A stretch of DNA of 64,000 bases from an uncultured Lachnoanaerobaculum sp. (GCA_938015485.1 CALLVU010000128.1:4427-68426); one strand, 5' to 3'. Positions 1 through 64,000 are shown, numbered from the stretch's first letter. Translations and numbers: made by a program. The notes: generated from the letters alone by a model not told the origin.

Positions 1-11
1 AGGTATGACCT

Positions 12-1127
12 TTGGATAACAAAGAGATGTCTATCACAAGTGATAGAGAGTATAAAAAGCTATTGTTGGAGTTAAAAGAGAAAGTAAGAAGTAGCCAACT
101 TAAAGCTGCAATAAAGGTAAATTATGAGTTGTTAGATTTATACTGGACTTTGGGAGAATATATTGTAAGAAATCAAGAGCAATATTCATGGGGAGATGCC
201 TTTATAAAATCGTTGGCTAAAGATTTACAAAAAGAGTTTCCAGATATGAAAGGTTTTTCTGAAACAAATATTAAGTATATCAGAAGATGGTATTCATTTT
301 ATATAAAAGGGCTACAAGGTGTAGCCGAATTAGAAAATAACGACAGCAATTCAAAAGGACTACAACCTGTAGCTCGATTTTATGAAAGAGTTATTAACCA
401 TATTAAACAGATACCGTGGGGACATAATCAAAGGATAATAAATAAGTGTAAAACCATTGATGAAGCCATATATTATGTTAATAAAACTATTGAAAACGGG
501 TGGAGCAGGAATGTACTCGTACATCAAATTGAAAGCGGATTATATGGCAGGGAAGGAAAATCTATAACAAACTTTGAAAAAAGGTTACCTGCTTTACAAT
601 CAGATCTGGCAAGACAGACGTTAAAAGATCCATATAATTTTGATTTCCTTACCATTCGTGAAGGATATGATGAAAGGGAACTTCAAAAAGAACTGGTTGA
701 CAAGATTTCTGATTTTTTACTTGAACTGGGTGAGGGATTTGCTTTCATAGGCAAAGAATATCACATAAATATAAATGGGGATGATTTTTATATTGATTTG
801 CTGTTTTACAATTTGAAACTCCATTCTTACATTGTTATAGAACTGAAAGCGGAGAAGTTTAAGCCGGAACATTTAGGACAGCTTAATTTCTATGTGACAG
901 CAGTGAATAGAGAACTAAAAACTGATAGAGATAATGCTACAATTGGACTTCTTATTTGCAAAGATAAAAACGATGTCGTTTGCGAATATTCATTAGAACA
1001 AATATCACAACCTATAGGTATAAGCCAATATGAGATTACTAAATTATTTGAAGCAGAATATAAGAGCAGTTTGCCGAGTATTGAAGAAATAGAGAAAAAG
1101 ATCAAAGAAATAGATACGGATAATTAA
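12..1127 (+). CDS. YhcG-like PDDEXK nuclease (DUF1016 family)
   Basis: 371-codon ORF (TTG at 12, first ATG at 27). N-terminal LYWTLGEYIV..WGDAFIKSLAKDLQKEFPDMKGFSETNIKYIRRWY and C-terminal DLLFYNLKLHSYIVIELKAEKFKPEHLGQLNFYV..TIGLLICKDKN match the YhcG/DUF1016 layout as I recall it. Confidence 0.75.
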   Translation: MDNKEMSITSDREYKKLLLELKEKVRSSQLKAAIKVNYELLDLYWTLGEYIVRNQEQYSWGDAFIKSLAKDLQKEFPDMKGFSETNIKYIRRWYSFYIKGLQGVAELENNDSNSKGLQPVARFYERVINHIKQIPWGHNQRIINKCKTIDEAIYYVNKTIENGWSRNVLVHQIESGLYGREGKSITNFEKRLPALQSDLARQTLKDPYNFDFLTIREGYDERELQKELVDKISDFLLELGEGFAFIGKEYHININGDDFYIDLLFYNLKLHSYIVIELKAEKFKPEHLGQLNFYVTAVNRELKTDRDNATIGLLICKDKNDVVCEYSLEQISQPIGISQYEITKLFEAEYKSSLPSIEEIEKKIKEIDTDN

Positions 1128-1152
1128 AAACGAAGAAAAAGAGAACAGCAGA

Positions 1153-1275
1153 ATGAAAGCCGTACTTAAAGTAAAAAGAAAGTTCGGAAATAATGCCATA
1201 TTTAAAGGATTGAATCTAAAGGATGAAGTCACTGCACTTGACAGAAACAGGCAGATAGGCGGGCATAAGGAATAA
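1153..1275 (+). pseudogene. Short remnant resembling the N-terminus of an ABC-transporter ATPase
   Basis: 40-codon ORF MKAVLKVKRKFGNNAIFKGLNLKDEVTALDRNRQIGGHKE. It resembles the stretch preceding Walker A in ABC ATPases but stops before any P-loop. Weak call. Confidence 0.25.
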
Positions 1276-1357
1276 AGTAGAGATATATTAAACCTGATTT
1301 CTGTCGTTTCTATCAAAACCGGGTACTCCGGATGTACAAGACCATAGAAAATTTATA

Positions 1358-1428
1358 TAGCCCACGCATTTATGTTACTGATAAGTTTAAGCATTACTTT
1401 TTCAGGACATAATTGCGTGGACTTTTTT
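1358..1428 (+). repeat. Conserved intergenic hairpin element, copy 1 (terminator-like)
   Basis: TAGCCCACGCATTTATGTTACTGATAAGTT...AATTGCGTGGAC followed by TTTTTT. Stem CCACGCA/TGCGTGG. Shares the 5' arm and the loop motif TATGTTAYYGATAAGTT with copies at 1921, 6012 and 8548. Confidence 0.55.
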
Positions 1429-1702
1429 GTTGGAGCGAAGAACGTGTATGAGGATATAGAAAATATAGAGAAAATTATCCTGAATGTAAGGGTAGTTATT
1501 TAGTAATGCGATAAAATTTCTTATTAGTCTTTTATAAATATAGTAAACAAATAAAATTTTGCACTATGAAGTTTAGTACAATAAAATATATAAACATATA
1601 TAAAATATTACAAAATACTGAGGTGATTATTTAATTATATCGTTACAAGATATTAAGAACAGATAAAATAATAAAAAAAATATAAGTATACCGTATACAT
1701 TG

Positions 1703-1731
1703 TTGGAATTATACAAGATAAGTAATATAAT
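1703..1731 (+). promoter_or_regulatory. Sigma-70-type promoter (diverged copy of the esxA promoter)
   Basis: TTGGAA, 17 nt, TATAAT. It occupies the same relative position as the esxA promoter at 5643..5671, upstream of RBS AAGGAGG and the ATG at 1771. Confidence 0.5.
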
Positions 1732-1770
1732 ATAATTGTTCCCAAAATAAAACACAAGGAGGACTCTTCT

Positions 1771-1908
1771 ATGGCAGCACAGTTTGAGTCATTACAGCCT
1801 TCATTCAATCAAATGGATCAGTTGATACTGGACATAGCAAAGCAGTGTGATGACGTGGCAGATGCAACTCAGGCATTAGATGAAGAGATTGCAAGCAAGT
1901 TTAAGTAG
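1771..1908 (+). pseudogene. esxA derivative with a 153-nt in-frame internal deletion (45 codons, WXG hairpin lost)
   Basis: MAAQFESLQPSFNQMDQLILDIAKQCDDVADATQALDEEIASKFK. This is codons 1-2 joined to codons 54-96 of esxA (5709..5999). The retained part and the downstream sequence are near-identical to the full copy. Confidence 0.85.
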
Positions 1909-1920
1909 AAGTTAGTTTTG

Positions 1921-1992
1921 TAGCCCATGTATTTATGTTATCGATAAGTTATTATTTAGTTTATTAAGATATATGAATACATGGGCATTTTT
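1921..1992 (+). repeat. Conserved intergenic hairpin element, copy 2 (terminator-like)
   Basis: 11-bp perfect stem GCCCATGTATT (1923..1933) / AATACATGGGC (1976..1986), conserved loop, then ATTTTT. Confidence 0.6.
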
Positions 1993-2009
1993 GAATTTAA
2001 AGGTATAAA

Positions 2010-2756
2010 ATGCAAAATAGAAGACTGAGTAAGAATGAACAAGGAATAATAGGTATTATTGCAGTAATAGCTTTTGTGGTTGGACTGGTATTCCTTAGAG
2101 ATATGCTGGTAAAAAGGGGAGTGAGCATTACTATGTTAACAGAGTTAGATTATATAAATGCAGCAGAGTATTACATGCAGAAAAAATACGGAGAGAAGTT
2201 TGAAGGAGAGTATGTATATGAAGGTAGCGTGTATGTACATCCAAAGTCAAAACCGGAGTGGCATGTGGTAGTGGACTTTGAGAGTGAGGGAGGTATGACA
2301 TCTTTTCATGATAATTATGTAGGATACCTAAAGAAAGAAGAGCTTGAGAAGTATATTTATGAGCTGATAAAACCTATATATGGGGAGTGTAAGGTTTACA
2401 TACATCCATATGGTTTTGCACTTGATGACAGCTGGAACAAAGGTGTAGACATGAGAACATATGAAAGTATTGGAATGTATAATGCATACATATTCACGTC
2501 TAAACAAGGAGAAAGTATAGAGGAAGATTTTAAAAGAACATGTGAAAATTTTATAAATAAAGACTTACATGTAGGTGATCTATCAGTTACATATATAAAA
2601 AAAGAAGAGTTTGATAAATTTGAAGAAAGCTTGATAGACTACACATTTAATAAACTTAAGTTTTACTATAGAATCTCGAGTGTATACAGTAAGGTGGATA
2701 AGATAGGATTTGGTGATGTAGATATTTTGGAAGGAGATAAGAATTATGGCAAGTAA
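2010..2756 (+). CDS. Membrane-anchored protein of unknown function (candidate immunity factor for the adjacent lipase-fold protein)
   Basis: 248-aa ORF with a single N-terminal TM helix (IIGIIAVIAFVVGLVFL) after a basic N-terminus. No recognisable domain. Its 3' end overlaps the start of the next gene by 11 nt. Confidence 0.6.
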   Translation: MQNRRLSKNEQGIIGIIAVIAFVVGLVFLRDMLVKRGVSITMLTELDYINAAEYYMQKKYGEKFEGEYVYEGSVYVHPKSKPEWHVVVDFESEGGMTSFHDNYVGYLKKEELEKYIYELIKPIYGECKVYIHPYGFALDDSWNKGVDMRTYESIGMYNAYIFTSKQGESIEEDFKRTCENFINKDLHVGDLSVTYIKKEEFDKFEESLIDYTFNKLKFYYRISSVYSKVDKIGFGDVDILEGDKNYGK

Positions 2757-4503
2757 TAGGCCTACAGATGATGAGCTACAAGAGAAGGCACTATATGATA
2801 TTATTCAATATCTACCATTGGATAAATTAGATATAAGTGAGTTTAAAAACATAAATGATATAGTTAGATTAGCTAAAAACAAGGAAAAGTTACTAGGTAA
2901 AATTGAAAGTAAGCTAGATGAAGAGGGCAAGTCAGATAAAAAAGCCATAGAAGAAAATCTCCCGGCAATAGAGGCAATCTTAAAAGACAGACCTGAACTT
3001 GGTGAAGCCAGAATATCAAATATGAGCTGGAAGGATAATGATGGTGACAGGAAAAAAGATCACAATCCAAAAGGAATGCAAGCTTGTACATTTGAAAGAG
3101 ATGATCAGGTATATATATCATTTAGAGGGACGCCGGCCAGATCATGGATTGATAATGCAAAAGCGTTTGTTGAGGATTTGTATACAGCAGTAGGTATAGC
3201 CAGGACAGAGATAAAAGTGGATACAGAGTTAAAAAGATACACATCTCCAATGCAGGAAGAAGCATTGGATTATATGGAATCATTAAAAAAGAGTGGAGTT
3301 TTTGAAAAATATGGCAATGTGTATGTGACCGGACATTCAAAAGGTGGCAACGAGGCTACACTGGTAACAATGGTATATTCGGATGTGATAGACAGATGTA
3401 TAAGCGGAGACGGTCAAGGCTTTTCACCTGAGTTTGTAAGATATATGAAAAAGACTCTTGGACCGGAGAAATTTGCTGAGATTCAAGATAAGATGTATGG
3501 ATTTCATGCCAACAATGACTATGTAAATGTTTTGGGAGTATCTGTCATAAAAGATGAAAATAAAATATATTTTATACCGGAGATAAAACTGGAAAGCGTT
3601 ATAGACTTATTGTGGAACCACCTGCCTACTGCAATGGTAAATGTAAAAACCGGAAAGATAGCACAGGTATCTGAGCAAGGTGCATTGGGAAAGTTTGTAG
3701 CAAAAGTAAGTGAGAAGCTTATGAAATTAAATCAAAAAGACAGGGAAGATGCAGCGATTACAGGTATGTCACCTCTACAGTATTTATATGCACATGAGTC
3801 GGTAACGTCAGTTAATCCGAATTTTTTGATAAATTGGTGTGAAACATTTATGGATAAGGCGGATGTTGTTGAAAGCTTTGGAAACGGTATTACGATATTA
3901 GGTAATATAATCGGTGAGACGTTAACTGAAAAAGAGGGAGAAGATTTCGTAAGATATATAGTGGATGAATTTGGTGATAAAAATATATGGATAAAAGACT
4001 TAGGAAAGGCATATGACAGTCTTGACTATGGAGATAAAGCTCCTGAATTAATAAAAAAGTTTATTTCGGACAGAGTAGATGAGATACAGGGATGGATAAA
4101 AGATAGCTTTGATAGATATTGGAAGGCGTATGATAAGTATAGTGAGTCGGATTTATATGAAAAAAGAGAAATAGAAGAATATAATAAATGTAAAGCATAC
4201 GGCACCTCCGACCTTGGAACAGTAGCAATAAACTATTCCAAAACAAAAGAACTTGTGAATATACTTGATGAAATGAATGACTTGGTTGAGGGTAGGATAC
4301 TGCCTGAAATGGAAGATATTGCAGACAGTTTGAGGAGACTGAGTTTTTGGAAAGTAAATGTTAGAGACTGGACGGATATAAAGGACTCTATAGAAAAGAA
4401 CAATAATACAAGAAAAATATTCAAAGAAAGAGTCATAAACTACTACAATTCGTGCGAGATTATGGAGGCTAAGTTTGTAGCCGGTATGTATGGAGGAAAG
4501 TGA
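2746..4503 (+). CDS. Alpha/beta-hydrolase (DUF2974/Mbeg1-like, lipase class-3 fold) with helical C-terminal domain; candidate T7SS effector
   Basis: 585 aa. ACTFERDDQVYISFRGT, YVTGHSKGGNEATLV (GxSxG nucleophile elbow), later NNDYV and WNHLP as possible Asp/His. No signal peptide. The last ~180 aa are charged and helix-like. Confidence 0.7.
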   Translation: MASNRPTDDELQEKALYDIIQYLPLDKLDISEFKNINDIVRLAKNKEKLLGKIESKLDEEGKSDKKAIEENLPAIEAILKDRPELGEARISNMSWKDNDGDRKKDHNPKGMQACTFERDDQVYISFRGTPARSWIDNAKAFVEDLYTAVGIARTEIKVDTELKRYTSPMQEEALDYMESLKKSGVFEKYGNVYVTGHSKGGNEATLVTMVYSDVIDRCISGDGQGFSPEFVRYMKKTLGPEKFAEIQDKMYGFHANNDYVNVLGVSVIKDENKIYFIPEIKLESVIDLLWNHLPTAMVNVKTGKIAQVSEQGALGKFVAKVSEKLMKLNQKDREDAAITGMSPLQYLYAHESVTSVNPNFLINWCETFMDKADVVESFGNGITILGNIIGETLTEKEGEDFVRYIVDEFGDKNIWIKDLGKAYDSLDYGDKAPELIKKFISDRVDEIQGWIKDSFDRYWKAYDKYSESDLYEKREIEEYNKCKAYGTSDLGTVAINYSKTKELVNILDEMNDLVEGRILPEMEDIADSLRRLSFWKVNVRDWTDIKDSIEKNNNTRKIFKERVINYYNSCEIMEAKFVAGMYGGK

Positions 4504-4504
4504 T

Positions 4505-4834
4505 ATGGCATGCAGATGTAATGATATAGCTGCTGCGGAGCATGATAGGGAAGTGTTGCGTGATATGCTGGACAGAATATGTGATACTGAGAATCGTTAC
4601 AATGAAATCAGAAACAGGTATGGAGATATAATAAATACCGTGGGTATGGCAATCTTCTTATTAGAAGATGAGTACAACAGCGCTAAACAAAGAATCGAGA
4701 ATACGGTTGCTGTGCAAGAGGATGATATAAGAAAATATAAGAGTCATGTAAATAACAGTTTATCAAATCTTGAAAATAAGATATCGAGAATGGAAAGAGA
4801 AGATGAATGGTTCCATGCACATGATGATGATTAA
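4505..4834 (+). CDS. Small alpha-helical protein, candidate effector helper/chaperone
   Basis: ATG at 4505, 7 nt after GGAGGA; the track's ATG at 4490 lies inside the previous gene. ~109 aa, coiled-coil-like, immediately downstream of the lipase-fold gene. Confidence 0.6.
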   Translation: MACRCNDIAAAEHDREVLRDMLDRICDTENRYNEIRNRYGDIINTVGMAIFLLEDEYNSAKQRIENTVAVQEDDIRKYKSHVNNSLSNLENKISRMEREDEWFHAHDDD

Positions 4835-4845
4835 GGAGGATTAAG

Positions 4846-5151
4846 TTGGGTAAGACACAGATAGTATGGAAATACTCCAATATAGAATTGTTACTTAATA
4901 TTATAGAGAATGCCAACAATGATATAGAAGAGCTGATGTCTGAGATAAGAGAGCAGAATAGAGTATTAAGTGAGAGTATGTCAGGTTCAAGTAAAGAATC
5001 ATTTGAAAGCAGTTATCTAAAACTACATAGTCATATGATAAAGCTAAGGATTGACTTGGAAGATCTTGTTGCAAAGGGAAGAGATGCCGTAAGACTGACA
5101 AAGGAACAGGATGAAAAAATATCGGGAAAGATAGGTAAAAGAAAGGGTTAG
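4846..5151 (+). CDS. Small WXG100-like helical protein (degenerate motif)
   Basis: TTG start 6-7 nt after AAGGAGG. 101 aa. A central SGSSKESFE sits where WXG100 proteins carry WxG..a..F. Confidence 0.5.
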   Translation: MGKTQIVWKYSNIELLLNIIENANNDIEELMSEIREQNRVLSESMSGSSKESFESSYLKLHSHMIKLRIDLEDLVAKGRDAVRLTKEQDEKISGKIGKRKG

Positions 5152-5153
5152 TT

Positions 5154-5465
5154 ATGGATAACAAAGAAACAGACCTCTATCTAAAAAACGAATTGATATA
5201 TGATACTGTAACAAAATATGTTGAGAATCTTAAAAAGGTAGAAAAACAAGTAAAGTATATATCTACAAGGATGAAATCCACAAGTATAAGTGAGTGGGGA
5301 GGTTCGGGTAGAACCGGATTTGAAGAATCGCTTAACAAATGGGTTGTTCAGGCCGGTGAAGTGGAAAAAGAGATAGATGCACATAAGAATATAATAGATG
5401 AATTGCTAAAAAGTTCAGCAAGTCTATTTAAGGGTGAAAAAGATATAACTGATAATATTGAATAG
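5154..5465 (+). CDS. WXG100-like protein
   Basis: 103 aa. Central EWGGSGRTGFEESLNKW gives a WxG motif between two predicted helices. Confidence 0.65.
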   Translation: MDNKETDLYLKNELIYDTVTKYVENLKKVEKQVKYISTRMKSTSISEWGGSGRTGFEESLNKWVVQAGEVEKEIDAHKNIIDELLKSSASLFKGEKDITDNIE

Positions 5466-5642
5466 AATGATAATTTTGGGAGGGCATATGAACAAAATTT
5501 TGCGCTATGAAGTTTAGCACAATAAAATATACAAACATATATTAAATATTACAAAATACTGAAGCAATTATTTATTTATACTTCTATAAAATATTAAAAC
5601 ATGTAAAATAATAAAAAATATAGAATTATAATGTACATACTA

Positions 5643-5671
5643 TTGAAAATGCACAAAGCAAGTGATATAAT
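5643..5671 (+). promoter_or_regulatory. esxA promoter (sigma-70 type, extended -10)
   Basis: TTGAAA (5643..5648), 17 nt, TATAAT (5666..5671) preceded by TGA. RBS AAGGAGG lies ahead of the ATG at 5709. Confidence 0.55.
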
Positions 5672-5708
5672 ACAATTGTTCTAAAAAAAACACAAGGAGG
5701 ACACTTCT

Positions 5709-5999
5709 ATGGCAGGACAGATTAGGATTACACCTGAACAGATGCATGCAAGAGCAGGTGAGTTTAGAAATGCGGAGTCGGAGTACTCAAGAGTAATTAG
5801 TACTATGAGAAATCTGATAAACACATTGCAGGGTGAATGGGAAGGTGCGGCAAGTGAGAGCTTTGCAGCACAGTTTGAGTCATTACAGCCTTCATTCAAT
5901 CAAATGGATCAGTTGATACTGGACATAGCAAAGCAGTGTGATGACGTGGCAGATGCAACTCAGGCATTAGATGAAGAGATTGCAAGCAAGTTTAAGTAG
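5709..5999 (+). CDS. esxA: WXG100 family type VII secretion target EsxA
   Basis: 96 aa. MAGQIRITPEQM...LQGEWEGAASESFAAQFE is a canonical WXG100 helix-WxG-helix. Strong RBS and promoter. Confidence 0.95.
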   Translation: MAGQIRITPEQMHARAGEFRNAESEYSRVISTMRNLINTLQGEWEGAASESFAAQFESLQPSFNQMDQLILDIAKQCDDVADATQALDEEIASKFK

Positions 6000-6011
6000 A
6001 AGTTAGTTTTG

Positions 6012-6083
6012 TAGCCCATGTATTTATGTTATCGATAAGTTATTATTTAGTTTATTAAGATATATGAATACATGGGCATTTTT
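6012..6083 (+). repeat. Conserved intergenic hairpin element, copy 3 (terminator-like, after esxA)
   Basis: Identical to copy 2. Stem 6014..6024 / 6067..6077, then a T-run. Confidence 0.6.
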
Positions 6084-6100
6084 GAATTTAAAGGTAAAAA

Positions 6101-6400
6101 ATGCAAAATAGAAAACTGAGTAAGAATGAACGATGAAGTAGGGTTGAAGGATGGATATAGTATTAACAAATGCATTGCTATAATATTAGCCGGAAGGATA
6201 ATGATGGTGACAAAAAACAAGATCACAATCCGGAGGGAATACAAGCTTGTACATTTGAAAGAGATGATCAGATATATATCATTTAGAGGAACGCCAAGAA
6301 AATCATAGCGAGATTATGGAGGCTAAGTTTGTAGCCGGTATGTATGGAGGAAAGTGATACGGCATGCAGATGTGATGATATAACTGATAATATTTAATAG
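6101..6400 (+). pseudogene. Mosaic scar of a deleted TM-protein/lipase/helper module
   Basis: 6101..6131 matches the start of 2010..2756. About 6190..6300 matches 3031..3135 of the lipase-fold gene (about 88% by eye). About 6305..6375 matches 4452..4525. About 6378..6400 matches 5444..5465. The track ORF 6126..6308 is a chimera of these fragments. Confidence 0.8.
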
Positions 6401-6422
6401 AATGATAATTTTAGGAGGGCAT

Positions 6423-8531
6423 ATGAACAAAATTTTAAAGTCGACAAAGTTGATAGTGGTAGCTTTAAGCATATGTATGCTGTGTAGCGGTATAGTTCTC
6501 GGATCTATTTCCAATACAGAGATTCCACAAAATATTAATACAGCTAATAATTATCAGACTATTGAAAATGACAAGTCATATAAAGTGGTGTCCACTAAAG
6601 ATATAGCTGTAGTGAACTTGGATGACGGAGTAAAGGTAAAAGGAAAGAAAGCATACTATGCCGGGAAGATAATAACACTTCCGAATGAACATTTTAACAT
6701 GACGGGATTGGATGATGCCAGAAACGGATTAAAATCAGGAAAGTATGGTGCATACATAGTAATACCTGCCACATTTTCAAAAGCGGTGGAGAGTATAAAC
6801 AATGATCCACAAAAAGCCACAATAAAATACACGGTTAATGCGGATAATAATGACGCATCACTTGCAAGTATTGTGAATGATATAAATTCATTTGCATCTG
6901 TTGTAAGTGAAAATATAACATTTATATATGTGAGTGCAATATTGGAAGAGTATCACAGAGCTCAGGACAATACAAAGGTAATACTAAAAAATGACAGTAT
7001 AGACCTTGACAATATAAACAGCATATCGCCTGAAAGTTTATTGGGCAGATATGAGAATGTTAAAGAAAATAATATAGATTTTAAGTCTACAGATATAGAT
7101 TTGGATAAATATAATATAGAAAATGAAAATATAGTTGATTCGTTTTCAAGGGAACTAAGGGAAGCCAAGGAAGAAAATGAAAGAAACTTTGATAATATAA
7201 AGAGAGAAGGGGAAGAAGTAAGAACAGGTGCAGACAGGTTTGGGAGATTTTTTGAAAGCCTTACACCACTGAAGGATGCTTCGGGAAACAGTGTATACTC
7301 AAACGGATTTACAAATATTGAAAGACTTTTAAGCGGTCATAATGACAGGTTAAATTCGTCTTTTAATATGTTTGATGAGATATTTAAGAGACAGAATGAA
7401 CAGACAAAGAATGTCTTGCAGGAAGAGGCGAATGTGCATCTTGCATCAGAGTCAAACGCACTACGTAGTCGAATTAATCTCGAAATAGGCGGTATCATAG
7501 AAAACAGCTACAGAAGAATATTTGAAGAGGAGTATCAAAATATACAAAGAAGCGGTATGGAGCTTATGAGGAGATATATAGAAAATGTGATAAGGCATGA
7601 ACTTGTTATGGATACAGAGGAGAGAGGTTATCTTCTGTCAAGGCTTGCTACAGCTTCAGATGCAATCATGCGTGAAGATATAAATACGGCAACAATGTCC
7701 AATGCGGTAAGTAGAATGCGTGATAATATTGTGCCTACATTTAATGTAACGATGAATCCTTTTGTCGGGTCAAATACATACTTGACAGGACTCAATACGG
7801 CAGCTGATGCGGATTTTAATACAATAAAAACGACATTAAATTTCCCGATAGAGGAACTGAATGAAGTTTTTAGGAATGATATAGAAGATGTTATAGATAA
7901 CTCGGTATCAAGTCTGGCAGCAGAGGTAAATGATAAATCAGGGGAGTTTAACGAGGTGCAAAGAAGATATATGGATTTGCTGGATGACTACAATCCATAT
8001 GCACATCTTAATGACAGCTATATGTCAAGAGCTGCAAATGAACTGGAGAGAAGTGCAAACATCGCATTTTCAGAGTTTAGAGATAAACAGACGGACGATG
8101 AGAAGCAAGTCTATGACATCATGAGATTAAGCGATGAGAATATCAGACTGTATGATGAAAGTATAGGTAAAGCTTACGACACTACAATGAAGAACGTAGT
8201 AGACGTGGTAAACGCACTTAGAAGTAAAAAGGAAGACACAAAGTCAAAGAACAGTGAGCTTATGAGTGATTTTTCAGATAAGCTTTCATATACAAGACTT
8301 GGAAGTATAGGAAATAAAGATGCGTATGACTTTATATCAAGTCCTGTAGAGATATCACCTAATGACGACAGCAATATAGAAGTACAAAGTGACTATATGT
8401 ACAATATGCCGTCAAAGAAGAAAAGCATCTTAGATAATAAATATACAAAAGGTGCTATATCTGTCGGAACGATAAGCTTTATTATATTGATGGCACTGGT
8501 GATAAATTCTTTATTTAAAAAGTTGGTTTAA
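6423..8531 (+). CDS. esaA: Type VII secretion protein EsaA (YueB/YhgE-Pip-like)
   Basis: ATG at 6423 follows GGAGGG. N-terminal TM, KYGAYIVIPATFSKAVESINNDPQKATIKYTVNADNN (EsaA/YhgE signature as I recall), long helical ectodomain, C-terminal TM. Sits directly after esxA. Confidence 0.8.
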   Translation: MNKILKSTKLIVVALSICMLCSGIVLGSISNTEIPQNINTANNYQTIENDKSYKVVSTKDIAVVNLDDGVKVKGKKAYYAGKIITLPNEHFNMTGLDDARNGLKSGKYGAYIVIPATFSKAVESINNDPQKATIKYTVNADNNDASLASIVNDINSFASVVSENITFIYVSAILEEYHRAQDNTKVILKNDSIDLDNINSISPESLLGRYENVKENNIDFKSTDIDLDKYNIENENIVDSFSRELREAKEENERNFDNIKREGEEVRTGADRFGRFFESLTPLKDASGNSVYSNGFTNIERLLSGHNDRLNSSFNMFDEIFKRQNEQTKNVLQEEANVHLASESNALRSRINLEIGGIIENSYRRIFEEEYQNIQRSGMELMRRYIENVIRHELVMDTEERGYLLSRLATASDAIMREDINTATMSNAVSRMRDNIVPTFNVTMNPFVGSNTYLTGLNTAADADFNTIKTTLNFPIEELNEVFRNDIEDVIDNSVSSLAAEVNDKSGEFNEVQRRYMDLLDDYNPYAHLNDSYMSRAANELERSANIAFSEFRDKQTDDEKQVYDIMRLSDENIRLYDESIGKAYDTTMKNVVDVVNALRSKKEDTKSKNSELMSDFSDKLSYTRLGSIGNKDAYDFISSPVEISPNDDSNIEVQSDYMYNMPSKKKSILDNKYTKGAISVGTISFIILMALVINSLFKKLV

Positions 8532-8547
8532 GTAAGTAAAGATTCTA

Positions 8548-8615
8548 TAGCCCATGCATATATGTTATTGATAAGTTAAAGTATTTTAGTTTATTAAGGT
8601 AAGTGTATGGGCTAT
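8548..8615 (+). repeat. Conserved intergenic hairpin element, copy 4 (after esaA)
   Basis: TAGCCCATGCATATATGTTATTGATAAGTT...GTGTATGGGCT. Stem AGCCCATGCA/TGTATGGGCT with one G-U pair. No clear T-run. Confidence 0.5.
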
Positions 8616-8661
8616 ATATTAACAGCAATGGATTTTATTAGTATGCATATAAAGGAGAGAT

Positions 8662-8928
8662 ATGAACAAAACGATATCAAATAATACATTAATTGTGGAC
8701 AGATTGGTAGATGATATAAGTGAAAAATCAAGTGCATTTTCATTGAATTATGTAGATCTAGGATTGGACTGTACAAATGAAGGTGTGGATGAGGAATGCA
8801 ATGATTGTTACGAGGATGCATCACATTTTACAGAAGAATACAAGATTTATATTGATAATTTAAAGTCCTATATAAAATCAATCAGTGAAGCTATGGTTGA
8901 AAAGGACAAGGGGTTTTTTGGAAAGTAG
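8662..8928 (+). CDS. Small LXG-associated helper-like protein
   Basis: 88 aa, directly upstream of the LXG gene. Paralogue of 17637..17909 (shared DLGLDCTN...SE(A/S)M.EKDKGFFG). Confidence 0.6.
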   Translation: MNKTISNNTLIVDRLVDDISEKSSAFSLNYVDLGLDCTNEGVDEECNDCYEDASHFTEEYKIYIDNLKSYIKSISEAMVEKDKGFFGK

Positions 8929-8945
8929 ACGATAGAGGAGAGAGT

Positions 8946-10490
8946 ATGGGTATACATATAAATAAAAAAAATATTATGGAAAAGTCATGGAGTATGAGAA
9001 ATAACATAAAAACAACAAAAGATCGTGCGTCTGTTATATTCAGGAGTATAGAAAACTTTAATTATACAGAAAGCATTCTTATGGGAAAGGCATGGGATGC
9101 GGCAAGAGAATACACAAATAAGGTTCAACTTCCTATACTTAGAATGTATATAGAATATTTGGAACTTGATGATGAAGCTTGTGGTAAATATGCAAGGGCA
9201 GCAAGTAAACTGCCGGGTTACGAAAAGCTGGATGAAGATGTCATAATAAACAAAAAAGAAAAATTTGAAAGATTACTTGATAGAGAATATAACAGAACTA
9301 ATCCAAGAGATACAATTATAATGTTCTATGAGAAGCGAATAGATAGATGTGAAAGACTGTTAATGTATATAGAAGATTTTTGCTGTGAAGTACATAATAT
9401 ATTTGCAGAAGTATTGTCAGTTAAGTGGCAGTTATATAGTTTACATAACAATTTAAAAATGATAAGTATTGACGAGAGAACCAATACAATGGTGGAACCT
9501 GCAGGTAATGAGAATATAAAAAGTATATTAAAGGATTTAGAAAAATATTATGCTGAAATAAAGGAAAAGGATTTGTTAAAAAGGAAAAATGAACTAAATG
9601 ATTTATATACGAATTATGGTGCAAGGGTAGTTATAGAGAATGTTCTTAATTATCCCGAAGAGAAACGTTTATATAGTGATATAGAAAAAGAAGACTATAT
9701 AATGCTTGCAAAGGCACTTATGGAAAGCCGTGGTGAAGCATATATAAGTAATGTAAAATTAACTCTGACAAATTGCTATGACTTTGAGAAGGCCCTTTCT
9801 GATTTTGAAAATGATATGCCAAAGGTTAGTTATATATACGAGAAAAATGACAAGATGGATAAAGTACGAATCGGATTAAGCAGCTTAATAGAAAGATTAA
9901 ATAAGGATACAGCCATTACAGAGATACAGAATGAAAAAGTAAGAGATGACAGACAAAATCTGATGCAACTTACACAAGCCTTTTTATCTCTATGTGCTTA
10001 TGAACATAGAATAGTAAAAGATAAAGTTGAGCTTTATGAAAGTGATGCAGATCCGGTAAAGATAAATGTAAGTCGAGACAGTAAAGATAATCTTGAAATT
10101 AATTTTAAAGAGTATGCGGAGACCGTCGAAGGTGATGCAAATTGGAGAGATTATAAGGATATAAGTTTGATAGTATCTGCTCCTAAGACAGGAGAAGATG
10201 CCGGTATAGGTGTAAGTGGAGAAGGTTGGGATTATGTAGAGCATGGATTTGAAATTGATAAAGCAAAATACTATAGTATCGGTAACAGTATTGGAAAGGC
10301 AGGTTTAACTATTTATATAGGAAATCTGGGAGTAAACTTAGGAAAGATATTTGGCGGAAAGGTAGGTACAGCACTGGGAAAATTGGGAGATGCATATACT
10401 GTTATGGGATGTGCTTCCGAAATCTCAGATATACTGAGTGAAAAAGACCAAAAAATATTTGAAAAAGGAAAAAGTACAAGTGAATTATAG
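8946..10490 (+). CDS. LXG-domain T7SS effector, copy 1 (514 codons up to an in-frame TAG)
   Basis: N-terminus MGIHINKKNI...SILMGKAWDAAREY...LPILRMYIEYLE fits the LXG domain. C-terminal Gly-zipper segment GNLGVNLGKIFGGKVGTALGKLG. Same frame as 10512..10847. Confidence 0.8.
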   Translation: MGIHINKKNIMEKSWSMRNNIKTTKDRASVIFRSIENFNYTESILMGKAWDAAREYTNKVQLPILRMYIEYLELDDEACGKYARAASKLPGYEKLDEDVIINKKEKFERLLDREYNRTNPRDTIIMFYEKRIDRCERLLMYIEDFCCEVHNIFAEVLSVKWQLYSLHNNLKMISIDERTNTMVEPAGNENIKSILKDLEKYYAEIKEKDLLKRKNELNDLYTNYGARVVIENVLNYPEEKRLYSDIEKEDYIMLAKALMESRGEAYISNVKLTLTNCYDFEKALSDFENDMPKVSYIYEKNDKMDKVRIGLSSLIERLNKDTAITEIQNEKVRDDRQNLMQLTQAFLSLCAYEHRIVKDKVELYESDADPVKINVSRDSKDNLEINFKEYAETVEGDANWRDYKDISLIVSAPKTGEDAGIGVSGEGWDYVEHGFEIDKAKYYSIGNSIGKAGLTIYIGNLGVNLGKIFGGKVGTALGKLGDAYTVMGCASEISDILSEKDQKIFEKGKSTSEL

Positions 10491-10511
10491 ATTCCTGTAA
10501 ATAAATTTAAT

Positions 10512-10847
10512 TTGGGTTATGTGTCATCGTGGATAAGAGAAAATGTTCCTAATGGTGAAAAAGATTATAATATCAATACATATATGTATACTATTTATCC
10601 AAGTTATACAGTGGATGTATATGAAGGTGTTAAGCCAACCACAAAATTGATAGACATCTGTAATAAGAATTTATCTAAGGGAGGAAGACTTGAAGAATAT
10701 GCAGTTGAACTTGGATATGATGAAAGTAACCCTATAACAGTTGATAATATATGTAGTAGACTATATGAAATAGAACAAATGAGGGTAAAGAGTTCGGATA
10801 TTAAAAATAGGATTAAAAGAACAGTAGATATTACATCAGAGGAGTAG
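10512..10847 (+). CDS. C-terminal continuation of LXG effector copy 1 (in frame after the TAG at 10488..10490)
   Basis: The frame is open from 10491. FNLGYVSS and NLSKGGRLEEYAVELGYDESNPITVDNI align with FNLFYVSS and NFSKGGYFEKYAKEMKYDESNPITEENI of the intact paralogue 17925..19799. Confidence 0.7.
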   Translation: MGYVSSWIRENVPNGEKDYNINTYMYTIYPSYTVDVYEGVKPTTKLIDICNKNLSKGGRLEEYAVELGYDESNPITVDNICSRLYEIEQMRVKSSDIKNRIKRTVDITSEE

Positions 10848-10851
10848 GTTT

Positions 10852-11334
10852 ATGCTAAGGAAATATAAGAAGATAATTTGTATAACCATAATTACTATTA
10901 TTTTATTTGTACTATATAATGTAAACAAAATAGCTTTTTTCCATGATCCGGAGTTTGAAAGATTAGTAAGAAAATCTAAAGCTAATAACATGGTTATGAC
11001 TGTAATTAAAAGGTATAAACCTATTGAAGGAATTATATGGAAGCGCAATTTAGAAAATATTGATATAGTAAGTATAGACTTTAGAGAGTATAAAATAAGA
11101 GATATAAGTGACCTGGTATATTTTAAGAATGCTAAATCAATATGGTTGGTATATTCAAGTGCATATGACGGAGATAAGAGTATATATGATGATGAGCATG
11201 TACTTGATAATTTATACAAAATAAAAGGTTTAAAATACTTGGATGACTTGCAATTATATCATTTAAAGTTAGATGATAAGGATATAGAAAATATAAAGGA
11301 GATGTTTCCGAATGCAAGAGTAGTTATTGAGTAA
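10852..11334 (+). CDS. TM-anchored mini leucine-rich-repeat protein (candidate immunity)
   Basis: 160 aa. Basic N-terminus plus TM, then IAFFHDPEFERLVRK (LRR N-cap-like) and ..IRDISDLVYFKNAKSIWL.. (LRR-like). Paralogues at 19796, 25671 and 29257. Confidence 0.6.
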   Translation: MLRKYKKIICITIITIILFVLYNVNKIAFFHDPEFERLVRKSKANNMVMTVIKRYKPIEGIIWKRNLENIDIVSIDFREYKIRDISDLVYFKNAKSIWLVYSSAYDGDKSIYDDEHVLDNLYKIKGLKYLDDLQLYHLKLDDKDIENIKEMFPNARVVIE

Positions 11335-11377
11335 ATATATAAAGACTTAGTCCGATGTCAAGATTGGGAGGTATAGA

Positions 11378-11650
11378 ATGAGAACAGACGAGCATAATTG
11401 TGATACCGGAAAGTTGCTTAGGGAAGATTATGAAGCAGCTTTTAAAGCATTTATTATTGAAAAAGAGGAACGAGAAGATATTTATAGACAGTGTAAGGAA
11501 ATAGATGAAGAACTTATAGAGTGTCTGGGGTATTGTGATGAAACCGAAACAATGGAAGAAGAATTTGCAGAGTTTAAAAAACAAAGTGATAGGGAAATTA
11601 GTAAAATGGAAGAGGAGCTAAATAATTTGAAAATGAAACTTGAATCGTAA
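11378..11650 (+). CDS. Small acidic coiled-coil protein (unknown function, effector-module member)
   Basis: 90 aa with RBS GGGAGG. Paralogue of 20489..20752 (EKEEREDIYR.C.EID..LI.CLGYC.ETE.MEEEF.EFKKQSDRE). Confidence 0.6.
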   Translation: MRTDEHNCDTGKLLREDYEAAFKAFIIEKEEREDIYRQCKEIDEELIECLGYCDETETMEEEFAEFKKQSDREISKMEEELNNLKMKLES

Positions 11651-11680
11651 AATAATCGACATAGGAGGAGACGGTAATTT

Positions 11681-12070
11681 ATGCAACTGGATTTGGATAC
11701 TAATGTTCTTAAGGTAAGGGATCAAAGTAATAAAGTGGCCCTTACGGATCAGTATCCCGATATCAATATTTTGACCAAAGAAAGTAGGGAAAAACTTGAA
11801 AATCGGGAGCTTGATAAGAATAGAAGATATGACGAGCTTATAAATAATTTGACATTTACCGTCAATGATGAACAGTTACCTAAGGAGCTTGTACAGCGAG
11901 AGATGAGAGAACTTAATATTTTCACCTCAAAGGCAGACTATTACAATTTGACATATAAAGATGAAAAAACTATAAGTCCAATATTTTCTATAATATTTTT
12001 AATATTTATGGGAAGCATTGGGCTTCTTTTTGCATTAAATCATGGAAAGAGGAAACAGCATGCACATTGA
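11681..12070 (+). CDS. essA: EssA-like small membrane protein
   Basis: 129 aa with one C-terminal TM (ISPIFSIIFLIFMGSIGLLFAL). Immediately upstream of esaB-essB-essC. Assigned by position and topology only. Confidence 0.55.
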   Translation: MQLDLDTNVLKVRDQSNKVALTDQYPDINILTKESREKLENRELDKNRRYDELINNLTFTVNDEQLPKELVQREMRELNIFTSKADYYNLTYKDEKTISPIFSIIFLIFMGSIGLLFALNHGKRKQHAH

Positions 12071-12284
12071 TTTTACACTACAAATAGATGATAAAAAAAT
12101 AGATTTAAGTATGAACAGCAAGCAGTGCATAGGTGAGGTCACGAAAGATGTCATTGGGATAAGAAAAGATTTACTCTCCGACTATTACCTCTCATGTATG
12201 CAACAAAGGATGATAAGTGCGTATAAAACATTGGAAGAGGAAAATATAAAAAACGGTGACAGATTAGTGGCGGTAAGGAGATGA
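12060..12284 (+). CDS. esaB: EsaB/YukD ubiquitin-like T7SS protein
   Basis: ATG at 12060 follows AAGAGGA. ~74 aa, MHIDFTLQIDDKKIDL...NGDRLVAV. Small beta-grasp-like protein between essA and essB. Confidence 0.7.
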   Translation: MHIDFTLQIDDKKIDLSMNSKQCIGEVTKDVIGIRKDLLSDYYLSCMQQRMISAYKTLEEENIKNGDRLVAVRR

Positions 12285-12285
12285 C

Positions 12286-13353
12286 ATGATTGAAATAAAA
12301 GTAAAAAACATTGATTTAAATATTGAAAAAGAAATCAGATTTCTTTTGGCAAATGAGAATAAACATTTATTGGATTGTGAAATAGAAGAGACGGATGATG
12401 AGTGTATATTCAAGTTTGATGATGAAGGACTATATGGGTTTGAAACAGTAGATGCACTCAGTAAAGAAGAGAAGTACAGGCTTTTGGTTAATATAGCGGA
12501 TATAGAGGAATTAAGTGAGGAATACTGCTTTTGCCTTTCACCTTCAAATATAGTATATGACATAAATCTTGTACCGAAAATTCTTATTAGAGACAAAAGA
12601 ACTAAAGAGTCTGATTTTTATATTCAATATAAAGCGATTGTTTCAAGCGTACTTTACAATAAATATACTTTTGAACAGTATATCGGTGGAAGTGCAAAGG
12701 TTCCTGAAAAGAGTTTTATAAAAAACATAGATGATACAAAAAGTTTGAAGGAAGAACTGCTGAAAAGATATTTAAAAGAGAGAGAAACAAACATTAATAC
12801 TAAGGTGCAGGTAAAGAAGTCAGAATACAAGAAATTAAAACTTTCAATACCGATTACAGCTCTTATAGCTGTGGGAATACTTGTATATGGTATTTTTGTA
12901 CAATTTGTAAGATTGCCGTATAAAGAAAATCTGATAACAGCCTATGGAAGTTATATGAGTTCAGATTATATAAAGGTTGAAGACACTCTACAGAGTATAA
13001 AAATTGAAAAGCTTCCAAAGGATGTGAAGTATATATTGGCAAGATCATATATATTTACGGAAGGTTTGACTACCGAGCAAAGAGATAATTTACTTGAGTA
13101 TACCGATATTAATATAGATACAAATATATTTGATTTTTGGATAGCACTTGGAAGATGTGAATTTGATACGGCAGAGGATATTGCAAAGAAGATAGGTAAC
13201 AATGAATTTCTGTTATTCACATATATCAAGCATAGTGCATATCTAAAAGCCGATGTAACTATAACAGGAGAAGAAAAAGAGAGTGCTATAAGTGATTTGG
13301 ATAAAAAGATAAAAGAGTTGAGTGAATCAATGGGGGTAAATAAGCAAGAATGA
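12286..13353 (+). CDS. essB: Type VII secretion protein EssB/YukC
   Basis: 355 aa. Cytoplasmic N-domain, central TM (LSIPITALIAVGILVYGIFVQFV), C-terminal ectodomain. Its stop overlaps the essC start (ATGA). Confidence 0.75.
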   Translation: MIEIKVKNIDLNIEKEIRFLLANENKHLLDCEIEETDDECIFKFDDEGLYGFETVDALSKEEKYRLLVNIADIEELSEEYCFCLSPSNIVYDINLVPKILIRDKRTKESDFYIQYKAIVSSVLYNKYTFEQYIGGSAKVPEKSFIKNIDDTKSLKEELLKRYLKERETNINTKVQVKKSEYKKLKLSIPITALIAVGILVYGIFVQFVRLPYKENLITAYGSYMSSDYIKVEDTLQSIKIEKLPKDVKYILARSYIFTEGLTTEQRDNLLEYTDINIDTNIFDFWIALGRCEFDTAEDIAKKIGNNEFLLFTYIKHSAYLKADVTITGEEKESAISDLDKKIKELSESMGVNKQE

Positions 13354-16300
13354 ATACATTGATCCTTTATAATAATAAAAAGTGTATTGAGATTTCATAT
13401 GATAAAGATGATATTGATAAAAATAAAGCTATAGAACTTGCATCTGATTATGGAATATCGGGTGGTGATATAGGATTTTGTTTGTTGAATACGAGTAAAA
13501 CTGATTATAAGTATGATCAAAAAATGTTAAAGATAGGTACAGATGAGTTTTGTGATGTTTTAATTAAAGCCGATAAAAAGATATTGGTCGTTATTTGTGA
13601 CGGAACTTTAAAAGTCATATATGGCAGTGTGTATATTAACGGAGCGATATGTGAGAATGGAGCATATGAACTTTTTGAAGGCGACAGTATTTTTATATCC
13701 GGTGTAAAAGTCGACTATTGTAAAGAGAAAATATCAATAACAGGAAATATATTGAATTCAAGTTTGAATCAGTCTTTAAATATAAATTCTTATGATAAGC
13801 TTGAGAGTGAATATAGAAGATCGCCAAGAATATATATGGATATGCAGGCGGAGTCTGTAGAGATAAAGAGACCTCCAAATAAGCCGGCCAAAGATAAGAA
13901 TGCTATATTAAAAAGGATTGCCGCACCGGCTCTAACATTAGCGATTACTGTAGGAGTAGGTATACTGTTAAAAAGAGGTATATTCATACTTATGTCGGCA
14001 GGAATGATGGTTGCTACAATAGTTGTATCTATAGTTACAGGTATACAAAGTGTTAAGGAGAGGAAAAATCAGGAAAAAGAAAGAACCGATAACTACAATA
14101 AGTATTTGTTGAATAAGCGAGGAAGTTTATACAGACTTAGAAAAAAACAGATAGAGTCGTTAAAATTTAATTATCCGGATATGAAAGCTATAGAGACACT
14201 TTGTGATAATTATTCCAACAGAATTTATGAAAGAGATTCCAATGATATAGATTTCCTCAATATATCAGTAGGTACTTCCGATATGAAGCCTTTGTTTCAA
14301 GTAAAATATGAAGAGAATATGGAAAATTCAGGTGAAGCATTGTATGAAGAAATGCTGAAACTGGGAAAAGAGTTTTCTATAATAGAAAATCTTCCATATG
14401 TTATAGATCTTAAAAAGACACATCTTGGATTGGTAGGAGAAAGAAAGTATGTATATGAGCTACAAAAGGCAATAATAAGTCAGCTTTGCTTTTTTCACAG
14501 TTATCATGATTTGGAAATTATACTTATAACAAATGAGGACGGCGGTAAAGTCTTTTCAAATTTGTTTTGGTATCCACATCTTAGACTACATGGTGTAAAT
14601 GTGAGTACACTTATATCTACAGGCAATCATGCGGAGCTTGTATTGGCAACTCTAACTACCATTTTAAAAGAGCGAAAAATGAAGTTGGAAGAAGAGAGAA
14701 AGGAACTTAGGTTTTCACCACATTTTGTATTTATATTAGATGAGCCGATATTTGTAGTGAATCACAGTATAATGGAGTATTTACAAATGAGTGGTGAAAA
14801 ACTTGGATTTTCTCTGGTATACAGTGCAGCCAAGCAGGAGAGTCTGCCTGATTATATAAAGACTGTTATTAAGGTGGATGGAAATGAATATGCGAAGATA
14901 GTGCTTAATCAAGGCTTCCTCATGAATAAGGATATAAAGCTGTATGATATAAAAGATACAGATATGGAAAAGCAAGCCAGAAGACTCTCAGGATTAAAGC
15001 ATGTCAAAGGGGTATTCAGTCAAATACCTGACAGTATCAGTTTTTTTGAAATGTTTAATATTAAGAGATTGGACGAACTTAATATAAGAAAAAGGTGGGA
15101 AGAAGCCTGTATTTATAAGTCCATGGCAACTCAAGTGGGTGTAAGAGCAAAAGATGATATAGTATATTTAAACCTGCATGAAAAGGCACACGGACCGCAC
15201 GGACTTGTAGCCGGTACTACGGGCTCCGGAAAGTCTGAGATATTACAAACAATTATATTATCACTGTCTGTAAATTTCTCACCTGAAGATATCGGATTTT
15301 TACTGATAGATTATAAAGGTGGAGGAATGGCAAATCTGTTTAGAGATTTACCTCATTTACTGGGAACAATTACAAACCTTGACGGTAGTGAGAGCATGAG
15401 AGCTTTGGCTTCTATTAAAAGTGAGCTTGGTAGAAGACAGCGAATATTCAATGAATCAGGAGTTAATAATATAAATGATTATACAAAATTGTATAAGTCA
15501 GGAAAAGTAGCTATACCATTGCCACATTTGTTGCTTATTTCAGATGAATTCGCAGAGTTGAAACATGAACAGCCTGAGTTTATGGCGGAGCTGGTTTCAA
15601 CCTCCAGAATAGGTAGAAGTTTGGGTGTACACCTTATATTGGCTACACAAAAACCGTCAGGTATTGTAGATGACCAGATTTGGAGCAACTCAAAGTTTAA
15701 GCTTGCGCTGAAAGTTCAAGATGTGGCAGACAGTAAAGAAGTGATAAAGACTCCAGATGCCGCACAGATAACCAATCCCGGTCGTGCATACCTACAAGTC
15801 GGTAATAATGAGGTTTATGAGCTTTTTCAATCTGCTTTCAGCGGTGCATATTTTGATGAAGAGACGGAAGGGGAAGGATTTGACAGAAGAGTTTACAGAA
15901 TAAACAATCTGGGGCAAAGAGAACTTATAAGTGAAGATAATAATACTCCGGACAATAAGGCAAATACCACACAACTTGCGGCAGTGGTTGAATATATAAG
16001 AGATGTTTATAATGAAGGTGAATATGTATCTGTAGATAAAACATGGTTACCGTCATTACCTGAAGTTATAGTAAATAAGCATATAGATAAAGAAGTATTG
16101 AAGACTGTGGATGATAAGCTTGATATTATGGCGGAAACAGGTATTGTGGATATACCGCAAAACCAGAGTCAGATAGAATTTATCCATGATTTTTTAACAG
16201 ACGGAAATATCGTTATATTCGGTTCACAAGGTGTAGGAAAGTCTGTTTTCCTAACTAATATAGCCATGACATTAGCCTTTAAAAACAGAACGGAGATTCT

Positions 16301-17615
16301 GCATTATTATATCTTGGACTTTGGTAATTCAAGTCTTATACAATTAAAAGAGTTGCCACAGACGGCAGATTATATAAGTTTTGAAGATGAGGAAAAGCTG
16401 ACAAAGCTTGTAAGGATTCTTGAAGAAGAAATAAAGCTTAGAAAAAGGCTTTTTGCAAAGATGAATGCAATAAGTTTTTCAAATTATAATGAAAAAGCCA
16501 AAGAAAAATTGCCGGCAGTAATTATCTTTATTGATAATTATGATGTAGTGAAAGAACTAAGTATAGATTTGGAAGGATTTATAAATAAGCTTAGCAGAGA
16601 CGGTGCAGGAATCGGAATATATATGGCGGTATCTGCTACCAGACAGGGAGCAATAAGATATTCGATTCTAAATAATTTCAAAAATAAGATTGCAGGCTAT
16701 CTGTTTGATAAGACGGATGTCCTCGGAATAGTCGGAAGAAGCAAATATCAGTTACCTGAGATAAAGGGAAGAGCACTTATAAAGCTTGACGATGTAAATA
16801 TAATGCAATGTTACACTCCGGTAGAGCTTGAAAATTATACTGAAAATATAGAAGCACTTATAGAAGAGCTTAACATGGCAAATCTCGGTAAAAAACCTGA
16901 CGGCATAAGGGTAATGCCGGAGATTGTAACTTTTGATATGGTATTGTCAGGCAGCGCAGATAAGCCAGGTATAGGACTTGATACAGATGAGATAGAAGTG
17001 CAATGTCTTGAATTATGTGGCAATATCCACATGGTAGTAGGTAAGGAAGGCACGGGAAAGACCAATGTACTTAAATTGATTTTGGAACAGCTAAAAGAAG
17101 CCGAGGTATACATTTGTGACAGCGTCGGAAGTGAACTTGGCAGAGAGTATAAGGACATGGCCAAGTTTTACTTCAATAATGAAGCTGATTCAGGTGCATT
17201 TTATAAGCTTCTTGAGGATGAGGTGAATCGAAGGGTAAGTGAGTATGAAAGAGTAAAAAATGATAAGAGTTTGAGAGAGTATTGTATGGAACTTACACAG
17301 GTAGTCATAGTGATAGACGATATAGAAAGATTTATCAATCTGTGTAAAGATATAAGGACAGACTTTGAAAAACTCATTCCAAAGCTGTTAGACTACGGTA
17401 TTTCCATAGTTGAAGCTGTGACTCCGAATGAACTTCGTGGCTTTGATGATCTTACAAAGAAGTTGAAGGATATCAATTCGGGTGTAGTACTTGGAATACC
17501 TGATGAACAGTCATTTATCCGTATGCCGGTAATCAGAAATTATAAGTTTGTACCGGGAACCGGATTTGTATTCAAAGGTGGAGATATTAAAAAGGTAAAA
17601 ATACCTTTAATTTAA
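13350..17615 (+). CDS. essC: Type VII secretion ATPase EssC (FtsK/SpoIIIE family)
   Basis: 1421 aa. N-terminal FHA-like region, two TMs near residue 200, three P-loop domains (GTTGSGKSE with LISDEF; GSQGVGKS; GKEGTGKT). Confidence 0.95.
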   Translation: MNTLILYNNKKCIEISYDKDDIDKNKAIELASDYGISGGDIGFCLLNTSKTDYKYDQKMLKIGTDEFCDVLIKADKKILVVICDGTLKVIYGSVYINGAICENGAYELFEGDSIFISGVKVDYCKEKISITGNILNSSLNQSLNINSYDKLESEYRRSPRIYMDMQAESVEIKRPPNKPAKDKNAILKRIAAPALTLAITVGVGILLKRGIFILMSAGMMVATIVVSIVTGIQSVKERKNQEKERTDNYNKYLLNKRGSLYRLRKKQIESLKFNYPDMKAIETLCDNYSNRIYERDSNDIDFLNISVGTSDMKPLFQVKYEENMENSGEALYEEMLKLGKEFSIIENLPYVIDLKKTHLGLVGERKYVYELQKAIISQLCFFHSYHDLEIILITNEDGGKVFSNLFWYPHLRLHGVNVSTLISTGNHAELVLATLTTILKERKMKLEEERKELRFSPHFVFILDEPIFVVNHSIMEYLQMSGEKLGFSLVYSAAKQESLPDYIKTVIKVDGNEYAKIVLNQGFLMNKDIKLYDIKDTDMEKQARRLSGLKHVKGVFSQIPDSISFFEMFNIKRLDELNIRKRWEEACIYKSMATQVGVRAKDDIVYLNLHEKAHGPHGLVAGTTGSGKSEILQTIILSLSVNFSPEDIGFLLIDYKGGGMANLFRDLPHLLGTITNLDGSESMRALASIKSELGRRQRIFNESGVNNINDYTKLYKSGKVAIPLPHLLLISDEFAELKHEQPEFMAELVSTSRIGRSLGVHLILATQKPSGIVDDQIWSNSKFKLALKVQDVADSKEVIKTPDAAQITNPGRAYLQVGNNEVYELFQSAFSGAYFDEETEGEGFDRRVYRINNLGQRELISEDNNTPDNKANTTQLAAVVEYIRDVYNEGEYVSVDKTWLPSLPEVIVNKHIDKEVLKTVDDKLDIMAETGIVDIPQNQSQIEFIHDFLTDGNIVIFGSQGVGKSVFLTNIAMTLAFKNRTEILHYYILDFGNSSLIQLKELPQTADYISFEDEEKLTKLVRILEEEIKLRKRLFAKMNAISFSNYNEKAKEKLPAVIIFIDNYDVVKELSIDLEGFINKLSRDGAGIGIYMAVSATRQGAIRYSILNNFKNKIAGYLFDKTDVLGIVGRSKYQLPEIKGRALIKLDDVNIMQCYTPVELENYTENIEALIEELNMANLGKKPDGIRVMPEIVTFDMVLSGSADKPGIGLDTDEIEVQCLELCGNIHMVVGKEGTGKTNVLKLILEQLKEAEVYICDSVGSELGREYKDMAKFYFNNEADSGAFYKLLEDEVNRRVSEYERVKNDKSLREYCMELTQVVIVIDDIERFINLCKDIRTDFEKLIPKLLDYGISIVEAVTPNELRGFDDLTKKLKDINSGVVLGIPDEQSFIRMPVIRNYKFVPGTGFVFKGGDIKKVKIPLI

Positions 17616-17636
17616 AATTTATGGAAGGAGAAATAT

Positions 17637-17909
17637 ATGAAGGGAACAATATCTAATAATGCAGCGGTAGCAGACAATATGAGGCTTGATATTTTAAAGA
17701 ACAGTGACAGTTTTTCGCGCGAGAGAGGTGATATAGGGCTTGATTGTACAAATGCAGATGTTCAGTCAGATTGTATGGAGTGCTTAGAATTTTCAGTCGG
17801 CTTTACAGAGGAATGTAAGCCCTATATAGAAAATTTTACAGAATGTATAAAAGGAATAAGTGAGTCAATGCAAGAAAAAGATAAGGGATTTTTTGGATTT
17901 TTAAAATAA
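17637..17909 (+). CDS. Small LXG-associated helper-like protein (paralogue of 8662..8928)
   Basis: 90 aa, directly upstream of LXG copy 2. Shared motifs as for 8662..8928. Confidence 0.6.
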   Translation: MKGTISNNAAVADNMRLDILKNSDSFSRERGDIGLDCTNADVQSDCMECLEFSVGFTEECKPYIENFTECIKGISESMQEKDKGFFGFLK

Positions 17910-17924
17910 TGCGAGGTAAGGAAT

Positions 17925-19799
17925 ATGGGTATACGTATAAATAGAAACAATATACTGGAAGAGACAAGGTCAATCAGAGGAAGTATTGAGAAAACTAAAC
18001 ATCAAGTTTCACTTATCTTTGAAAGTATAAATAAATTTAATGATACTAAGGATGTGTTGACAGGTAAGGCTTGGGATTCTTCCAGAGAATACTCGGATAG
18101 TGTGCTGTTACCGGTTCTCAGAATGTATATAGAGTGTTTGGATTTAGAGTATGATGCAAATACAAAATATAGTGAATCAGCCGAAAGACTACCCGGGTAT
18201 GAAAAGCTTGATGAGGATATAATAATCGCAGCAAAGGAAAAGTATGAAAGACGACTTGATAGAGAATATAATAGGGAACATCCAAGAAATTCGGTTATAA
18301 ATTTTTATGAGAAGAAGATAGCAAGATGTGAAAAACTTTTGGATATTATATGTGAATTTTGTGATGAAACTTCGGGAATATTTGACGAGGTAAAGTCAAG
18401 GCAGGACTATTTGAGCAGATTGCATTACTACCTAAAGATGATAAATGTGGATAAAACCACAGGAGAAATGCTGCTACCACCGGGTAGTGTAAATATACAG
18501 TATGCAAAGGATGAAATAGACAGATACTATAGAGGTATAAAGAGTAAGGAGCTTATAGAAAGGGAAAAAGAACTTGAAGAGATATATAAGTTAAAAGGTG
18601 CAAAGGCTGTAATTCAAAATATCCTTACAAAACCTGTAGAGGGATGTCTGAATACAGATATTGAATCGGCAGAATACACTATGATAGCAAGGCTTATGGT
18701 AGAAAGTAGAGATGATGAATATGTAGAACTAGTAAATACGGCTGTGTACTATTGCTATGAGTATGAGAAAACAATGAGTAATCACCAAGGGTATTTCGAT
18801 ACTGTTAATGATATTTATAAGAAGAATGATAAGGTGGATAAGATACTTGGTGGACTAAATAATTTTGGTTTACATATGAATTTTAATGTAAAAAATGAAC
18901 AAGGTGATATTGGAAAGTTGATAGAAGACAGAAGGTATTGGATGCAACTTTCACAAGCATTTTCAGAGTTATCAACATATGATGCAAAGATTGTAGCAAC
19001 CAAATTATATAGTAGAGAAAGTGATAGGTACCCGGCAAAAAGCAAAGGATATAATGTAGAAGTAAAGCAAGATGTAAGCCATCAATTAATAATAAGTTTT
19101 TTGAAATATGGAGGAGATGTAGGTGGTACAAGTACTACTCCTTATGAGCAACAAAAAGATGTGAGGATTATAGTAGGTCAACCTGCTAGTGGAGGTAGTG
19201 GTGAATCAGAGGCGCTGAAAGGTTCTATGGAGTATGTGTATTATGGAATGGAAATGGATAATACACTTCCGGGGACCGTAGTTAAAAGTTCATCAAATTG
19301 TGCAATGACACTTGCCTTAGGAGCATATGCACCTACAGTAGGTAATGCAGTTACAGTATTAAACGCGGCAAAAGAAATATCAGCTGAAGCAGTTGGCGAA
19401 AAAAGAAAGTTGTATAAAAAAGCTGAATATATGCAATCTATAGGTAAGGTTGTGCAGATATTTAATTTATTTTATGTTTCATCAGTAGTAGAAGAAGATG
19501 GTAAAAAAGATGTTAAAACTCAAAATTGTGGTATTTTTCCAAGGTACAGGATAGATGATCCGGAAAATTTGCCAACTTCGGAATGTATTGAGAATTTTAA
19601 CATAAACTTTTCTAAAGGTGGTTATTTTGAAAAGTATGCAAAGGAAATGAAATATGATGAAAGTAATCCTATTACAGAAGAAAATATAGTTAAGAGAGCA
19701 AGCGAAATAGATTGTATGCTGGAAAAATTAGAAACTGAAATGTCAAAGAATGGAATGGTTACATTTGATATTGAAAATGTTGTTAGGAGAATGAAATGA
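17925..19799 (+). CDS. LXG-domain T7SS effector, copy 2 (intact, 624 aa)
   Basis: MGIRINRNNI...DVLTGKAWDSSREY...LPVLRMYIECLD (LXG). Small-residue-rich segment LALGAYAPTVGNAVTVLNAA. C-terminal NFSKGGYFEKYAKEMKYDESNPITEENI. Confidence 0.85.
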   Translation: MGIRINRNNILEETRSIRGSIEKTKHQVSLIFESINKFNDTKDVLTGKAWDSSREYSDSVLLPVLRMYIECLDLEYDANTKYSESAERLPGYEKLDEDIIIAAKEKYERRLDREYNREHPRNSVINFYEKKIARCEKLLDIICEFCDETSGIFDEVKSRQDYLSRLHYYLKMINVDKTTGEMLLPPGSVNIQYAKDEIDRYYRGIKSKELIEREKELEEIYKLKGAKAVIQNILTKPVEGCLNTDIESAEYTMIARLMVESRDDEYVELVNTAVYYCYEYEKTMSNHQGYFDTVNDIYKKNDKVDKILGGLNNFGLHMNFNVKNEQGDIGKLIEDRRYWMQLSQAFSELSTYDAKIVATKLYSRESDRYPAKSKGYNVEVKQDVSHQLIISFLKYGGDVGGTSTTPYEQQKDVRIIVGQPASGGSGESEALKGSMEYVYYGMEMDNTLPGTVVKSSSNCAMTLALGAYAPTVGNAVTVLNAAKEISAEAVGEKRKLYKKAEYMQSIGKVVQIFNLFYVSSVVEEDGKKDVKTQNCGIFPRYRIDDPENLPTSECIENFNINFSKGGYFEKYAKEMKYDESNPITEENIVKRASEIDCMLEKLETEMSKNGMVTFDIENVVRRMK

Positions 19800-20260
19800 C
19801 TGGAAATAAAAGAAAAGGCATTTTATTATTAATTTTTGTTATTGTAGCTGTATACATTGTGAATCAGATAGCCTTTTTTCATGATAAGGAATTTGAAAGA
19901 GCAGTTAGGGATACACTTGAAGCACCATATATGTCATTTACGACGAAAAGAAACAAGCCGATATTAGGAATTATCTGGAAGAAAGACTTAGAAAACATAA
20001 TAATGGTGTCATTAGATCTTAGAGAATATCATGTTAAAAATATAAGTGATATAAGGTATTTCAAAGATGTAGATTCAATTTGGCTTATTTATAGGAGTGC
20101 TTATGAGGGTGACACAAGTATATATGAAGAGGAAAATTTACTTAATAATATATATGTTGCTAAAAACTTTAAGAATTTAAGTATGATATCATTGTATCAT
20201 GTAAAAGTAAATAAAGATATTAAGGCAATGTTTCCTAATGTAGATGTAGTTATTGAGTAA
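19796..20260 (+). CDS. TM-anchored mini-LRR protein (candidate immunity, paralogue of 10852..11334)
   Basis: ATGA overlap with the LXG gene stop. 154 aa. TM plus IAFFHDKEFERAVRDTL...VKNISDIRYFKDVDSIWL. Confidence 0.6.
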   Translation: MTGNKRKGILLLIFVIVAVYIVNQIAFFHDKEFERAVRDTLEAPYMSFTTKRNKPILGIIWKKDLENIIMVSLDLREYHVKNISDIRYFKDVDSIWLIYRSAYEGDTSIYEEENLLNNIYVAKNFKNLSMISLYHVKVNKDIKAMFPNVDVVIE

Positions 20261-20488
20261 ATGTCTTTTATATTTATTATCATCTGTATTTTGTTATTTA
20301 TTGAGATACAGATGATAGTAGTGGTGTTTGTCAGAGTATGCCGGTTCAGTGTCCGGAAGAGTATTTGATTTAAGCAAAGGATAGAATAAATATAATGATT
20401 AGGAATTAGGTTTTATACAGATATCGTAGGTTTGCGTTATAGGCTAACACAGGCATTACCGGTATTCCTAAAAAGTGTGAGGTTTAAG

Positions 20489-20752
20489 ATGAGCAGATAT
20501 GATAGTGATAAAGAAAAATCACAGGAAGAATATGAATTAGCGCTAAAAGAATTTACTATTGAAAAAGAGGAGCGTGAGGATATCTATAGAGAGTGTAGAG
20601 AAATAGATAAAACATTGATAGATTGTTTAGGGTATTGTAATGAAACTGAACTTATGGAGGAGGAATTTATAGAATTTAAAAAACAAAGTGATAGAGAAAT
20701 GCAGGAAATGGAAGATAAATTAATAAGCTTAAAAAAGAAAATCGAAGAATAA
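20489..20752 (+). CDS. Small acidic coiled-coil protein (paralogue of 11378..11650)
   Basis: ATG at 20489 after GTGAGG; the track's TTG at 20432 is less likely. 87 aa. Confidence 0.55.
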   Translation: MSRYDSDKEKSQEEYELALKEFTIEKEEREDIYRECREIDKTLIDCLGYCNETELMEEEFIEFKKQSDREMQEMEDKLISLKKKIEE

Positions 20753-20876
20753 TTTCTCAACGATTTTTCGACAGTGTGAAACTTCCATTTAAAATGAAGG
20801 AAATATAACCTCGATTAAAGACAGTATCGGAAATGCGAACTATTTTAAATATGGTGTAGGAAATACACTTGAAAAA

Positions 20877-23339
20877 GTGGTTGACGGTGACGGTCTGGTA
20901 AGTGAGTACAGTTACGATAAAATGTACAATCTTGTAGGAATAAGACAGTACAAAAAAGGTAATGAAAATGACTGTATGATAAGAAGCTATCATAGAAACA
21001 ATATGGGCAGAATATTTAAAATAGAAAATGCCGACAGTACTTATAAAACTATGGATTATAACAGTCTTGGACAAGTGGTGAAAAATATTGATGAAGACGG
21101 TTTTAAAACAGAGCTGAAGTACAATGAAGCCGGACTTTTAACTTTGATGAAATGTTCTGACGGAAATTATGTAAACTATGAGTACGACGGTAACAGATTT
21201 TTGAAAGCCATATCAGGAAGCTTTGGAACTATGAGCTTTGAAAGAGATAAGAAAGGCTTGGTGAAAAAGGCTTTAACTACAGACGGACACAATATTGCTT
21301 ACGAATATGATAAGTTCGGAAGAACTGTGGCTATAGTATATCCTGACGGTAAGAAGGTAGGCTATAACTATGATAAAAAAGGTAGACTTATAGAAACCGT
21401 TTCAGGAAATGAACATATCAGGTTGACTTATAACAGTTTGGACAGACTTGAATCAAGAGAGTATAGCGATGGAAGCAAAACATGCTATGAGTACAATGAT
21501 ATCGGAAGTCCGACAAAAATAACGCATATCAGTGATGAAAAAATCAATATGGAATATACTTATACATATGATTTGGTGGGAAATAAGACAGGTATAAGTA
21601 TCAATAGGAACGGCAGTGTAAAGGATTACAATTATTCTTATGATGAGGTGGGAAGAATCACAAAAGTTGTATTGAACGGAAAAGTGCTAAGAGAATACGG
21701 CTATGATATCTTCGGAAACAGAACCGATAAAGTAGAATATTCCAAAGATGAAGTGATTACCACAAAATACATATATAAGGGAGGAAAACTCGCAGAAGAG
21801 CTTATATCTAAGAATAACAGTTTGATTCAAAAAAGGTATGAGTATGATAAGAGAGGAAATATTATCAAGAAGTTTTCCGGTGGTAAGCTTGAAGCAGAGT
21901 ACAAATACAACGGATTGGGACAACTTATAAGTGTCATATCCGGTAAAAACAGTGTTACATATGAATATGACGGACTTGGTCACAGAATAGGTAAGACAGA
22001 GAGCAATGGAAGCGAGTCACATACTACAAGCTATGTAATTGATATCAGAAAAAAGACTGATAATATATTGTGGCAAAACAGTGATGGAAATGAGAGAAGT
22101 TTTGTATGGGATATTCAACTGATATCAGAGGTGGAGGATGATGACAGCGCCAATATCATATGTGATGAGCTTGGAAGTGTAATACTTGAAGGGGAGGAGC
22201 TTTTTGAGTACTCAGAGTTTGGAGAAGTGCTCGGAAGCAAACCAAAGAACTTCGGATTTGCCGGTCTCATGGTAGATGATATAAGCGGAAACTATCTTTC
22301 AGCTACAAGAATGTACGATGAAAATCTGGGAAGATTCCTTGGAAAGGATAAAATCAAGGGAGATCTAAGATATGGATTTACTCAGAACGAGTATACTTAC
22401 TGCTATAATTCACCACTGATATTTGTGGACAGTACAGGAGAATCACCGGCTGCAAATGCACTTACCTCAGTCTTAGACACTACAGAGAATTATATAAGGT
22501 ATGTAATGTTTTTAGGCATATATAGTGTAGTAGATGTAACTACTAAAAATATTAGAGCAGGTCTAAACTTAGTTCAGGATGAAGTGGTAGATGATATTGC
22601 AAACTCAGGTTATACCTATTGGAAAGAGAGAGTTGCAGACATTGAAAAAGATGCGATATCAAAAGATGTGTATAATAAAATCAAGAATATTCGAAAATTT
22701 GCTGAAGACAGTGGGCTCAGTGATAAATTAAATGAAATAACGAGAAGCAGTATTGCGGATGTAGTACTTAATAATTTTGACTTTTACAAGGATGATAAAG
22801 GAATTATTCATACAATAAGTCTTTGTTGGCAGTCGCATTGGGGATATAACAATTTTATTGATTTTGCATTTAATTCCTTTTCATCTATGAATAGAGGAAA
22901 GTTTAAATTTGGAAGTGGAGATGATGAGTTTACACTTTGGATGTGGAAAGGAGATTATTTTAACTTTGGAGCCGGAGGTGAAATTGGCATATACAAAGGT
23001 AATAAATGGCATGTAGATTGCTATACTCAGAGTAAACTTAAAATGAATTTGGATATAAGGCTAAAAGATGGTACACAGGTAATAGATTGGGATGCTAACG
23101 ATTTATATCAGTGGTGGATAACAGGGTTTAATCCGGATAAAAGATTTCAAGATGTAAAGGCTGAAGATTTAGTAATGACAGGTATGGTTGACTTTAATGA
23201 GGAAAGAGTTATGTGGAAGGGGTTCGTACATACAGCAGAATTCGATGATCAAAATGTAGATAAGATAAATGATAACTGGTGCCTTGATTTTGTACATCGC
23301 AATGCTGTAATGAAATGGAAAGGAGGAAATAAAAACTGA
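20877..23339 (+). CDS. RHS/YD-repeat protein, 5'-truncated fragment with C-terminal toxin-like domain
   Basis: YD repeats throughout (SEYSYDKMYNLV, YEYDKFGR, YNYDKKGRL...). The repeat-like frame is open back to a TAA at 20790 with no start or N-terminal domain. Core-end motif RMYDENLGRFLGKD...NSPLIFVDSTGE (P-x4-D-x2-G) at about 22413..22440, then ~298 aa of unrelated sequence. Confidence 0.8.
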   Translation: MVDGDGLVSEYSYDKMYNLVGIRQYKKGNENDCMIRSYHRNNMGRIFKIENADSTYKTMDYNSLGQVVKNIDEDGFKTELKYNEAGLLTLMKCSDGNYVNYEYDGNRFLKAISGSFGTMSFERDKKGLVKKALTTDGHNIAYEYDKFGRTVAIVYPDGKKVGYNYDKKGRLIETVSGNEHIRLTYNSLDRLESREYSDGSKTCYEYNDIGSPTKITHISDEKINMEYTYTYDLVGNKTGISINRNGSVKDYNYSYDEVGRITKVVLNGKVLREYGYDIFGNRTDKVEYSKDEVITTKYIYKGGKLAEELISKNNSLIQKRYEYDKRGNIIKKFSGGKLEAEYKYNGLGQLISVISGKNSVTYEYDGLGHRIGKTESNGSESHTTSYVIDIRKKTDNILWQNSDGNERSFVWDIQLISEVEDDDSANIICDELGSVILEGEELFEYSEFGEVLGSKPKNFGFAGLMVDDISGNYLSATRMYDENLGRFLGKDKIKGDLRYGFTQNEYTYCYNSPLIFVDSTGESPAANALTSVLDTTENYIRYVMFLGIYSVVDVTTKNIRAGLNLVQDEVVDDIANSGYTYWKERVADIEKDAISKDVYNKIKNIRKFAEDSGLSDKLNEITRSSIADVVLNNFDFYKDDKGIIHTISLCWQSHWGYNNFIDFAFNSFSSMNRGKFKFGSGDDEFTLWMWKGDYFNFGAGGEIGIYKGNKWHVDCYTQSKLKMNLDIRLKDGTQVIDWDANDLYQWWITGFNPDKRFQDVKAEDLVMTGMVDFNEERVMWKGFVHTAEFDDQNVDKINDNWCLDFVHRNAVMKWKGGNKN

Positions 23340-23911
23340 TGAAAATTAAAATTAGTATATTATTTTTAATAGCATGCCTGCTTACAGGATGTACGTCAGT
23401 AGTTGAAACTGTAAAATATATACATGATTCCGGTAAAATAGATAATTATATATATGGTGATGCAAAAGTGGCGAATGAATATATCGAAAAGATAGTACAG
23501 GCTTTAAATACTAATGATAGGGAGCTGTTAGCAAGCCTCTTTCCTGAGCATGCAAGGAGTAAGATAGATCATTTTGATGAAAAGATAGACTATATTATTA
23601 GAGAGAATGAGATTTGGCCGGGTTCGATAATAAGATATAAGCTTAATGAAGATAATAATTATCAATCAAGTTCCGACATGGGAAAAGTACAAAAGGTTAT
23701 ATATGCTAATACTACTATAGAATTTGCAAAGCCGAAAGAGAATGAATATAAAAAATTTGATTTAAGCATTGGAATGGAAATAGTTACTGTAGATGATTTT
23801 AATGAGAACAATGTAGGGATATCCATATTTGCTATTGGTGAGGGTGATTTTAATAAGGATGAAGTGGATAAAGAAAAAGATGGGTATGATATATATGCAT
23901 TTGGACACTAA
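23339..23911 (+). CDS. Lipoprotein (DUF5104-like), candidate immunity to the RHS C-terminal domain
   Basis: Lipobox LLTGC. 190 aa. Start overlaps the RHS stop (TGATG). LASLFPEHARSKID resembles DUF5104 as I recall. Confidence 0.65.
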   Translation: MKIKISILFLIACLLTGCTSVVETVKYIHDSGKIDNYIYGDAKVANEYIEKIVQALNTNDRELLASLFPEHARSKIDHFDEKIDYIIRENEIWPGSIIRYKLNEDNNYQSSSDMGKVQKVIYANTTIEFAKPKENEYKKFDLSIGMEIVTVDDFNENNVGISIFAIGEGDFNKDEVDKEKDGYDIYAFGH

Positions 23912-23928
23912 TGATAGGAGATAAGAAT

Positions 23929-24234
23929 ATGGAAATTAAATCAAATATTGCCGGTATGGTAAATGCGGAGAATAATTATGATGTGTTTAAGTATAGGTTA
24001 AATTTAAGCAGGGAAGATTTAGTAAATATTCTAACAGATATTGATAATTATTGGATTGGAAGAAGTGGAGACAGCTTTAAATATATTTGTTGGTATTTAA
24101 AAATTTTATTGGATACAGGATATGAAGAATTGACCGGACTAAAAAATGAAATTACTGATTCAAAGAAATATATATATGATAATGACTATAATCTTTCGAA
24201 TCAGATACAAAGTAAGGAGCATATAAAAGTATGA
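23929..24234 (+). CDS. Divergent WXG100-like small protein
   Basis: ATG at 23929 after GGAG. ~101 aa. Central NYWIGRSGDSFKYICWYL gives WxG plus downstream aromatic residues. Confidence 0.5.
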   Translation: MEIKSNIAGMVNAENNYDVFKYRLNLSREDLVNILTDIDNYWIGRSGDSFKYICWYLKILLDTGYEELTGLKNEITDSKKYIYDNDYNLSNQIQSKEHIKV

Positions 24235-24812
24235 AAAAAATAATATTTCTTATTATTGCATCAGCGCTTTTAATATCAGCCTGCTCAAGTGTCAAAAATA
24301 CAGTGGACGGTGCAAAGAGTGAGATTACAAAAAATGATAAGCAGCCTCCTGAGGAAAAAGAATATAAAGATAAGGTGATTGCTGCAATGGATGATCAAAA
24401 TGCTAATGCACTGAAGGCACTGTTCTCAAAGAATGCAAGAGATAACATAGAAGATATGGACTTTAAAATTGCATTATTGCTTAAGAGGTATAAGGGAAAG
24501 TCAAAGAGTGTAAAGTATGACAGAAATTTTCCCGTAGTTACAGAAGACAAAGAAAAGGGAATAAAAAGGATTGAGACTTATTATGTTGTCAAGACAGATG
24601 GTGGTAATATAGATTTTATGTACCTTCAGGTTGTTGCCAAGGATGATGAGGATCCTGATGATGTAGGTATAAGCTCTATGATGTATTCGCCTGAGATTTG
24701 GCAGATTACTATGGATGACAGCAACAGAGGATATTATCTTTGGGTAGACAATCCGCTTTGGGCAGATTTTGTCCAGCCGGATGATGTTATGACTACAGAG
24801 AGCAGTAGGTAG
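24231..24812 (+). CDS. Lipoprotein (DUF5104-like), second immunity-type gene
   Basis: Lipobox LISAC. 193 aa. ATGA overlap with the previous gene. LKALFSKNARDNIEDMD. Confidence 0.6.
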   Translation: MKKIIFLIIASALLISACSSVKNTVDGAKSEITKNDKQPPEEKEYKDKVIAAMDDQNANALKALFSKNARDNIEDMDFKIALLLKRYKGKSKSVKYDRNFPVVTEDKEKGIKRIETYYVVKTDGGNIDFMYLQVVAKDDEDPDDVGISSMMYSPEIWQITMDDSNRGYYLWVDNPLWADFVQPDDVMTTESSR

Positions 24813-24824
24813 GCAGATCTTTTG

Positions 24825-24860
24825 GAACTCCTATGAAAAAACACATAGGAGTTCTGTTGC
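24825..24860 (+). terminator. Hairpin terminator-like element
   Basis: GAACTCCTATG (24825..24835) / CATAGGAGTTC (24844..24854), an 11-bp perfect stem. The T tract after it is weak (TGTTGC). Confidence 0.45.
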
Positions 24861-24973
24861 TATACAAACAATATGTTAGGTAATATCAGGTACATAATTT
24901 AGATAAAGTATTGAAATATATTTTAAGAATTCAATAAAGCTATGAGTAGTTTACTTTGATAAAGAGGAGAAAA

Positions 24974-25000
24974 ATGTGGAAAGGAGGAAATAAAACCTGA
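24974..25000 (+). pseudogene. Scar of an RHS toxin 3' end (MWKGGNKT*)
   Basis: ATGTGGAAAGGAGGAAATAAAACCTGA matches the last codons of 20877..23339 (..MKWKGGNKN*). It has the same TGATG overlap with the following lipoprotein gene. Confidence 0.75.
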
Positions 25001-25572
25001 TGAAAATTAAAATGCTAATGGGGATTTTAATATTAAGTTTACTTACAGGATGTACGTCAGTAGTTGAAACTGTACAATATATACATGACTCCGGTAAAAT
25101 AGATAATTATATATATGGTGATGCAAAAGTGGTAAATAAGTATATAGAAAAGATAGTCGAAGCATTTAATACTAATGATAGGGAGCTGTTAGCAAGCCTG
25201 TTTCCTGAGCATGCGAGGAGTAAGATAGATCATTTTGATGAAAAGATAGACAGAATTATCAGGGAAAATGAAACATGGCCGTCTTCTATAATAAGGTATA
25301 AGCTTAATGAAGATAACAATTATCAATCAAGAGCTGACAGGGGTAAAATCTATAGAGAGGTATATGCTAATACGACCATAGAGTTCGCAGACCCTAAGGA
25401 GGGAGAAGTACATAGACCAAGCTTAAAGATTGGTATTGTAATAGTACCTGTAGATGATTTTCACGAAAATAATGTTGGAATTTCTATACTTGCAATGGGT
25501 TATGAAGGCTTTAATAAGGAAAATGTGGATAAAGAAAAAGATGGATATGATATATATGCGTTTGGACATTGA
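25000..25572 (+). CDS. Lipoprotein (paralogue of 23339..23911), orphan immunity-type gene
   Basis: 190 aa, lipobox LLTGC, collinear with 23339..23911 at high identity by eye. Confidence 0.7.
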   Translation: MKIKMLMGILILSLLTGCTSVVETVQYIHDSGKIDNYIYGDAKVVNKYIEKIVEAFNTNDRELLASLFPEHARSKIDHFDEKIDRIIRENETWPSSIIRYKLNEDNNYQSRADRGKIYREVYANTTIEFADPKEGEVHRPSLKIGIVIVPVDDFHENNVGISILAMGYEGFNKENVDKEKDGYDIYAFGH

Positions 25573-25670
25573 TGATTATACTCTTTCAATAAGGGAAAAC
25601 ATAGGATCTCTTTTAATACACAAACAATATGGTAAAACTGTATGAAGTTTAACAGAAAGGAAATGTGGAA

Positions 25671-26129
25671 ATGAATTATACATTATCATTTTACTTGGGA
25701 ATATTTACAATAATATGCATGATTGTGGTGAGCAGAATAGCCTTTTTTAAGGATGAGGAGTTTCTCAGAGCGGTAAGAGATACTATGGGGAAAAATCGTA
25801 TGTCTCTGGCAAATAAAAGAGAGAAGCCCATCAAGGGTATCATTTGGAAAAAGAATTTAAAGAAGATGAACTTCTTATCAATCAATTTTAAGGACTACCA
25901 TGTGAAAGATGTAAGTGACCTTGAATACTTTAAGAATGTTGAGACAATTATCTTGACATATATGGGAGATAATGAGGAAGATATCGGCATGTATGATGAG
26001 GAACATGTCCTTGATAATCTGAATAAAGTAAGGGATTTTAATAAGCTGAGAAGAGTGCAGTTATATCATCTGAACGCAGATAAGAGTGTGAAGAATGAAT
26101 GTCCGAGAGCAATAGTATATATAGACTAG
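25671..26129 (+). CDS. TM-anchored mini-LRR protein (cassette 1)
   Basis: ATG at 25671 (MNYTLSFYLGIF..., compare MSYTITFYLGIF at 29257). RIAFFKDEEFLRAVRDTMGK...VKDVSDLEYFKNVETIIL. Confidence 0.6.
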   Translation: MNYTLSFYLGIFTIICMIVVSRIAFFKDEEFLRAVRDTMGKNRMSLANKREKPIKGIIWKKNLKKMNFLSINFKDYHVKDVSDLEYFKNVETIILTYMGDNEEDIGMYDEEHVLDNLNKVRDFNKLRRVQLYHLNADKSVKNECPRAIVYID

Positions 26130-26153
26130 TTTTTACGGTAAGGAGAGACATAG

Positions 26154-27551
26154 ATGAAATTAGAGTATAAAAAACGGATATATTGGTTGCTTAGGTTTAT
26201 ACTTATTATATGTGTAATCAATGTACTGACCGGATTCTATGAGTTTTGTACTTCGAGCAAAAATGCAAATGCAAACCAAATCATATGGAAAGGCGAGAGG
26301 TACAATAAGACCGAGACAGGATATCACAGTATAGATGAGCTTAAGTATTTGGTGGATATGCCGACAGATTGTGACGTGAAAGATATCTGGGCGGTGGCAA
26401 GTTATTATGCAAAGGATGACAGTGAGTGTGGTACAAGACTGAAGGAACTTAAGGGTATATATGATGAAGGTGGAGCAAAGGCTGTAGTAGAGGATATCAT
26501 GTCTAAAGATGTTGGAGATGATAAAAAGACTATGATGGAGTACCTGATAGTGGACGGTTGCCTAATAGAAAGCCTTGGTAACGACACGGAACTGCTTAAT
26601 AATGTCCTTGAACACTGCTATGACAGAGACTATGGATTCCTTGGATATAAAAGATATATTGATATAGGAAATAAGCTCTATAAAAAGAACGGGAAGCTTG
26701 AAAGAATTATTGAAGCATTTGAAACTTTAAGCAAGTATACAATTGATCGTGCAATTGTGATGCCAAAATCAGAAGATGGGGATGAAAGTGCAACTGAAAC
26801 GGTATACTATCATCGCATGATACAACTATTCCAGACATTCTCAAGCTTATCATATTTTGACGATAATCTTTTAGCGGCAAAATCATATCCCGGGATGGAT
26901 AATAAGAAATATGTTGTGAAGGCAGCTATAACAAAACATTATGATATTATTTTAAGTTATAAAAAATATAAATCATTTATAGATCTTGGACATATCAGTA
27001 TATATGGAAGATATAAGAATCTGAATATGATAATAAAGAGTGTATCAATTAGAGATTTGGATGATTTTGATATTACAAATTATATATCATTAAAAAGTCC
27101 TGCAACTTATATGGTAAATGATAAGTTAGTCAGTCTAAAAATTGTATCTGAAATTTTTAGACTTTGTGGTACCTATGTGATCGTATATGATTTGGATATA
27201 CATACGCTCGAAGGCTTAAGCTACGGATTTTATCCTGTACTTCCGGTGTATAGTTACTTTGATATATACAATGTAGTTGCATCTCCTGACAGTCACTATG
27301 TAGATACAATAGAAGCTATAAAAAATTTTAATACAAATTTTTCAAAAGGCGGTTATCTGGAAGAATTTGCAAATGATGTAGGCTACGATGAAAATAACCC
27401 GGTAACATTGGAAAATTTCGGTGAGAAGATAGATGAACTTTGCAATATGGAAGAAAAAGTTAATAGATTTTTGTATATAGGATATAATATCAATATAGAC
27501 AGTATTGTAAATGATTTTACCGGAAGAGAACCGTTGCATAAGAAAGATTAA
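26154..27551 (+). CDS. TM-anchored paralogue of the LXG-effector body lacking the LXG domain (cassette 1)
   Basis: 465 aa with its own RBS (AAGGAGAG). N-terminus MKLEYKKRIYWLLRFILIICVINVLTG (TM). Middle aligns to LXG2 residues ~190-400 (ELKGIYDEGGAKAVVEDIM / ELEEIYKLKGAKAVIQNIL; LYKKNGKLERI / IYKKNDKVDKI). C-terminal NFSKGGYLEEFANDVGYDENNPVTLENF. Confidence 0.7.
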   Translation: MKLEYKKRIYWLLRFILIICVINVLTGFYEFCTSSKNANANQIIWKGERYNKTETGYHSIDELKYLVDMPTDCDVKDIWAVASYYAKDDSECGTRLKELKGIYDEGGAKAVVEDIMSKDVGDDKKTMMEYLIVDGCLIESLGNDTELLNNVLEHCYDRDYGFLGYKRYIDIGNKLYKKNGKLERIIEAFETLSKYTIDRAIVMPKSEDGDESATETVYYHRMIQLFQTFSSLSYFDDNLLAAKSYPGMDNKKYVVKAAITKHYDIILSYKKYKSFIDLGHISIYGRYKNLNMIIKSVSIRDLDDFDITNYISLKSPATYMVNDKLVSLKIVSEIFRLCGTYVIVYDLDIHTLEGLSYGFYPVLPVYSYFDIYNVVASPDSHYVDTIEAIKNFNTNFSKGGYLEEFANDVGYDENNPVTLENFGEKIDELCNMEEKVNRFLYIGYNINIDSIVNDFTGREPLHKKD

Positions 27552-27557
27552 AAGGGG

Positions 27558-27611
27558 ATTTCCGAGAGCAATAGTGTTTATAAACCGGTTTTACGGTTAG
27601 GAGATACATAT
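27558..27611 (+). pseudogene. Scar of a deleted mini-LRR gene 3' end plus conserved inter-cassette RBS region
   Basis: TCCGAGAGCAATAGTGTTTATAAACCGGTTTTACGGTTAGGAGATACATAT matches 26102..26153 (end of 25671..26129 plus spacer). Confidence 0.65.
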
Positions 27612-28982
27612 ATGAAATTAGAGTATAAAAAGCGGATATATTGGTTGCTTAGGTTTATACTGATTGTATGCGTAGTCAATGTGCTGACCGGTATGTATGA
27701 AGTATTTACTTCCAACTATAATGTGACAGCAAACCAAATAATATGGAGAGGTGCAAGATACAACTGGTATGGAAATATATACCGTAATATAGACGAGCTT
27801 GAAAACTTATCCGAACTTCCAAAAGAGTGTGATATAAGGGATATTTGGGAGGTAGCAAGTTATTATGCAAAGGATGATGCCGAGTGTGAGTCAAGGCTTA
27901 GAGAGCTTGAAAATATATATAATGACCAAGGTGAAAAGCAAGTCATAGAAAATATTCTTGAGCATGATTTAGGCGATGATAAGAAAACAAGAATGGAATA
28001 TCTTATAGTAGCAGGAATCCTGACAAAAGATTTAGATAAAGGCACAGAATTATTGAATACTGCATTAAACTATTGTTTTGACAGGGACCTTGGAGTGCTC
28101 GGTTATAAAAGATACATTGACATTGGAGATAAGCTGTACAGAAAAAATGAAAAAGTAGAAGAGTTAATTAAAGCGTTTGAAATTTTAAGTAAATATACGG
28201 TTGATTATATGTCGAGTGCAGAAAAGATATTGGATGAAGACCGTAGAGATACATATATAAGGCAGTATTTCAGCATGATACAGCTGTTTCAAACATTTTC
28301 AGGTATAGAATACTTTGATAATAATCTTATATCGGAAAAATTATATGGAGGAGATAATAAGAAGTATATTATAAGAGCGGTTAAAAGTGATAGTACTGAT
28401 ATTTCGTTGCATTATAGAATGTATAAACCATTTATAAAGTTGGGGAAATTAGAGATATATGGTAGGTATAAAAATTTAGATATGCGGGTATATGGTTTAA
28501 TGATTGGAAGCCTGGATGATCGTGATGTAACAGATTATATTTCGCTGAAATATTTGTCAACGATGACATTTATTAGAAGACTTAATCATTTAGAAGCTAC
28601 TTCTGATATTTTCGAACTTTGTGCCGCATATACACTTGTATATGATACAGATATACATTTGATAGAAGGAACAGCTTATGCTATTTACCCGACATATAAA
28701 ATATTTGATTACCATGGTTATAAAGATATGGTTGATACAAAAGACGCTATAAGAAATTTCAACGCAAATTTTTCAAAAGGCGGATATTTTGGTGAGTTTG
28801 CAAAAGAGGTGGGATATGATGAAAACAATCCTATTACTGAAGAAAATTTTGGTGAAAGATTAGTTGAAATATTTGACATGCGATATAGATGTTATGAAGT
28901 TTTAGGTGAAGAATATGGTTATGATATTGACTGTATTACATTAGACTTGAGTGGTAAAGAACCGTTAAAAAGAAAAGAGTAA
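27612..28982 (+). CDS. TM-anchored paralogue of the LXG-effector body (cassette 2)
   Basis: 456 aa. N-terminus MKLEYKKRIYWLLRFILIVCVVNVLTG. C-terminal NFSKGGYFGEFAKEVGYDENNPITEENF. Confidence 0.7.
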   Translation: MKLEYKKRIYWLLRFILIVCVVNVLTGMYEVFTSNYNVTANQIIWRGARYNWYGNIYRNIDELENLSELPKECDIRDIWEVASYYAKDDAECESRLRELENIYNDQGEKQVIENILEHDLGDDKKTRMEYLIVAGILTKDLDKGTELLNTALNYCFDRDLGVLGYKRYIDIGDKLYRKNEKVEELIKAFEILSKYTVDYMSSAEKILDEDRRDTYIRQYFSMIQLFQTFSGIEYFDNNLISEKLYGGDNKKYIIRAVKSDSTDISLHYRMYKPFIKLGKLEIYGRYKNLDMRVYGLMIGSLDDRDVTDYISLKYLSTMTFIRRLNHLEATSDIFELCAAYTLVYDTDIHLIEGTAYAIYPTYKIFDYHGYKDMVDTKDAIRNFNANFSKGGYFGEFAKEVGYDENNPITEENFGERLVEIFDMRYRCYEVLGEEYGYDIDCITLDLSGKEPLKRKE

Positions 28983-28994
28983 AGGGAGAAGATT

Positions 28995-29111
28995 ATGGCG
29001 GAATATACTATGGATGACAGCAACAGAGGATATTATCTGTGGGTAGACAATCCGTTTTGGGCAGACTTTGTCAATCCTGATGATGTTATGACTACAGAAA
29101 GTGAAAAGTAA
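28995..29111 (+). pseudogene. Chimeric micro-ORF: glpK RBS plus codons 1-5 fused in frame to the last 33 codons of a 24231-type lipoprotein gene
   Basis: MAEYT|MDDSNRGYYLWVDNPFWADFVNPDDVMTTESEK*. 28960..29008 matches 31079..31127. The remainder matches 24708..24812. Confidence 0.8.
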
Positions 29112-29126
29112 TACTATTGTTTAGAG

Positions 29127-29157
29127 CCCCTATTTGAAAGGGTATGGGGGTTCTTTT
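29127..29157 (+). terminator. Rho-independent terminator-like hairpin
   Basis: CCCCTAT / ATGGGGG stem (one G-U pair) followed by TTCTTTT. Confidence 0.45.
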
Positions 29158-29256
29158 AATATATAAAAATATTGAAATATAGCAAAAATATTTATAAAAT
29201 AAACATATAATAATAACTGAAATGTACGTGATTTTAAACAGGAGGAAGAATTAAAT

Positions 29257-29715
29257 ATGAGCTACACAATAACATTTTATTTAGGCATATTTATAATTAT
29301 TCTAATATTTTTAATGGAGAGAGTAGCATTTTTTAAGGACGAAGAATTCTTGAGGGCTGTGAGAGATACTATGGGTAAAGATCGTATATCTTTGGCAAAA
29401 AGACGAGAAAAGCCAATAAAGGGTATTATCCGGAAGAGTCCTTTGAGGAAAATAAAATTTCTGTCTATAAATTTTAAAGACTATCATGTGAAAGATATTA
29501 CTGATTTAGGATATTTTAAGAATGTTGAAACTATAATACTAACATATATGGGTGATGATGAGGAGGATATAGGCACATATGAAGAAGAGAATGTACTTGA
29601 TAATTTGCATTTTGTGAAAAATTTTAAGAACTTGAGAAGAGTACAGTTATATCATCTAAAGATAAATTGTGATGTAAAAGCTGTATGCCCAAATGCAAAA
29701 GTATTTATAGACTAG
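29257..29715 (+). CDS. TM-anchored mini-LRR protein (cassette 3)
   Basis: 152 aa with RBS GGAGG. Close paralogue of 25671..26129. Confidence 0.6.
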   Translation: MSYTITFYLGIFIIILIFLMERVAFFKDEEFLRAVRDTMGKDRISLAKRREKPIKGIIRKSPLRKIKFLSINFKDYHVKDITDLGYFKNVETIILTYMGDDEEDIGTYEEENVLDNLHFVKNFKNLRRVQLYHLKINCDVKAVCPNAKVFID

Positions 29716-29739
29716 TTTTAGCATTAAGGAGGGATTTGC

Positions 29740-31101
29740 GTGAAGTTAAAGTACAGAAATAGAATATATATTGCCTTAATATTGATACTTGTTGTATGTA
29801 TAATCAATGTATTGACAGGCATGTACGAACTAATGTCTTCAGACTATAATGTGATAGCGAATCAAATAATATGGAACGGAGCAAGATATAACAGGGATGA
29901 AAATGAATATAAAAGAATAGATAATCTTGAAAATATAGTAGAAATTCCAAAAGATTGCGATGTAAAAGATATATGGGCAGTGGCAAGTTATTATGCAAAG
30001 GATGATGTCGAGTGTGATGCGAGATTAAAAGAACTTGAAAAAATATATGATACCGAGGGGAAGAAGGCTACTGTAGAAAATATTTTGTCCCAAGAATTAG
30101 GCAACAATAAAAAGACTGTTATGGAGTATCTGATAGTAGACGGTATTTTGATATCAAGCTTAAGAGAGGATGAGAAACTACTGAATACTGTGCTTGAATA
30201 CTGCTTTGACCGTGACTATGGATTTTTTGGGTATAAGAGATATATCGATATCGGAAATAAGCTGTACAGAAAAAATGAAAAGCTGGAAGAGATTATTAAG
30301 GCGTTTGAAATTTTAAGCAAATATACGATAGACCGTGCAATTGCGATTCCTGAAGCAAAAGATGAGGATGAAGGTGCGGTAGAAACGGGATATTATCATG
30401 GTATGATACAACTATTTCAGGCATTTTCGAGTATGTCATATTTTGCTGATGATCTTTTATTGGAAAGGTCGTATCCGCACGGTGATAATCGGAAATATAT
30501 TGTCAGGGCAACTATAAAAGAAGATTATGATATTGTCTTATCATACAAGAAGTATAAATCATTTATAAACCTTGGAAATATCAGTATATATGGTAAATAT
30601 AAAAATTTGAATATGATTGTGCAATATACGGGTTTCGGTTATTTGGATTATCGAGATATTGAAGAGAATATAGAGTTTAGAAGTATTGCAATTAGAAAAG
30701 TATATGATAAGTTATTCGAAATAGATATTATGTCAGATCATTTTGGATTGCGTAGTACATATGTGCTTATATATGATACGGATATGAATACAATAGAGGG
30801 GTTCAGCTATGGTATTTATCCGGGATTTGCTCTTTTTAATGAAACCAATACAGACACTCCGGAGGCTATAAGAAATTTCAACACAAATTTTTCAAAAGGC
30901 GGTTATTTTGGTGAGTTTGCAAATGAGGTGGGATATGATGAAAACAATCCGCTTACTTTAGAAAACTTTGGTGAGAGAATGGATGAAATATGGGATATGA
31001 ATAAGAAAACTTTAAAAGTATTGGGAAAAGACTACAATATCAGTATGGAAATGATTGTAATGGACTTGAGTGGGGAAGAACCGTTAAAAAGAAAAGAGTA
31101 A
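29740..31101 (+). CDS. TM-anchored paralogue of the LXG-effector body (cassette 3)
   Basis: GTG start after AAGGAGGG. 453 aa. MKLKYRNRIYIALILILVVCIINVLTG. C-terminal NFSKGGYFGEFANEVGYDENNPLTLENF. Confidence 0.7.
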   Translation: MKLKYRNRIYIALILILVVCIINVLTGMYELMSSDYNVIANQIIWNGARYNRDENEYKRIDNLENIVEIPKDCDVKDIWAVASYYAKDDVECDARLKELEKIYDTEGKKATVENILSQELGNNKKTVMEYLIVDGILISSLREDEKLLNTVLEYCFDRDYGFFGYKRYIDIGNKLYRKNEKLEEIIKAFEILSKYTIDRAIAIPEAKDEDEGAVETGYYHGMIQLFQAFSSMSYFADDLLLERSYPHGDNRKYIVRATIKEDYDIVLSYKKYKSFINLGNISIYGKYKNLNMIVQYTGFGYLDYRDIEENIEFRSIAIRKVYDKLFEIDIMSDHFGLRSTYVLIYDTDMNTIEGFSYGIYPGFALFNETNTDTPEAIRNFNTNFSKGGYFGEFANEVGYDENNPLTLENFGERMDEIWDMNKKTLKVLGKDYNISMEMIVMDLSGEEPLKRKE

Positions 31102-32610
<1,509 letters not shown>

Positions 32611-32615
32611 TATAA

Positions 32616-32651
32616 AAAGGCATTGATTTAGTGTGAAAAATCAATGCCTTT
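32616..32651. terminator. Bidirectional hairpin terminator between convergent glpK and chorismate mutase genes
   Basis: AAAGGCATTGATTT (32616..32629) / AAATCAATGCCTTT (32638..32651), a 14-bp perfect stem. Confidence 0.7.
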
Positions 32652-32661
32652 AAGTATTGGC

Positions 32662-32937
32662 TTATTGCTTGGAGATTAAATTTTGCTGGAATTTTTTGCT
32701 GATTTCCATGATGTCTTTGATAAAGTCGATGGCGCTGTCTGTATATTCCTTGTTTTTTACGATGGATTTTACTTTTGATATTACGATATCCTCTCTGTTT
32801 TGATTCAGAATGGGAAGATTATTCTTTATTTTGTATTCTGCAATATCATTTACTACATCCATTCTCTCTTCAAAGAGCGCTATAAGTTCTTTGTCTATGG
32901 TATCAATTCTTTCACGTAGATTTTCTAATTCATTCAT
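32662..32937 (-). CDS. Chorismate mutase (AroQ class)
   Basis: 91 aa. LENLRERIDTIDKELIALFEERMDVVNDIAEYKIKNNLPILNQNRE is a typical CM_2 domain. Confidence 0.85.
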   Translation of the reverse strand: MNELENLRERIDTIDKELIALFEERMDVVNDIAEYKIKNNLPILNQNREDIVISKVKSIVKNKEYTDSAIDFIKDIMEISKKFQQNLISKQ

Positions 32938-33145
32938 AAGTACTCCTTAATTTAAATAAAGCTTTAACTGAATCTATTTTGACTTATTTGATAATAAAAG
33001 TAAATATAAGATTTTAATATTTTAAAGATAATTAACACAAAAAGCAGTGACGGTTCATATTTAATTGTGTACAATGAGTTTTTATGATGATATAATATGA
33101 ATCTGTAAATTTGACAAGTTTTGATTAATTTGAAAGAAGGATATT

Positions 33146-33544
33146 ATGACTGAGGAAATAAAGAATATTTTTATGGAAGCACAAAAGGGTGAGCTTGATG
33201 CTGTTATCATGTATAACATGCTGGTAGATGCTATGGGAAGTGAAAATAAGGAAATAGCAGAGAGTCTTCGTAAGATTGCTAAGGATGAGGGAAAGCATGC
33301 AGCAATATTTAAGAAACTTACAGGAGAGGCGGTAGTACCTGATGATGCACAGGCGAAGTATGTTTGTGGGCTTTTACCCGCTATAGGTGCAAAAACATTG
33401 TTTGCAAATATGGCAAAGGGTGAGTATGATTCTATAGAAAAGTTTAAGGTTCTGCAGGATGAATACCCGGAGTTAAGAGTAATTGTAGAGGATGAACCGA
33501 AACATGGAGATGCACTTATTAAGATGAGTGAAATTACAGGTTAA
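33146..33544 (+). CDS. Ferritin-like/rubrerythrin-family protein
   Basis: 132 aa. Paired E..H motifs (AKDEGKHAAIF; EDEPKHGDAL) typical of di-iron four-helix bundles. Confidence 0.6.
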   Translation: MTEEIKNIFMEAQKGELDAVIMYNMLVDAMGSENKEIAESLRKIAKDEGKHAAIFKKLTGEAVVPDDAQAKYVCGLLPAIGAKTLFANMAKGEYDSIEKFKVLQDEYPELRVIVEDEPKHGDALIKMSEITG

Positions 33545-33563
33545 TAATGTATAGTAATAAATT

Positions 33564-33587
33564 CTGCCTGATTTAAGGCAGTTTTTT
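33564..33587 (+). terminator. Rho-independent terminator
   Basis: CTGCCT..AGGCAG hairpin followed by TTTTTT. Confidence 0.6.
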
Positions 33588-33624
33588 CATTTGACAAAAG
33601 CGGAAAAATAAATATAATTAAACC

Positions 33625-34560
33625 ATGGAATACAAAAAATTAAATTTTAAACAATTAGTAGCGGATGACATACAAAAGTATGCAGGGTTTTATGGACTCA
33701 GGCCCAATAAGACCTGTGACAGTGTAGAGCTTGAGAGTTTTATATGGAAAGATTATTATAATGTGCGAGCAACTATCGCAATGAGAGACGGTAAGGAGGT
33801 CGGACTTCTTTGGCTTATGGGAGATGAGGACAGGCCTTTTGCAGCTATGCCGCTTTGCAAAGAAGAAGACCTTGAGTACTGTTTCAATTTAATGGTGGAG
33901 TATTTTAATAAAGAGCTTGACCTGCCTTTAAAGATTCACTTGGCGGATGAGGAAGGAATAAAAGTATTGAATTTGCCGGAGGATAAATTTATAGTAAGGC
34001 AGGAGGAGGATGCAAAGGACTATCTCTATGAGGGAGATAAGTTGAGGAATCTTTCCGGAAAGAAGCTTCACAAGAAGAAAAATCATTACAATAATTTCCT
34101 TAAGACTTACGGTGACAGATATGAGTACAGAGTACTTGGATGCAATCCTACAGACAGGGACGATGTTTTCAAGTTCTTGGATAAGTGGAGAGAGAAAAAG
34201 GGAGAGGAAGTTGAAAAGCACCTTGATCCTGAGGTGGAAGGAATACATGATATTTTGCTTCACTGTACAAAGTTAAACATCAGAATGGGAGCAATATATA
34301 TTGACGGCGAGATGGAGGCGTTTTCTATAGGAAGTTATAATAAGCTTGAAGATATGGCTGTAATACATATCGAGAAGGCAAACCCTGAGATAAACGGTCT
34401 GTATCAGGCCATCAACAAGGAGTTTTTGGAGCATGAGTTTCCGAATGTCAGCCTTGTAAATCGTGAGGACGACCTTGGACTTGAGGGACTTCGCCGTGCA
34501 AAGCAAAGCTATTATCCGGTGGACTATGCAAGAAAGTATTATGTTGAACAAAAAAGGTAA
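33625..34560 (+). CDS. DUF2156 (LPG-synthase C-terminal-like) domain protein
   Basis: 311 aa. The N-terminal pattern ..ESFIWKDYYNVRATIA.. and the size fit DUF2156 as I recall. Followed by a GNAT gene. Confidence 0.5.
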   Translation: MEYKKLNFKQLVADDIQKYAGFYGLRPNKTCDSVELESFIWKDYYNVRATIAMRDGKEVGLLWLMGDEDRPFAAMPLCKEEDLEYCFNLMVEYFNKELDLPLKIHLADEEGIKVLNLPEDKFIVRQEEDAKDYLYEGDKLRNLSGKKLHKKKNHYNNFLKTYGDRYEYRVLGCNPTDRDDVFKFLDKWREKKGEEVEKHLDPEVEGIHDILLHCTKLNIRMGAIYIDGEMEAFSIGSYNKLEDMAVIHIEKANPEINGLYQAINKEFLEHEFPNVSLVNREDDLGLEGLRRAKQSYYPVDYARKYYVEQKR

Positions 34561-34563
34561 TAT

Positions 34564-35607
34564 ATGATAAAGTATTTGAAAAAAGAAGAAAAAGTACTTA
34601 CAAAGCCTCTGTATAAGGAGGCTTTTTTTGAAGATTCCGATAATTTTGTAGAGTACTATTATAATGAAAAGACAAAGGACAACAGGATTTTGGCGGATAT
34701 AGAGGGTGAGAGTATAAAATCTATGATTATGCTGAACCCTTATATGGTATCGGTCTTAGGAAAGAAATACGGCCTTGATTATATAGTGGCGGTTGCCACA
34801 AAGAAGGAGTATAAAAGGCAGGGATATATGAGAAGGCTTCTTGACAAAGTTCTCATTGATATGAACAGTGAAAAGGTTCCTTTTACCTACCTCATACCGG
34901 CAAATAAGGACTATTATCTGCCTTTTGATTTTGCATTTGTCGCAAGGAAAAATGTTTATGATGTAGATTTATCCTCTTTTAAAAAGTCTGTATTAAAGGG
35001 CGTAAAGTCTGAGTCTAAAGAGGCTTGTAAGATTCTTAGATTTATAAACAATGAGGTTTCAAAGGACAATGATGTATATACATATAGGGATATGCATTAT
35101 TTTGAGAGGGAGTTAAAAGAGATAGCTTCCGAGAACGGGTTTATAAATATCTACCGTGGAGGTGATGAAATCGTGGCCTATGAGTCTTTTTGGGGGCTTG
35201 AAAAGATTGAACTGAAAGAGAGAATAGTCTCATCAAGTATTGCAAAGAGAGAGTACGGCAAAGAGAATATAATGGTAAGAATCACAGATGTGGCAGAGCT
35301 TTTGTCAAATTTCAGATCAAACAAGGATATAGATATAATTATAAAGATAAATGACAATATTGTTGAAGCGCAGAATGCCTGCTTTAGAGTACAGATGGGT
35401 AAAGATTTCGCAAATGTATGTAAGATATCCGATGCAAAGGATAGTGCTTTTGTTGAGTTTGATATTGCGGATTTTACAGCTTTTATTTTCGGCTATATTG
35501 ATGATGTAAATTTTAATATTGTAAATTTTGTAGACAAATCTATTGCAAAAGATTCACTTGATTCTATAAATAAAATCAGTGGAATATTTATAAATGAACT
35601 TGTATAA
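34564..35607 (+). CDS. GNAT-family acetyltransferase (Eis-like architecture)
   Basis: 347 aa. YIVAVATKKEYKRQGYMRRLLDKVL is an acetyl-CoA-binding motif A. Confidence 0.65.
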   Translation: MIKYLKKEEKVLTKPLYKEAFFEDSDNFVEYYYNEKTKDNRILADIEGESIKSMIMLNPYMVSVLGKKYGLDYIVAVATKKEYKRQGYMRRLLDKVLIDMNSEKVPFTYLIPANKDYYLPFDFAFVARKNVYDVDLSSFKKSVLKGVKSESKEACKILRFINNEVSKDNDVYTYRDMHYFERELKEIASENGFINIYRGGDEIVAYESFWGLEKIELKERIVSSSIAKREYGKENIMVRITDVAELLSNFRSNKDIDIIIKINDNIVEAQNACFRVQMGKDFANVCKISDAKDSAFVEFDIADFTAFIFGYIDDVNFNIVNFVDKSIAKDSLDSINKISGIFINELV

Positions 35608-35705
35608 TAGGCGTTGATGCATAAAAGCTTGTAAGAGGAAATATTGATTTGATTATAATGTTAAGAAGCTTTACTTTATTATGCAGATAGGAAGAAGGGT
35701 GTAGA

Positions 35706-36350
35706 ATGAAAAATCCATTACATTATCAAATATCTGAGTATGACTGCGGTCCTACATCAATGCTCAATGCACTGAGCTTTCTATTTGAGAGAGAGGATAT
35801 CCCGCCGGAGGTCATCAGAAACGTTATGCTTTATACACTGGATTGTTACAGTAATGAGGGGCATCCGGGTAAGAGCGGTACGTCACCGATGGCAATGATG
35901 TTTTTAAGTAATTGGCTCAATAGGTTCAGAGATATTAAGCAGCTTAATGTTATATGTGAATATATTACAGGTGAACAGGTCTTTATCGGTGAGACAAGTC
36001 GTATAAATGATGCTCTTACAAGAGGCGGTGCCGTTGTGGTAAGGCTTTTTTATGACGTGCCTCATTATGCGCTGCTTACCGGCGTGGATGAGAACAACAT
36101 CTATATGTTTGACCCTTATTATGAGGATGAGTTTACAGATGAGCACTGGTCACAGTTCATACCGGAGGGGGATGTGGAGCTTGTGCTTGATCAGCCGCTT
36201 AGGTATAATCGCATTGTACCTTTCGGCTACTTTAACAGAGAAGAGGACTTACTCTACGCCCTTGGAAAGTTTGAAAACCGTGAGGCGGTAATACTTTATA
36301 ACGAAAGAACTGAAAAGACTCCGGAGAAGACGATAGAGTACTTTATATAA
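35706..36350 (+). CDS. C39-like papain-fold cysteine peptidase domain protein
   Basis: 214 aa. N-terminal YQISEYDCGPTSMLNAL (Q..C catalytic pattern), later HYALL. Confidence 0.5.
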   Translation: MKNPLHYQISEYDCGPTSMLNALSFLFEREDIPPEVIRNVMLYTLDCYSNEGHPGKSGTSPMAMMFLSNWLNRFRDIKQLNVICEYITGEQVFIGETSRINDALTRGGAVVVRLFYDVPHYALLTGVDENNIYMFDPYYEDEFTDEHWSQFIPEGDVELVLDQPLRYNRIVPFGYFNREEDLLYALGKFENREAVILYNERTEKTPEKTIEYFI

Positions 36351-36468
36351 TATAATTCAGGCAGTTAATCTAATGATTGGCTGTCTTTTTTAGAATTACT
36401 ACCAAAGTCCGAAAAAATGTACAGCATGTCTGATATGATAATTACAGTATATATTAACGGAGGTAATT

Positions 36469-37089
36469 ATGTCCGGATTAGCTAATATTGTGGTGTATGA
36501 AGAGAACAAGGGGATTTTAAAGAACAACGGATTTTATAATGACGGGAGGTGGCTATAAAAGCGGGGCTTGCGCACAGGAAGAGTGTCTCTGCAGGCAGAG
36601 TACTTTGTATGAATCTATAAGGTCACCCAAGGCTTCCGGGATGTATAAGTATAATTTTAAATTTGGAACGGCATTTGATTCCGATTATATGCTTCTGTCA
36701 CCTGTGGTAGATGTATTTAGAAATAACCTTATACCACATCCGTTATGACTATTCCTGCACCGAATCTGTTTGACAGGGCATATGGACAGTCAAAAGAGGC
36801 CCTTGATAGGGTGATGAAGAAAAGGATTAGACAATATCTGTACTGTGCTGCAAGATTCGGATACAGAACAATTACATTGGGAGCATGGGGTTGCGGAGTA
36901 TTCGGACATGACGCCCACAATGTTGCAGGATATTTTAAGGAATTGCTCGTTGAAGAAAAAATGTGGAAGCTGTTTGATAAAATTATATTTGCTGTTTATG
37001 GAAGAGGAAACAGCGAGTATAACTATAAAATGTTTAAAGAGGTATTGGGAGAAGTCAGTAAAAGTAGCACACATGTGGACGCATTATGA
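36469..37089 (+). pseudogene. Bacterial-type PARG-like macrodomain gene (TIGR02452/DUF2263), internally deleted and frameshifted
   Basis: Three frames: MSGLANIVVYEENKGILKNNGFY.. / GGGYKSGACAQEECLCRQSTLY (GGG-x6-8-QEE signature) / TIPAPN..ITLGAWGCGVFGHD. Frame changes near 36539 and 36745. Confidence 0.7.
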
Positions 37090-37203
37090 GGGAATAAAAT
37101 AATAATTGAAAAATACAATCTTTGTGATACAATAGTCCTTAACAATATATGTTAAAGTTTTGACATAGTTTCAAAGCTTGGCGGTTTTAATGGAGGTTTT
37201 GTT

Positions 37204-38298
37204 ATGAAACGTTTAAGAATGATGCGTGCACCACTCAAGTATGTACAGGGAAAAGGAGCTTTGCTTCAGTTTCGTAAGGAAATGGAGTATATGGGAAAGA
37301 GATGGTTGTTTGTCTGTTCAAACAGCGGTTACAACAGCTGCCATGAAGATTTGGAAAAGAGCTTTGAAGGCGAAGATGATTATCGCAGATATGAAGTCTT
37401 TGGAGGAATGTCAAGTATCAGCGAGATAAAGAAAATGCAGGATATTGTTGAAGCTGATAAGATTGATGTTGTTGTTGCGGTAGGCGGCGGTTCGGCAGTG
37501 GATGCGGCTAAGGCAACAGCATATTACATGGGTAAGAGAATAGTTATAATACCTACAGTTGCAGCTACAGATGCACCTTGTACAGGACTTTCCGTTATAT
37601 ATAATGATGACGGAAGCTTCAATAAATATTTATTCTATCCGCAAAATCCGGATGCGGTACTTGTAGACAGCAGTGTTATAGCTAAAGCACCTGTAAAGTT
37701 TTTGATAGCCGGTATGGGAGACGCTCTTGGAACATACTTTGAAGGAAGAGCTTCACTTCGTACAGAGTCACCAAGTTTGGAGAGTGGCGGTATTACAAGA
37801 GCAGGCATGGCGATTGCAAAGGCTTGCTATGATACCTTAAGAAAATACGGAAAAGCGGCCATAACTGCCTGTGAGAATAATGTTGTTACCCCTGCTTTGG
37901 ATGCAATTATAGAGGCTACAGTTTATCTTTCAGGTGTAGGAGCAGATAATGTAAACTGTGCGGCTCCTCACTCATTCTACAACGGAGTTACTTCACTTGG
38001 CGGACATGAGGCATATCACGGTAATTGTGTGGCATTCGGTACTTTGATACAGCTGACACTTGAGTGTGCAGATAAGGCCGAGTTTGAGGATATACAGAAT
38101 TTCTGCCTTGAAGTAGGACTGCCTATTACACTTGCAGAGCTTGGAGACTTTACAGATGAGGATCTTCATACTATAGCAAAGAATGCTTGTGTAAAGGGAG
38201 AAACAATACATAATCTTGCAGGAGACGTAACACCTGATGAGTTGTATGCGGCTATTATAGCTACAGATGCTTTAGGTAAGGCAAGACTTGGCAAGTAA
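37204..38298 (+). CDS. gldA: Glycerol dehydrogenase (Fe/Zn-ADH superfamily)
   Basis: 364 aa. VVAVGGGSAVDAAKATA, IIPTVAATDAPCTGLSVIY and HSFYNG fit GldA-type proteins. Confidence 0.8.
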   Translation: MKRLRMMRAPLKYVQGKGALLQFRKEMEYMGKRWLFVCSNSGYNSCHEDLEKSFEGEDDYRRYEVFGGMSSISEIKKMQDIVEADKIDVVVAVGGGSAVDAAKATAYYMGKRIVIIPTVAATDAPCTGLSVIYNDDGSFNKYLFYPQNPDAVLVDSSVIAKAPVKFLIAGMGDALGTYFEGRASLRTESPSLESGGITRAGMAIAKACYDTLRKYGKAAITACENNVVTPALDAIIEATVYLSGVGADNVNCAAPHSFYNGVTSLGGHEAYHGNCVAFGTLIQLTLECADKAEFEDIQNFCLEVGLPITLAELGDFTDEDLHTIAKNACVKGETIHNLAGDVTPDELYAAIIATDALGKARLGK

Positions 38299-38396
38299 TC
38301 TATTTAATGGATAAGTGGCTGTTGCCGGATAGATATTTTATCTTTTTGGTGGCGGCTTTTTTATGTTCTTTGTCAAATACTGGGGTGGGAGGTAAA

Positions 38397-38905
38397 ATGA
38401 AATCAAAGCATGATGTAATAGTAATAAGACCGGGTTTAGTATATTTGTTTTTCAGTTTTATGCCTATAGTTTTAGGAATTACATATTTTTGGGTATTAGG
38501 CAAAGCTTTACCGTCAGATAATCCGGAGGTGGACAAGATGGCAAGGTGGATATTGCTATTATTTTTTTTGACTGTCGGATTAGTATCGGGATTATATGCG
38601 TTGCTTACCAAGATAAAAATTGACAATGAGAAAATAGAAATAACAAGGTTTCCTCTAAAAAAAAAGAATATTTTTGGTTTGATATAACTACTGCAAAGAT
38701 TATAAATGAGGCATTGGCTTACCCATGTGTGATATATACAGCAGAAAAAAGAATAGCAAAAGTACCAAGGGCATATATAGGCTATGAAAAGCTGCTAAAT
38801 GAGCTAAGCAAAAGAAAAATTATTGAGGAAGATGATTTGTACCTGGAAGCCAGAGGAATGTTGGCATTTGATAAGCTAAAACTTAGAGATCTCTTTAGAA
38901 GGTAG
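38397..38905 (+). pseudogene. Frameshifted paralogue of membrane protein 40532..41029
   Basis: MKSKHDVIVIRPG... aligns to MKTKDSKIVIRPG.... The frame is lost at the A9 run 38657..38665; adding one A restores FPLKKKEYFWFDITTAKIINEALAYPCVIY (compare FPFKRSEYLWSEISHAKIIGEASEYPCEIY). Confidence 0.75.
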
Positions 38906-39029
38906 TGGGAATAGGGTTAAAGTATAATAAAAATAGATAGGAGAATAGCATAAAATGAATGATAACAAAAAAGAAACTATTTGAAATGATCTTGAAAATT
39001 TTATAAAAGAAAAAAAGAATGGGGAAGTA

Positions 39030-39536
39030 TTGTATTTGGGTGATGATACAGAAAGATTTATTTTGGGAGAGTCCGGAGCAAATCCTATTATATGCTTTGG
39101 AATAAATCCAAGTACAGCTAATGATGAAAAGGATGATCCAACTATTTCAAAAATAAGAAAAATTGCATCAGAAAATAATTGTGACGGTTGGATAATGTTA
39201 AATCTTTATCCGCAAAGAGCGACAAATCCTAATGATATGCATAAAAAAGCTGATAATGATTTGAAGATAAAAAACTATGAAGTTATAAGAAGTGTTTTTA
39301 ATATATATCCTAATGCTTTAACCTTGGCTTCTTGGGGGAACGCCATAGAGAAAAGAAAATATTTGAAAGATTGCTTAAAGGAAATTCTAGCTATTGACCC
39401 GGATAGGAAGTGGGTATGCCGTGGTAAACTAACAGTGAGGGGGAATCCAAGGCATCAATTATATGTACCCAATAATACCAAATTACAAGATTTATATTTT
39501 AGCTTAGAGGGAAAAGTTTTATGTAGCAAAGATTGA
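39030..39536 (+). CDS. DUF1643 domain protein
   Basis: 168 codons from TTG. IICFGINPSTANDEKDDPTISKI...GWIMLNLYPQRATNP fits DUF1643. An in-frame ATG at 38955 is separated from the ORF by a TGA at 38982..38984. Confidence 0.6.
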   Translation: MYLGDDTERFILGESGANPIICFGINPSTANDEKDDPTISKIRKIASENNCDGWIMLNLYPQRATNPNDMHKKADNDLKIKNYEVIRSVFNIYPNALTLASWGNAIEKRKYLKDCLKEILAIDPDRKWVCRGKLTVRGNPRHQLYVPNNTKLQDLYFSLEGKVLCSKD

Positions 39537-39645
39537 AAAAATAATGGTGTATAGATGTATACAATTATTGATAAATAATGTATATGAAAATTTGAACTTA
39601 GAAAATAGTAGTATATAAAATAGATATTATTAGAGGAGGAGCATA

Positions 39646-39699
39646 GTGACTGACTATAAAAATATTCTAAATAAATCTGAATATGATTTTATAAATAAA
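39646..39699 (+). pseudogene. Scar of the 5' end of a 41446-type nucleotidyltransferase gene
   Basis: GGAGGAGCATAGTGACTGACTATAAAAATATTCTAAATAAATCTGAATATGATTTTATAAATAAA matches GGAGGAGTCATGACTGACTATAAAGAGATTTTAAACAAACCCGAATATGATTTTATAAATAAA at 41434..41497. Confidence 0.75.
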
Positions 39700-39715
39700 G
39701 AGGAGGCGTTAAATA

Positions 39716-40030
39716 ATATCAAAGAATAAAAAACTTGTTATAAGCTTACTTGTAATAGTTGTACTGATGGCAATAGTGCCTTTATTTATGCTTAAGAATG
39801 CCGAATTTGGCGGTTCTGATGATGCCGGAAGTGAAGTGGTTTCAGAAATATAGGGCGGAGAATATGAGCCGTAGTTTAATCCGGTTATAGAAACCGTCTT
39901 AGGAAAGGAACTTCCGGGAGAATTTGAAAGTCTGCTTTTTTGTGTACAGACAGGTATAGGTGTAGGCGTCTTCGCATTCTTTATGGGAAGATTTGTAGAA
40001 AGAAAAAAACAGGAAGATAAGAAAAAATGA
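39716..40030 (+). pseudogene. cbiN: cbiN (cobalt ECF-transporter small subunit) pseudogene
   Basis: (I)SKNKKLVISLLVIVVLMAIVPLFMLKNAEFGGSDDAGSEVVSEI*GGEYEP*FNPVIETVLGKELPGEFESLLFCVQTGIGVGVFAFFMG. ATA sits at the start position 9 nt after AGGAGG. Two in-frame TAGs, one where CbiN has the conserved W. No cbiM/Q/O nearby. Confidence 0.75.
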
Positions 40031-40531
40031 TGAAAGGCTGCTGCTTTGTAAGATGGATTGCAAGGCGGCAGCTTTTAAGTAACGGAATAAGCCGGTATGG
40101 ATTTTTTTCAAATTTTTGTTTTAAATTTTTTATGTTAATGAATGTGAAAGAGGAGAATCGGCATATTTTGAGATTGTGTAAGTATATGTATGCAAGAGAA
40201 GATATGCAGTACACATAGAGTTTTAAGAAGATAATTTAAAATTATATTGCAGTTTATTAAAAAATCACTTTGTTCAATAAAGCTGATAATTTTCAGCAAA
40301 ATCGTGATGAATATTAATAAAAGATTTGATAAAATATAAGTATCAAGGCAGTATTATTAAAATATAATTTACATTATATAGCCTTGTCGGTTGTTGTAAT
40401 AAAGAGGTCAATGCTATAAAGTATGTTGGCGGATTTATACAACTAAGCTTTAGCTTTGAGCCGAGTGGCCGAATAAAACTGAAAGTATGTGGATTTTACT
40501 GCTAAAAAGCGTTTAATGAAGGGGGCGGAAG

Positions 40532-41029
40532 ATGAAAACGAAGGATAGTAAAATAGTGATAAGACCGGGTAAAAAATATCTGATTTCAATATTTTTATGT
40601 ATATACATTACTCTTATGATGATTTGGGTTTTATGTAAAGTAGGCCCATCAGAAATTCTGGAGACGAAGGGGGCGGGTGTGTTGCCGATGCTATTATTAA
40701 GTTCAAGTCTCGGAATATATTTTTTATTATTTGTTTTATTTACAAAAACAGAAGTAAGCGATAAAAAGATATTAATAAATCAGTTTCCGTTTAAAAGAAG
40801 TGAGTATTTATGGAGTGAGATAAGCCACGCAAAGATTATAGGTGAAGCCTCTGAATATCCGTGTGAAATCTATTCAGGAGGAAAGAGAATATTAAAAATA
40901 CCGAGAAATTATTTTGGATATGAGAGGTTGTTTTATGAATTGGATAAAAGAAATATTCTCCGGAAAGATGATTTTTATGTAGCTGCCAAGGTAGCGTTGG
41001 AGATAGATAAAAGAAGACGGCAAGATTAG
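40532..41029 (+). CDS. Two-TM membrane protein with cytoplasmic C-terminal domain (unknown function)
   Basis: 165 aa with RBS GGGGGCGGAAG. Two hydrophobic helices. Intact paralogue of 38397..38905. Confidence 0.55.
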   Translation: MKTKDSKIVIRPGKKYLISIFLCIYITLMMIWVLCKVGPSEILETKGAGVLPMLLLSSSLGIYFLLFVLFTKTEVSDKKILINQFPFKRSEYLWSEISHAKIIGEASEYPCEIYSGGKRILKIPRNYFGYERLFYELDKRNILRKDDFYVAAKVALEIDKRRRQD

Positions 41030-41445
41030 TACAAGTAAAGCATGTGATTATTGTATAGGGGTATAAGAAAGTAAGAATTAGAGGTGGTGGAATGCGTTCG
41101 AAAACGGTTCGATAAGAGAAGAGCTGGGTATTATTATGCCAATATTGCACGAAAATGGAATGATTACAATAATTATAATATTATGTTAGATAGTTCGACT
41201 CCTGTAATTGACGGATGTGCTACGGTACTGAAAGGTTTGCTTTCTTATTAGATGCTCTGTAGAAGGGCACTATGTCTGAAAAAATAGGTGTGTGTAAAAT
41301 CAATATAGCATTAAGGAAAGTCAGAAATGGGTTATTCATTTTTGACTTTTTTAATACAATAATCAGCTTTGCATTATAGCTTATATGCTTTAGAATAAAT
41401 ATAGAAATAAAAAGATAAGGCTTAGAGATATTTTCAGGAGGAGTC

Positions 41446-42468
41446 ATGACTGACTATAAAGAGATTTTAAACAAACCCGAATATGATTTTATAAATAAAA
41501 ATGAGCATCTCGGAAAGCATGTGATTTTGCTTGGGCTTGCGGGAAGCTATGCATATGGGACAAATATAGAAAGCAGCGATATAGATATAAGAGGAATTAC
41601 ACTTAATCAAAAATCGGATCTTATAGGACTTACACAGTTTGAACAGTATGTGGATGATAATACCGATACAGTTATCTATGCATTCAATAAAATGGTGAAT
41701 TTACTTTTGAGTTGTAATCCGAATACAATAGAGTTGCTTGGACTTGCACCGGATAATTATCTCTATCTTAATGATATCGGAAAAATGCTTCTTGATAATA
41801 AACGATTGTTTTTATCAAAAAGAGCTATTCAGTCATTTGGGGGCTATGCGGATGCGCAACTTAGAAGATTACAGAATGCACTTGCCAGAGACACATTTCC
41901 ACAAAGTGAAAGGGAACAGCATATTTTTAATTCTGTAAAGAATGCAATGTACAGTTTTAACTCAAGTTATAAGAACTTTGAAAACGGAAGTCTGGAAATT
42001 TTTATAGATAATGCGGTTAATCCGGAGCTTGAAACTGAGATATTTGTCAATGCCAAATTGAGTCACTATCCGTTAAGAGATTATGCAAGTATGTGGAATA
42101 CAATGTCAAACGTTGTAAAAGACTATGATAAAATCGGCAAAAGAAATAAAAAGAAAGATGATCTTCATTTAAATAAGCACGCCATGCATCTTATGAGATT
42201 ATTTATGATGGCTATTGATATACTGGAAAAGGGAGAAATCAATACATACAGAGAAAAAGAACATGATTTATTGATGGATATCCGCTTTGGAAAGTATCAA
42301 ACAGATGAGGGAACTTTTTCGGACAGCTTCTATGATATGATGAGAGAGTATGAAAAGAAACTGCATTACGCTTCCAAGCATACGCAATTACCGGATGAAC
42401 CGGATTTTAAAAGTGTGCAGGAATTGGTTATGACAATAAATGAAAGGGTGATTCGTGATGAGATATGA
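41446..42468 (+). CDS. Pol-beta-superfamily nucleotidyltransferase (COG3541/PF10127-like), copy A
   Basis: 340 aa with RBS AGGAGG. LGLAGSYAYGTNIESSDIDIRG is a G[SG]-x(9-13)-DxD NTase motif. Confidence 0.65.
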   Translation: MTDYKEILNKPEYDFINKNEHLGKHVILLGLAGSYAYGTNIESSDIDIRGITLNQKSDLIGLTQFEQYVDDNTDTVIYAFNKMVNLLLSCNPNTIELLGLAPDNYLYLNDIGKMLLDNKRLFLSKRAIQSFGGYADAQLRRLQNALARDTFPQSEREQHIFNSVKNAMYSFNSSYKNFENGSLEIFIDNAVNPELETEIFVNAKLSHYPLRDYASMWNTMSNVVKDYDKIGKRNKKKDDLHLNKHAMHLMRLFMMAIDILEKGEINTYREKEHDLLMDIRFGKYQTDEGTFSDSFYDMMREYEKKLHYASKHTQLPDEPDFKSVQELVMTINERVIRDEI

Positions 42469-43246
42469 TAATTATAAAGAGAATATAGAAGAGCTGATTC
42501 TTTATAAAATAAGAGAAATAGAGGAAAAAGAGAATATAAAAGTGCTACACGCTATTGAATCGGGAAGTAGAGCTTGGGGCTTTGCCTCGCCTGACAGCGA
42601 TTATGATGTAAGGTTTATCTATGTTCGTAATAAAAACTTTTATTTATCCCTTAGAGAGAACAAGGACTTTATCGATTGGGAATTAAATGAGGTGCTTGAT
42701 ATCAACGGATGGGATTTTAAAAAGGCATTAAAGCACTTTCATAAATCAAATGCTACATTATTTGAGTGGAGCAATTCTCCTATTGTGTATTATACAACGG
42801 ATGTTTGGAAGGAGCTTTACGACAGAACGGCATGCAAATACTTTGCATGTAAATCTGCACTTTATCATTACTACGGTACGGCAAAAAAGAACTACTACGA
42901 TTACCTATGTGATAACATGGTAAAATATAAAAAGTATTTTTACGTGCTGAGACCTATTCTTGCCTGTAAATGGATTGAAGAAAAGAAATGCCCACCGCCG
43001 GTACTTTTTGATGAATTGGTTAATACCGTTCTTGAGGAAGATATGAAGACAGCGGTAGAGGATTTGCTTGCAAAGAAGGTAAAAATGTCCGAATCAGAAA
43101 AAGGCCCAAGGGTTGAAGAGATAAATAATTATATAGAAGAGAAGTTGGAATATTATAAGTCGACCTTGGAAACAATGGAGGATGACAGGAATACCGACTG
43201 GGATGCGCTGGAAGAGGAGTTTAGAGGGGTGGTAGACAGTATTTAG
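42455..43246 (+). CDS. Pol-beta-superfamily nucleotidyltransferase (COG3541/PF10127-like), copy B
   Basis: 263 aa. ESGSRAWGFASPDSDYDVRFIY. Overlaps the previous gene by 14 nt. Confidence 0.65.
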   Translation: MMRYDNYKENIEELILYKIREIEEKENIKVLHAIESGSRAWGFASPDSDYDVRFIYVRNKNFYLSLRENKDFIDWELNEVLDINGWDFKKALKHFHKSNATLFEWSNSPIVYYTTDVWKELYDRTACKYFACKSALYHYYGTAKKNYYDYLCDNMVKYKKYFYVLRPILACKWIEEKKCPPPVLFDELVNTVLEEDMKTAVEDLLAKKVKMSESEKGPRVEEINNYIEEKLEYYKSTLETMEDDRNTDWDALEEEFRGVVDSI

Positions 43247-43253
43247 TTCGTAA

Positions 43254-44102
43254 ATGTCGGCATTTTCTGATATAATTACTATGTATGTTTATTGGGAGGT
43301 GATATTCATTAACGAGCTAAAAATCAGGCAATTATGTTATAACATGAATATTGGTTCTACAGAACCTAAATTTGCAATTTTAGAAGATGGAACACAGGTT
43401 GTTACAAAATTATATAATGGCCCGGAAGGAAATCTGGTGCTCTTTAATGAGTATTTATGCTATCGTTTGGCTATTTTATTGGATATTCCGATGCCGAGAG
43501 CAGGTGTTTGCATTTTAGACAGTTCTTCAGAAATACAAGATGAAGAACTTGCTACTCCGCTTAATTATGGAAAAGCTTTTTTCTCGGAATATATGCCAAA
43601 GGTTACAAAACTACTTCCTACCATTATTAGTAAGATGAGAAATAAAGAGGATTTTGTAAAGATTCTACTATTTGATCATGTTATATTTAATACAGATAGA
43701 AATCCCGGAAATCTTTTAGTACGATTTTGTAAGGGCGATATTTCACTAAAAGTAATAGACCATACACATGTTTTTATTAATCAAACATTTTGGGATGCAA
43801 GTTGCTTGAAACGAGCAATGGAAGAAAATGATTTATTAGACACGAAGGTATTGGAGTATAATTCCTACTTGTATGAAATGTTTTTTGAAAATTTTTCTGT
43901 TAGAAAGGAGATGTTGGAAAAGGAAAGTTCAGTCTTTAAAAGCAAGATTAATCATGATATAATAACAGAACTCATCGACATTATTCCGGAAGAATGGAGA
44001 CCGAAACAGAAAGATATTGATGAACTTATAAATTATATTCTATATAGAGTCGATAATTTGGATGTGATAATATCCACAATTTTGACATATAATAATAGAT
44101 AG
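43254..44102 (+). CDS. HipA-family (PI3/4-kinase-fold) kinase-like protein
   Basis: LLFDHVIFNTDRNPGNLLV and LKVIDHTHVF match the HipA-family catalytic and Mg loops. N-terminal IGSTEPKFAILEDGTQVVTKLYNGPEGNLVLFNEYLCYRLA. The start is uncertain: the ATGs at 43254 and 43281 lack an RBS, and GGGAGGTG lies at about 43294. Confidence 0.6.
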   Translation: MSAFSDIITMYVYWEVIFINELKIRQLCYNMNIGSTEPKFAILEDGTQVVTKLYNGPEGNLVLFNEYLCYRLAILLDIPMPRAGVCILDSSSEIQDEELATPLNYGKAFFSEYMPKVTKLLPTIISKMRNKEDFVKILLFDHVIFNTDRNPGNLLVRFCKGDISLKVIDHTHVFINQTFWDASCLKRAMEENDLLDTKVLEYNSYLYEMFFENFSVRKEMLEKESSVFKSKINHDIITELIDIIPEEWRPKQKDIDELINYILYRVDNLDVIISTILTYNNR

Positions 44103-44118
44103 GGAAGGAGGAAATATA

Positions 44119-44862
44119 ATGTACAACATTGAATATGCAGCATTGAATTATTATCATTCACCTATATCAGATGAGTGCTTGTGTATAGGTGTGTTATTTC
44201 ACAATGTAACAACAGGACAACGTGATTTCAAATATATCTCCAATTTCCAACGGTTTCATGCTTTTGATGATGAAGCGGATATTGATTTTGTTAAACTCTA
44301 TTTACGAGGTATTAAGGATGAAGTTGAAACTTCTGTCTTTAATTTTAACAAAGAGTTTGAGCTTGCTTCATATGTCAAAGTGTATGCGAATGAATTTAGA
44401 TTCTCATCAGTTAGAACTCTTACAGTTAATGAAAATGAGAACTATGTTGAGGATTTATCGAAAGTATATTTGAAATATGATTTAGCAAGATCACAGAGAT
44501 TAAACGGCAATGAGGAAAAGAAATTAATTCGTAGAGTGCTTGAATCAAATAATCTTGAATATACTACTCAAAAAGTTGATGGTCCATATAGCGATGAAAT
44601 TTCCTTTGATTATCAAGTTGGAAATGTATGTATTAAGATGTTTTCATTTAAAGGGAAAAACTTAAAGCGAGTTATCGGAAGTGCAAGACAATGGTCTTTT
44701 GTAGCTGACGAGTTGGGGGAACAAAAGAGAGTGCTGTTCATATATGATTCAGATTATGAAGATATGGGCAATCTCGATATAATTATTAAGATACTATCAA
44801 AGAATGCAAAGGTTCTGAAATTGGATGATGGAATGGATTATATTTTGAATCAGTGTTTGTAG
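44119..44862 (+). CDS. DUF3037-like protein
   Basis: 247 aa with RBS GGAAGGAGG. N-terminal EYAALNYYHSPISDECLCIGVLF resembles the DUF3037 consensus (..lrY.....gE..NiGVvl) as I recall. Confidence 0.5.
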   Translation: MYNIEYAALNYYHSPISDECLCIGVLFHNVTTGQRDFKYISNFQRFHAFDDEADIDFVKLYLRGIKDEVETSVFNFNKEFELASYVKVYANEFRFSSVRTLTVNENENYVEDLSKVYLKYDLARSQRLNGNEEKKLIRRVLESNNLEYTTQKVDGPYSDEISFDYQVGNVCIKMFSFKGKNLKRVIGSARQWSFVADELGEQKRVLFIYDSDYEDMGNLDIIIKILSKNAKVLKLDDGMDYILNQCL

Positions 44863-44960
44863 AGTCAAAGCCGTAGATGATGTGTCTGCGGCTTTATTAC
44901 TTATATTCCTGAAAACCTCGCAAATGGGGCAATACAGGGCAAAAAGGAGTAAATAAAACT

Positions 44961-45434
44961 ATGATAAAAGTACTTTTTATCTGCCACGGCAATATCTGCC
45001 GTTCACCTATGGCGGAGTTTATAATGAAAGACAAGGTAAAAAAGCTTGGGATTGAGGATATGTTTAAGATAGCCTCAGCAGCTACAAGCTCTGATGAGAT
45101 ATGGAACGGTGTGGGCAATCCGGTGTATCCGCCTGCAAAGGATGAGCTGAAGAAGCACGGTATAGCATGTCCCGGTAAGAAGGCAAGACAGATGGTAAAG
45201 TCCGACTATGAAGAATACGACTACCTGATAGGAATGGACGATGCCAATATAAAAAATATGAAGAAAGTTTTTGGAAGGAATGATAAAGTATATAAACTTT
45301 TGAGTTTTACAGGAAGTGATGAGTCGGTATCCGATCCGTGGTATACAGACAGATTTGATACAGCTTATAATGATATAGATAGAGGAGTGGACGGATTTTT
45401 GAAGTTTTTGGAGGAGAAAAATGTCATCAATTAA
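44961..45434 (+). CDS. Low-molecular-weight protein-tyrosine phosphatase
   Basis: 157 aa. VLFICHGNICRSPMAE (C-x5-R-S P-loop), DPWY near the C-terminus. Confidence 0.9.
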   Translation: MIKVLFICHGNICRSPMAEFIMKDKVKKLGIEDMFKIASAATSSDEIWNGVGNPVYPPAKDELKKHGIACPGKKARQMVKSDYEEYDYLIGMDDANIKNMKKVFGRNDKVYKLLSFTGSDESVSDPWYTDRFDTAYNDIDRGVDGFLKFLEEKNVIN

Positions 45435-46218
45435 AAAAGTATTGATAATAAAGGTAGTATTGGCAGCTGTTTGTATTGCGGCAGGCTTGATATCGTTTTT
45501 TGTGCTGGCAGGCATTTTCAGCAATGTAGATTTTTATGCGGATACTATAAGCGCGCTTGATAAGAGCAGGAGCAAGGTGATGGAGCTTGTGGCTGCAGCG
45601 GTAGCGTCATCTTCCGCCATAACACTTTTGCCGGGAGATATAGGCACTCCGGTTGCACAGGAACTTGCAGAGATGAGTAAGTATTTTTTGATTGTACTTT
45701 GTGCCATCTATCTTGAAAAATTTTTGCTGACAGTAACAGGAATGGTTGCATTCAAGTATATCATTCCGGTTGCCTGCCTTTTGTTTATTATATTTATAGC
45801 ATCGAATGAAAAGGTGTTTGCAAAGATTGCAACCAAGCTGTTTTTATTCAGCCTGGTTATATCATTTACAATACCGATCAGTGTAAATATCGCAAATATG
45901 ATAGAAAGCAACTACGCCTCGTCCATAGATACGACACTGAATAACGCCAAGCAAAACACTCAGACCGTTACGGATGATGCCAAGGAAGAGAGCGGCAATG
46001 CCATAGATAAGTTTGTAAACAATATCACAGGCAATGCAAATGAGATTTTAAAGAAATTTGAGAATACCGTAAGTTCATTTATAGAAGCAATTGCAGTGAT
46101 GATAGTAACTTCATGCCTTATACCTATAGGTGTGCTGTTTTTCTTCCTTTGGCTGGTAAAACTGATATTTTCAATAAACGTAAACGGGTTCGGTTTTATG
46201 CGTAGGGAAAACAGCTAG
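45421..46218 (+). CDS. Multi-pass membrane protein, unknown function
   Basis: 265 aa with about 5 hydrophobic segments. Start overlaps the LMW-PTP stop region. Confidence 0.5.
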   Translation: MSSIKKVLIIKVVLAAVCIAAGLISFFVLAGIFSNVDFYADTISALDKSRSKVMELVAAAVASSSAITLLPGDIGTPVAQELAEMSKYFLIVLCAIYLEKFLLTVTGMVAFKYIIPVACLLFIIFIASNEKVFAKIATKLFLFSLVISFTIPISVNIANMIESNYASSIDTTLNNAKQNTQTVTDDAKEESGNAIDKFVNNITGNANEILKKFENTVSSFIEAIAVMIVTSCLIPIGVLFFFLWLVKLIFSINVNGFGFMRRENS

Positions 46219-46291
46219 TTAAATTATTTGTAAAAATACTGAGAATTTAATTTTGGAGTGTATGCATTAGAGAAAAAGGAAAGGTTTACCT

Positions 46292-46489
46292 TTACTTTTT
46301 CTCTAATGCCAAACCTATCAAACGATCTGTATAATCTGCCATAAATAAAGGAATATTCAGCACATCGTCAAAAATCCAAGTCTTACCTACCTGTCGTACA
46401 CCTTTTAGTATTAAAGGTTTTCTATATGGAGAATTCTTCCAGTTTAACAGATTTTTCAAAATAAACCGTTCCATAGTTTTCCTTTTCAC
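46292..46489 (-). pseudogene. Remnant of an AAA+ ATPase (AAA_14/DUF4143-type) gene
   Basis: MERFILKNLLNWKNSPYRKPLILKGVRQVGKTW then an abrupt unrelated C-terminal tail. Only 65 codons versus about 400 in full-length family members. Confidence 0.55.
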
Positions 46490-46620
46490 ACTTTTATATT
46501 AATTTTAGTGTATATGAATCACATTTTTATTATATATTAAAATATAAAAAATACAATATAAACCACAGATTTATACAAATCAAGAAAAGCAAATTATGTT
46601 AAAAAGATAACGTTAAAACA

Positions 46621-46649
46621 TTGACAATGTAACAAATGTGATGTATCAT
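46621..46649 (+). promoter_or_regulatory. Sigma-70-type promoter for the Fe-ADH gene
   Basis: TTGACA (46621..46626), 17 nt, TATCAT (46644..46649) with TG upstream. Confidence 0.5.
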
Positions 46650-46735
46650 ATAAGCAAGAGGTTAAATTTATTTGCAAAGAGTGATTTTGCTTACACTTTT
46701 TGCTTAATATATTAAATTTAATATGGAGGCTGTAT

Positions 46736-47950
46736 ATGAGATTTACATTACCAAGGGATATTTATCACGGAAAAGATTCACTTGAGGCTTTGAAGAACTT
46801 CACAGGCAAGAAGGCGTTTGTCTGTGTAGGCGGAGGCTCTATGAAGAGATTCGGCTTTTTGGATAAGGTGATAGACTACCTTAAAGAAGCAGGCATGGAG
46901 GTAAAGCTTTTTGAAGGAATAGAGTCCGACCCTTCTGTAGATACCGTAATGCGCGGTGCTAAGGAAATGATAGAGTTCGGACCGGACTGGATAGTGGCTA
47001 TCGGCGGAGGCTCACCTATTGATGCCGCTAAGGCTATGTGGATAAAATATGAGTATCCTGATTGTACATTTGAAGATATGTGTAAGGTGTTCGGTATTCC
47101 CACACTTAGAAAGAAAGCAAAGTTCTGTGCTATTTCTTCCACATCGGGAACCGCTACCGAGGTAACGGCTTTTTCAATCATTACAGACTATGAAAAGGGC
47201 ATCAAATATCCTATAGCAGACTTTGAGATAACACCTGATGTGGCAATCGTAGACCCTGCACTTGCAGAGACTATGCCGAAGAAGCTTGTTGCACATACAG
47301 GTATGGATGCTTTGACACATGCGATTGAGGCGTATGTATCTACTGCAAACTGTGATTTTACAGATCCTCTTGCACTGCATGCAATAGAGATGATTCATAA
47401 GTATCTTATAAAGTCATACAATGAGAACAAGGAAGCAAGAGATGCAATGCACAATGCACAGTGTCTTGCAGGTATGGCGTTCTCAAATGCATTGCTTGGA
47501 ATAGTACATTCAATGGCACATAAGACAGGTGCGGTATTCGGCGACTACGGTGCTCACATTATACATGGTGCCGCAAATGCAATGTATCTTCCTAAGGTAA
47601 TCGCTTTTAACGCTAAGGACGGTGAGGCGGCTAAGAGATATGCAAAGATAGCCGATGTACTGGGTCTGCCGGGAAGCACACAGGAAGAGAAGATAAAAGA
47701 ACTTATCAAATATGTCAGAGGAATGAATGACGAGCTTAATATTCCACACTGCATAAAGAATTACGGAGCAGATTCATATCCTACAGAGAACGGATTTGTA
47801 CCTGAGAATGTATTCCTTGAGAGATTGCATGATATAGCCGTAAATGCAGTAGCGGACGCTTGTACAGGTTCAAATCCTAGACAACCAAGTGTTGAAGAGA
47901 TGGAAAAACTTTTGAAATGTTGCTATTATGATACTGAAGTTGACTTCTAA
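46736..47950 (+). CDS. Iron-containing alcohol dehydrogenase (1,3-propanediol/butanol dehydrogenase-like)
   Basis: ATG at 46736 after GGAGG. GGGSPIDAAKAMW, TSGTATEVT, HTGMDALTHAIEAY, HSMAHK: Fe-ADH signatures. Confidence 0.9.
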   Translation: MRFTLPRDIYHGKDSLEALKNFTGKKAFVCVGGGSMKRFGFLDKVIDYLKEAGMEVKLFEGIESDPSVDTVMRGAKEMIEFGPDWIVAIGGGSPIDAAKAMWIKYEYPDCTFEDMCKVFGIPTLRKKAKFCAISSTSGTATEVTAFSIITDYEKGIKYPIADFEITPDVAIVDPALAETMPKKLVAHTGMDALTHAIEAYVSTANCDFTDPLALHAIEMIHKYLIKSYNENKEARDAMHNAQCLAGMAFSNALLGIVHSMAHKTGAVFGDYGAHIIHGAANAMYLPKVIAFNAKDGEAAKRYAKIADVLGLPGSTQEEKIKELIKYVRGMNDELNIPHCIKNYGADSYPTENGFVPENVFLERLHDIAVNAVADACTGSNPRQPSVEEMEKLLKCCYYDTEVDF

Positions 47951-47991
47951 TATAAGCAGAGATATGAAGTCTTAGTATCTCAGCATAATGA

Positions 47992-48027
47992 AACACATCA
48001 ATGACGTAAGTTGTTGGTGTGTTTTTT
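47992..48027 (+). terminator. Rho-independent terminator
   Basis: AACACATCAA / TTGGTGTGTT stem (one G-U pair) followed by a T-run. Confidence 0.6.
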
Positions 48028-48076
48028 CGGCTTATGAATCATCTATAATAAATATAAAACTCATTATCAAATTTAC

Positions 48077-48114
48077 TTGAAAAATAATAAAAAAAGTTGT
48101 AATATGATAACGAG
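48077..48114 (+). promoter_or_regulatory. Candidate zur/znu promoter with overlapping imperfect palindrome (possible Zur box)
   Basis: TTGAAA, 17 nt, TAATAT. TTGTAATATGATAACGA overlaps the -10 and is loosely palindromic (GTAAT..ATAAC). Weak. Confidence 0.3.
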
Positions 48115-48161
48115 TTTCAAATTAGACTATCCGAGTAGGGTAGCAATGTTGGAGGTGTGAT

Positions 48162-48581
48162 TTGACGAAGGCTCAGTATAAAACCAAACAATTGTTGGAA
48201 ATAGAGGATTTCCTGAAGGAAAATGCGAACAAGCATGTCACTGTGAATGATATTATTCTTTTTTTCAAAGAGCAGGGAAAGAACATCGGGAAAGCCACTG
48301 TTTACAGACATTTGGAAAGAATGGTAAGTGACGGATCCGTACATAAATATATGCTTGATGCGGGAGACAGCGCGTGCTTTGAGTATATTGAAGATGAGGA
48401 CTTGCATCCGGTTTGCTTTCACTGTAAATGTGAGAAATGCGGTAAACTTATTCACTTGGAGTGTACTGAATTGTCCCTCATAGGAGACCATCTGAGAGAG
48501 GAACACGGCTTTGATATAGACCACGCCAGAACTGTTTTTTATGGAACTTGTAATGAATGTAGAAAAGAGGGTAAGCTATGA
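48162..48581 (+). CDS. zur: Fur-family transcriptional repressor (Zur-like)
   Basis: TTG start. 139 aa. ATVYRHLERMVSDGSV (wHTH), CFHCKCEKCGK...CNEC (two CxxC pairs). Directly upstream of a metal ABC transporter. Confidence 0.8.
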   Translation: MTKAQYKTKQLLEIEDFLKENANKHVTVNDIILFFKEQGKNIGKATVYRHLERMVSDGSVHKYMLDAGDSACFEYIEDEDLHPVCFHCKCEKCGKLIHLECTELSLIGDHLREEHGFDIDHARTVFYGTCNECRKEGKL

Positions 48582-49543
48582 AAAGGTTTATTGGAATAGG
48601 ACTTGGTATCCTTATGGTAATGATGACACTTCTCGGCTGTGCAAAAAAAGATGATACGGCTGCAAGCGCAGGTAAAGAAGGTAAGAAAATCAGTATTGTT
48701 ACTACTATTTTTCCGGCATATGACTGGGTAAAGCAGGTGGTAGGCGATAATAAGAATGTGGATATTACCTTCCTTATAGATAAGGGAGTGGATTTGCACA
48801 GCTATCAGGCGTCCGCACAGGATATTGCAAAAATTACGGACAGCGACCTGTTCGTATATGTAGGCGGAGAGTCTGACGGATGGGCTGAGGATATCGTAAA
48901 GGAAAATCCTAATCTGAAATACATCAGTATGGTAGACAGTATCGGTAAAGCTGCATTAGAAGAGGAACTTGTAGAGGGTATGCAGGAGGAACAAGGCGAA
49001 GAAGAGGGAGAAGAGTGCGCTATCGATGAGCACGTTTGGCTTTCATTGGCAAATGCCAAGACTATAGTGGGGGCTATAGAAGCCAAGTTGGCGGAGATAG
49101 ATCCTGACAATAAGAGCAGTTATGAAAAGAATGCAAATGATTATATTGCAAAGCTTGACGCGCTTGACAAAGAGTATCAGGATGCTCTTTCAAAAGTTCA
49201 GGATAAGACAATCCTTGTGGGAGACAGATTCCCGTTCAGATACCTTGTAAATGAGTATGGAATAAAGTATTATGCCGCATTTAAAGGATGTGATGCAAAC
49301 AGTGAGGCGTCATTTGAGACGGTCAAATTCTTGGCAAACAAGATGGATGAGTTGAAGCTTACAAAGATATTTATAATTGACGGTTCAAAGGGTGACCTTG
49401 CAAAGACAATAGTGGAAAACACAAAGGATAAGAATGCAAAGGTTTTGGTACTTGACTCTATGCAGTCAACAAAGAGTAGTGATAATGCCGACTACCTTGA
49501 TATAATGAAAAAGAATTTGGAAGTACTCAAAGAGGCATTATAG
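48578..49543 (+). CDS. znuA: Metal (zinc) ABC transporter substrate-binding lipoprotein (ZnuA/AdcA family)
   Basis: Lipobox LLGC. Cluster-9 SBP layout with an acidic loop EEQGEEEGEECAIDEHVW. Confidence 0.8.
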   Translation: MKRFIGIGLGILMVMMTLLGCAKKDDTAASAGKEGKKISIVTTIFPAYDWVKQVVGDNKNVDITFLIDKGVDLHSYQASAQDIAKITDSDLFVYVGGESDGWAEDIVKENPNLKYISMVDSIGKAALEEELVEGMQEEQGEEEGEECAIDEHVWLSLANAKTIVGAIEAKLAEIDPDNKSSYEKNANDYIAKLDALDKEYQDALSKVQDKTILVGDRFPFRYLVNEYGIKYYAAFKGCDANSEASFETVKFLANKMDELKLTKIFIIDGSKGDLAKTIVENTKDKNAKVLVLDSMQSTKSSDNADYLDIMKKNLEVLKEAL

Positions 49544-49554
49544 ACTGGAGATTT

Positions 49555-50226
49555 ATGATAAAATGTGAAAATCTGTCACTGGGATATGACGGAAAGGCTA
49601 TAGTAGAGAATCTGAACTTTGAAATAAAAGACGGGGATTATCTATGCATTATAGGGGAGAACGGTGTGGGAAAGTCTACATTGATAAAGACGCTTTTAAA
49701 ACTTATAAAGCCTATATCCGGAGAGGTTATATATAATGAGAACCTTGTGCCGACAGAAATAGGATACCTTTCACAGCAACAGCAGCTTATGAAGGATTTC
49801 CCGGCATCTGTCTTTGAAATAGTAATCTCGGGATGTCAGTCAAAGGTGGGGATTAGACCGTTTTATAATAAAAAAGAAAAGCTGGCCGCAAGGGAAAAGA
49901 TAGAAGAGCTGGGGCTTTCCGATCTTATGAAAAGAAGCTTCAGTGAACTCTCAGGCGGTCAGCAGCAAAGAGTTCTTTTAGCCAGAGCATTGATGGCAGG
50001 TCAGAGGCTCATGATACTTGATGAGCCTGTGACAGGTCTTGACCCGCATGCAAGTCAAAATATGTATGATATTATCAACGGGCTTAATAAAGACGGAATG
50101 ACGATAGTTATGATTTCACATGATGTGGATGAGGCGCTTGAGTATGCGACAAATGTGTTATATATAGGAAAGCAGATATTTTTCGGAGATACGGACGAGT
50201 ATAAAGGGAGTGTGGGAATACAATGA
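49555..50226 (+). CDS. znuC: Metal ABC transporter ATP-binding protein
   Basis: GENGVGKST (Walker A), LSGGQQQRVLLARAL, LMILDEP. Confidence 0.85.
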   Translation: MIKCENLSLGYDGKAIVENLNFEIKDGDYLCIIGENGVGKSTLIKTLLKLIKPISGEVIYNENLVPTEIGYLSQQQQLMKDFPASVFEIVISGCQSKVGIRPFYNKKEKLAAREKIEELGLSDLMKRSFSELSGGQQQRVLLARALMAGQRLMILDEPVTGLDPHASQNMYDIINGLNKDGMTIVMISHDVDEALEYATNVLYIGKQIFFGDTDEYKGSVGIQ

Positions 50227-51053
50227 AAGAATTCAGTTTATATTTTAGTTATCCTTTTGTACGATATGCGATAATCGTAGGAATACTTATAGCGCTTTGC
50301 TCTTCACTTCTTGGAGTTATCCTGGTTTTGAAGAGATTTTCATTTATAGGAGACGGACTTTCACATGTGGCTTTCGGTGCGGTATCGGTGGCTACAGTGT
50401 TTAATCTTACCGACAATATGATACTTGTACTGCCGGTAACAATTATTGCCGCAATTATTCTTTTAAAAGGCGGTACAGGCGGCAAGATAAAAGGTGACGC
50501 CTCTATAGCCATGATGTCTGTAGGAGCGTTGGCATTCGGCTATTTGGCGATGAATGTGTTCTCAAGCGGAGCAAATCTTGCAGGAGATGTATGTACCACT
50601 CTTTTCGGGTCCACATCAATACTTACATTGACCAAGGAAAAGGTAATGCTTTGTATTGTGCTTTCTGTAATTGTGATAGCCATATTTATACTGTTTTACA
50701 ATAAAATATTTGCAGTGACCTTTGATGAAAACTTTGCCGTTGCGACAGGTATCAACACAAGAAAATACAATCTTTTGATAGCAATTATTATTGCGGTGAT
50801 TGTGGTACTGGCAATGAATCTGGTGGGATCATTGCTTATATCCGCACTTGTAGTATTCCCTGCACTTGCTTCTATGTGTGTGTTCAAAAGCTTTTTATCC
50901 GTAACCGTATCATCGGCAATATTTTCGGTGGTATGTACAAGTGTCGGACTTCTTATTTCGATACTTGCAGGTTCACCTGTGGGTGCCACTATTGTGTGTA
51001 TTGATATATTGGTATTCTTTGTATTTTATATACTCGGCAGAGTAAAGGGGTAG
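50223..51053 (+). CDS. znuB: Metal ABC transporter permease
   Basis: 276 aa, about 8 TM segments, ABC-3 family layout. ATGA overlap with the ATPase gene. Confidence 0.8.
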   Translation: MKEFSLYFSYPFVRYAIIVGILIALCSSLLGVILVLKRFSFIGDGLSHVAFGAVSVATVFNLTDNMILVLPVTIIAAIILLKGGTGGKIKGDASIAMMSVGALAFGYLAMNVFSSGANLAGDVCTTLFGSTSILTLTKEKVMLCIVLSVIVIAIFILFYNKIFAVTFDENFAVATGINTRKYNLLIAIIIAVIVVLAMNLVGSLLISALVVFPALASMCVFKSFLSVTVSSAIFSVVCTSVGLLISILAGSPVGATIVCIDILVFFVFYILGRVKG

Positions 51054-51226
51054 TTAGTACAGACTACCCTGTATTTATGCTTATATTTTATATTCTTTGT
51101 TATTTTTTTATCTTGATAATACTTTTGAATTAATGTAAAATCAAAGTCGAGTTTAGAAATAACAAACAACCGCAGTTGTTTTCGGTTGCTTAAGATAGCA
51201 TTTGTTTGATAGAAAAAGAGGTATAT

Positions 51227-52756
51227 ATGGATAAGAGACCGATAGTACTATGTATAATGGATGGTTTAGGTATAAGAAAAGGACATGATCATAATGCCGT
51301 ATTTGAGGCAAAGACTCCGAATCTTGACAGACTTGAGAAGGAATATCCTTTTGTAGAGGGTCAGGCAAGCGGACTTTATGTAGGTCTGCCTGACGGACAG
51401 ATGGGTAATTCCGAGGTAGGTCATATGAATATGGGTGCCGGAAGGATTATCTATCAGGAGTTGACCAGAATATCAAAGGCGATAGAGGACGGAGATTTCT
51501 ATAAGAATAAGGGACTTTTGGCCGCTGTAGAGAATGTAAAGAAAAACAACAGTGCACTTCACCTTATGGGACTTGTTTCAAGCGGCGGTGTTCACAGCTA
51601 CAATACTCATATCTACGGACTTTTGGAACTTGCAAAGAGAAACGGTATCAAGGAAGTTTATGTACATGCATTCCTTGACGGTAGAGATACACCTCCTACA
51701 TCAGGTAAGGAGTTTGTAGCCGAGCTTGAAGATGAGATGGCAAAGATAGGTGTTGGTAAGGTTGCATCTGTGATGGGTCGTTTCTATGCAATGGACAGAG
51801 ACAACCGTTGGGACAGAGTTGAGGCGGCTTACAATATAATGACAAAGGGCGGCAATGAAAAGGTAAGCGCTACAGAAGGTATACAGGAGTCATATGATGA
51901 TGACAAGAACGATGAGTTCGTAGTACCTTTTGCAGTAGAAGGAACAAAGAGAATACAGAACAATGATTCTATAATATTCTTCAACTTCAGACCTGACAGA
52001 GCAAGAGAGATGACAAGAGTGTTCTGTGTAGACGACTTTAACGGTTTTGACAGAGGAGACAGACTTCATACAACATTTGTTTGCTTCACGGATTATGATG
52101 ACACTATCACAGATAAGATAGTTGCATTTGAAAAAGAAGAGATAAAGGATACATTCGGTGAGTTCTTGGCTGCACATCATTTAAAGCAACTAAGACTTGC
52201 AGAGACTGAAAAGTACGCACATGTTACTTTCTTCTTCAACGGCGGTAAGGAAGAGCCGAATGAGGGTGAGGACAGAATCCTTGTAAATTCTCCTAAGGAT
52301 GTGGCAACTTATGACCTCAAGCCTCAGATGAGTGCTTATGAGGTTTGTGACAAGCTTGTAGGTGCTATAAAGGGCGGTAAATATGATGTTATCATTATCA
52401 ACTTTGCAAACCCTGATATGGTCGGACATACGGCGGTTGAATCTGCAGCCATAAAGGCTGTAGAGGTAGTCGATGAGTGTGTCGGCAAGGCGGTTGAAGC
52501 TATTAAGGAAGTGAACGGTATAATGTTTATATGTGCCGACCACGGAAACTGTGAGACATTGGTTGATGAGAAAACAGGTGAGCCTTATACAGCACATACT
52601 ACAAACCCTGTACCTTTCATACTTGTCAACGCGGACCCTAAGTATAAGCTTGCAGAAGGCGGAAGACTTTGTGATATAGTTCCTACACTTATAGAGCTTA
52701 TGGGAATGAAAAAACCTGAGGATATGACAGGAAAGAGCCTTTTGGTTGAGAAATAA
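51227..52756 (+). CDS. gpmI: 2,3-bisphosphoglycerate-independent phosphoglycerate mutase
   Basis: ATG at 51227 after AAGAGG. IMDGLG, GQMGNSEVGHMNMGAGR, GLVSSGGVHS, ADHGN. Confidence 0.95.
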   Translation: MDKRPIVLCIMDGLGIRKGHDHNAVFEAKTPNLDRLEKEYPFVEGQASGLYVGLPDGQMGNSEVGHMNMGAGRIIYQELTRISKAIEDGDFYKNKGLLAAVENVKKNNSALHLMGLVSSGGVHSYNTHIYGLLELAKRNGIKEVYVHAFLDGRDTPPTSGKEFVAELEDEMAKIGVGKVASVMGRFYAMDRDNRWDRVEAAYNIMTKGGNEKVSATEGIQESYDDDKNDEFVVPFAVEGTKRIQNNDSIIFFNFRPDRAREMTRVFCVDDFNGFDRGDRLHTTFVCFTDYDDTITDKIVAFEKEEIKDTFGEFLAAHHLKQLRLAETEKYAHVTFFFNGGKEEPNEGEDRILVNSPKDVATYDLKPQMSAYEVCDKLVGAIKGGKYDVIIINFANPDMVGHTAVESAAIKAVEVVDECVGKAVEAIKEVNGIMFICADHGNCETLVDEKTGEPYTAHTTNPVPFILVNADPKYKLAEGGRLCDIVPTLIELMGMKKPEDMTGKSLLVEK

Positions 52757-52774
52757 AATATAATGATATGATAA

Positions 52775-52807
52775 AACGCTCGAAGGTAATACTCACGGGC
52801 GTTTTTT
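52775..52807 (+). terminator. Rho-independent terminator after gpmI
   Basis: AACGCTCG / CGGGCGTT stem followed by TTTTT. Confidence 0.6.
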
Positions 52808-53029
52808 GTTGCCTATATTTTAAACAAAAGTTAATCAATATGTACTTATTATTCATATGATATTACTTGACATTATAAATGGTTGGTGTATTATATGTAT
52901 TGGTACAGTTAATATAATTTACCACCTGACAAAAAGTGAAATAAATTATAAATATTTTGTGATTATTCTTGTTTAGGGGTAAATTTGCGATATAATATCA
53001 AATACCTTACAATAAATGACGGAGGTTAT

Positions 53030-54136
53030 ATGAAAAGTAATATAATAAAAATAGGAGCTTTGGGACTTGCTTCTATAATGGCCTTTGAGAGCGTGGGAGC
53101 AGGCAGTGTATTTGCACAGAGCTCAAACTTTGAATTAAGAAAAAAAGTAATAGGTCTTACGGGAATTACCTTTGTAAGTGGAAATATAGACAGATTTGTA
53201 ACCAGAGGTGAGTTTGCCAAGATGCTTGCACAGGCTTCACCGTATCGCTCGGTACTTACCAAAAACAGCAACACATCGGTATTTAATGATGTGCCTAAGG
53301 ACAATGAAAATGCGGCGGCTATAAAGATGGCTGTGGAGCACGGATATATGACAGGATACCTTGGCGGAGTGTTTAAGCCGAACGACAATGTTACGCTTAA
53401 TGATGCAATAAGAGGAGTACTTACATTACTTGGATATGATGCAAGCGATTTTGCGGGAGACGCCAACAATAAGAGAATGGCAAAGTACGGCTTCCTTGAG
53501 CTTAACGAAAATCTTACATCACTGAGTGCCAATTCAAATCTTACAGTGAGAGATTGTATAAATCTTTTCTACAATATGTTAAAGACCAATATGAAGGATG
53601 GCGGTGCATATGTGGTTACCATATTTAACGGTGAAATAAACAAAGACAAGGAGGTAAATCCTCTAAAGCTTGCAGATAATTCACTTAAGGGCCCGAAGGT
53701 TGTAAAGTCTGTAAATCAGCTTGCAAGGGCTTTGCCTTTTGATTATAAGGACGGTAACTTATTTGTAGACGGAAGAAGTGTGGGTGCAGATTATTTCAAG
53801 AGTCTTATGGAATCGTCGGATGTGGGACTTGTAATCTATTACTCCGCGGCTGCAAAGACTGTTTGGGCATATGATGAGAACACCGACGCCACCAACGGAA
53901 AGAAGGCTGTACACGGTACTGTAGAGAGTATTTACTATGAGTCAACTTCTTCACTTACACCTACATCGGTTACTATTGACGGACAGGAGTATCAGATTAC
54001 AAACAGCGATATGCAGTTTGCATTCTCTATCTACGGAAGCATCAAGGTAAACGACGATGTTACATTGGTAGTGGATATCAACAATGCCGGGGACGGCACT
54101 GTGACATATACTGTAGTTGATTATATAGAGGATTAG
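53030..54136 (+). CDS. Secreted SLH-domain-like cell-surface protein
   Basis: ATG at 53030. Signal peptide ...GAGSVFAQ. FVTRGEFAKMLAQA and FNDVPKDNENAAAIKMAVEHGYMTGYLGGVFKPNDNVTLNDA resemble SLH repeats. Confidence 0.6.
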   Translation: MKSNIIKIGALGLASIMAFESVGAGSVFAQSSNFELRKKVIGLTGITFVSGNIDRFVTRGEFAKMLAQASPYRSVLTKNSNTSVFNDVPKDNENAAAIKMAVEHGYMTGYLGGVFKPNDNVTLNDAIRGVLTLLGYDASDFAGDANNKRMAKYGFLELNENLTSLSANSNLTVRDCINLFYNMLKTNMKDGGAYVVTIFNGEINKDKEVNPLKLADNSLKGPKVVKSVNQLARALPFDYKDGNLFVDGRSVGADYFKSLMESSDVGLVIYYSAAAKTVWAYDENTDATNGKKAVHGTVESIYYESTSSLTPTSVTIDGQEYQITNSDMQFAFSIYGSIKVNDDVTLVVDINNAGDGTVTYTVVDYIED

Positions 54137-54146
54137 TGGGGGAAAG

Positions 54147-55904
54147 ATGAAGAAAAGATTTATAGTTATACCTGCACTTGTAGTACTTGGAGTAGGCGGA
54201 TTTTTCTTTATGAAGTCAAGGAATGCTTCCAAGATGGATATGAATACATTCGTATCGACAGCGGTAGTAACAAAACAGGATATATCTTCCGAGATTTCTT
54301 CCTCAGGAACTATTACTCCTAAGGATACTTACAATATCACTGCACTTGTATCAGGAGAGATTATTTCGGCTGATTTCAATGTGGGAGATACCGTAACTAA
54401 GGATCAGGTGTTGTATCAGATAGATAAGTCAAACCTTGAATCGGATATGAATGCTTCAAACAATTCACTCAATAAGGCAAATTCGGGTTATGCTACGGCA
54501 AGCAAGGAGTATGCAAAGGCAAAGGCCGAATTTGCAGGAAATCTTTACCGTTCTACCAGAAAGGGATATATAAAGGAACTCAGTATACAGGACGGAGATA
54601 AGATAAGCGGCGGAACCAAGCTTGCGACTATCTACAATGACAATGTGATGAATATTCGTATTCCTTTCTTAAGTGCGGAGTCCGGTAATATAACTCCGGG
54701 TATGACCGGAATATTGACACTGACTGAGACAGGTGAACAGGTGGAAGGTAAGGTGGTGTCCGTTTCAAGTATGGACCAGGCCATGGACGGCGGCAGACTT
54801 GTCCGCAATGTCACCTTTGAGGTGAACAATCCGGGCGGTCTGACAGATAAGACAACCGCAAATGCTACAGTCGGAGATATGACTTCTACAGGTGACGGAA
54901 CATTTGAGGCTTCCACAAATGTGGATATGAGTGCGGACCTTGCCGCAGGTGTGGATATTGAAAAGGTGCTTGTAAATGTAGGAGACTATGTGGAAGTCGG
55001 AACACCTATATTTAAGATGACCTCAGAGAGTGCCGATAAGCTTTTAAAGACATATAAGGATGCTGTGGATACCGCACAGGGTGATGTGGATACGGCCAAG
55101 AAAGGTGTGGATACAGCCAAGAAAACTTCGGATGAGTACACTATCAAATCACCTATTGCGGGAAAGGTAATCAGCAAGAATTATAAAGTCGGAGATAAGG
55201 TCGGCTCAGGCGGTGACAATAAGGCGACCACTATGGCGGTTATCTACGATATGAGTTCATATACATTCAAGATGAGTGTGGATGAGAAGGATATTACAAA
55301 GGTTCAAAGCGGTCAGAAAGTAAGAATAAAGTCCGATGCTTTCCCGGATAAGGAGTATTCGGGTACGGTGACCAATATAAGTCTTGAGAGTACCAGTCAA
55401 AACGGTGTGTCCACTTACCCTGTTACGGTAACTCTTGATGAAACCTATGATTTGCTTCCGGGAATGAATGTAGACGGATATATTACACTTGAATCCGCAA
55501 AGGATGCGCTCACTATACCTTCAAATGCGCTTATGAGAGGCAATAAGGTGTATGTAAGAGACAATTCCGCCTCGGAGACAAAGGCAGGTTCAAAAAGTGA
55601 TGAGAGAGGAGCTGCAAACTCAAGCGGTGACGGACTGATTCCGGCAGGATTTAAAGAGGTTACGGTAACCACAGGTGTTATCAATTCGGATTTTGTACAG
55701 ATTACTTCAGGACTTAATGAAGGTGATGAAGTCTATGTGGATGAGACTGCGGATATGAGTGTAGGTGAAACGGGAGCTGACGGAATGCCTGCAGACGATG
55801 GCGGAGCCGACATGGGCGGAGAAGGTGCCGGAGCTGAAGGAGCAGCCGGGGAAGGTGCAGGAGCGGACGCAGGCGGTGCGGATGCCGGAGCCGGAGGTCA
55901 GTAA
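54147..55904 (+). CDS. Efflux transporter periplasmic-adaptor (HlyD/MacA family) with low-complexity acidic Gly/Ala tail
   Basis: N-terminal TM, biotinyl-lipoyl-like hairpins (GEIISADFNVGDTVTKDQVLYQID; SPIAGKVISKNYKVGDKV), coiled coil, beta-barrel. Upstream of a MacB-like pair. Confidence 0.8.
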   Translation: MKKRFIVIPALVVLGVGGFFFMKSRNASKMDMNTFVSTAVVTKQDISSEISSSGTITPKDTYNITALVSGEIISADFNVGDTVTKDQVLYQIDKSNLESDMNASNNSLNKANSGYATASKEYAKAKAEFAGNLYRSTRKGYIKELSIQDGDKISGGTKLATIYNDNVMNIRIPFLSAESGNITPGMTGILTLTETGEQVEGKVVSVSSMDQAMDGGRLVRNVTFEVNNPGGLTDKTTANATVGDMTSTGDGTFEASTNVDMSADLAAGVDIEKVLVNVGDYVEVGTPIFKMTSESADKLLKTYKDAVDTAQGDVDTAKKGVDTAKKTSDEYTIKSPIAGKVISKNYKVGDKVGSGGDNKATTMAVIYDMSSYTFKMSVDEKDITKVQSGQKVRIKSDAFPDKEYSGTVTNISLESTSQNGVSTYPVTVTLDETYDLLPGMNVDGYITLESAKDALTIPSNALMRGNKVYVRDNSASETKAGSKSDERGAANSSGDGLIPAGFKEVTVTTGVINSDFVQITSGLNEGDEVYVDETADMSVGETGADGMPADDGGADMGGEGAGAEGAAGEGAGADAGGADAGAGGQ

Positions 55905-56608
55905 TGGAAAAACTTATCCAAATGATTGATATTCGAAAAGAATACAAGATGGGTGATGAAACGGTATATGCCAATGACGGCATTACGTTGGATATTGATA
56001 AGGGCGAGTTTGTAGCGATAGTCGGAAAGTCGGGATCCGGAAAGTCAACTCTTATGAATATAATAGGAGCCTTGGATGTGCCGACTTCAGGTACTTATCT
56101 TCTGGGCGGAAAGGATGTAGGTAAGATGAGTGACAATCAGCTTGCGGATATTCGCAACAAGATGATCGGATTTGTCTTCCAGCAGTACAATCTTTTGCCC
56201 AGAATGAATATACTTGAAAATGTTGAATTGCCGCTTTTGTATGCACATGTACCGACACATGAGAGAGAAAAAAGAGCTTTGGAGGCGCTTGAAAAGGTTG
56301 GCTTGGCAGAGAAGGCAAAGCAGATGCCCAAGCAGCTTTCAGGAGGACAGCAGCAAAGAGTGAGTATTGCAAGAGCTCTTGCCGCCAATCCTTCTCTTAT
56401 ACTTGCGGATGAGCCTACAGGAGCCCTTGATTCAAAGACAAGCCGTCAGGTACTGGACTTCTTTAAGAAGATTCATGAAGAGGGAAATACGGTTATTATG
56501 ATTACACATGATAATTCAATCGCCATTGAGGCGAAGAGAGTCATTAGAATAGCGGACGGCAAAATAAATTTTGATGGAAGTAGTGAAGATTATGCTGCAA
56601 TCATTTAA
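55904..56608 (+). CDS. ABC transporter ATP-binding protein (MacB/LolD-like)
   Basis: GKSGSGKST, LSGGQQQRVSIARAL, LILADEPTGALD. Confidence 0.9.
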   Translation: MEKLIQMIDIRKEYKMGDETVYANDGITLDIDKGEFVAIVGKSGSGKSTLMNIIGALDVPTSGTYLLGGKDVGKMSDNQLADIRNKMIGFVFQQYNLLPRMNILENVELPLLYAHVPTHEREKRALEALEKVGLAEKAKQMPKQLSGGQQQRVSIARALAANPSLILADEPTGALDSKTSRQVLDFFKKIHEEGNTVIMITHDNSIAIEAKRVIRIADGKINFDGSSEDYAAII

Positions 56609-57770
56609 ACTTGCAATAAAGAGTATTATTGCGAATAAGATGAGATCATTCCTTACCATGCTCGGACTTATCATAGGTGTGTCGGCAGTAGTTATACTGG
56701 TAAGTGTAATGATGGGATATCTGAACAATATGGTGAAGTCCTTTATGGATATGGGAGCCAATACTATAAGCGTCAGCCTTGTAAATACGCCGGCAAGACA
56801 GGCGAGTATTGACCAGATGTATGATTTTTTCAATGAGAACAGGGATGTGTTTTCAGAGATGAGTCCACAGGTAGGTGTAAGCGGGACTATAAAAGTGGGA
56901 ACTACCAAATCCACAAGCACCACGGTAAGCGGTGTAAGCGAATACTACAGTAAGATGAAGAACTACAAGCTTGAAAAGGGAAGAAATCTGTCATATGCGG
57001 ATATGATATCAAGGCAAAAGGTAGTTGTAATAGGTTATTATGTGGCTTTGAAGCTTTTCGGCTCACCGAAGGAGGCTTTAGGTCAGATTATAAAGATAAA
57101 CGGTTCGGCGTTTACGGTCGTGGGTGTTGTGGAAAGGCAGGATAAAAAGCAGTTGTCGGCGAGAGGAAATGACGACTTTGCACTGATGCCTTACTCCACT
57201 GCAGGACAGTTAAACGGTACTTCGGTACCTGATACTTACACATTTGCTACTGTGGATACAAAGGTAAGCGATAAAGCTGTGACTCTTTTGAAAGATTTTT
57301 TAAAGACCATTTATACACAAAAGGAAACATATTTTGTGCAGTCTATGAGTCAGATGCTTAGTGAGATAAATGTACAGATGGCACTTATGAGTACCATCAT
57401 AGGAGCTATAGCAGGTATATCACTCCTGGTTGCAGGTGTAGGTGTTATGAATATCATGCTGGTTTCCGTAACGGAAAGGACCAGAGAGATAGGTATCAGA
57501 AAGGCGCTCGGAGCCAGAAAAGGTGTTATAATGCAGCAATTTGTTATTGAGGCATTGGTTACAAGTACATTGGGAGGCTCTGTAGGTATTTTACTGGGCT
57601 GTGTAGTCAGTCCTACTATAGGCAGATTTATGGGAATGAGTTCACCTGCAAACTTTAATGCGGTGCTTATTTCTTTCAGTGTATCGGTAGCTATAGGTCT
57701 TATATTCGGCTATATGCCGGCTATGAGAGCTGCAAGCCTTAATCCTATAGATGCGCTTAGAAGCGAATAA
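56592..57770 (+). CDS. ABC transporter permease (FtsX/MacB family)
   Basis: ATG at 56592 (MLQSFKLAIKSIIANKMRSFLT). MacB periplasmic domain plus C-terminal FtsX TMs. REIGIRKALGA motif. Confidence 0.85.
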   Translation: MLQSFKLAIKSIIANKMRSFLTMLGLIIGVSAVVILVSVMMGYLNNMVKSFMDMGANTISVSLVNTPARQASIDQMYDFFNENRDVFSEMSPQVGVSGTIKVGTTKSTSTTVSGVSEYYSKMKNYKLEKGRNLSYADMISRQKVVVIGYYVALKLFGSPKEALGQIIKINGSAFTVVGVVERQDKKQLSARGNDDFALMPYSTAGQLNGTSVPDTYTFATVDTKVSDKAVTLLKDFLKTIYTQKETYFVQSMSQMLSEINVQMALMSTIIGAIAGISLLVAGVGVMNIMLVSVTERTREIGIRKALGARKGVIMQQFVIEALVTSTLGGSVGILLGCVVSPTIGRFMGMSSPANFNAVLISFSVSVAIGLIFGYMPAMRAASLNPIDALRSE

Positions 57771-57777
57771 ATTTTTA

Positions 57778-57801
57778 CTCGGGGGAGCCCCCGAGTTTTT
57801 T
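57778..57801 (+). terminator. Rho-independent terminator
   Basis: CTCGGGGG / CCCCCGAG stem followed by TTTTTT. Confidence 0.75.
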
Positions 57802-57916
57802 GGTTCAGTAAATATGTGATAAATTTGGTAGACATTGACGCTATATTGTATTTTAGATGGTAAATTTTAATATAAATTATATTGGCTAATCTACTTATAT
57901 AAGATATACTAAAGAA

Positions 57917-58726
57917 ATGAAGAAATTTTTTTATACATTGTGGGTGTGTTTATACCCTATGATTATTTATTCGGCAGTACAGTTTATGATAATGATTGTG
58001 GCCATATTTGCGTTTATGGTTGCAGGAGTGACATCCTATGATAAGCTGATGGATTCTGTGATTCCGTATTCACTACCGCTTACTGCGGTGAGTGCCGTGA
58101 TTACATTTGTACCTATGATACTGTTTTATTATTTCGATAAGAAAAAAGGCAGAGGCTTTATAGAGAGCAATGCAAAGCCTTTAGACTTTTTGATGGCTGC
58201 TTTAGGAGGAGCGGGAATTGCGATAGTACTCAATGTAATCATAGGCATCAGCGGACTTGCAAACTTAGATACAAGCTTTATGGAAGTAAGCGAGGCTATA
58301 TCAAGTCCGCCGTTTCCTGTTATTTTGCTTTGTACAGGTGTGATAGCTCCGATAATTGAGGAACTTATCTTCAGAGGTTTGGTATTTAACAGGATAAAGT
58401 ACAATTATAATGCTGTAGCGGCATTAATTATATCCGCCATAGCATTCGGTATTTATCACGGAAATCTGACACAGGGTGTATATGCAACTCTTTTGGGGAT
58501 TTGTTTGGCATATGTATATAATAAGACTGAGAACCTGCTTGTGCCTATATGTATACATATAAGTGCGAATGTGATAGTGAATTTTTATGGTAAGCTTAGT
58601 GAGAACTTTGATACGGTAACGAAGTTTTTGGAGTCGGCAGCGATATTTATGGCGGTTCTATTGCTTTGCCTGATATTTGCCATAATAGGAATTATATATT
58701 TTATAAGAAGAAAGGTTAAACAATGA
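57917..58726 (+). CDS. CPBP-family intramembrane glutamic endopeptidase (CAAX protease-like)
   Basis: APIIEELIFRGLVF (EExxxR), FGIYH, ICIHISAN motifs. Multi-TM. Confidence 0.8.
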   Translation: MKKFFYTLWVCLYPMIIYSAVQFMIMIVAIFAFMVAGVTSYDKLMDSVIPYSLPLTAVSAVITFVPMILFYYFDKKKGRGFIESNAKPLDFLMAALGGAGIAIVLNVIIGISGLANLDTSFMEVSEAISSPPFPVILLCTGVIAPIIEELIFRGLVFNRIKYNYNAVAALIISAIAFGIYHGNLTQGVYATLLGICLAYVYNKTENLLVPICIHISANVIVNFYGKLSENFDTVTKFLESAAIFMAVLLLCLIFAIIGIIYFIRRKVKQ

Positions 58727-59742
58727 AAGTTTTAAGTATAGCGGTACCTTGCTTTAATTCGGCGGAGTATATGAGAAAATGCATAGATTCTTTGCTTGTG
58801 GGTAAGGATGATGTGGAGATACTTATTGTCAATGACGGTTCAAATAAGGATGATACAGCCAAGATAGCCGACGAGTATGAGAAGAAGTATCCTACCATAT
58901 GTAAGGCGATTCACAAGGAAAACGGCGGACATGGTGACGCAGTTATGTTCGGACTCAGAGCTGCAACAGGTGAGTTTTTCAAGGTGGTCGACTCTGATGA
59001 CTATCTGGATAAGAAGTCTTTTTTGGAAGTACTCAATAAATTAAAAGAGTTTATCAGAGACAAAGAAAATATTGATATGCTGCTTTGCAACTTTGTGTAT
59101 GACAAGGTGGGAGTAAAGAAGAAAAAGGTAATGACTTACAAGAGGAATTTACCTGTGAATAAGAAGTTTGAGTGGGAAGACATAAAGCCTTTCCATACAG
59201 GACAGTATATCTTGATGCACTCTGTAATATACAGAAGAGAGCTTTTGATTGAGAACGGGCTTGATTTACCGAAGCATACATTCTATGTTGACAATATCTT
59301 TGTATACCAGCCTCTAAAGGCGGTGAAGGATATCTATTACATGGATGTCAATCTGTACAGATATTATATAGGTAGAGAAGATCAGTCTGTAAACGAGCAG
59401 GTTATGATCGGCAGGATAGACCAGCAGATAAGAGTAACCAAGCTTATGCTTGACGCCTTCAATCCGTATGATGTTGTCAATAAGAAGCTTAGAAAGTATC
59501 TTATAAGCTATCTTGAGATAATGATGGTAATATCTTCAATACTTGCAATTCTCTCAAAAGATGAGGAGAATCTGAAAAAGAAAGATGAGCTGTGGAACTA
59601 TCTTAAAGACCACAACCCGAGACTTTACAGAGGAATAAGGAGAGGTGCACTGGGTCAGGCTATGAACCTTCCGGGCAAGGTCGGAAGAAGTATTGCAGTA
59701 GCAGGATATAGAATAGCCAATAAACTTTACGGATTTAACTAA
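58723..59742 (+). CDS. Family-2 glycosyltransferase
   Basis: LSIAVPCFNSAEYMRKCIDSLL, ILIVNDGSNKDDT, VDSDD (DxD). Confidence 0.85.
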   Translation: MKVLSIAVPCFNSAEYMRKCIDSLLVGKDDVEILIVNDGSNKDDTAKIADEYEKKYPTICKAIHKENGGHGDAVMFGLRAATGEFFKVVDSDDYLDKKSFLEVLNKLKEFIRDKENIDMLLCNFVYDKVGVKKKKVMTYKRNLPVNKKFEWEDIKPFHTGQYILMHSVIYRRELLIENGLDLPKHTFYVDNIFVYQPLKAVKDIYYMDVNLYRYYIGREDQSVNEQVMIGRIDQQIRVTKLMLDAFNPYDVVNKKLRKYLISYLEIMMVISSILAILSKDEENLKKKDELWNYLKDHNPRLYRGIRRGALGQAMNLPGKVGRSIAVAGYRIANKLYGFN

Positions 59743-59810
59743 GCGTTTATAGGGGCTTGCAACTGTAATTGCGGGGTGTAGAAAAAACTTAAAAAAATTT
59801 AAAATAATGC

Positions 59811-59839
59811 TTGACATATAGTGGGATTTTTTATATACT
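59811..59839 (+). promoter_or_regulatory. Near-consensus sigma-70 promoter for the tRNA pair
   Basis: TTGACA (59811..59816), 17 nt, TATACT (59834..59839), about 20 nt upstream of tRNA-Val. Confidence 0.65.
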
Positions 59840-59859
59840 TACAGAGCGTTGAACGCAAC

Positions 59860-59932
59860 GGGATCTTAGCTCAGCTGGGAGAGCATCTGCCTTACAAGCA
59901 GAGGGTCACAGGTTCGAGCCCTGTAGGTCCCA
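59860..59932 (+). tRNA. tRNA-Val (anticodon TAC)
   Basis: Hand-folded cloverleaf. Acceptor GGGATCT/AGGTCCC, D arm GCTC..GAGC, anticodon stem TCTGC/GCAGA with loop CTTACAA, T arm ACAGG TTCGAGC CCTGT. No encoded CCA. Confidence 0.85.
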
Positions 59933-59963
59933 CTTTTTCATGTAAAGCATGAATTTAATATAT

Positions 59964-60037
59964 GGCGATGTAGCTCAGTTGGCTAGAGCATACGGTTCAT
60001 ACCCGTAGTGTCGAGAGTTCGAATCTCCCCATCGCTA
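59964..60037 (+). tRNA. tRNA-Met (anticodon CAT, elongator type)
   Basis: Acceptor GGCGATG/CATCGCT, anticodon stem TACGG/CCGTA with loop TTCATAC, T loop TTCGAAT. Resembles Bacillus elongator tRNA-Met rather than the initiator or tRNA-Ile2 (judged from memory). Confidence 0.75.
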
Positions 60038-60052
60038 TTTTTTCCATTTTGT

Positions 60053-60078
60053 CCCGACTTATTTGTCGGGGCCTTTTT
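60053..60078 (+). terminator. Rho-independent terminator after the tRNAs
   Basis: CCCGAC (60053..60058) / GTCGGG (60065..60070), then GCC and TTTTT. Confidence 0.65.
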
Positions 60079-60147
60079 ATTGCAAATTTTAATATTATGA
60101 AAAAGCCGACCTATAATATCAGATTATAAGCCGGCTTATTTTTTAAA

Positions 60148-61560
60148 TTACTTTATCTCAAAACCGAAGTATCTTACTGCATTGTTAAATGAGATATTTT
60201 CTACAAGTTCCTTAAGTGCCTTGTCATCATTAGGATATTGTCCGCTCTCTACCCACTCGCCTACAAGTCCACAAAGTATTCTTCTGAAGTAGTCATGTCT
60301 GGTATATGAGAGGAATGAACGGGAGTCTGTAAGCATACCGTTGAAGTTACCGAAACATCCGAGAGCCGCAAGTGATTTCATCTGAGCTCTCATTCCCTCA
60401 TAGTGATCGTTGAACCACCAAGCCGAACCCTGTTGAACCTTGCCTACAGCGCTTGAGTCCTGGAAGCATCCTATGATTGTACCGATAGAGGCATCATCGT
60501 TAGGGTTGAGAGAGTAAAGGATTACCTTCGGAAGCTCATCTGTTATGGTAAGAGCGTCCAAAAAGTTTGCAAGCTGATCTGCCGGAGCATATCCGCTGAT
60601 AGAATCAAAGCCTGTATCAGGGCCCAGCTTGTCAAACATTGCGGTATTGTTGTTTCTCTTACAACCGAAGTGAAGCTGCATTACCCAGTTAAGCCTGTGG
60701 TACTCTCTGCCAAGGAAAAGAAGAAGAGCGGTCTTATACTGATACTGTTCGATAAGACTTATCTCATCACCTGCAAGTTTCTTTTTCATTATTGCATCAA
60801 TGTCGGCGTCATCAGCCGGGTAGTAATATACGAAGTCAACGCCGTGGTCAGAAACCGAGCATCCGTTTTCGTTGAAGAAATCAAGTCTGTTTTTAAGAGC
60901 AAGCTTCAGACTTTCAAAGTCTTTTACAGATACTCCGCTGACACTTGAAAGTTTTTGAATATACTCATTGTAGTCTGTCTTTTCAATATTTGTTGCCTTA
61001 TCAGGTCTCCAGGCAGGAAGTACACTGAATCCTAAATCGGCTACATCTCTAAGTTTGATATGCCACTCGAGAGAGTCTATAGGGTCGTCTGTTGTACAGA
61101 TAACTTTTACATTTGAGTTTCTTATGATATTTCTTACGCTGAGTTCATCACTTGAGAGTTTCTCCTTTGTAAGGTTCCAAACTTCATCTGCGGTCTCAGG
61201 GCTTAAATGACCTGTGTAGCCGAAGTATTTTTGAAGCTCAAGATGTGACCAGCTGTAGAGAGGATTGCCTATAAGCTTAGGCATAGTGGCGGCCCATGCG
61301 TCAAACTTCTCTCTGTCGGTAGATTCATTTCCTGTTATAAGCTTTTCAGGTACACCGTTTGATCTGATCTGGCGCCATTTGTAGTGGTCACCTCCAAGCC
61401 AAACCTGTGTGATATTGTCAAATTTTTTGTCTTCATATATTTCCTGCGGATTGATATGACAGTGATAGTCGACTATCGGCATCTTCCCTGCATAGTCATG
61501 ATAAAGGTGCTTTGCTGTTTTTGTATCAAGTAAAAAATCCTGATCCATAAAATTGTTCAT
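60148..61560 (-). CDS. uxaC: Glucuronate isomerase
   Basis: ATG (complement) at 61560 after GGAGG. MNNFMDQDFLLDTKTAKHLYHDYAGKMPIVDYHCHINPQEI..., WWFNDH: UxaC signatures. The track's longer N-terminus lacks an RBS. Confidence 0.95.
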   Translation of the reverse strand: MNNFMDQDFLLDTKTAKHLYHDYAGKMPIVDYHCHINPQEIYEDKKFDNITQVWLGGDHYKWRQIRSNGVPEKLITGNESTDREKFDAWAATMPKLIGNPLYSWSHLELQKYFGYTGHLSPETADEVWNLTKEKLSSDELSVRNIIRNSNVKVICTTDDPIDSLEWHIKLRDVADLGFSVLPAWRPDKATNIEKTDYNEYIQKLSSVSGVSVKDFESLKLALKNRLDFFNENGCSVSDHGVDFVYYYPADDADIDAIMKKKLAGDEISLIEQYQYKTALLLFLGREYHRLNWVMQLHFGCKRNNNTAMFDKLGPDTGFDSISGYAPADQLANFLDALTITDELPKVILYSLNPNDDASIGTIIGCFQDSSAVGKVQQGSAWWFNDHYEGMRAQMKSLAALGCFGNFNGMLTDSRSFLSYTRHDYFRRILCGLVGEWVESGQYPNDDKALKELVENISFNNAVRYFGFEIK

Positions 61561-61653
61561 GTTAACCTCCTTAGCCAAACGGCTGCATAAAGTAAAATTT
61601 ATAATAACTACATCTACAGTAGCCATATATCAATAAGTCTGCTTATAAAGACT

Positions 61654-62655
61654 CTAAGCCTTAAAAGTATCTCTTTCAATAATCACAGGCTCAAATACTG
61701 TGATATTTTCAGGCGTTTGTCCGTCAAATACCTCTAAAAGAGTGTTTACACTGTGACTGCAAAGGTCAAAAAGCCTTGAGTCTACAGTGGTAAGTTCAGG
61801 TGATGAGACCTTTGAAAAAATCGAATTATTATATCCGATTATAGATAGGTCTTCAGGTACCGAAATATCATTTTGCTTTGCAAACTTCAGTGCAATCATT
61901 GCCAAAAAATCATCACTTGCAATTATACCGTCGGGGATAAAATTCTCTTTGACAAATTTAAAAAGTGCCGACAAAATACTCTCTATATCGTTTTCCATAC
62001 ATAAAAGAGAGGAAAAAAGGGCACCTGAATGTTCGTACTCTTTACATCCTTTCATAAATCCGTCAAGTTTTCTTTTGGCGGACTGTGATGTGGAGTTGTA
62101 AAGAAAAAGCAGTTTTCTTTTTCCGGCTTCAAATAACATATTTGCACATTTTTTTGTGGCGTTAAAGTCGTCATAGTATGAGCAATATATGTTCTCACCA
62201 GTTAAAGAGCCGTTTATCAAAAGTATGGGCAGGGATTTTGCAGTGTTTTTTATAAGATTTTTATTATCTCTTGAAGATATATATTTTGAGCCTATCATAA
62301 TGACGGCATCCACACTTTTTGAGATAAGTATATCCATATATTTTTTCAGATTCTTCGTATCATAGCCGCTGCAACATAAAAGTGAGTCGTAACCGTTTTT
62401 ACGAAGCATTTTTTCAAAGCAGGACAATGCTCCGGCTACATAGATATCTGAAGGGTCAGAGCAAAGTATACCTATAGTCTTCATAGTATTAAGTCCAAGC
62501 CCTCTTGCAAATACATTAGGAGTAAAACCCAGCTCATCCACTATATCCAAAACCTTTTTCCTTGTTTTCTCACTTACCTTAGGGCTGTTATTGATGACTC
62601 TTGAAACTGTGGCTATAGAGACATTTGCCCTGTTTGCAATATCATATATATTCAT
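61654..62655 (-). CDS. LacI-family transcriptional regulator
   Basis: MNIYDIANRANVSIATVSRVINNSPKVSEKTRKKV (HTH_LacI) plus a periplasmic-binding-protein-like sugar domain. Confidence 0.9.
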   Translation of the reverse strand: MNIYDIANRANVSIATVSRVINNSPKVSEKTRKKVLDIVDELGFTPNVFARGLGLNTMKTIGILCSDPSDIYVAGALSCFEKMLRKNGYDSLLCCSGYDTKNLKKYMDILISKSVDAVIMIGSKYISSRDNKNLIKNTAKSLPILLINGSLTGENIYCSYYDDFNATKKCANMLFEAGKRKLLFLYNSTSQSAKRKLDGFMKGCKEYEHSGALFSSLLCMENDIESILSALFKFVKENFIPDGIIASDDFLAMIALKFAKQNDISVPEDLSIIGYNNSIFSKVSSPELTTVDSRLFDLCSHSVNTLLEVFDGQTPENITVFEPVIIERDTFKA

Positions 62656-62821
62656 AATCCTCCAAGACCGTACAGTAAAGTCTGTAAAAGTATAAATTCA
62701 TAACTTTTACTATACAAGCATATCTGTGTCTTGACAAGCTGTAAAAATCCCTTGTATAATGCGATTGTAAACGCTTACATTTATTATAAGCTTAATACTG
62801 AAATTTGGCAAGGAGTAAGAG

Positions 62822-64000
62822 ATGGATTATATCAAAATCAATGATTCGGATAATGTATGTGTGGCACTGAATGCATTGAAGGCCGGAGAAAAAATCACTA
62901 TAGGGAATGAAAGTGTGGTGACAAACAGTGATATTCCGGCAGGGCATAAGGTGGCATTAAAGGATATAGGTGCAGGTGAAGACATTATCAAGTACGGAAA
63001 CAGAATAGGTCTTGCAAAGGAAGATATAAAGGCGGGAGACCACGTACATACACACAATATAAAGACGGCTCTGGAAGATCTTTTGGAATACAAGTATGTT
63101 CCGAAGATAAAGGAGATAAAGAAGACGGCTCATGAGAGCTTTATGGGATTTAGGAGAGCAAACGGCAAGGTGGGAGTAAGAAATGAGATATGGATTATTC
63201 CTACTGTGGGCTGTGTCAACAATATAGCGCAGGCAATTGAAAGAAGAACAAAGTCTCTTATAAGGGGTAGTGTTGAGGATGTTATAGCATTTGTACACCC
63301 GTACGGTTGCTCACAGATGGGAGACGATCAGGAGAATACAAGAAAGATTCTTGCTGATATGATAAATCATCCTAATGCCGGCGGTGTACTTGTGCTTGGA
63401 CTTGGCTGTGAAAACTCAAATATTCCCGTACTTAAGGAATATCTGGGAGATATAGATGAAAGCAGGGTAAAGTTCCTTATCTCACAAGAGGTGGAAGATG
63501 AGATAGAAACAGGAATTTCACTTATAGAAGAACTTATAAACAATATAGCCGATGAAAAGAGAGAAGAAATAGATGCAAGTGAGCTTATTATCGGGATGAA
63601 ATGCGGAGGTTCGGACGGACTTTCAGGTATCACGGCAAATCCTATAGTCGGAGAGTTCTCAGACATCCTTATTTCAAAGGGCGGAAGTACAATACTTACA
63701 GAGGTACCGGAGATGTTCGGAGCGGAGACACTTCTTATGGAGAGGTGTAAGGACAGAGAGACTTTTGAAAAGACGGTGGCTCTTATAAATGATTTTAAGA
63801 TGTATTTTAAAAATCATAATCAGACTATATATGAAAATCCTTCGCCGGGAAATAAGGCCGGCGGTATATCAACACTTGAAGATAAGTCTCTCGGATGTAC
63901 ACAGAAGTCGGGAAGTGCCAATGTGGTTGATGTGCTTTCTTATGGCGAAACTTTAAAGACAAAGGGCTTAAATTTGCTCTCTTCACCGGGAAATGACCTT
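62822..64000 (+). CDS. uxaA: Altronate dehydratase (3'-partial, runs off the window)
   Basis: Absent from the ORF track because no stop is reached. ATG at 62822 after AGGAG. The manual translation gives DNVCVAL..IPAGHKVAL (SAF domain), GFRRANGKVGVRNEIWIIPTVGCVN, YGCSQ, GLGCE, KCGGSDGLSGITANP, TEVPEMFGAE, NPSPGNKAGGISTLEDKSLG. Confidence 0.9.
   Translation, partial: MDYIKINDSDNVCVALNALKAGEKITIGNESVVTNSDIPAGHKVALKDIGAGEDIIKYGNRIGLAKEDIKAGDHVHTHNIKTALEDLLEYKYVPKIKEIKKTAHESFMGFRRANGKVGVRNEIWIIPTVGCVNNIAQAIERRTKSLIRGSVEDVIAFVHPYGCSQMGDDQENTRKILADMINHPNAGGVLVLGLGCENSNIPVLKEYLGDIDESRVKFLISQEVEDEIETGISLIEELINNIADEKREEIDASELIIGMKCGGSDGLSGITANPIVGEFSDILISKGGSTILTEVPEMFGAETLLMERCKDRETFEKTVALINDFKMYFKNHNQTIYENPSPGNKAGGISTLEDKSLGCTQKSGSANVVDVLSYGETLKTKGLNLLSSPGNDL

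Follow-up and report, generated by a model that had tools for sequence, protein, structure and literature searches.

Five open reading frames lie side by side between positions 2010 and 5465 of the window, by which we mean the whole 64,000-nucleotide stretch of DNA analysed here from an uncultured Lachnoanaerobaculum sp. (GCA_938015485.1 CALLVU010000128.1:4427-68426). All five were found on the plus strand at exactly the coordinates that a first-pass annotation of this DNA had proposed. [quoted passage not shown] The gene of the upstream protein and that of the hydrolase are co-directional and overlap by 11 nt. For H1, an alternative start at 4505 would give a protein of 109 aa, and this is the start used by gene callers on other contigs.

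This cassette sits within a complete T7SSb locus, and profile searches recovered the island that had been described around it. The intact core WXG100 gene esxA follows on the plus strand at 5709..5999 (Pfam WXG100 65 bits, TIGR03930 72 bits), and the machinery proposed to export the effector occupies 6402..17615 on the same strand with an LXG module interposed. It comprises EsaA-like (6402..8531), EssA-like (11681..12070) and EsaB-like (12042..12284) proteins, EssB (12286..13353, YukC 256 bits) and EssC (13350..17615). The window also holds two LXG proteins (8946..10490 and 17925..19799) and one RHS toxin.

The sequence ahead of the five genes had been labelled an esxA-type promoter, and the promoter and 5' leader of esxA are indeed duplicated there (1550..1771, plus strand): positions 1550-1785 are 82% identical to the region upstream of the real esxA (5491-5723), and the two best sigma-70-like matches of the region stand at equivalent positions, the best at 5643-5671 and the second at 1703-1731. 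The latter -35/-10-like site makes the copy a putative cassette promoter, which is predicted to drive the five genes on the basis of its match to the sigma-70-like consensus alone. The copy is followed on the plus strand by an esxA remnant of 45 aa (1772..1909), in which the start codon is joined to the C-terminal half of EsxA via an internal deletion. The remnant is 98% identical to EsxA residues 51-96 (tblastn), and the DNA at 1774-2046 is 98.5% identical to that at 5865-6137. At the other end of the cassette, a 14-nt relic of the esaA start (5488..5501, plus strand) marks a tandem-duplication junction; positions 5442-5500 share 97% identity with 6377-6435, a segment that extends into the real start of esaA at 6402. 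Mapping by blastn and tblastn located a decayed second cassette copy at 6101..6436 (plus strand) that contains the start of the membrane-protein gene, two lipase fragments, the start of H1 and the end of H3. The lipase fragment in it is only about 90% identical to the intact gene and so comes from a different allele. The esxA-type promoter is part of a tandem duplicate of the entire esxA-cassette unit that has since decayed.

The hydrolase had been assigned a DUF2974/Mbeg1-type core, and its score against Pfam Mbeg1-like (PF11187, 32 bits, gathering cut-off 21.1) places the core in that family, while Lipase_3 (PF01764) falls just under its gathering cut-off (20.6 bits against 22). The expected motifs are in place. 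FRGT (residues 126-129, nucleotides 3121..3132, plus strand like all positions within this gene), which we take to be the oxyanion-hole strand of class-3 lipases, has an invariant G128 and a nearly invariant T129 in a conservation set of 98 sequences of 22-95% identity. Within GHSKGG (residues 196-201) the predicted nucleophile Ser198 (3337..3339) is nearly invariant, and G196, H197, G200 and G201 are invariant in the same set, as are Asp258 (3517..3519), the predicted triad acid, and His292 (3619..3621), the predicted triad base. The AlphaFold2 model of the hydrolase (pLDDT 81, pTM 0.74) has as its top Foldseek matches A. niger FaeA, Y. lipolytica Lip2 and T. lanuginosus lipase (1uza, 1uwc, 3o0d, 1tib). 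The model thus makes a class-3-lipase fold clear despite a Pfam family other than Lipase_3. The suggestion that the hydrolase family differs from that of TslA, the reverse lipase toxin of Staphylococcus aureus, stands at the level of Pfam but not at that of the fold, which is the same; 3O0D/Lip2 is also the structural template reported for TslA and TslM (PMC10730906, PMC13560087). Over the whole hydrolase no hydrophobic N-terminus or signal peptide was found (maximum Kyte-Doolittle 19-residue score 0.93), and neither the whole protein nor its C-terminal parts matched LXG (PF04740) at E<=1 in a Pfam scan, in agreement with the first reading of the gene. The gene is polymorphic, and its lid and middle region vary.

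The C-terminal part had been described as about 180 aa of helical sequence; the AlphaFold2 model agrees on the helices but extends them to about 270 aa, being all-helical over residues 313-582. The last 150 aa or so form three long helices. The helices are predicted with high confidence as far as residue 420 or so, and AlphaFold2 confidence is low in residues 430-585 (pLDDT 42-70). Neither the hydrolase nor any of 24 relatives, scanned singly, has a Pfam LXG or WXG100 match in this region. The missing family match and the low model confidence would suit an esterase of the cytoplasm or the membrane that adjoins T7SS genes by chance, with C-terminal helices that serve structure or oligomerisation and small neighbours that are unrelated WXG100 genes, a reading that we regard as extremely unlikely.

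Profile comparisons of the last two helices speak against such an esterase. The hairpin of about 100 aa (4198..4500, helices 497-531 and 539-582, loop LSFWKVN) is better conserved between Lachnoanaerobaculum variants than any other part of the protein. It aligns with the hairpins of distant long-form relatives (HHalign 82.5%, E 1e-5; reversed control P 0.035), and these in turn match WXG100 over their full length (93%, E 3e-7) as well as partner d2 (94.7%); reversed-sequence controls for the hairpin comparisons gave P of at least 0.015. The link between this hairpin and WXG100 is transitive, via the distant relatives, because the direct HHalign match of the Lachnoanaerobaculum protein is weak (8-18%) and involves the first helix alone. 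Close to the C-terminus, E574 is a glutamate in 95 of the 98 sequences, at a median of 9 residues from the end, and the position four residues before it is F, Y or C. It is F or Y in most of the sequences, whereas in Lachnoanaerobaculum it is Cys, not an aromatic residue. We propose that the hairpin is a WXG100-like module that may target the protein to the T7SS.

The three small proteins are not equivalent. They had been introduced as three WXG100-like helpers, a description that suits H2, is marginal for H3 and fails for H1, and none of the three reaches the Pfam WXG100 (PF06013) gathering cut-off of 27.3 bits. H2, in which WxG has degenerated to SGS within the sequence SGSSKESFE, is clearly a WXG100 relative by its profile match (HHalign 99%, E 5e-18; Pfam WXG100 19.9 bits, E 9e-4, and TIGR03930 E 4e-6, both under cut-off), and its weak PDB matches are WXG100 structures without exception. 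H3 carries a WGG motif in EWGGSG, present as noted earlier along with the degenerate motif of H2. It appears only weakly WXG100-like (Pfam WXG100 20.4 bits, E 6e-4; TIGR03930 E 7e-3; HHalign P 1e-3, where the reversed control gave 6e-3, a weak signal). H1 matched no known family in the Pfam scan, where YwqH-like came up at E 0.013 only, and had no WXG100 match in Pfam or HHalign; on these comparisons it is a different helical protein that does not belong to WXG100. Its conserved C-terminal end, FHAHD (nucleotides 4811-4825), fits the FxxxD motif of Lap1-type partners.

The distribution of the family also bears on the question of a mere neighbourhood. The best 80 genome matches to the hydrolase are all from Clostridia, and most family members found are stand-alone enzymes of about 350 aa outside any T7SS context. 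Among 79 loci from other species, EssC, EsxA, EssB or EsaA was encoded within 10 kb of 25 of the 32 long forms (hydrolases of at least 500 aa) and of 1 of the 50 short forms (Fisher p = 1e-13), and a WXG100-like small ORF within 3 kb of 27/32 and 0/50, respectively (Fisher p = 6e-17); these statistics count related, non-independent loci, as all long forms may stem from a single clade. A homologue of the upstream protein lies directly 5' of 20 of the 32 long-form hydrolases, and several distant loci keep the full order of upstream protein, hydrolase and three small ORFs. Such a bond of the long form with T7SS genes and WXG100-like neighbours, kept across many families of Clostridia, is difficult to reconcile with an esterase that adjoins the island by chance. 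Distant long-form relatives also match DUF6792 (PF20591), and the long forms, with their WXG100-like extension and cassette context, define a distinct subfamily of Mbeg1-like/DUF6792 hydrolases. DUF2974 is also listed for antibacterial effectors of the Xanthomonas T4SS (PMC6536674).

The single-pass membrane protein that had been noted ahead of the hydrolase has a single strong hydrophobic segment (residues 11-29, score 2.71) and is predicted to consist of an N-terminal membrane anchor and an outward-facing domain of about 215 aa. It belongs to no Pfam family, and DUF576 and DUF1433 were not matched at E<=1. Homologues in distant Clostridia carry lipoprotein lipoboxes, whereas the Lachnoanaerobaculum proteins are TM-anchored and not lipoproteins; since both kinds of anchor occur, the domain is taken to be extracytoplasmic, and an extracytoplasmic partner again argues against the esterase. 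Each Lachnoanaerobaculum locus holds 2-6 non-identical copies of the upstream gene plus lipase fragments. Multiple non-identical copies accompanied by toxin fragments are a pattern typical of immunity genes (PMC13560087, PMC10730906), and the 2010..2756 product is therefore a candidate immunity protein.

The location of the cassette could instead suggest a part of the secretion apparatus. In related strains it lies between the core genes esxA and esaA, and it is present in every Lachnoanaerobaculum strain examined, as might be expected if the hydrolase were an accessory that remodels envelope lipids for T7SS assembly, comparable to the cell-wall hydrolase EssH, with the upstream membrane protein as its anchor or regulator. 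In other Clostridia, however, the cassette keeps no fixed place with respect to EssC and is absent from many T7SS loci, and the gene is polymorphic, duplicated, fragmented and replaced by recombination, which is typical of cargo and not of machinery. We therefore hold this role in the apparatus to be very unlikely.

Altogether, the five genes at 2010..5465 probably constitute one reverse type VII toxin cassette that encodes an exported lipase-like toxin, its partners and its immunity protein. In such a cassette the 585-aa protein, which lacks a signal peptide, would be synthesised in the cytoplasm. The first two-thirds of it would form a serine hydrolase of class-3-lipase fold (Ser198/Asp258/His292), followed by a helical cap and linker, and its last 100-150 residues or so would form long helices that end in the WXG100-like hairpin. 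We infer that the C-terminal region bundles with H1, H2 and H3 into a rod-shaped composite export signal, of which the hairpin loop (FW), the acidic E574 and the FxxxD-like end of H1 are candidate elements, and that the complex is recognised by this signal and exported by EssC of the adjacent T7SSb. Once outside, the hydrolase would attack the membrane lipids of nearby bacteria. The upstream protein, with its globular domain tethered at the outer face of the membrane, would shield the producer by binding and blocking the lipase domain. The domain identities, the conserved catalytic residues, the gene order and its conservation, the statistical link of the long form to T7SS genes and the profile-level similarity of the hairpin to WXG100 are observed, whereas assembly of the complex, secretion through EssC, an activity as lipase or phospholipase, toxicity to bacteria and immunity are inferred.

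The same build could serve a T7SS-exported hydrolase aimed chiefly at the host or the environment, for instance at host-cell lipids or at signalling, as has been suggested for Mbeg1, or one with both an antibacterial and a host-directed role, like TslA, and the upstream protein would still guard the membrane of the producer. The bacterium lives as a commensal in the human mouth, TslA has a part in virulence as well (PMC10730906), and the sole functional report for the Pfam family, in which its founding member Mbeg1 of Gemella sanguinis was an NF-kB-inducing clone, points to possible host effects (PMC6867899). Against a host target stand the non-identical copies of the upstream gene and the toxin fragments, a hallmark of toxin/immunity loci directed by one bacterium against another, the LXG and RHS antibacterial-type toxins in the same locus, and the occurrence of the family in rumen, rabbit and anaerobic-digester Clostridia. 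We consider a main target outside the bacterial world rather unlikely, and retain the antibacterial cassette as the preferred reading.

Several features of the reverse T7SS lipase class are present in this cassette: an N-terminal lipase fold with GxSxG, a Ser-Asp-His triad and no signal peptide, small helical partner genes immediately 3' of the hydrolase, and a multicopy gene for a surface-exposed immunity-like protein adjoining the toxin domain. The TslA-type logic of an N-terminal lipase, a C-terminal helical region, partners and membrane immunity, which the first-pass annotation had put forward, finds support in comparative genomics and profile comparisons, and none of the tests contradicted it. 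In the literature searched, the described families of reverse T7SS lipases are two, Tsl1 (TslA/B/C) of Staphylococcus aureus, Enterococcus and Listeria (Garrett et al. 2023, PMC10730906) and Tsl2 (TslM/N/O/P) of S. aureus with Bacillus and Listeria relatives (Higginson et al. 2026, PMC13560087).

With Tsl1 the cassette shares the lack of a signal peptide, a gene order that runs from the immunity gene through the lipase to the partners (PMC10730906 for tslA), a surface-tethered, multicopy immunity protein, and a location in or near a T7SS locus. It differs in its Mbeg1-like hydrolase with Lipase_3 just under cut-off, TslA being compared by description and by the template 3O0D, in having three downstream partner candidates instead of two (Tla1, Tla2), in a TM-anchored, non-DUF576 immunity candidate instead of the DUF576 lipoprotein Til1, in a C-terminal module for which, in relatives, the alignment spans an entire WXG100 hairpin, and in its Clostridia rather than Bacilli hosts. 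Tsl2 has a TM-anchored immunity protein (PMC13560087) and is, by analogy, the closer counterpart for the membrane-anchored partner. Its protein Til2 is, however, a DUF1433 protein of about 150 aa that is divergently encoded, whereas the candidate described here has 248 aa, no Pfam family and a co-directional gene. Tsl2 also has one WXG100 partner (TlaM) against three candidates, and TslM, compared by description, has a long, unstructured linker where the corresponding region here is predicted to be helical to about residue 420.

Canonical LXG toxin/Lap partner systems of T7SSb, such as TelA-D and EsaD (reviewed in PMC13492133), likewise combine a helical targeting domain with two or three small helical partners in a bundle, as would be the case here, include one partner with a C-terminal FxxxD-type motif, and consist of polymorphic toxins with adjacent immunity genes. 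In the present cassette both domain order and gene order are inverted, there is no LXG Pfam match, and the partners are not of the DUF3130 or DUF3958 type. The cassette seems to represent a third family of reverse T7SS lipase toxins, as yet undescribed and widespread among Clostridia of the gut and the mouth.

The five ORFs at 2010-5465 are probably a reverse type VII secretion system (T7SS) toxin cassette, which is the best-supported reading of the locus. All five were found where the first-pass annotation had placed them: a membrane protein (2010..2756), a hydrolase of 585 aa (2746..4503), and three small helpers, H1 (4490..4834, 114 aa), H2 (4846..5151, 101 aa) and H3 (5154..5465, 103 aa). 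The T7SSb island suspected around the cassette contains a complete locus, with EsxA (5709..5999), an EsaA-like protein (6402..8531), EssA-like and EsaB-like small proteins (11681..12284), EssB (12286..13353) and EssC (13350..17615). The same locus also codes for two LXG toxins and one RHS toxin, and its left edge is occupied by a YhcG-type PDDEXK nuclease with a DUF1016 N-terminal domain (12..1127).

Genes flanking the T7SS locus differ between related strains; an FGGY kinase lies upstream of it in the compared locus L001 and downstream (31114) in the window. After an RHS-repeat protein that carries DUF4474 at its C-terminus (20877..23339) come three DUF5104 proteins (23339..23911, 24231..24812 and 25000..25572); the four together likely represent a further toxin with an immunity-gene array on the same island. 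Three ORFs of ~455 aa within 26154-31101 (26154..27551, 27612..28982 and 29740..31101), each preceded by an ORF of ~150 aa, resemble the LXG protein at 17925..19799 in its middle and C-terminal parts. None of them has an LXG N-terminus or a Pfam match, and they may be orphan toxin modules retained for recombination.

The assignment of the hydrolase to the DUF2974/Mbeg1 type was borne out by Pfam Mbeg1-like (PF11187, formerly DUF2974), which matches with 32 bits against a cut-off of 21.1; an identical database protein, from an uncultured Lachnoanaerobaculum sp., carries the annotation 'Mbeg1-like protein', which places the window in an oral Lachnospiraceae bacterium, and the Lipase_3 score (20.6 bits) falls just below the cut-off of 22. 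The two motifs pointed out earlier are located at residues 126-129 (FRGT) and 196-201 (GHSKGG). In an alignment of 98 relatives with 22-95% identity, G196, H197, G200, G201, D258 and H292 are invariant and S198 nearly so, which would define a Ser198-Asp258-His292 triad. An AlphaFold2 model built from 98 diverse sequences reached a pLDDT of 81 and a pTM of 0.74, with residues 1-420 mostly above 80; with a shallow alignment restricted to Lachnoanaerobaculum, the model was unusable (pLDDT 50). The best Foldseek matches in the PDB were Aspergillus niger feruloyl esterase A (1uza, 1uwc), Yarrowia lipolytica Lip2 (3o0d) and Thermomyces lanuginosus lipase (1tib), all of the class-3 fungal-lipase fold, and the whole model was matched in its hydrolase domain only. 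TslA and TslM, from the published reverse lipase families Tsl1 and Tsl2, were both matched to the Lip2/3O0D structure (PMC10730906, PMC13560087). With this common template, the earlier claim that the hydrolase belongs to another family than TslA holds for sequence family and not for fold class, and the same applies to TslM.

Searches of PDB sequences with the hydrolase and H1-H3 (phmmer) returned nothing significant, and neither did the phage and plasmid collections yield anything with the hydrolase core (tblastn). DUF6792 was considered as an additional domain in relatives and rejected, as its matches overlap the same hydrolase core. A second homologue search with a mixed alignment again recovered almost only Lachnoanaerobaculum proteins; within this genus the hydrolase varies at a lid-like insertion near residue 150 and in segment 360-480.

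Association with secretion genes separates two classes of this hydrolase. A genome scan with one genome per species yielded 79 loci, in which ORFs were called and searched with the window's proteins, and which contain long forms of at least 500 aa (n = 32) and short forms of ~350 aa (n = 50). EssC, EsxA, EssB or EsaA is found within 10 kb of 25 of the 32 long and one of the 50 short forms (Fisher p = 1e-13), and a WXG100-like small ORF, identified by the WXG100 profile, within 3 kb of 27 long and no short forms (p = 6e-17), p-values that overstate independence because the compared loci are related to one another. A homologue of the upstream membrane protein lies directly 5' of the hydrolase in 20/32 long forms. 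The full order of upstream protein, hydrolase and three small ORFs is kept in several distant loci, whose second and third small ORFs carry WxG and match Pfam WXG100. Linkage of the long form to T7SS genes is thus kept across deep divergence, in hosts that include Lachnospiraceae, Oscillospiraceae, Acutalibacteraceae, Ruminococcus, Merdimmobilis, Hydrogeniiclostridium, Acetivibrio and others. A chance co-location of the hydrolase with T7SS genes appears very improbable, and so does a role of the hydrolase as an accessory to the secretion apparatus. In the distant loci (L005-L058), EssC homologues adjoin the long-form hydrolases (21 ORFs); for the window's EssB and EsaA, homologues turned up in Lachnoanaerobaculum loci only. 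The presence of EssC beside long forms with no detected EssB or EsaA implies that T7SS variants distinct from T7SSb may make use of this hydrolase family.

As the first-pass annotation had stated, the hydrolase is devoid of a signal peptide, its N-terminus not being hydrophobic, and no LXG match was obtained in profile scans. Its last ~100 residues are nearly invariant among Lachnoanaerobaculum variants. Residues 313-582 of the AlphaFold2 model are helical throughout; the last two helices (497-531 and 539-582) are long and connected by the loop LSFWKVN, at a low terminal pLDDT of 42-70. Single-sequence Pfam scans of the C-terminal region in this protein and 24 relatives gave no WXG100, LXG or T7SS_signal match, but only coiled-coil noise. 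An exhaustive search with residues 300-585 returned nine cluster representatives, each a member of the same hydrolase family or a fragment of one, and hence no evidence of the exact C-terminal module on other toxin domains. Profile comparisons with HHalign were more informative: the hairpin of 85 distant long forms matched the WXG100 profile over its full length (93%, E 3e-7) and the forms' own WXG100 partner d2 (94.7%), while the hairpin group of the window's hydrolase matched the distant hairpins (82.5%, E 1e-5, 91 columns) and WXG100 directly at 8-18% only; reversed-sequence controls gave P of at least 0.015. We conclude from these profiles that a WXG100-like C-terminal hairpin is probably a feature of the hydrolase family. 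The assignment of the window's own protein is transitive, via the distant relatives, and therefore less certain.

Within the C-terminal half, E574 is the sole nearly invariant residue (E in 95 of 98 sequences), and the position four residues before it is F in 62, Y in 16, C in 13 (all Lachnoanaerobaculum) and L in 6. The resulting [F/Y]xxxE motif, at a median of 9 residues from the C-terminal end, resembles in sequence both the conserved C-terminal WXG100 motif and the YxxxD/E and FxxxD export motifs cited in recent work (PMC13560087, PMC13492133). Lachnoanaerobaculum proteins carry Cys for the aromatic residue in every such motif (window 4441-4500), and their H1 ends in FHAHD, an FxxxD sequence (4811-4825); the export motif may have moved in this genus from the effector to its partner H1. 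A separate difference concerns a hydrophobic Gly/Ala/Val-rich stretch of ~30 residues between helical cap and C-terminal hairpin in the distant long forms (alignment A3, columns ~620-690), the place of which is taken by a hydrophilic helical segment in Lachnoanaerobaculum proteins.

The description of all three helpers as WXG100-like was only partly right, because H2 is clear, H3 marginal and H1 without a match. Profile comparison identifies H2 as a WXG100 protein (HHalign 99%, E 5e-18; TIGR03930 E 4e-6), and the matches that phmmer gave for it in the PDB, all below threshold, are exclusively WXG100 structures. H3 has WGG at the expected turn and marginal WXG100 scores only. H1 matches nothing in WXG100 profile comparison or in phmmer against the PDB; its conserved C-terminus, ...EWFHAHDDD, fits FxxxD.

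The upstream protein, proposed to be a single-pass membrane protein, indeed has one strong hydrophobic segment (residues 11-29). It belongs to no Pfam family and matches neither DUF576 (the Til1 immunity protein) nor DUF1433 (Til2), and its relatives are likewise without a family. Homologues in distant Clostridia (L005, L007, L016, L021, L022, L039 and others) mostly carry classical lipoprotein lipoboxes, such as GVTGC and GVGGC, and the Lachnoanaerobaculum copies an uncleaved transmembrane anchor, so that the globular domain is extracytoplasmic in both versions. Both tethering modes thus occur within one candidate immunity family, whereas Staphylococcus splits the two between Til1 and Til2. 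In Lachnoanaerobaculum loci the membrane-protein gene is present in two to six non-identical copies that share 53-90% identity, with lipase fragments scattered among them (L003:64-10011 in Lachnoanaerobaculum sp. OBRC5-5, L004:7810-8556 and L001:7456-8647); the first of these loci also holds a second full-length lipase of 625 aa. Such arrays resemble an immunity island, and the pattern of multiple non-identical copies is that described for T7SS immunity genes (PMC13560087). Beside these arrays has to be weighed a report on Mbeg1 and NF-kB (PMC6867899), which suggests that the hydrolase activity could be mainly host-directed, a reading we regard as unlikely.

The esxA-type promoter noted before the cassette exists as a copy and belongs to a larger duplication: 1550-1785 reproduces the genuine esxA upstream region (5491-5723) with 82% identity, and the best two sigma-70-like matches occupy equivalent positions in both copies. 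Behind the copy, a 45-aa esxA remnant (1772..1909) joins the start codon to the C-terminal half of esxA. A 14-nt relic of the esaA start follows H3 (5488-5501), and remains of a second cassette lie 3' of intact esxA (6101-6436), consisting of 37 nt from the start of the membrane-protein gene, the beginning of H1, the end of H3 and two lipase fragments. Together these relics point to a tandem duplication (1550-6436) of the unit esxA promoter-esxA-membrane protein-lipase-H1-H2-H3-esaA start, followed by reciprocal decay: copy 1 kept the cassette with esxA reduced to the remnant, and copy 2 kept esxA and esaA with the cassette reduced to four short relics. Overlaps of ~10 nt at the relic junctions suggest microhomology-mediated deletions. 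As the relic lipase shares only ~90% identity with the intact gene, one allele displaced another. In related strains the locus simply reads esxA, membrane protein, hydrolase, H1, H2, H3, esaA. The duplicated arrangement was found again in four independent oral metagenome assemblies, which rules out an assembly artefact. The locus illustrates cassette replacement, by duplication of a whole esxA-cassette unit and subsequent reciprocal decay.

An inverted repeat (CCCATGTATT, ~45 nt, AATACATGGG, then CATTTTT) follows both esxA (5999-6100) and its remnant (1909-2009). It could be a partial terminator that sets the ratio of esxA to downstream transcript; a simple terminator scan missed it because its loop is long.

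The domain identities, together with the conservation, the gene order and the genomic association found, are consistent with a toxin that would be synthesised without a signal peptide, whose C-terminal helices would bundle with H1-H3 into a composite signal read by EssC. The exported lipase-fold domain would then attack competitor membranes, while the surface-tethered upstream protein would confer immunity on the producer. In this proposed mode the cassette would work like Tsl1 and Tsl2, which are, according to the discovering group in August 2026, the only two reverse T7SS substrate families known, both staphylococcal-type lipases (PMC13560087). The literature we searched likewise describes only these two, besides unnamed reverse lipases at T7SS loci of Neobacillus and Paenibacillus (PMC11217815), and contains no paper that ties Mbeg1/DUF2974 to type VII secretion. 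Tsl1 has a DUF576 lipoprotein immunity protein and two partners (PMC10730906), and Tsl2 a divergently encoded, TM-anchored DUF1433 immunity protein and one partner (PMC13560087); the cassette differs from both in immunity family and partner number, and from Tsl2 also in gene orientation. Given these differences, the cassette most likely represents a third reverse family, common in anaerobic Clostridia and set apart from Tsl1 and Tsl2 by their published descriptions.

A more far-reaching joint reading ('Tsl3') appears possible, if somewhat short of probable. It holds that an undescribed third family is common to many oral, gut and rumen Clostridia, at T7SS loci whose other components are unlike T7SSb. 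A complete WXG100 hairpin behind the cargo would make the effector an Esx-type substrate with an N-terminal enzyme, and the need for a free C-terminal [F/Y]xxxE tail would be the reason for N-terminal lipase placement. In Lachnoanaerobaculum the aromatic residue is lost and the signal may have relocated to the FxxxD of H1. The upstream protein would be the first member of a new immunity family with lipoprotein and TM-anchored versions.

Why lipases are built in reverse, and whether more families exist, are questions that have been raised (PMC13560087). A third family, if true, would again be a lipase, distinct in both hydrolase and immunity family and accompanied by three partners, and would strengthen the rule that lipases are placed N-terminal to the T7SS signal. 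It would also carry the reverse architecture beyond Bacilli, into oral and gut Clostridia that are strict anaerobes, and provide a first functional context for much of the uncharacterised Mbeg1-like/DUF2974 proteins and for one unnamed surface-protein family.

Follow-up and report, generated by a model that had tools for sequence, protein, structure and literature searches.

TelE and EsxX, glycine-zipper toxins of T7SS, combine an LXG domain with small helical partners encoded upstream and a Gly-rich hydrophobic segment (PMC10434224, PMC12744356). Immunity to extracellular glycine-zipper toxins of T7SS and T6SS is provided by the membrane-bound proteins ExiC/ExiD (for EsxX), TsaI (for TspA) and Tsi5, which are also found as orphans in antitoxin islands (PMC12744356) and in strains without the toxin (PMC12744356, PMC7456083). 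The T7SS immunity genes esaG and tipC form arrays that evolve by recombination between paralogues (PMC9484751), and Imm-LRR is a known immunity class of polymorphic toxin systems (PMC3482391). Downstream of full-length effectors lie orphan modules such as OG1RF_11111, OG1RF_11113 and OG1RF_11123 of E. faecalis, effector paralogues without an N-terminal secretion domain; classical orphans are, at their 5′ end, more than 75% identical in nucleotide sequence to the full-length gene and encode a different C-terminal toxin, followed by its immunity gene (PMC7790226). Dominant-negative forms of pore toxins have been described for VacA delta6-27, which is devoid of three GXXXG motifs, and for leukocidins with deletions in the Gly-rich stem (PMC6380060).

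We analysed a window of 64,000 nucleotides from an oral Lachnoanaerobaculum genome, which carries three intact genes that we call Big1, Big2 and Big3 (Table 1). They lie where a reading made before any database search, hereafter the sequence-only reading, had placed them, and each has, as that reading stated, its own start and ribosome-binding site (AAGGAG-type, 6–8 nt ahead of the start). The three are paralogues with 54–66% identity; Big1 and Big3 share 60% along their full length, and Big2 is 90% identical to Big1 over residues 1–30 and about 50% over the remainder. The proposed homology to the middle and C-terminal module of the LXG effectors was recovered by BLASTP and alignment: residues 95–294 of Big1 correspond to residues 213–417 of LXG2 (28% identity over 213 aa, E = 7e-16), the C-modules of both proteins match over 58 aa at 48% (E = 2e-13), and Big1 matches LXG1 with E = 4e-6. 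Big1 consists of a basic N-terminus, a hydrophobic helix (residues ~9–31), the effector body (~91–295), a variable stretch (296–380) where the effectors have a Gly-rich insert, the C-module (~381–440) and a tail. No family or fold match for the Big proteins was obtained in Pfam, NCBIfam or the PDB, nor did their AF2 models of moderate confidence (pLDDT ~69) match a PDB entry.

Table 1. Features of the locus, with positions counted from the first nucleotide of the window
Feature	Position	Strand	Length	Description
LXG1	8946..10847	+		split by an in-frame TAG at 10488-10490
LRRa	10852-11334			abuts LXG1
LXG2	17925..19799	+	624 aa	among the full-length T7SS effectors of the window, the nearest relative
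LRRb	19796-20260			overlaps the LXG2 stop codon
LRRc	25671..26129	+	152 aa	GTG at 25665 as alternative start; precedes Big1 by 24 nt
Big1	26154..27551	+	465 aa	
LRR 3′-end remnant	27562..27589	+	28 nt	recognised by alignment to the junctions LRRc-Big1 and LRRd-Big3
Big2	27612..28982	+	456 aa	Big1-like architecture
Duplication scar	28995..29111	+	38 codons	chimera joining the first 5-6 glpK codons to the last ~32 of the lipoprotein gene 24231-24812
Terminator-like hairpin	29123..29154	+		followed by UUCUUUU; -17.3 kcal/mol, z = -2.6
LRRd	29257..29715	+	152 aa	precedes Big3 by 24 nt
Big3	29740..31101	+	453 aa	GTG start; Big1-like architecture

Like TelE and EsxX, LXG1 and LXG2 possess an LXG domain, small helical Lap-type partners encoded upstream (88 and 90 aa; 8662-8928 and 17637-17909) and a Gly-rich hydrophobic segment, but in these proteins the segment is internal and followed by a conserved C-module of about 80 aa. 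LXG2 runs from the LXG domain through body and Gly/Ala/Ser-rich insert to the C-module and contains no strict GxxxG motif. In LXG1, the in-frame TAG leaves a 514-aa ORF ending past the glycine zipper and a 111-aa ORF with the C-module; the intact orthologue (633 aa in L011, 635 aa in P0122) has six GxxxG motifs. A sequence match of the LXG1/LXG2/Big family to solved T7SS proteins was not detectable.

The Big proteins, unlike TelE and EsxX, possess neither an LXG domain nor a zipper, and Pfam searches, alignment and composition agree in this with the sequence-only reading. While LXG1 and LXG2 match LXG (PF04740) weakly, no Pfam match to it appeared at E ≤ 0.1 in Big1–3, and the first ~125–190 effector residues have no counterpart in them. 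All T7-type relatives (8/8) carry a Gly/Ala/Ser-rich insert of 92–113 aa with 25–38% G+A+S and 6–14 small-xxx-small motifs; in the anchored members (6/6) the equivalent stretch comprises 41–54 aa with 14–22% G+A+S and 0–2 motifs, and in the Bigs it contains no GxxxG and 0–1 small-xxx-small motifs. By analogy with TelE, EsxX and TspA, the insert is presumed to be the membrane-inserting toxic element. The zipper segment of the TelE/EsxX/TspA type is therefore missing from the Bigs, as are the further marks of an LXG polymorphic toxin, namely Lap-type partners and a C-terminal toxin with downstream immunity: each Big is preceded by an LRR gene or another Big, and they are followed by Big2, the scar ORF and glpK, with no immunity gene directly 3′.

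The Big proteins begin with a net charge of +1 to +4 in residues 1–8, followed from about residue 9 by a hydrophobic core (Kyte-Doolittle 19-mer 2.1–2.8), and a Kyte-Doolittle scan gave no further hydrophobic segment. This basic start and hydrophobic helix, noted at the outset as conserved, were retained in 116 of 116 full-length cluster representatives, an invariance that speaks against the earlier reservation that the stretch might be no TM segment or anchor. By the positive-inside rule, the combination predicts a Sec-exported or signal-anchored protein with its C-terminus outside. Given the conserved A/V-x-A|NQ at residues 38–40, the anchor could alternatively be a cleaved signal peptide.

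Three LRR-plus-Big cassettes, as the sequence-only reading had counted them, existed historically, but only two mini-LRR genes are intact, since the middle cassette has lost its LRR gene; between the remnant and Big2 lie the shared spacer and ribosome-binding site. The order was seen correctly, with LRRc before Big1 and LRRd before Big3, the reverse of the LXG-then-LRR arrangement. LRRc consists of an N-terminal TM helix (KD 2.19) and a short LRR ectodomain, shows 90–98% identity and a dN/dS of 0.07 across species, and is homologous to TM-LRR proteins encoded directly 3′ of LXG effectors. The label mini-LRR stems from homology and not from a direct Pfam LRR match, of which none exceeded the threshold: LRRb aligns (E = 5e-12) with the N-terminal part of a TM-LRR protein of 282 aa, which scores 34.9 bits against Pfam LRR_4 (cut-off 27) and whose gene overlaps that of an LXG-type relative at the stop codon. 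The mini-LRR genes hence combine leucine-rich repeats, by homology, with an adjoining polymorphic toxin, as expected of Imm-LRR. They also resemble this class in being encoded right after LXG effectors and in having solo copies in poly-immunity loci (L001, L006), but differ from it in being very short (~150 aa, 2–3 repeats) and TM-anchored.

Since repeats D5 (LRR) and D1 (Big1/Big3) have the same spacing of 3586 nt, the duplicated unit comprised both LRR and Big. The scar represents repeat D7 (78% identity), and the hairpin behind it, a copy of one after the same lipoprotein gene (24823-24856, -20.3 kcal/mol), likely divides the array into two transcription units; between Big3 and glpK, which starts 12 nt after the Big3 stop, there is no hairpin. 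Immunity-type genes for DUF5104 lipoproteins lie between the cassettes, whose evolution involves duplication of segments, deletion and mosaic recombination; the mosaic Big genes recombine with each other. The Bigs and the TM-LRR genes belong to a poly-immunity island that stretches from the Rhs toxin to glpK. Like the genes of T7SS immunity arrays, they are tandem, non-identical paralogues by a T7SS locus with copy-number variation and inter-paralogue recombination. Strings of non-identical paralogues, strain differences in copy number, mosaic genes and deletions between conserved blocks are likewise features of esaG/tipC arrays, from which the Big array differs in its unrelated protein family and in a repeat unit that adds an LRR gene and sometimes lipoprotein genes. 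TsaI, ExiC/ExiD and Tsi5 are similarly membrane proteins of T7SS-linked islands, often in several non-identical copies, and the ExiC and ExiD pair parallels LRR and Big; these proteins are, however, polytopic and unrelated to their toxins, whereas the Bigs are predicted to be single-pass or secreted and are toxin homologues.

Intact Big ORFs occur in eight named species or strains and in MAGs, and the array, with one to three Bigs, stands directly upstream of glpK in 14 of 14 Lachnoanaerobaculum loci examined (L001-L010, L019-L021). Their dN/dS values range from 0.13 to 0.48 (median ~0.25), away from the value near 1 by which the sequence-only reading would have recognised decay: 0.26 for Big1, 0.28 for Big2, 0.24 for Big3 and 0.13 for a 427-aa variant, and 0.18–0.34 between Big paralogues at dS 0.6–2.0. 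Neighbouring immunity-type genes gave 0.07–0.24 and glpK 0.06. By these measures the Bigs are intact genes under purifying selection, not decaying fragments. The arrays are also found where a related effector is not: LXG2 is absent between essC and rhs in L002 and L019-21, which keep full arrays (at this locus-level view LXG1 is possibly present), and in the MAG L010 the T7SS core is gone at the locus and the Rhs gene fragmented, with LRRc and Big3 intact. Since Big1 is split and LRRd truncated in L010, retention without T7SS is not uniform.

These data bear on whether the Bigs are orphan toxin modules or a recombination reservoir, i.e. silent or incidental 5′-truncated effector copies for swapping into LXG genes, which we regard as very improbable. 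Like orphans, they are LXG-less and located 3′ of full-length effectors (PMC7790226), and they recombine among themselves. However, they have their own ribosome-binding site, start and conserved export signal, their dN/dS stays near 0.25 over dS up to 2, and the presumed toxic insert is not there to be donated. They further differ from classical orphans in sharing the C-module with the effectors instead of encoding an alternative toxin with its immunity gene, and in an LRR gene that precedes rather than follows. A true decaying orphan looks different, as illustrated by L006:1669-1896, a degenerate C-module fragment of 75 aa with an LRR gene behind it. The earlier suggestion of a reservoir for the effectors was not supported: nucleotide similarity to LXG1/LXG2 is confined to 93–105 nt at 72–80% in the C-module, and a longest exact match of 14–16 nt leaves the Bigs unable to recombine with these LXG genes.

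The search for this architecture in other genomes, proposed at the outset, led to a distant lineage with P0137 (403 aa), which comprises TM, body and C-module without a zipper. It is 46% identical to the LXG-type P0140, its nearest neighbour in 500 of 500 bootstraps, and 20% identical to the Bigs. Since P0137 is closer to its local LXG relative than to the Bigs, the architecture arose at least two times; in a related strain, P0140 and its LRR gene fill the genomic slot that P0137 occupies, and L015 carries a third anchored form. Purifying selection, intact ORFs, the invariant helix and this independent recurrence indirectly support the T7SS-independent, functional exported family that the sequence-only reading had offered as its other option. 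The best explanation of the three Bigs is that they are functional and descend from the glycine-zipper LXG effectors encoded at this T7SSb locus.

What such proteins do is a separate matter. The main rival to the reading we favour is that the Bigs are Sec-exported toxins with the upstream TM-LRR as cognate immunity, the C-module, rather than the Gly-rich insert, being active and released after signal-peptide cleavage; one toxin family would then use two export routes. We consider this unlikely, albeit a serious contender. LRR and Big, 24 nt apart, were duplicated as a unit, every effector of the family is paired with a TM-LRR gene, A/V-x-A|NQ fits a signal peptidase I site (P0137 has ALA|N), and the mosaic C-terminal halves with their hypervariable patches are polymorphic-toxin-like; Sec signal peptides are, moreover, a recognised route for polymorphic toxins (PMC3482391). 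Conversely, no LRR gene adjoins Big2, the 427-aa variant or P0137, the immunity-first order is opposite to that of the LXG genes at the locus, and the C-module core is the most conserved part rather than polymorphic. LRRc remains 95–98% identical although Big1 segments were swapped (e.g. in L006), hence the two do not co-vary. The segment resembling known toxic elements was lost twice independently, and a hydrophobic stretch of more than 20 residues favours an anchor.

The body and C-module common to Bigs and effectors make homotypic interaction plausible, and the Bigs are always linked to a T7SS locus. Both would suit a producer-side accessory, a surface paralogue that docks, chaperones or co-assembles with secreted LXG toxins (e.g. 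in contact-dependent hand-over) or serves as a self/kin receptor. We think this improbable, as arrays are kept without LXG2 and Big3 after deletion of the T7SS core, a machinery part would not usually show copy-number variation and mosaicism, and the Bigs occupy the distal end of the immunity island, away from the core genes.

We therefore tentatively favour, at somewhat less than even confidence, that the Bigs are Sec-exported, non-pore-forming toxin mimics acting as extracytoplasmic immunity or decoy factors. This is suggested by purifying selection, the conserved array, the export signal, precise loss of the insert, recurrence, the immunity-island context, the presence of arrays without a related effector (LXG2-less strains; L010) and the precedents of membrane-bound zipper-toxin immunity and dominant-negative pore toxins. 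The Sec-type signal-anchor, or possibly cleavable signal peptide, would take the place of the T7SS-targeting LXG domain and either hold body and C-module to the outside of the producing cell's own membrane or release them. There, the Bigs might bind incoming toxins of the family, or a docking or oligomerisation partner, via the common body and C-module and poison pore assembly in the manner of GXXXG- or Gly-stem-deletion mutants of VacA and leukocidins, perhaps in cooperation with the adjoining TM-LRR protein. Those mutants likewise lack the Gly-rich insertion segment and keep their oligomerisation surfaces, but they are laboratory-made from unrelated toxins, and oligomerisation in the Big family is putative. 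Topology, non-toxicity, toxin binding and protection are what we infer for the Bigs.

Some observations weigh against a mimic. The TM-LRR proteins, whose genes abut or overlap the LXG genes, are already good immunity candidates, so that a second immunity factor is not required, and the tight LRR-to-Big operon resembles an immunity-toxin pair in reversed order. The toxicity of the insert is drawn from analogy, and LXG2 lacks a strict GxxxG; retention in L010 is uneven and the AF2 models are moderate and unmatched in the PDB.

The sequence-only reading knew of no described precedent, and none was found in Pfam, NCBIfam, the PDB or the literature, although absence there is not proof. To our knowledge, neither a toxin-derived immunity protein of 450 aa nor a natural membrane-anchored dominant-negative toxin used as immunity has been described. 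From their sequences, the Bigs may represent a novel type of defence derived from toxins.

The window holds the T7SSb locus of an oral Lachnoanaerobaculum, and all of its mapped genes between 2746 and 32610 lie on the + strand. LXG1 and LXG2 are the T7SS effectors of this locus, each adjoined by a mini-LRR gene (LRRa and LRRb, respectively), and the array comprises the mini-LRR genes LRRc and LRRd together with three large genes, Big1, Big2 and Big3. An Rfam search of the window matched two tRNA genes only (59860-60037) and nothing inside the array.

Features of the T7SSb locus and of the LRR/Big array (genes annotated with Pfam)
Feature	Position	Strand	Remark
Mbeg1-like lipase	2746-4503	+	
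EsxA	5709-5999	+	
EsaA-like	6402-8531	+	
88-aa helical gene	8662-8928	+	
LXG1	8946-10490	+	
111-aa ORF	10512-10847	+	TTG start, carries LXG1 C-module
LRRa	10852-11334	+	TM mini-LRR
Acidic helical protein	11378-11650		
EssB/YukC	12286-13353	+	
EssC	13350-17615	+	
90-aa gene	17637-17909	+	
LXG2	17925-19799	+	
LRRb	19796-20260	+	TM mini-LRR
Acidic helical protein	20432-20752		
Rhs fragment	20877-23339	+	820 aa
Three lipoprotein genes, one WXG-like gene	23339-25572	+	
Lipoprotein gene	24231-24812	+	
Hairpin	24823-24856		
Array (LRR/Big genes)	25671-31101	+	
LRRc	25671-26129	+	
Big1	26154-27551	+	
LRR remnant and shared spacer	27562-27611		28 nt of LRR 3' end
Big2	27612-28982	+	
Chimera	28995-29111		38 codons
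Hairpin	29123-29154		copy of the lipoprotein-gene terminator
LRRd	29257-29715	+	
Big3	29740-31101	+	
glpK	31114-32610	+	

An in-frame TAG (10488-10490) splits LXG1 (8946-10847) at a position where orthologues carry TGG (Trp); the orthologues P0122, L011 and L016 continue to 633-635 aa, and the glycine-zipper effector of the window stops just past its zipper, leaving the C-module on the separate in-frame 111-aa ORF. The Rhs gene likewise encodes only the C-terminal portion of a ~1795-aa protein, which in L002, L005 and L019-21 is found at full length directly 3' of essC and a 107-aa gene. Where its N-terminal half would be, the window (17637-23339) has the 90-aa gene, LXG2, LRRb and a 106-aa gene, and because of this replacement the Rhs remnant is probably not secretable. 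A conserved, acidic helical protein of 90-106 aa follows each LXG-LRR pair and is also present at L015 1415-1687, 3' of an LXG-less, anchored relative; by analogy to ExiAB/TipE, it could act as a candidate cytoplasmic neutraliser of the zipper.

The sequence-only reading had described Big1-3 as effector paralogues that share the body and C-module of the LXG proteins and lack both the LXG domain and the Gly-rich segment, and our comparisons bear this out. Big1 residues 95-294 align with LXG2 residues 213-417 (28% identity over 213 aa, E=7e-16), the C-modules of both proteins are 48% identical over 58 aa (E=2e-13), and LXG1 is matched by Big1 at E=4e-6; among themselves, the Bigs are 54-66% identical. 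A Pfam search yields no LXG match in the Bigs. In a 14-sequence family alignment, all LXG effector-like (T7-type) members carry an insert of 92-113 aa with 25-38% Gly+Ala+Ser and 6-14 small-xxx-small motifs (GxxxG occurs six times in intact LXG1), whereas all anchored members, in which an N-terminal hydrophobic leader stands instead of the LXG domain, have 41-54 aa at this site with 14-22% Gly+Ala+Ser and 0-2 such motifs.

The N-terminal features that had been noted were likewise recovered: each Big is preceded by an AAGGAG-type ribosome-binding site and starts with a net-positive stretch followed by a single hydrophobic segment (Kyte-Doolittle 2.1-2.8), beyond which the scan detected no further one. 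This segment is kept in 116 of 116 full-length cluster representatives. A/V-x-A followed by NQ is conserved at residues 38-40 of the Bigs, and a lipobox is not visible in their N-termini. MAFFT and BLAST had paired Big residues 5-32 with LXG residues 128-146 (YKKRIYWLLRFILIIC..EFC vs YEKKIARCEKLLDIIC..EFC); the idea that the TM helix descends in situ from the final helix of the LXG domain was nevertheless dropped as unsupported, since 84 of 300 shuffles reached the score and Big2 and Big3 failed to reproduce the Big1-type alignment. Pfam and NCBIfam searches assigned the Bigs to no family, and a PDB sequence profile search returned nothing for them or for LXG1 and LXG2. AF2 models of Big1 (pLDDT 69.3, pTM 0.75) and of its C-terminal 136 residues (pLDDT 69.6) gave no Foldseek match in the PDB at E<0.2 and E<4, respectively.

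Of the three LRR-plus-Big cassettes originally proposed, all three Big genes are present and only two mini-LRR genes are intact, a remnant of an LRR 3' end with the shared spacer being left before Big2. The 'mini-LRR' label derives from the homology (E=5e-12) of LRRb to a TM-LRR protein of 282 aa, which itself passes Pfam LRR_4; a homologue search with LRRc returned only Lachnoanaerobaculum proteins. The repeats D1 and D5 have an identical spacing of 3586 nt, which indicates that LRR and Big were copied together as one block. Behind Big2 lies a chimera of the first codons of glpK and the last ~32 codons of the lipoprotein gene 24231-24812, followed by a copy of the terminator hairpin of the latter gene. 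The chimera implies that Big2 formerly adjoined glpK, and a tandem duplication evidently added the segment from the lipoprotein tail through Big3. Chimera and copied hairpin form a clean scar of the duplication that brought LRRd-Big3. Both hairpins, which were located by folding and missed by the terminator scan, suggest two transcription units. Since no hairpin lies in the 12 nt between Big3 and glpK (31101-31114), glpK may be co-transcribed with LRRd-Big3 or have its promoter within Big3; the AT richness of the DNA made a promoter scan uninformative (87 sites found vs 67 expected).

Each of the 14 Lachnoanaerobaculum loci compared (L001-L010, L019-L021) has the array directly 5' of glpK. Only one LRR-Big cassette is present in L. 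saburreum; in L. orale and L. sanguinis, LRR-Big1 is accompanied by a 427-aa variant. The arrangement of the window recurs in several strains, and in others, DUF5104 lipoprotein and WXG-like genes lie between the cassettes. Calculated by the Nei-Gojobori method, dN/dS is 0.26 for Big1 (range 0.17-0.48), 0.28 for Big2, 0.24 for Big3, 0.13 for the 427-aa variant and 0.18-0.34 for Big paralogue pairs (dS 0.6-2.0); GlpK gives 0.06, LRRc 0.07, LRRd 0.24, the lipoprotein 24231-24812 0.14 and LXG2 0.16. With values of 0.13-0.48 rather than near 1, and with the array kept 5' of glpK, the Bigs are unlike decaying fragments. A true decaying orphan is found in L. sanguinis (L006:1669-1896), where a degenerate C-module fragment of 75 aa precedes an LRR gene. 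The further suggestion that the array serves as a recombination reservoir for LXG1 or LXG2 is rejected on nucleotide evidence: the longest exact match between array and LXG regions is 14-16 nt, and only 93-105 nt at 72-80% in the C-module and weak LRR matches are shared. That the Bigs are a silent orphan or reservoir appears very improbable to us.

Recombination is present among the Bigs themselves. Over residues 1-180, the 427-aa variant and Big1 of the same genome are 86-100% identical, and beyond these 25-70%; the first 30 residues of Big1 and Big2 of the window are 90% identical and the rest ~50%, and hypervariable patches lie at ~301-330, 361-390 and 421-450. Between species, dS is 0.23 for Big1 and 0.19 for LRRc compared to 0.78 for the adjacent glpK (window 25671-32610 vs L001-L010), and exchange of the island between Lachnoanaerobaculum species therefore appears to be more recent than that of its flank. 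In L010 (MAG CAKAHN010000001, 1-11400), the whole T7SS core is seemingly deleted: fragments of the lipase and of the EsxA start adjoin an Rhs gene broken into three parts. The lipoprotein genes have stayed intact, as have LRRc and Big3, whereas Big1 is split and LRRd truncated. For this locus, it offers a partial natural test of what survives without a T7SS. L. sanguinis and L. orale possess further arrays in which TM mini-LRR genes stand alone (L006 1-3700, L001 3000-5300); the L006 array also includes a degenerate piece of C-module and copies of a TM protein of 250 aa whose homologue in the window, at 2010-2756, lies beside the lipase. These further arrays represent a heterogeneous poly-immunity locus 5' of Rhs.

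Searched with a profile, 1.84 billion representatives gave 49 matches in total, and the full-length ones comprise the Big cluster, the LXG-type P0122, P0123, P0140 and P0143, P0152 and P0163 with a different N-terminal domain, and P0137. The family is narrow and consists of Lachnoanaerobaculum proteins and few metagenomic relatives; N-terminal fragment clusters considered as new lineages proved to be frameshifted pieces of Lachnoanaerobaculum Bigs. P0137 (403 aa) has a basic N-terminus, a TM helix (with ALA followed by N), body and C-module, and its zipper is missing. As judged from the identity matrix and nearest-neighbour bootstraps, it is 46% identical to P0140 and ~20% to the Bigs (286 shared columns), with P0140 as nearest neighbour in 500 of 500 bootstraps. 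Since P0137 is nearest to P0140 and far from the Bigs, LXG loss, leader gain and zipper loss appear to have at least two independent origins; alternatively, the bodies may have been converted by local effectors. P0137 resides in the T7SS locus L012, and the same slot of the related strain L013 holds P0140 and an overlapping TM-LRR gene, the common downstream flank being 82% identical in nucleotides. A word-indexed search returned no further members of the P0137 lineage. A third anchored form on the low-coverage contig L015 has a different leader, is ~36% identical to the Bigs and contains one in-frame stop.

Since the Bigs have no family or fold match, their role has to be argued from architecture and context. 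The Bigs lack the LXG domain, Lap genes and downstream immunity gene of LXG toxins, the recombination homology and alternative toxin of orphan toxins, and the zipper of zipper toxins; in their poly-immunity island, the genes behave like T7SS immunity arrays (PMC9484751). We rate them as a putative component of a T7SS toxin/immunity island. The segment absent from the Bigs resembles the glycine zippers of TelE and EsxX, the toxic membrane-inserting element of these toxins (PMC10434224, PMC12744356). ExiCD, TsaI and Tsi5 are established membrane-bound immunity proteins that counter extracellular zipper toxins and also occur as orphans within antitoxin islands (PMC12744356), and oligomeric pore toxins without GXXXG or Gly-rich stem segments become dominant-negative inhibitors (PMC6380060). 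Because of the leader, the lost zipper, the island context and these precedents, we tentatively favour, at less than even confidence, that the Bigs are disarmed toxin mimics that protect from outside, possibly with a TM-LRR partner. Replacement of the T7SS-targeting LXG domain by a Sec signal-anchor and the positive-inside rule would place body and C-module on the extracellular side, either membrane-anchored or, should signal peptidase cut at the motif of residues 38-40, released. With the membrane-inserting zipper deleted, the surface-displayed, dominant-negative protein, alone or with its partner, would neutralise incoming toxins of the same family.

The main rival is that the Bigs are Sec-routed toxins with an active C-module and the upstream LRR as immunity protein. 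The tight pairing of LRR and Big, the possible cleavage site and the mosaic C-terminal halves are consistent with it; however, an LRR is missing beside Big2, the 427-aa variant and P0137, LRRc fails to co-vary with segment swaps in Big1, and the C-module core is the conserved portion, and we hold this rival to be unlikely. A producer-side docking or assembly factor seems quite improbable. Our literature searches found no description of an exported, LXG-less and zipper-less effector paralogue. We consider the observation solid and the recurrence striking in a taxonomically narrow family, and the broader proposition that bacteria repeatedly made a glycine-zipper T7SS toxin into its own antidote, a new toxin-derived immunity class without a described counterpart among interbacterial toxin systems, to be rather doubtful.

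To our knowledge, characterised T7SS, T6SS and CDI immunity proteins are all unrelated to their toxins. If the disarmed-mimic reading is true, a naturally selected, exported toxin paralogue would amount to a new way of gaining immunity and to nature's equivalent of the engineered dominant-negative pore toxins; it would also help to locate the parts of glycine-zipper LXG toxins responsible for extracellular docking or oligomerisation. As the family is narrow, the immediate reach is limited. With another role, be it Sec-routed toxin or surface docking factor, the family would still show that an effector scaffold can change over from T7SS to general secretory export, and the loss of two segments, LXG domain and zipper, in at least two lineages holds whatever the Bigs do. 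The Big genes belong to oral species that can be cultured, and direct testing of the proposed role is feasible.

Follow-up and report, generated by a model that had tools for sequence, protein, structure and literature searches.

Four tightly packed genes from an uncultured Lachnoanaerobaculum sp. are very probably two independent two-gene modules that happen to lie side by side, a judgement that takes in the roles proposed below for each module. The first module is a pair of RlaP nucleotidyltransferases (NTase-1 and NTase-2). The second consists of a HipA_2-type kinase gene and, after it, a gene for a DUF3037-like partner. Both belong to families that are already known, RlaP in the one case and PDC-M66/DS-6 in the other. 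The genes lie within a 64,000-nt stretch of DNA, referred to here as the window, and the coordinates of all features are collected in Table 1.

A preliminary description of this DNA had presented the four genes as an uncharacterised cassette, probably an operon, and reminiscent of toxin-antitoxin or anti-phage modules. Much of its detail is accurate. Four plus-strand reading frames are present, with the 14-nt overlap and the gaps of 7 nt and 16 nt that it gave for 41446-44862, although these figures apply to the longest-ORF starts and the likely starts differ. The domain assignments held for all four proteins in HMM searches (PF10127 twice, PF20613 and PF11236, with HipA_C below threshold). 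What did not hold is the idea of a single system.

Table 1. Features of the locus, in positions of the window.
Feature	Position	Strand	Length	Remarks
Frameshifted DUF6560 gene	38307-38905			in the decay zone
NTase-1 remnant copy	39647-39705	+	59 nt	first 59 nt of coding sequence, 86% identity
Second DUF6560 gene	40532-41029			part of the duplication/insertion
NTase-1	41446-42468	+	340 aa	long-form RlaP-family Pol-beta nucleotidyltransferase
NTase-2	42455-43246	+	263 aa	canonical RlaP nucleotidyltransferase
Kinase/DUF3037 cassette	43241-44905	+		shared with other genomes whose upstream flanks differ, 88-94% nucleotide identity
Promoter-like element	43248-43276	+		TCGTAA, 17-nt spacer, extended -10 TGaTATAAT (43268-43276)
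HipA_2-type Ser/Thr kinase	43254-44102	+	282 aa as longest ORF	presumed toxin/effector
Ribosome-binding site	43294-43299	+		GGGAGG, after the promoter-like element
DUF3037-like partner	44119-44862	+	247 aa	presumed antitoxin/regulator
Intrinsic-terminator-like hairpin	44867-44895	+		13 bp stem; closes the kinase/DUF3037 unit, inside the shared cassette

Co-occurrence of the Four Genes

The kinase side was surveyed in 38 species-level genomes that carry a homologue of the kinase, counting only loci with enough sequence. The nucleotidyltransferase side was surveyed in 80 metagenome loci where a homologue of NTase-1 is present, again counting those that were assessable. In all 36 assessable species-level loci the gene immediately downstream of the kinase encodes a DUF3037-like partner, and the kinase/DUF3037 combination is indeed a widely conserved pair, as the preliminary description had it. 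NTase-2 adjoins NTase-1 in 62 of 73 assessable metagenome loci, and the nucleotidyltransferase pair occurs in at least 20 different genomic surroundings. However, the two pairs hardly ever meet. An RlaP gene is near the kinase pair in only 1/31 species-level loci and a kinase is near the RlaP pair in only 1/60 metagenome loci, which argues against the four-gene cassette as one system and is essentially the outcome that the preliminary description had named as its refutation.

Even these two loci (L021 and L059) do not count as independent occurrences, since each is closely related to the window and occupies the same place on the chromosome. L021, which shares 96-97% DNA identity with the window, is the sole four-gene case in the species-representative genomes. 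Its RlaP genes are intact and its kinase and partner genes are pseudogenes. L059, a metagenome contig, has the same four-gene order in an intact form. Elsewhere the kinase pair lies beside a phosphatase gene without any RlaP gene (L001-L003 and L013). This removes a false lead, since nothing here points to a new kinase/nucleotidyltransferase system of four components.

The RlaP Nucleotidyltransferase Pair

NTase-2 matches the RlaP profile (PF10127) over its full length (3.3e-84, profile positions 2-247 of 249) and also matches phrog_14344 (3.6e-66). The RlaP match of NTase-1 is confined to the N-terminal nucleotidyltransferase part (9e-18, residues 22-144, profile positions 18-142 of 249), and it matches phrog_388, annotated 'nucleotidyltransferase', over its full length (1e-55). 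The C-terminal part of NTase-1 has a conserved KRNxKKDxxHLNKHAMHLxRL helix region. The two proteins are divergent paralogues, with 26% identity over 110 residues. The GS..DxD motifs reported earlier are present in both. G33 S34, D45xD47 and D74 of NTase-1 are kept in at least 97% of 69 sequences, as are G37 S38, D49xD51 and D82/D87 of NTase-2 in at least 97% of 54 sequences. The third catalytic Asp (D74 in NTase-1, D82 in NTase-2) was assigned by position and conservation rather than from a structure, and a search for matching PDB chains found none for either protein.

The RlaP pair is a standalone two-gene module that is common in Lachnospiraceae. NTase-1 itself has at least 8000 homologues, with relatives in 583 phage records, and in several loci and in phages it is found without NTase-2. 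The start of NTase-2 is probably the ATG at 42458, as called in L007, which makes the overlap with NTase-1 11 nt. The reading frames overlap in either case and therefore the pair is probably translationally coupled. Three catalytic Asp in both enzymes and a family that is common in phages are features shared with characterised RlaP proteins (PfRlaP/PaRlaP and T4 NrdC.11). However, the characterised examples are single genes inside RtcB/RtcA operons, whereas the window has two overlapping paralogues. The paired architecture was not found described in the literature searched, and it is a subject for biochemistry.

What might the pair do? PfRlaP and PaRlaP add one or two NMPs to an RNA 3'-OH, and the published data favour repair (bioRxiv 10.64898/2025.12.29.696909). 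By analogy, both enzymes of the module at 41446-43246 would add one or two nucleotides to the 3'-OH of RNA, for example that of damaged tRNA. The two paralogues would probably act as a heteromer, with a likely role in RNA repair or protection against ribotoxins. An RNA ligase gene was seen beside the pair neither in the window at about 28-48 kb nor in syntenic relatives. In one context (L010) an RtcB gene lies upstream at a distance of about 1.5 kb, Tpt1/KptA is near the pair in three loci, and a DUF2828 gene occurs in L010-L012. In most of the distant species the pair lies among housekeeping genes without a nearby RNA ligase, as in most other contexts the surroundings are housekeeping, and so it is from the family as a whole that a repair role is suggested.

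A different possibility is that the RlaP pair is a TA-like or defence/counter-defence module, in which one paralogue tails the 3' ends of tRNA or other RNA toxically and the other neutralises or regulates it. The nucleotidyltransferase toxins MenT and AbiEii tail such ends, which is similar chemistry to the RlaP activity. The overlapping genes stand alone and are patchily distributed across many unrelated chromosomal contexts, and the pair is at the edge of a defence/TA hotspot in the lineage of the window and in L010-L012. The phage-borne relatives of NTase-1 would also suit this idea. However, both paralogues have complete catalytic triads, which is unusual for a mere antitoxin, and NTase-1 can occur alone. 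In addition, PADLOC returned nothing significant for either nucleotidyltransferase (the best score was 1.3e-3, to a short NTase model), and RtcB or Tpt1 beside some relatives agrees with the repair favoured by the published data. A TA-like or defence module is therefore unlikely. A bolder proposal is that the paralogues form an obligate heteromeric RNA 3'-end tailing enzyme with its own role in phage-host conflict, either in the repair of tRNAs cleaved by ribotoxins of neighbouring or incoming defence/TA modules or as a MenT-like toxin and regulator. We consider this quite improbable. If true, the heteromeric pair is possibly retained at the hotspot edge for that role. In a weaker version, the RlaP pair may protect the host from the changing set of toxins inserted in the neighbouring slot (see below).

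The Kinase/DUF3037 Pair

The kinase matches the HipA_2 profile (PF20613; 4.1e-17, 62.7 bits against a cut-off of 27). Its match to HipA_C is below threshold (16.4 against 30.5 bits) and the Pfam profile search gave no match to HipA_N. It also matches PDC-M66A of PADLOC (5.2e-9) and phrog_3162 (1.2e-35). The DRN.GN loop and IDH motif that had been noted are present, the loop being D148-R-N-P-G-N153 in the window. K52, D141/H142, D148-R-N-x-G-N153 and I-D169-H170 are invariant in 16 of 16 aligned sequences. A search with the kinase profile recovered, at E<=1e-10, 325 clusters built at 50% identity, and Staphylococcus phages and prophages are among the carriers of the kinase/DUF3037 pair.

The N-terminal domain of the partner (residues 6-114) is assigned to DUF3037 (PF11236; 2.2e-5, 25.1 bits against a cut-off of 22.6), and it matches PDC-M66B over residues 1-204 (1.6e-6) and phrog_7610 (3.5e-21). 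A C-terminal alpha/beta domain of about 100 aa follows. No Pfam domain beyond DUF3037 was found at E<=1, and DUF1829 was not detected. In a confident AF2 model of the protein (pLDDT 87.8) the C-terminal domain has only weak restriction-endonuclease-like Foldseek matches, to PspGI (E 4e-3, TM 0.31) and to the XPF/Mus81 nuclease domain (TM about 0.3).

The preliminary description called the kinase/DUF3037 pair functionally unassigned, but this is outdated. DS-6, also named 'HipAD', is a validated anti-phage system of E. coli found with DefensePredictor. Its kinase activity is required for defence, which is abolished by a D139 mutation in DS-6A (PMC13092281). In the Retron-Sda1 operon, deletion of the kinase gene abolishes defence and loss of the DUF3037 gene causes toxicity, a sign that the two relate to each other much as a toxin and an antitoxin do (PMC12548924). 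The kinase of the window aligns with DS-6A (hhalign probability 94.7%, E 6e-8, approximately 24% identity) and its D148 falls on D139 of DS-6A. The partner aligns only weakly with DS-6B (E 0.009, probability 4.6%). The toxin-antitoxin or anti-phage reading is supported for the kinase/DUF3037 pair by the experiments on its relatives (PMC13092281; PMC12548924), but not for a four-gene unit.

By sequence, the kinase/DUF3037 pair is a divergent member of the PDC-M66/DS-6 ('HipAD') family. As in DS-6, a kinase gene comes first and a DUF3037 gene second, the kinase being of the HipA_2 type and about 250-280 aa long, and both proteins match the PDC-M66A/B models, with scores that are modest for the partner. 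Weak support also comes from gene disruptions at the 38 species-level loci (L013-L050), where seven kinase genes and three partner genes are affected. Unlike DS-6B, the partner is without a C-terminal DUF1829 domain that the Pfam search could detect, and its host, unlike that of DS-6, is a Gram-positive gut anaerobe. The Retron-Sda1 operon has the same kinase and DUF3037 families. However, no retron reverse transcriptase or ncRNA accompanies the pair here, and the neighbours are RlaP genes rather than retron parts. The reach of the DS-6/HipAD (PDC-M66) family extends beyond the tested examples to gut Lachnospiraceae and related Firmicutes.

Classical HipBA was also considered. It shares with the pair the kinase superfamily, a DRxxxN-type catalytic loop and an IDH/IDF-type Mg-binding Asp. 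By analogy, there may also be a common arrangement in which the adjacent gene encodes a protein that neutralises a kinase toxin. The target of classical HipA is an aminoacyl-tRNA synthetase. However, the kinase of the window is much shorter than HipA. An RlaP nucleotidyltransferase gene occupies the upstream position where a HipB-type HTH antitoxin would be, and the partner is downstream and is an unrelated DUF3037 protein. The missing HipA_N, the sub-threshold HipA_C and the lack of an upstream HipB set the pair apart from classical HipBA type II TA systems.

If the pair behaves as its tested relatives do, the DUF3037 protein would restrain the kinase until phage infection frees it. The freed kinase would then phosphorylate an essential host target, so that growth halts and the infection aborts.

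A Variable Slot for Defence and TA Genes

Both modules lie in a slot with a glycerol-dehydrogenase-like Fe-ADH gene on one side and a gene for a low-molecular-weight phosphatase on the other. In L007-L009, which are syntenic with the window, HTH and M78-Fic genes replace the kinase pair. Near-identical strains also have RelB and ParE, HTH-Fic (PDC-S04/SoFic, 1e-38) or a BnzB-like 799-aa protein (2.8e-44) in the same slot, and an AlbA_2 protein occurs there as well. PDC-S68-type defence genes are found there too. The slot is a hypervariable defence/TA hotspot on the Lachnospiraceae chromosome in which the kinase pair is swappable, and the RlaP pair is located at its edge. In other words, strains of one lineage exchange SoFic-like, BnzB-like, RelB/ParE, CapH/CapP-like-Fic and HipA/DUF3037 genes at one site.

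Perhaps the kinase/DUF3037 pair has no anti-phage role in its host and is just a TA module of the selfish, addictive kind, or a remnant in decay. The slot does hold RelB/ParE and the like, which are classical TA pairs. Kinase genes are often disrupted in relatives, as the counts above show, and defence has been found only for distant proteobacterial and Bacteroidota relatives, DS-6A being 24% identical. However, in the window both genes are whole and all catalytic residues are kept. Defence genes of the SoFic-like, BnzB-like and PDC-S68 types use the same slot, Staphylococcus prophages carry the family, and defence was found for the kinase/DUF3037 architecture in two independent studies. A selfish module or remnant thus has a low probability, and a defence function is the preferred reading.

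Edges of the Cassette and the Decay Zone Upstream

The edges of the kinase/DUF3037 cassette are sharp. Matches of the window to L001 and L013 (blastn) span exactly 43241/43243-44905, and synteny with L007/L008 is lost at 43239 and regained at 44931. The kinase probably starts at the GTG at 43299, not at the ATG at 43254, giving a protein of 267 aa. Kinase homologues are mostly 267 aa long with the N-terminus 'MIFINE', and 43254-43298 is without coding conservation and contains an in-frame stop in L013. This start turns the apparent 7-nt gap into an intergenic region of about 52 nt. CTCGTAAAT, TGATATAAT and GAGGAGGTGATATTCATTAACGAG are kept in seven cassettes, with a spacer between them that varies, and the extended -10 and the ribosome-binding site upstream of the kinase are likewise kept in seven. 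Conservation and consensus suggest that 43248-43276 acts as the promoter of the cassette. A generic promoter scan missed it because the -35 is weak. With its edges, promoter-like element and terminator defined, the cassette is directly clonable.

A terminator scan found nothing terminator-like between the NTase-2 and kinase genes, and read-through co-transcription is therefore possible in the strain of the window. Could the nucleotidyltransferases and the kinase/DUF3037 pair then cooperate as one operon-encoded system, for example a new TA or defence system? Their shared strand, tight spacing and intact order in L059 would fit, but with the rare and non-independent co-occurrence, the replacement of the sharp-edged cassette by unrelated modules in syntenic strains, the cassette's own conserved promoter-like element and terminator, the pseudogenes beside intact RlaP genes in L021 and validated relatives that function as two-gene systems, this is highly improbable.

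The decay zone that had been described upstream of the genes is real. It includes the frameshifted DUF6560 gene and the remnant of NTase-1, which marks a duplication/insertion of about 1.8 kb that includes the second DUF6560 gene. An Rfam scan of the window returned two tRNAs only.

Two modules at one site

The four genes are two modules lying side by side: a standalone pair of RlaP-type nucleotidyltransferase genes (NTase-1 and NTase-2) and an exchangeable cassette encoding a HipA_2-type kinase and a DUF3037-like partner. The preliminary description had called them a single uncharacterised cassette. At the level of the individual genes it was accurate. All four plus-strand ORFs are present (see the table), and a Pfam HMM search bears out each domain assignment, with the score for classical HipA_C on the kinase falling under the cut-off. 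No curated NCBIfam cut-off is reached by any of the four proteins. The catalytic motifs cited for the proteins are also there and are conserved in homologues: G33 S34, D45xD47 and a third aspartate, D74, in NTase-1; G37 S38, D49xD51 and D82 in NTase-2; and K52, D148-R-N-P-G-N153 and I-D169-H170 in the kinase, where they are invariant across 16 homologues.

Features of the region and its neighbourhood (window coordinates)
Feature	Position	Strand	Details
NTase-1 (ORF1)	41446-42468	+	340 aa; RlaP/PF10127, 9e-18, N-terminal catalytic part only
NTase-2 (ORF2)	42455-43246	+	263 aa; RlaP, 3.3e-84, full length
Kinase (ORF3)	43254-44102	+	282 aa from annotated start; HipA_2/PF20613, 4.1e-17
DUF3037-like partner (ORF4)	44119-44862	+	247 aa; DUF3037/PF11236, 2.2e-5, slightly over cut-off
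Variable slot	43240-44930		between NTase-2 and LMW-phosphatase gene
Extended -10	43268-43276		TGATATAAT
Ribosome-binding site	43294-43299		GGGAGG
Terminator	44867-44895		13-bp stem; closes kinase/DUF3037 unit
PARG-like gene	36539-37089		apparently split
First DUF6560 gene	38307-38905		broken
DUF1643 gene	39030-39536		168 aa
Partial NTase-1 copy	39647-39705		59 nt
DNA between the copies	39700-41425		
Second DUF6560 paralogue	40532-41029		intact
65-aa ORF	46292-46489	-	may be a truncated remnant
tRNA-Val(TAC), tRNA-Met(CAT)	59860-60038		adjacent

What was not borne out is the grouping of the four genes. On the kinase side, a census with one genome per species covered 38 loci (29-98% identity). 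The DUF3037-like partner lies directly downstream of the kinase in all 36 loci with sufficient sequence, and an RlaP homologue was found by tblastn and phmmer, over all ORFs, in the flanks of one of the 31 loci whose upstream sequence reaches 1.8 kb or more. The exception, L021, is a Lachnoanaerobaculum sp. MAG with 96-97% DNA identity to the window, so that its arrangement is the window's own and not an independent occurrence. L021 (5884-7246) holds the sole four-gene arrangement among the species-representative genomes.

The view from the NTase side is similar. A metagenome scan gave 80 loci (68-99% identity), with NTase-2 behind NTase-1 in 62 of the 73 that could be assessed and the kinase present in one of 60. 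That one locus, L059, shares with the window the phosphatase and membrane-protein genes downstream and is therefore at the same chromosomal site. When the neighbours of the RlaP pair were clustered over 87 loci, NTase-2 recurred in 64 and the next commonest family, DUF1643, in 18, all of them in the window's nearest Lachnospiraceae lineage, whose NTase-1 identity is 86% or more. After NTase-2, no family recurs in these 87 loci beyond that lineage as a third conserved partner.

Syntenic strains show the same division directly. Three contigs (L007-L009) have an NTase-1 93% identical to the window's. Their synteny with the window starts at the Fe-ADH gene, takes in DUF6560, DUF1643 and the RlaP pair, and picks up again at the phosphatase gene. 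In the interval after NTase-2, HTH and M78-peptidase/Fic genes replace the kinase pair; homology stops at 43239 and restarts at 44931. Conversely, two other loci (L001 and L013) match the window over 43241/43243-44905 only, at 88-94% identity, and without RlaP genes. With one co-occurrence on either side of the census and the slot swapped in syntenic strains, a single four-gene system is unsupported.

The slot is hypervariable among close strains (L007-L009, L052-L073, L086-L087). Besides the kinase/DUF3037 pair, its occupants include HTH plus M78-Fic genes (CapH/CapP-like regulators), RelB plus ParE, an HTH-Fic module (PADLOC PDC-S04 1.3e-38, SoFic 1.1e-28), a BnzB-like protein of 799 aa (2.8e-44) and a Schlafen/AlbA_2 protein. 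Some strains have a PDC-S68 helicase-nuclease (E = 0) upstream. Since different modules occupy one site across strains, the site is a defence/TA hotspot that exchanges self-contained modules. The novelty that remains is in its sharp boundaries and in the paired-RlaP architecture, of which the papers searched give no description.

Edges and expression of the kinase cassette

One clue to the independence of the cassette comes from an alignment of seven kinase cassettes with differing upstream flanks. Three upstream blocks are conserved: CTCGTAAAT, the extended -10 element and GAGGAGGTGATATTCATTAACGAG, with a variable spacer between the last two. Both the -10 element and the ribosome-binding site lie inside the predicted kinase N-terminus. 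Coding is not preserved upstream of residue 16, and there is an in-frame stop there in L013. Two candidate starts are a GTG at 43299, immediately next to the ribosome-binding site, and an ATT in the same frame at 43308, which is ideally spaced. Most homologues are 267 aa long and begin at the V16 position; therefore GTG 43299 is probably the true start and the annotated ATG 43254 probably wrong. With this start, the 7-nt gap reported between NTase-2 and the kinase would instead be about 52 nt of intergenic DNA carrying a promoter. The cassette thus looks transcriptionally autonomous, as far as its sequence can tell. A search of the region upstream of the kinase found nothing terminator-like, so read-through transcription from the RlaP genes is possible.

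Perhaps the kinase is toxic. With HipA as the precedent, its targets would be expected among the aminoacyl-tRNA synthetases. Frameshifts, truncation or internal deletions affect the kinase in seven of the 38 species loci (L015, L021, L035, L037, L045, L047, L050) and the partner is broken in three (L021, L033, L047), counts to which MAG assembly errors may contribute and which hint only faintly at toxicity. In L021, a 238-bp deletion corresponding to window 43267-43504 removes the -10 element and the kinase 5' end, and an internal stop interrupts the DUF3037 gene; both RlaP genes are intact.

Relationship to a known defence family

The kinase pair, from a Firmicute, is a divergent member of a family predicted as PDC-M66, a PADLOC candidate system, and validated in the relatives DS-6/HipAD. 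The PDC-M66 models match both proteins (M66A 5.2e-9, M66B 1.6e-6). A HipA-like/DUF3037 pair embedded in the Retron-Sda1 operon protects against phage Bas51 with the retron parts dispensable; deletion of the kinase abolishes defence and deletion of DUF3037 causes toxicity (PMC12548924). DS-6, renamed HipAD, was validated in the DefensePredictor paper and consists of a kinase and a DUF3037/DUF1829 protein; a catalytic kinase mutant gives no defence (PMC13092281). The DS-6A (kinase) and DS-6B (partner) sequences in the tables of that paper were compared directly with the window proteins. DS-6A matches the window kinase profile with a probability of 94.7% (E 6e-8, 24% identity), and its mutated residue D139 aligns with D148. 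DS-6B resembles the window partner weakly (E 0.009), but the similarity is colinear along the entire length. Gene order is also the same, with the kinase preceding DUF3037. For DS-6, that paper gives a complex prediction with an ipTM of 0.76-0.79.

The family is of moderate size: searching 1.84 billion representatives with the kinase profile gave 658 clusters (50% identity) with E<=1e-3, of which 325 reach E<=1e-10. Against PDB sequences this profile found no more than a marginal similarity (E 0.016), to a PI4K-type catalytic loop. In temperate phages of Staphylococcus there is a kinase 28% identical to the window's. In Staphylococcus phage PhiSepi-HH1 (L133 3992-5503), the one phage region examined, a 243-aa gene directly follows the kinase, and the two are probably a prophage-borne version of the pair. 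Phages 52A and SAP-26 also carry a family member.

The partner was modelled with AlphaFold2 from 31 homologues (pLDDT 87.8, pTM 0.83). The model is a confident one and has a beta-rich N-terminal DUF3037 domain and an alpha/beta C-terminal domain. Foldseek found no PDB match at E<=1e-3; the top matches are the PspGI restriction endonuclease (E 4e-3, TM 0.31) and XPF/Mus81 nuclease domains on the last ~90 residues. These fold matches are compatible with a restriction-endonuclease-like C-terminal domain without establishing it, and it serves as a lead. In DS-6B, the analogue of such a domain would presumably be the DUF1829 domain.

The RlaP pair

In the protein collection, NTase-1 has far more homologues than the kinase, at least 8000 versus 211. 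The full length of NTase-1 matches phrog_388 (1e-55); for NTase-2 the match is to phrog_14344 (3.6e-66). Relatives of NTase-1 occur in 583 phage records, including mycobacteriophages, Bacillus phages, large enterobacterial myoviruses and a C. difficile phage (AR1086-1), in which NTase-1 has no NTase-2 neighbour. An IMG/VR scan with NTase-1 added one distant locus, on a 504-kb contig, which was used to widen an alignment. The two paralogues are 26% identical across 110 residues. Their overlapping reading frames and full catalytic triads suggest that they may be co-translated and could form a heteromer.

Neither protein has a match in a PDB sequence search. Assignment to a known defence system was rejected, as the only PADLOC hits are to a short NTase model, PDC-S09, and are insignificant (1.3e-3 and 0.046). 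The sole biochemistry of the family comes from a preprint: the RlaP enzymes of Pseudomonas extend RNA 3'-OH ends by one or two NMPs, favour damaged RNA as substrate and, once ligation has taken place, can make over-trimmed tRNA functional again (bioRxiv 10.64898/2025.12.29.696909). Neighbourhoods of the pair are mixed. RtcB, HicB, a DUF2828 gene, Tpt1/KptA and restriction-modification/helicase defence genes lie nearby in L010-L012, and in more distant species the neighbours are housekeeping genes (GH3, GH42, FGGY kinase, TGT/YajC, DegV). Taken with the preprint, these mixed settings make RNA 3'-end repair the best-supported putative function, with a MenT-like toxic or regulatory role kept as its rival.

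Neighbouring loci

The decay zone placed beside the four genes by the preliminary description agrees with the state of two genes. The first DUF6560 gene is broken into ORFs of 126 aa and 63 aa (intact at 174 aa in L007) and the DUF1643 product is shortened from the ~192 aa of relatives. The opening 59 nt of the NTase-1 coding sequence occur a second time, as a copy with 86% identity that is found 1800 nt upstream of NTase-1 itself. The stretch separating the copies, which includes the second DUF6560 paralogue, is missing from syntenic contigs L007 and L008; copy and intervening DNA look like a recombination scar from module shuffling.

Further upstream, a microbial PARG-like gene (297 aa in L007, PF10021) appears split into ORFs of 69 aa and 114 aa, with ~200 bp missing relative to L007. 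The 65-aa ORF (…PLILKGVRQVGKTW…), flanked by the membrane-protein gene and the second Fe-ADH gene, resembles the N-terminal Walker-A portion of an AAA_14/DUF4143-type ATPase. The adjacent tRNA genes are the sole Rfam/ARAGORN matches in the entire window.
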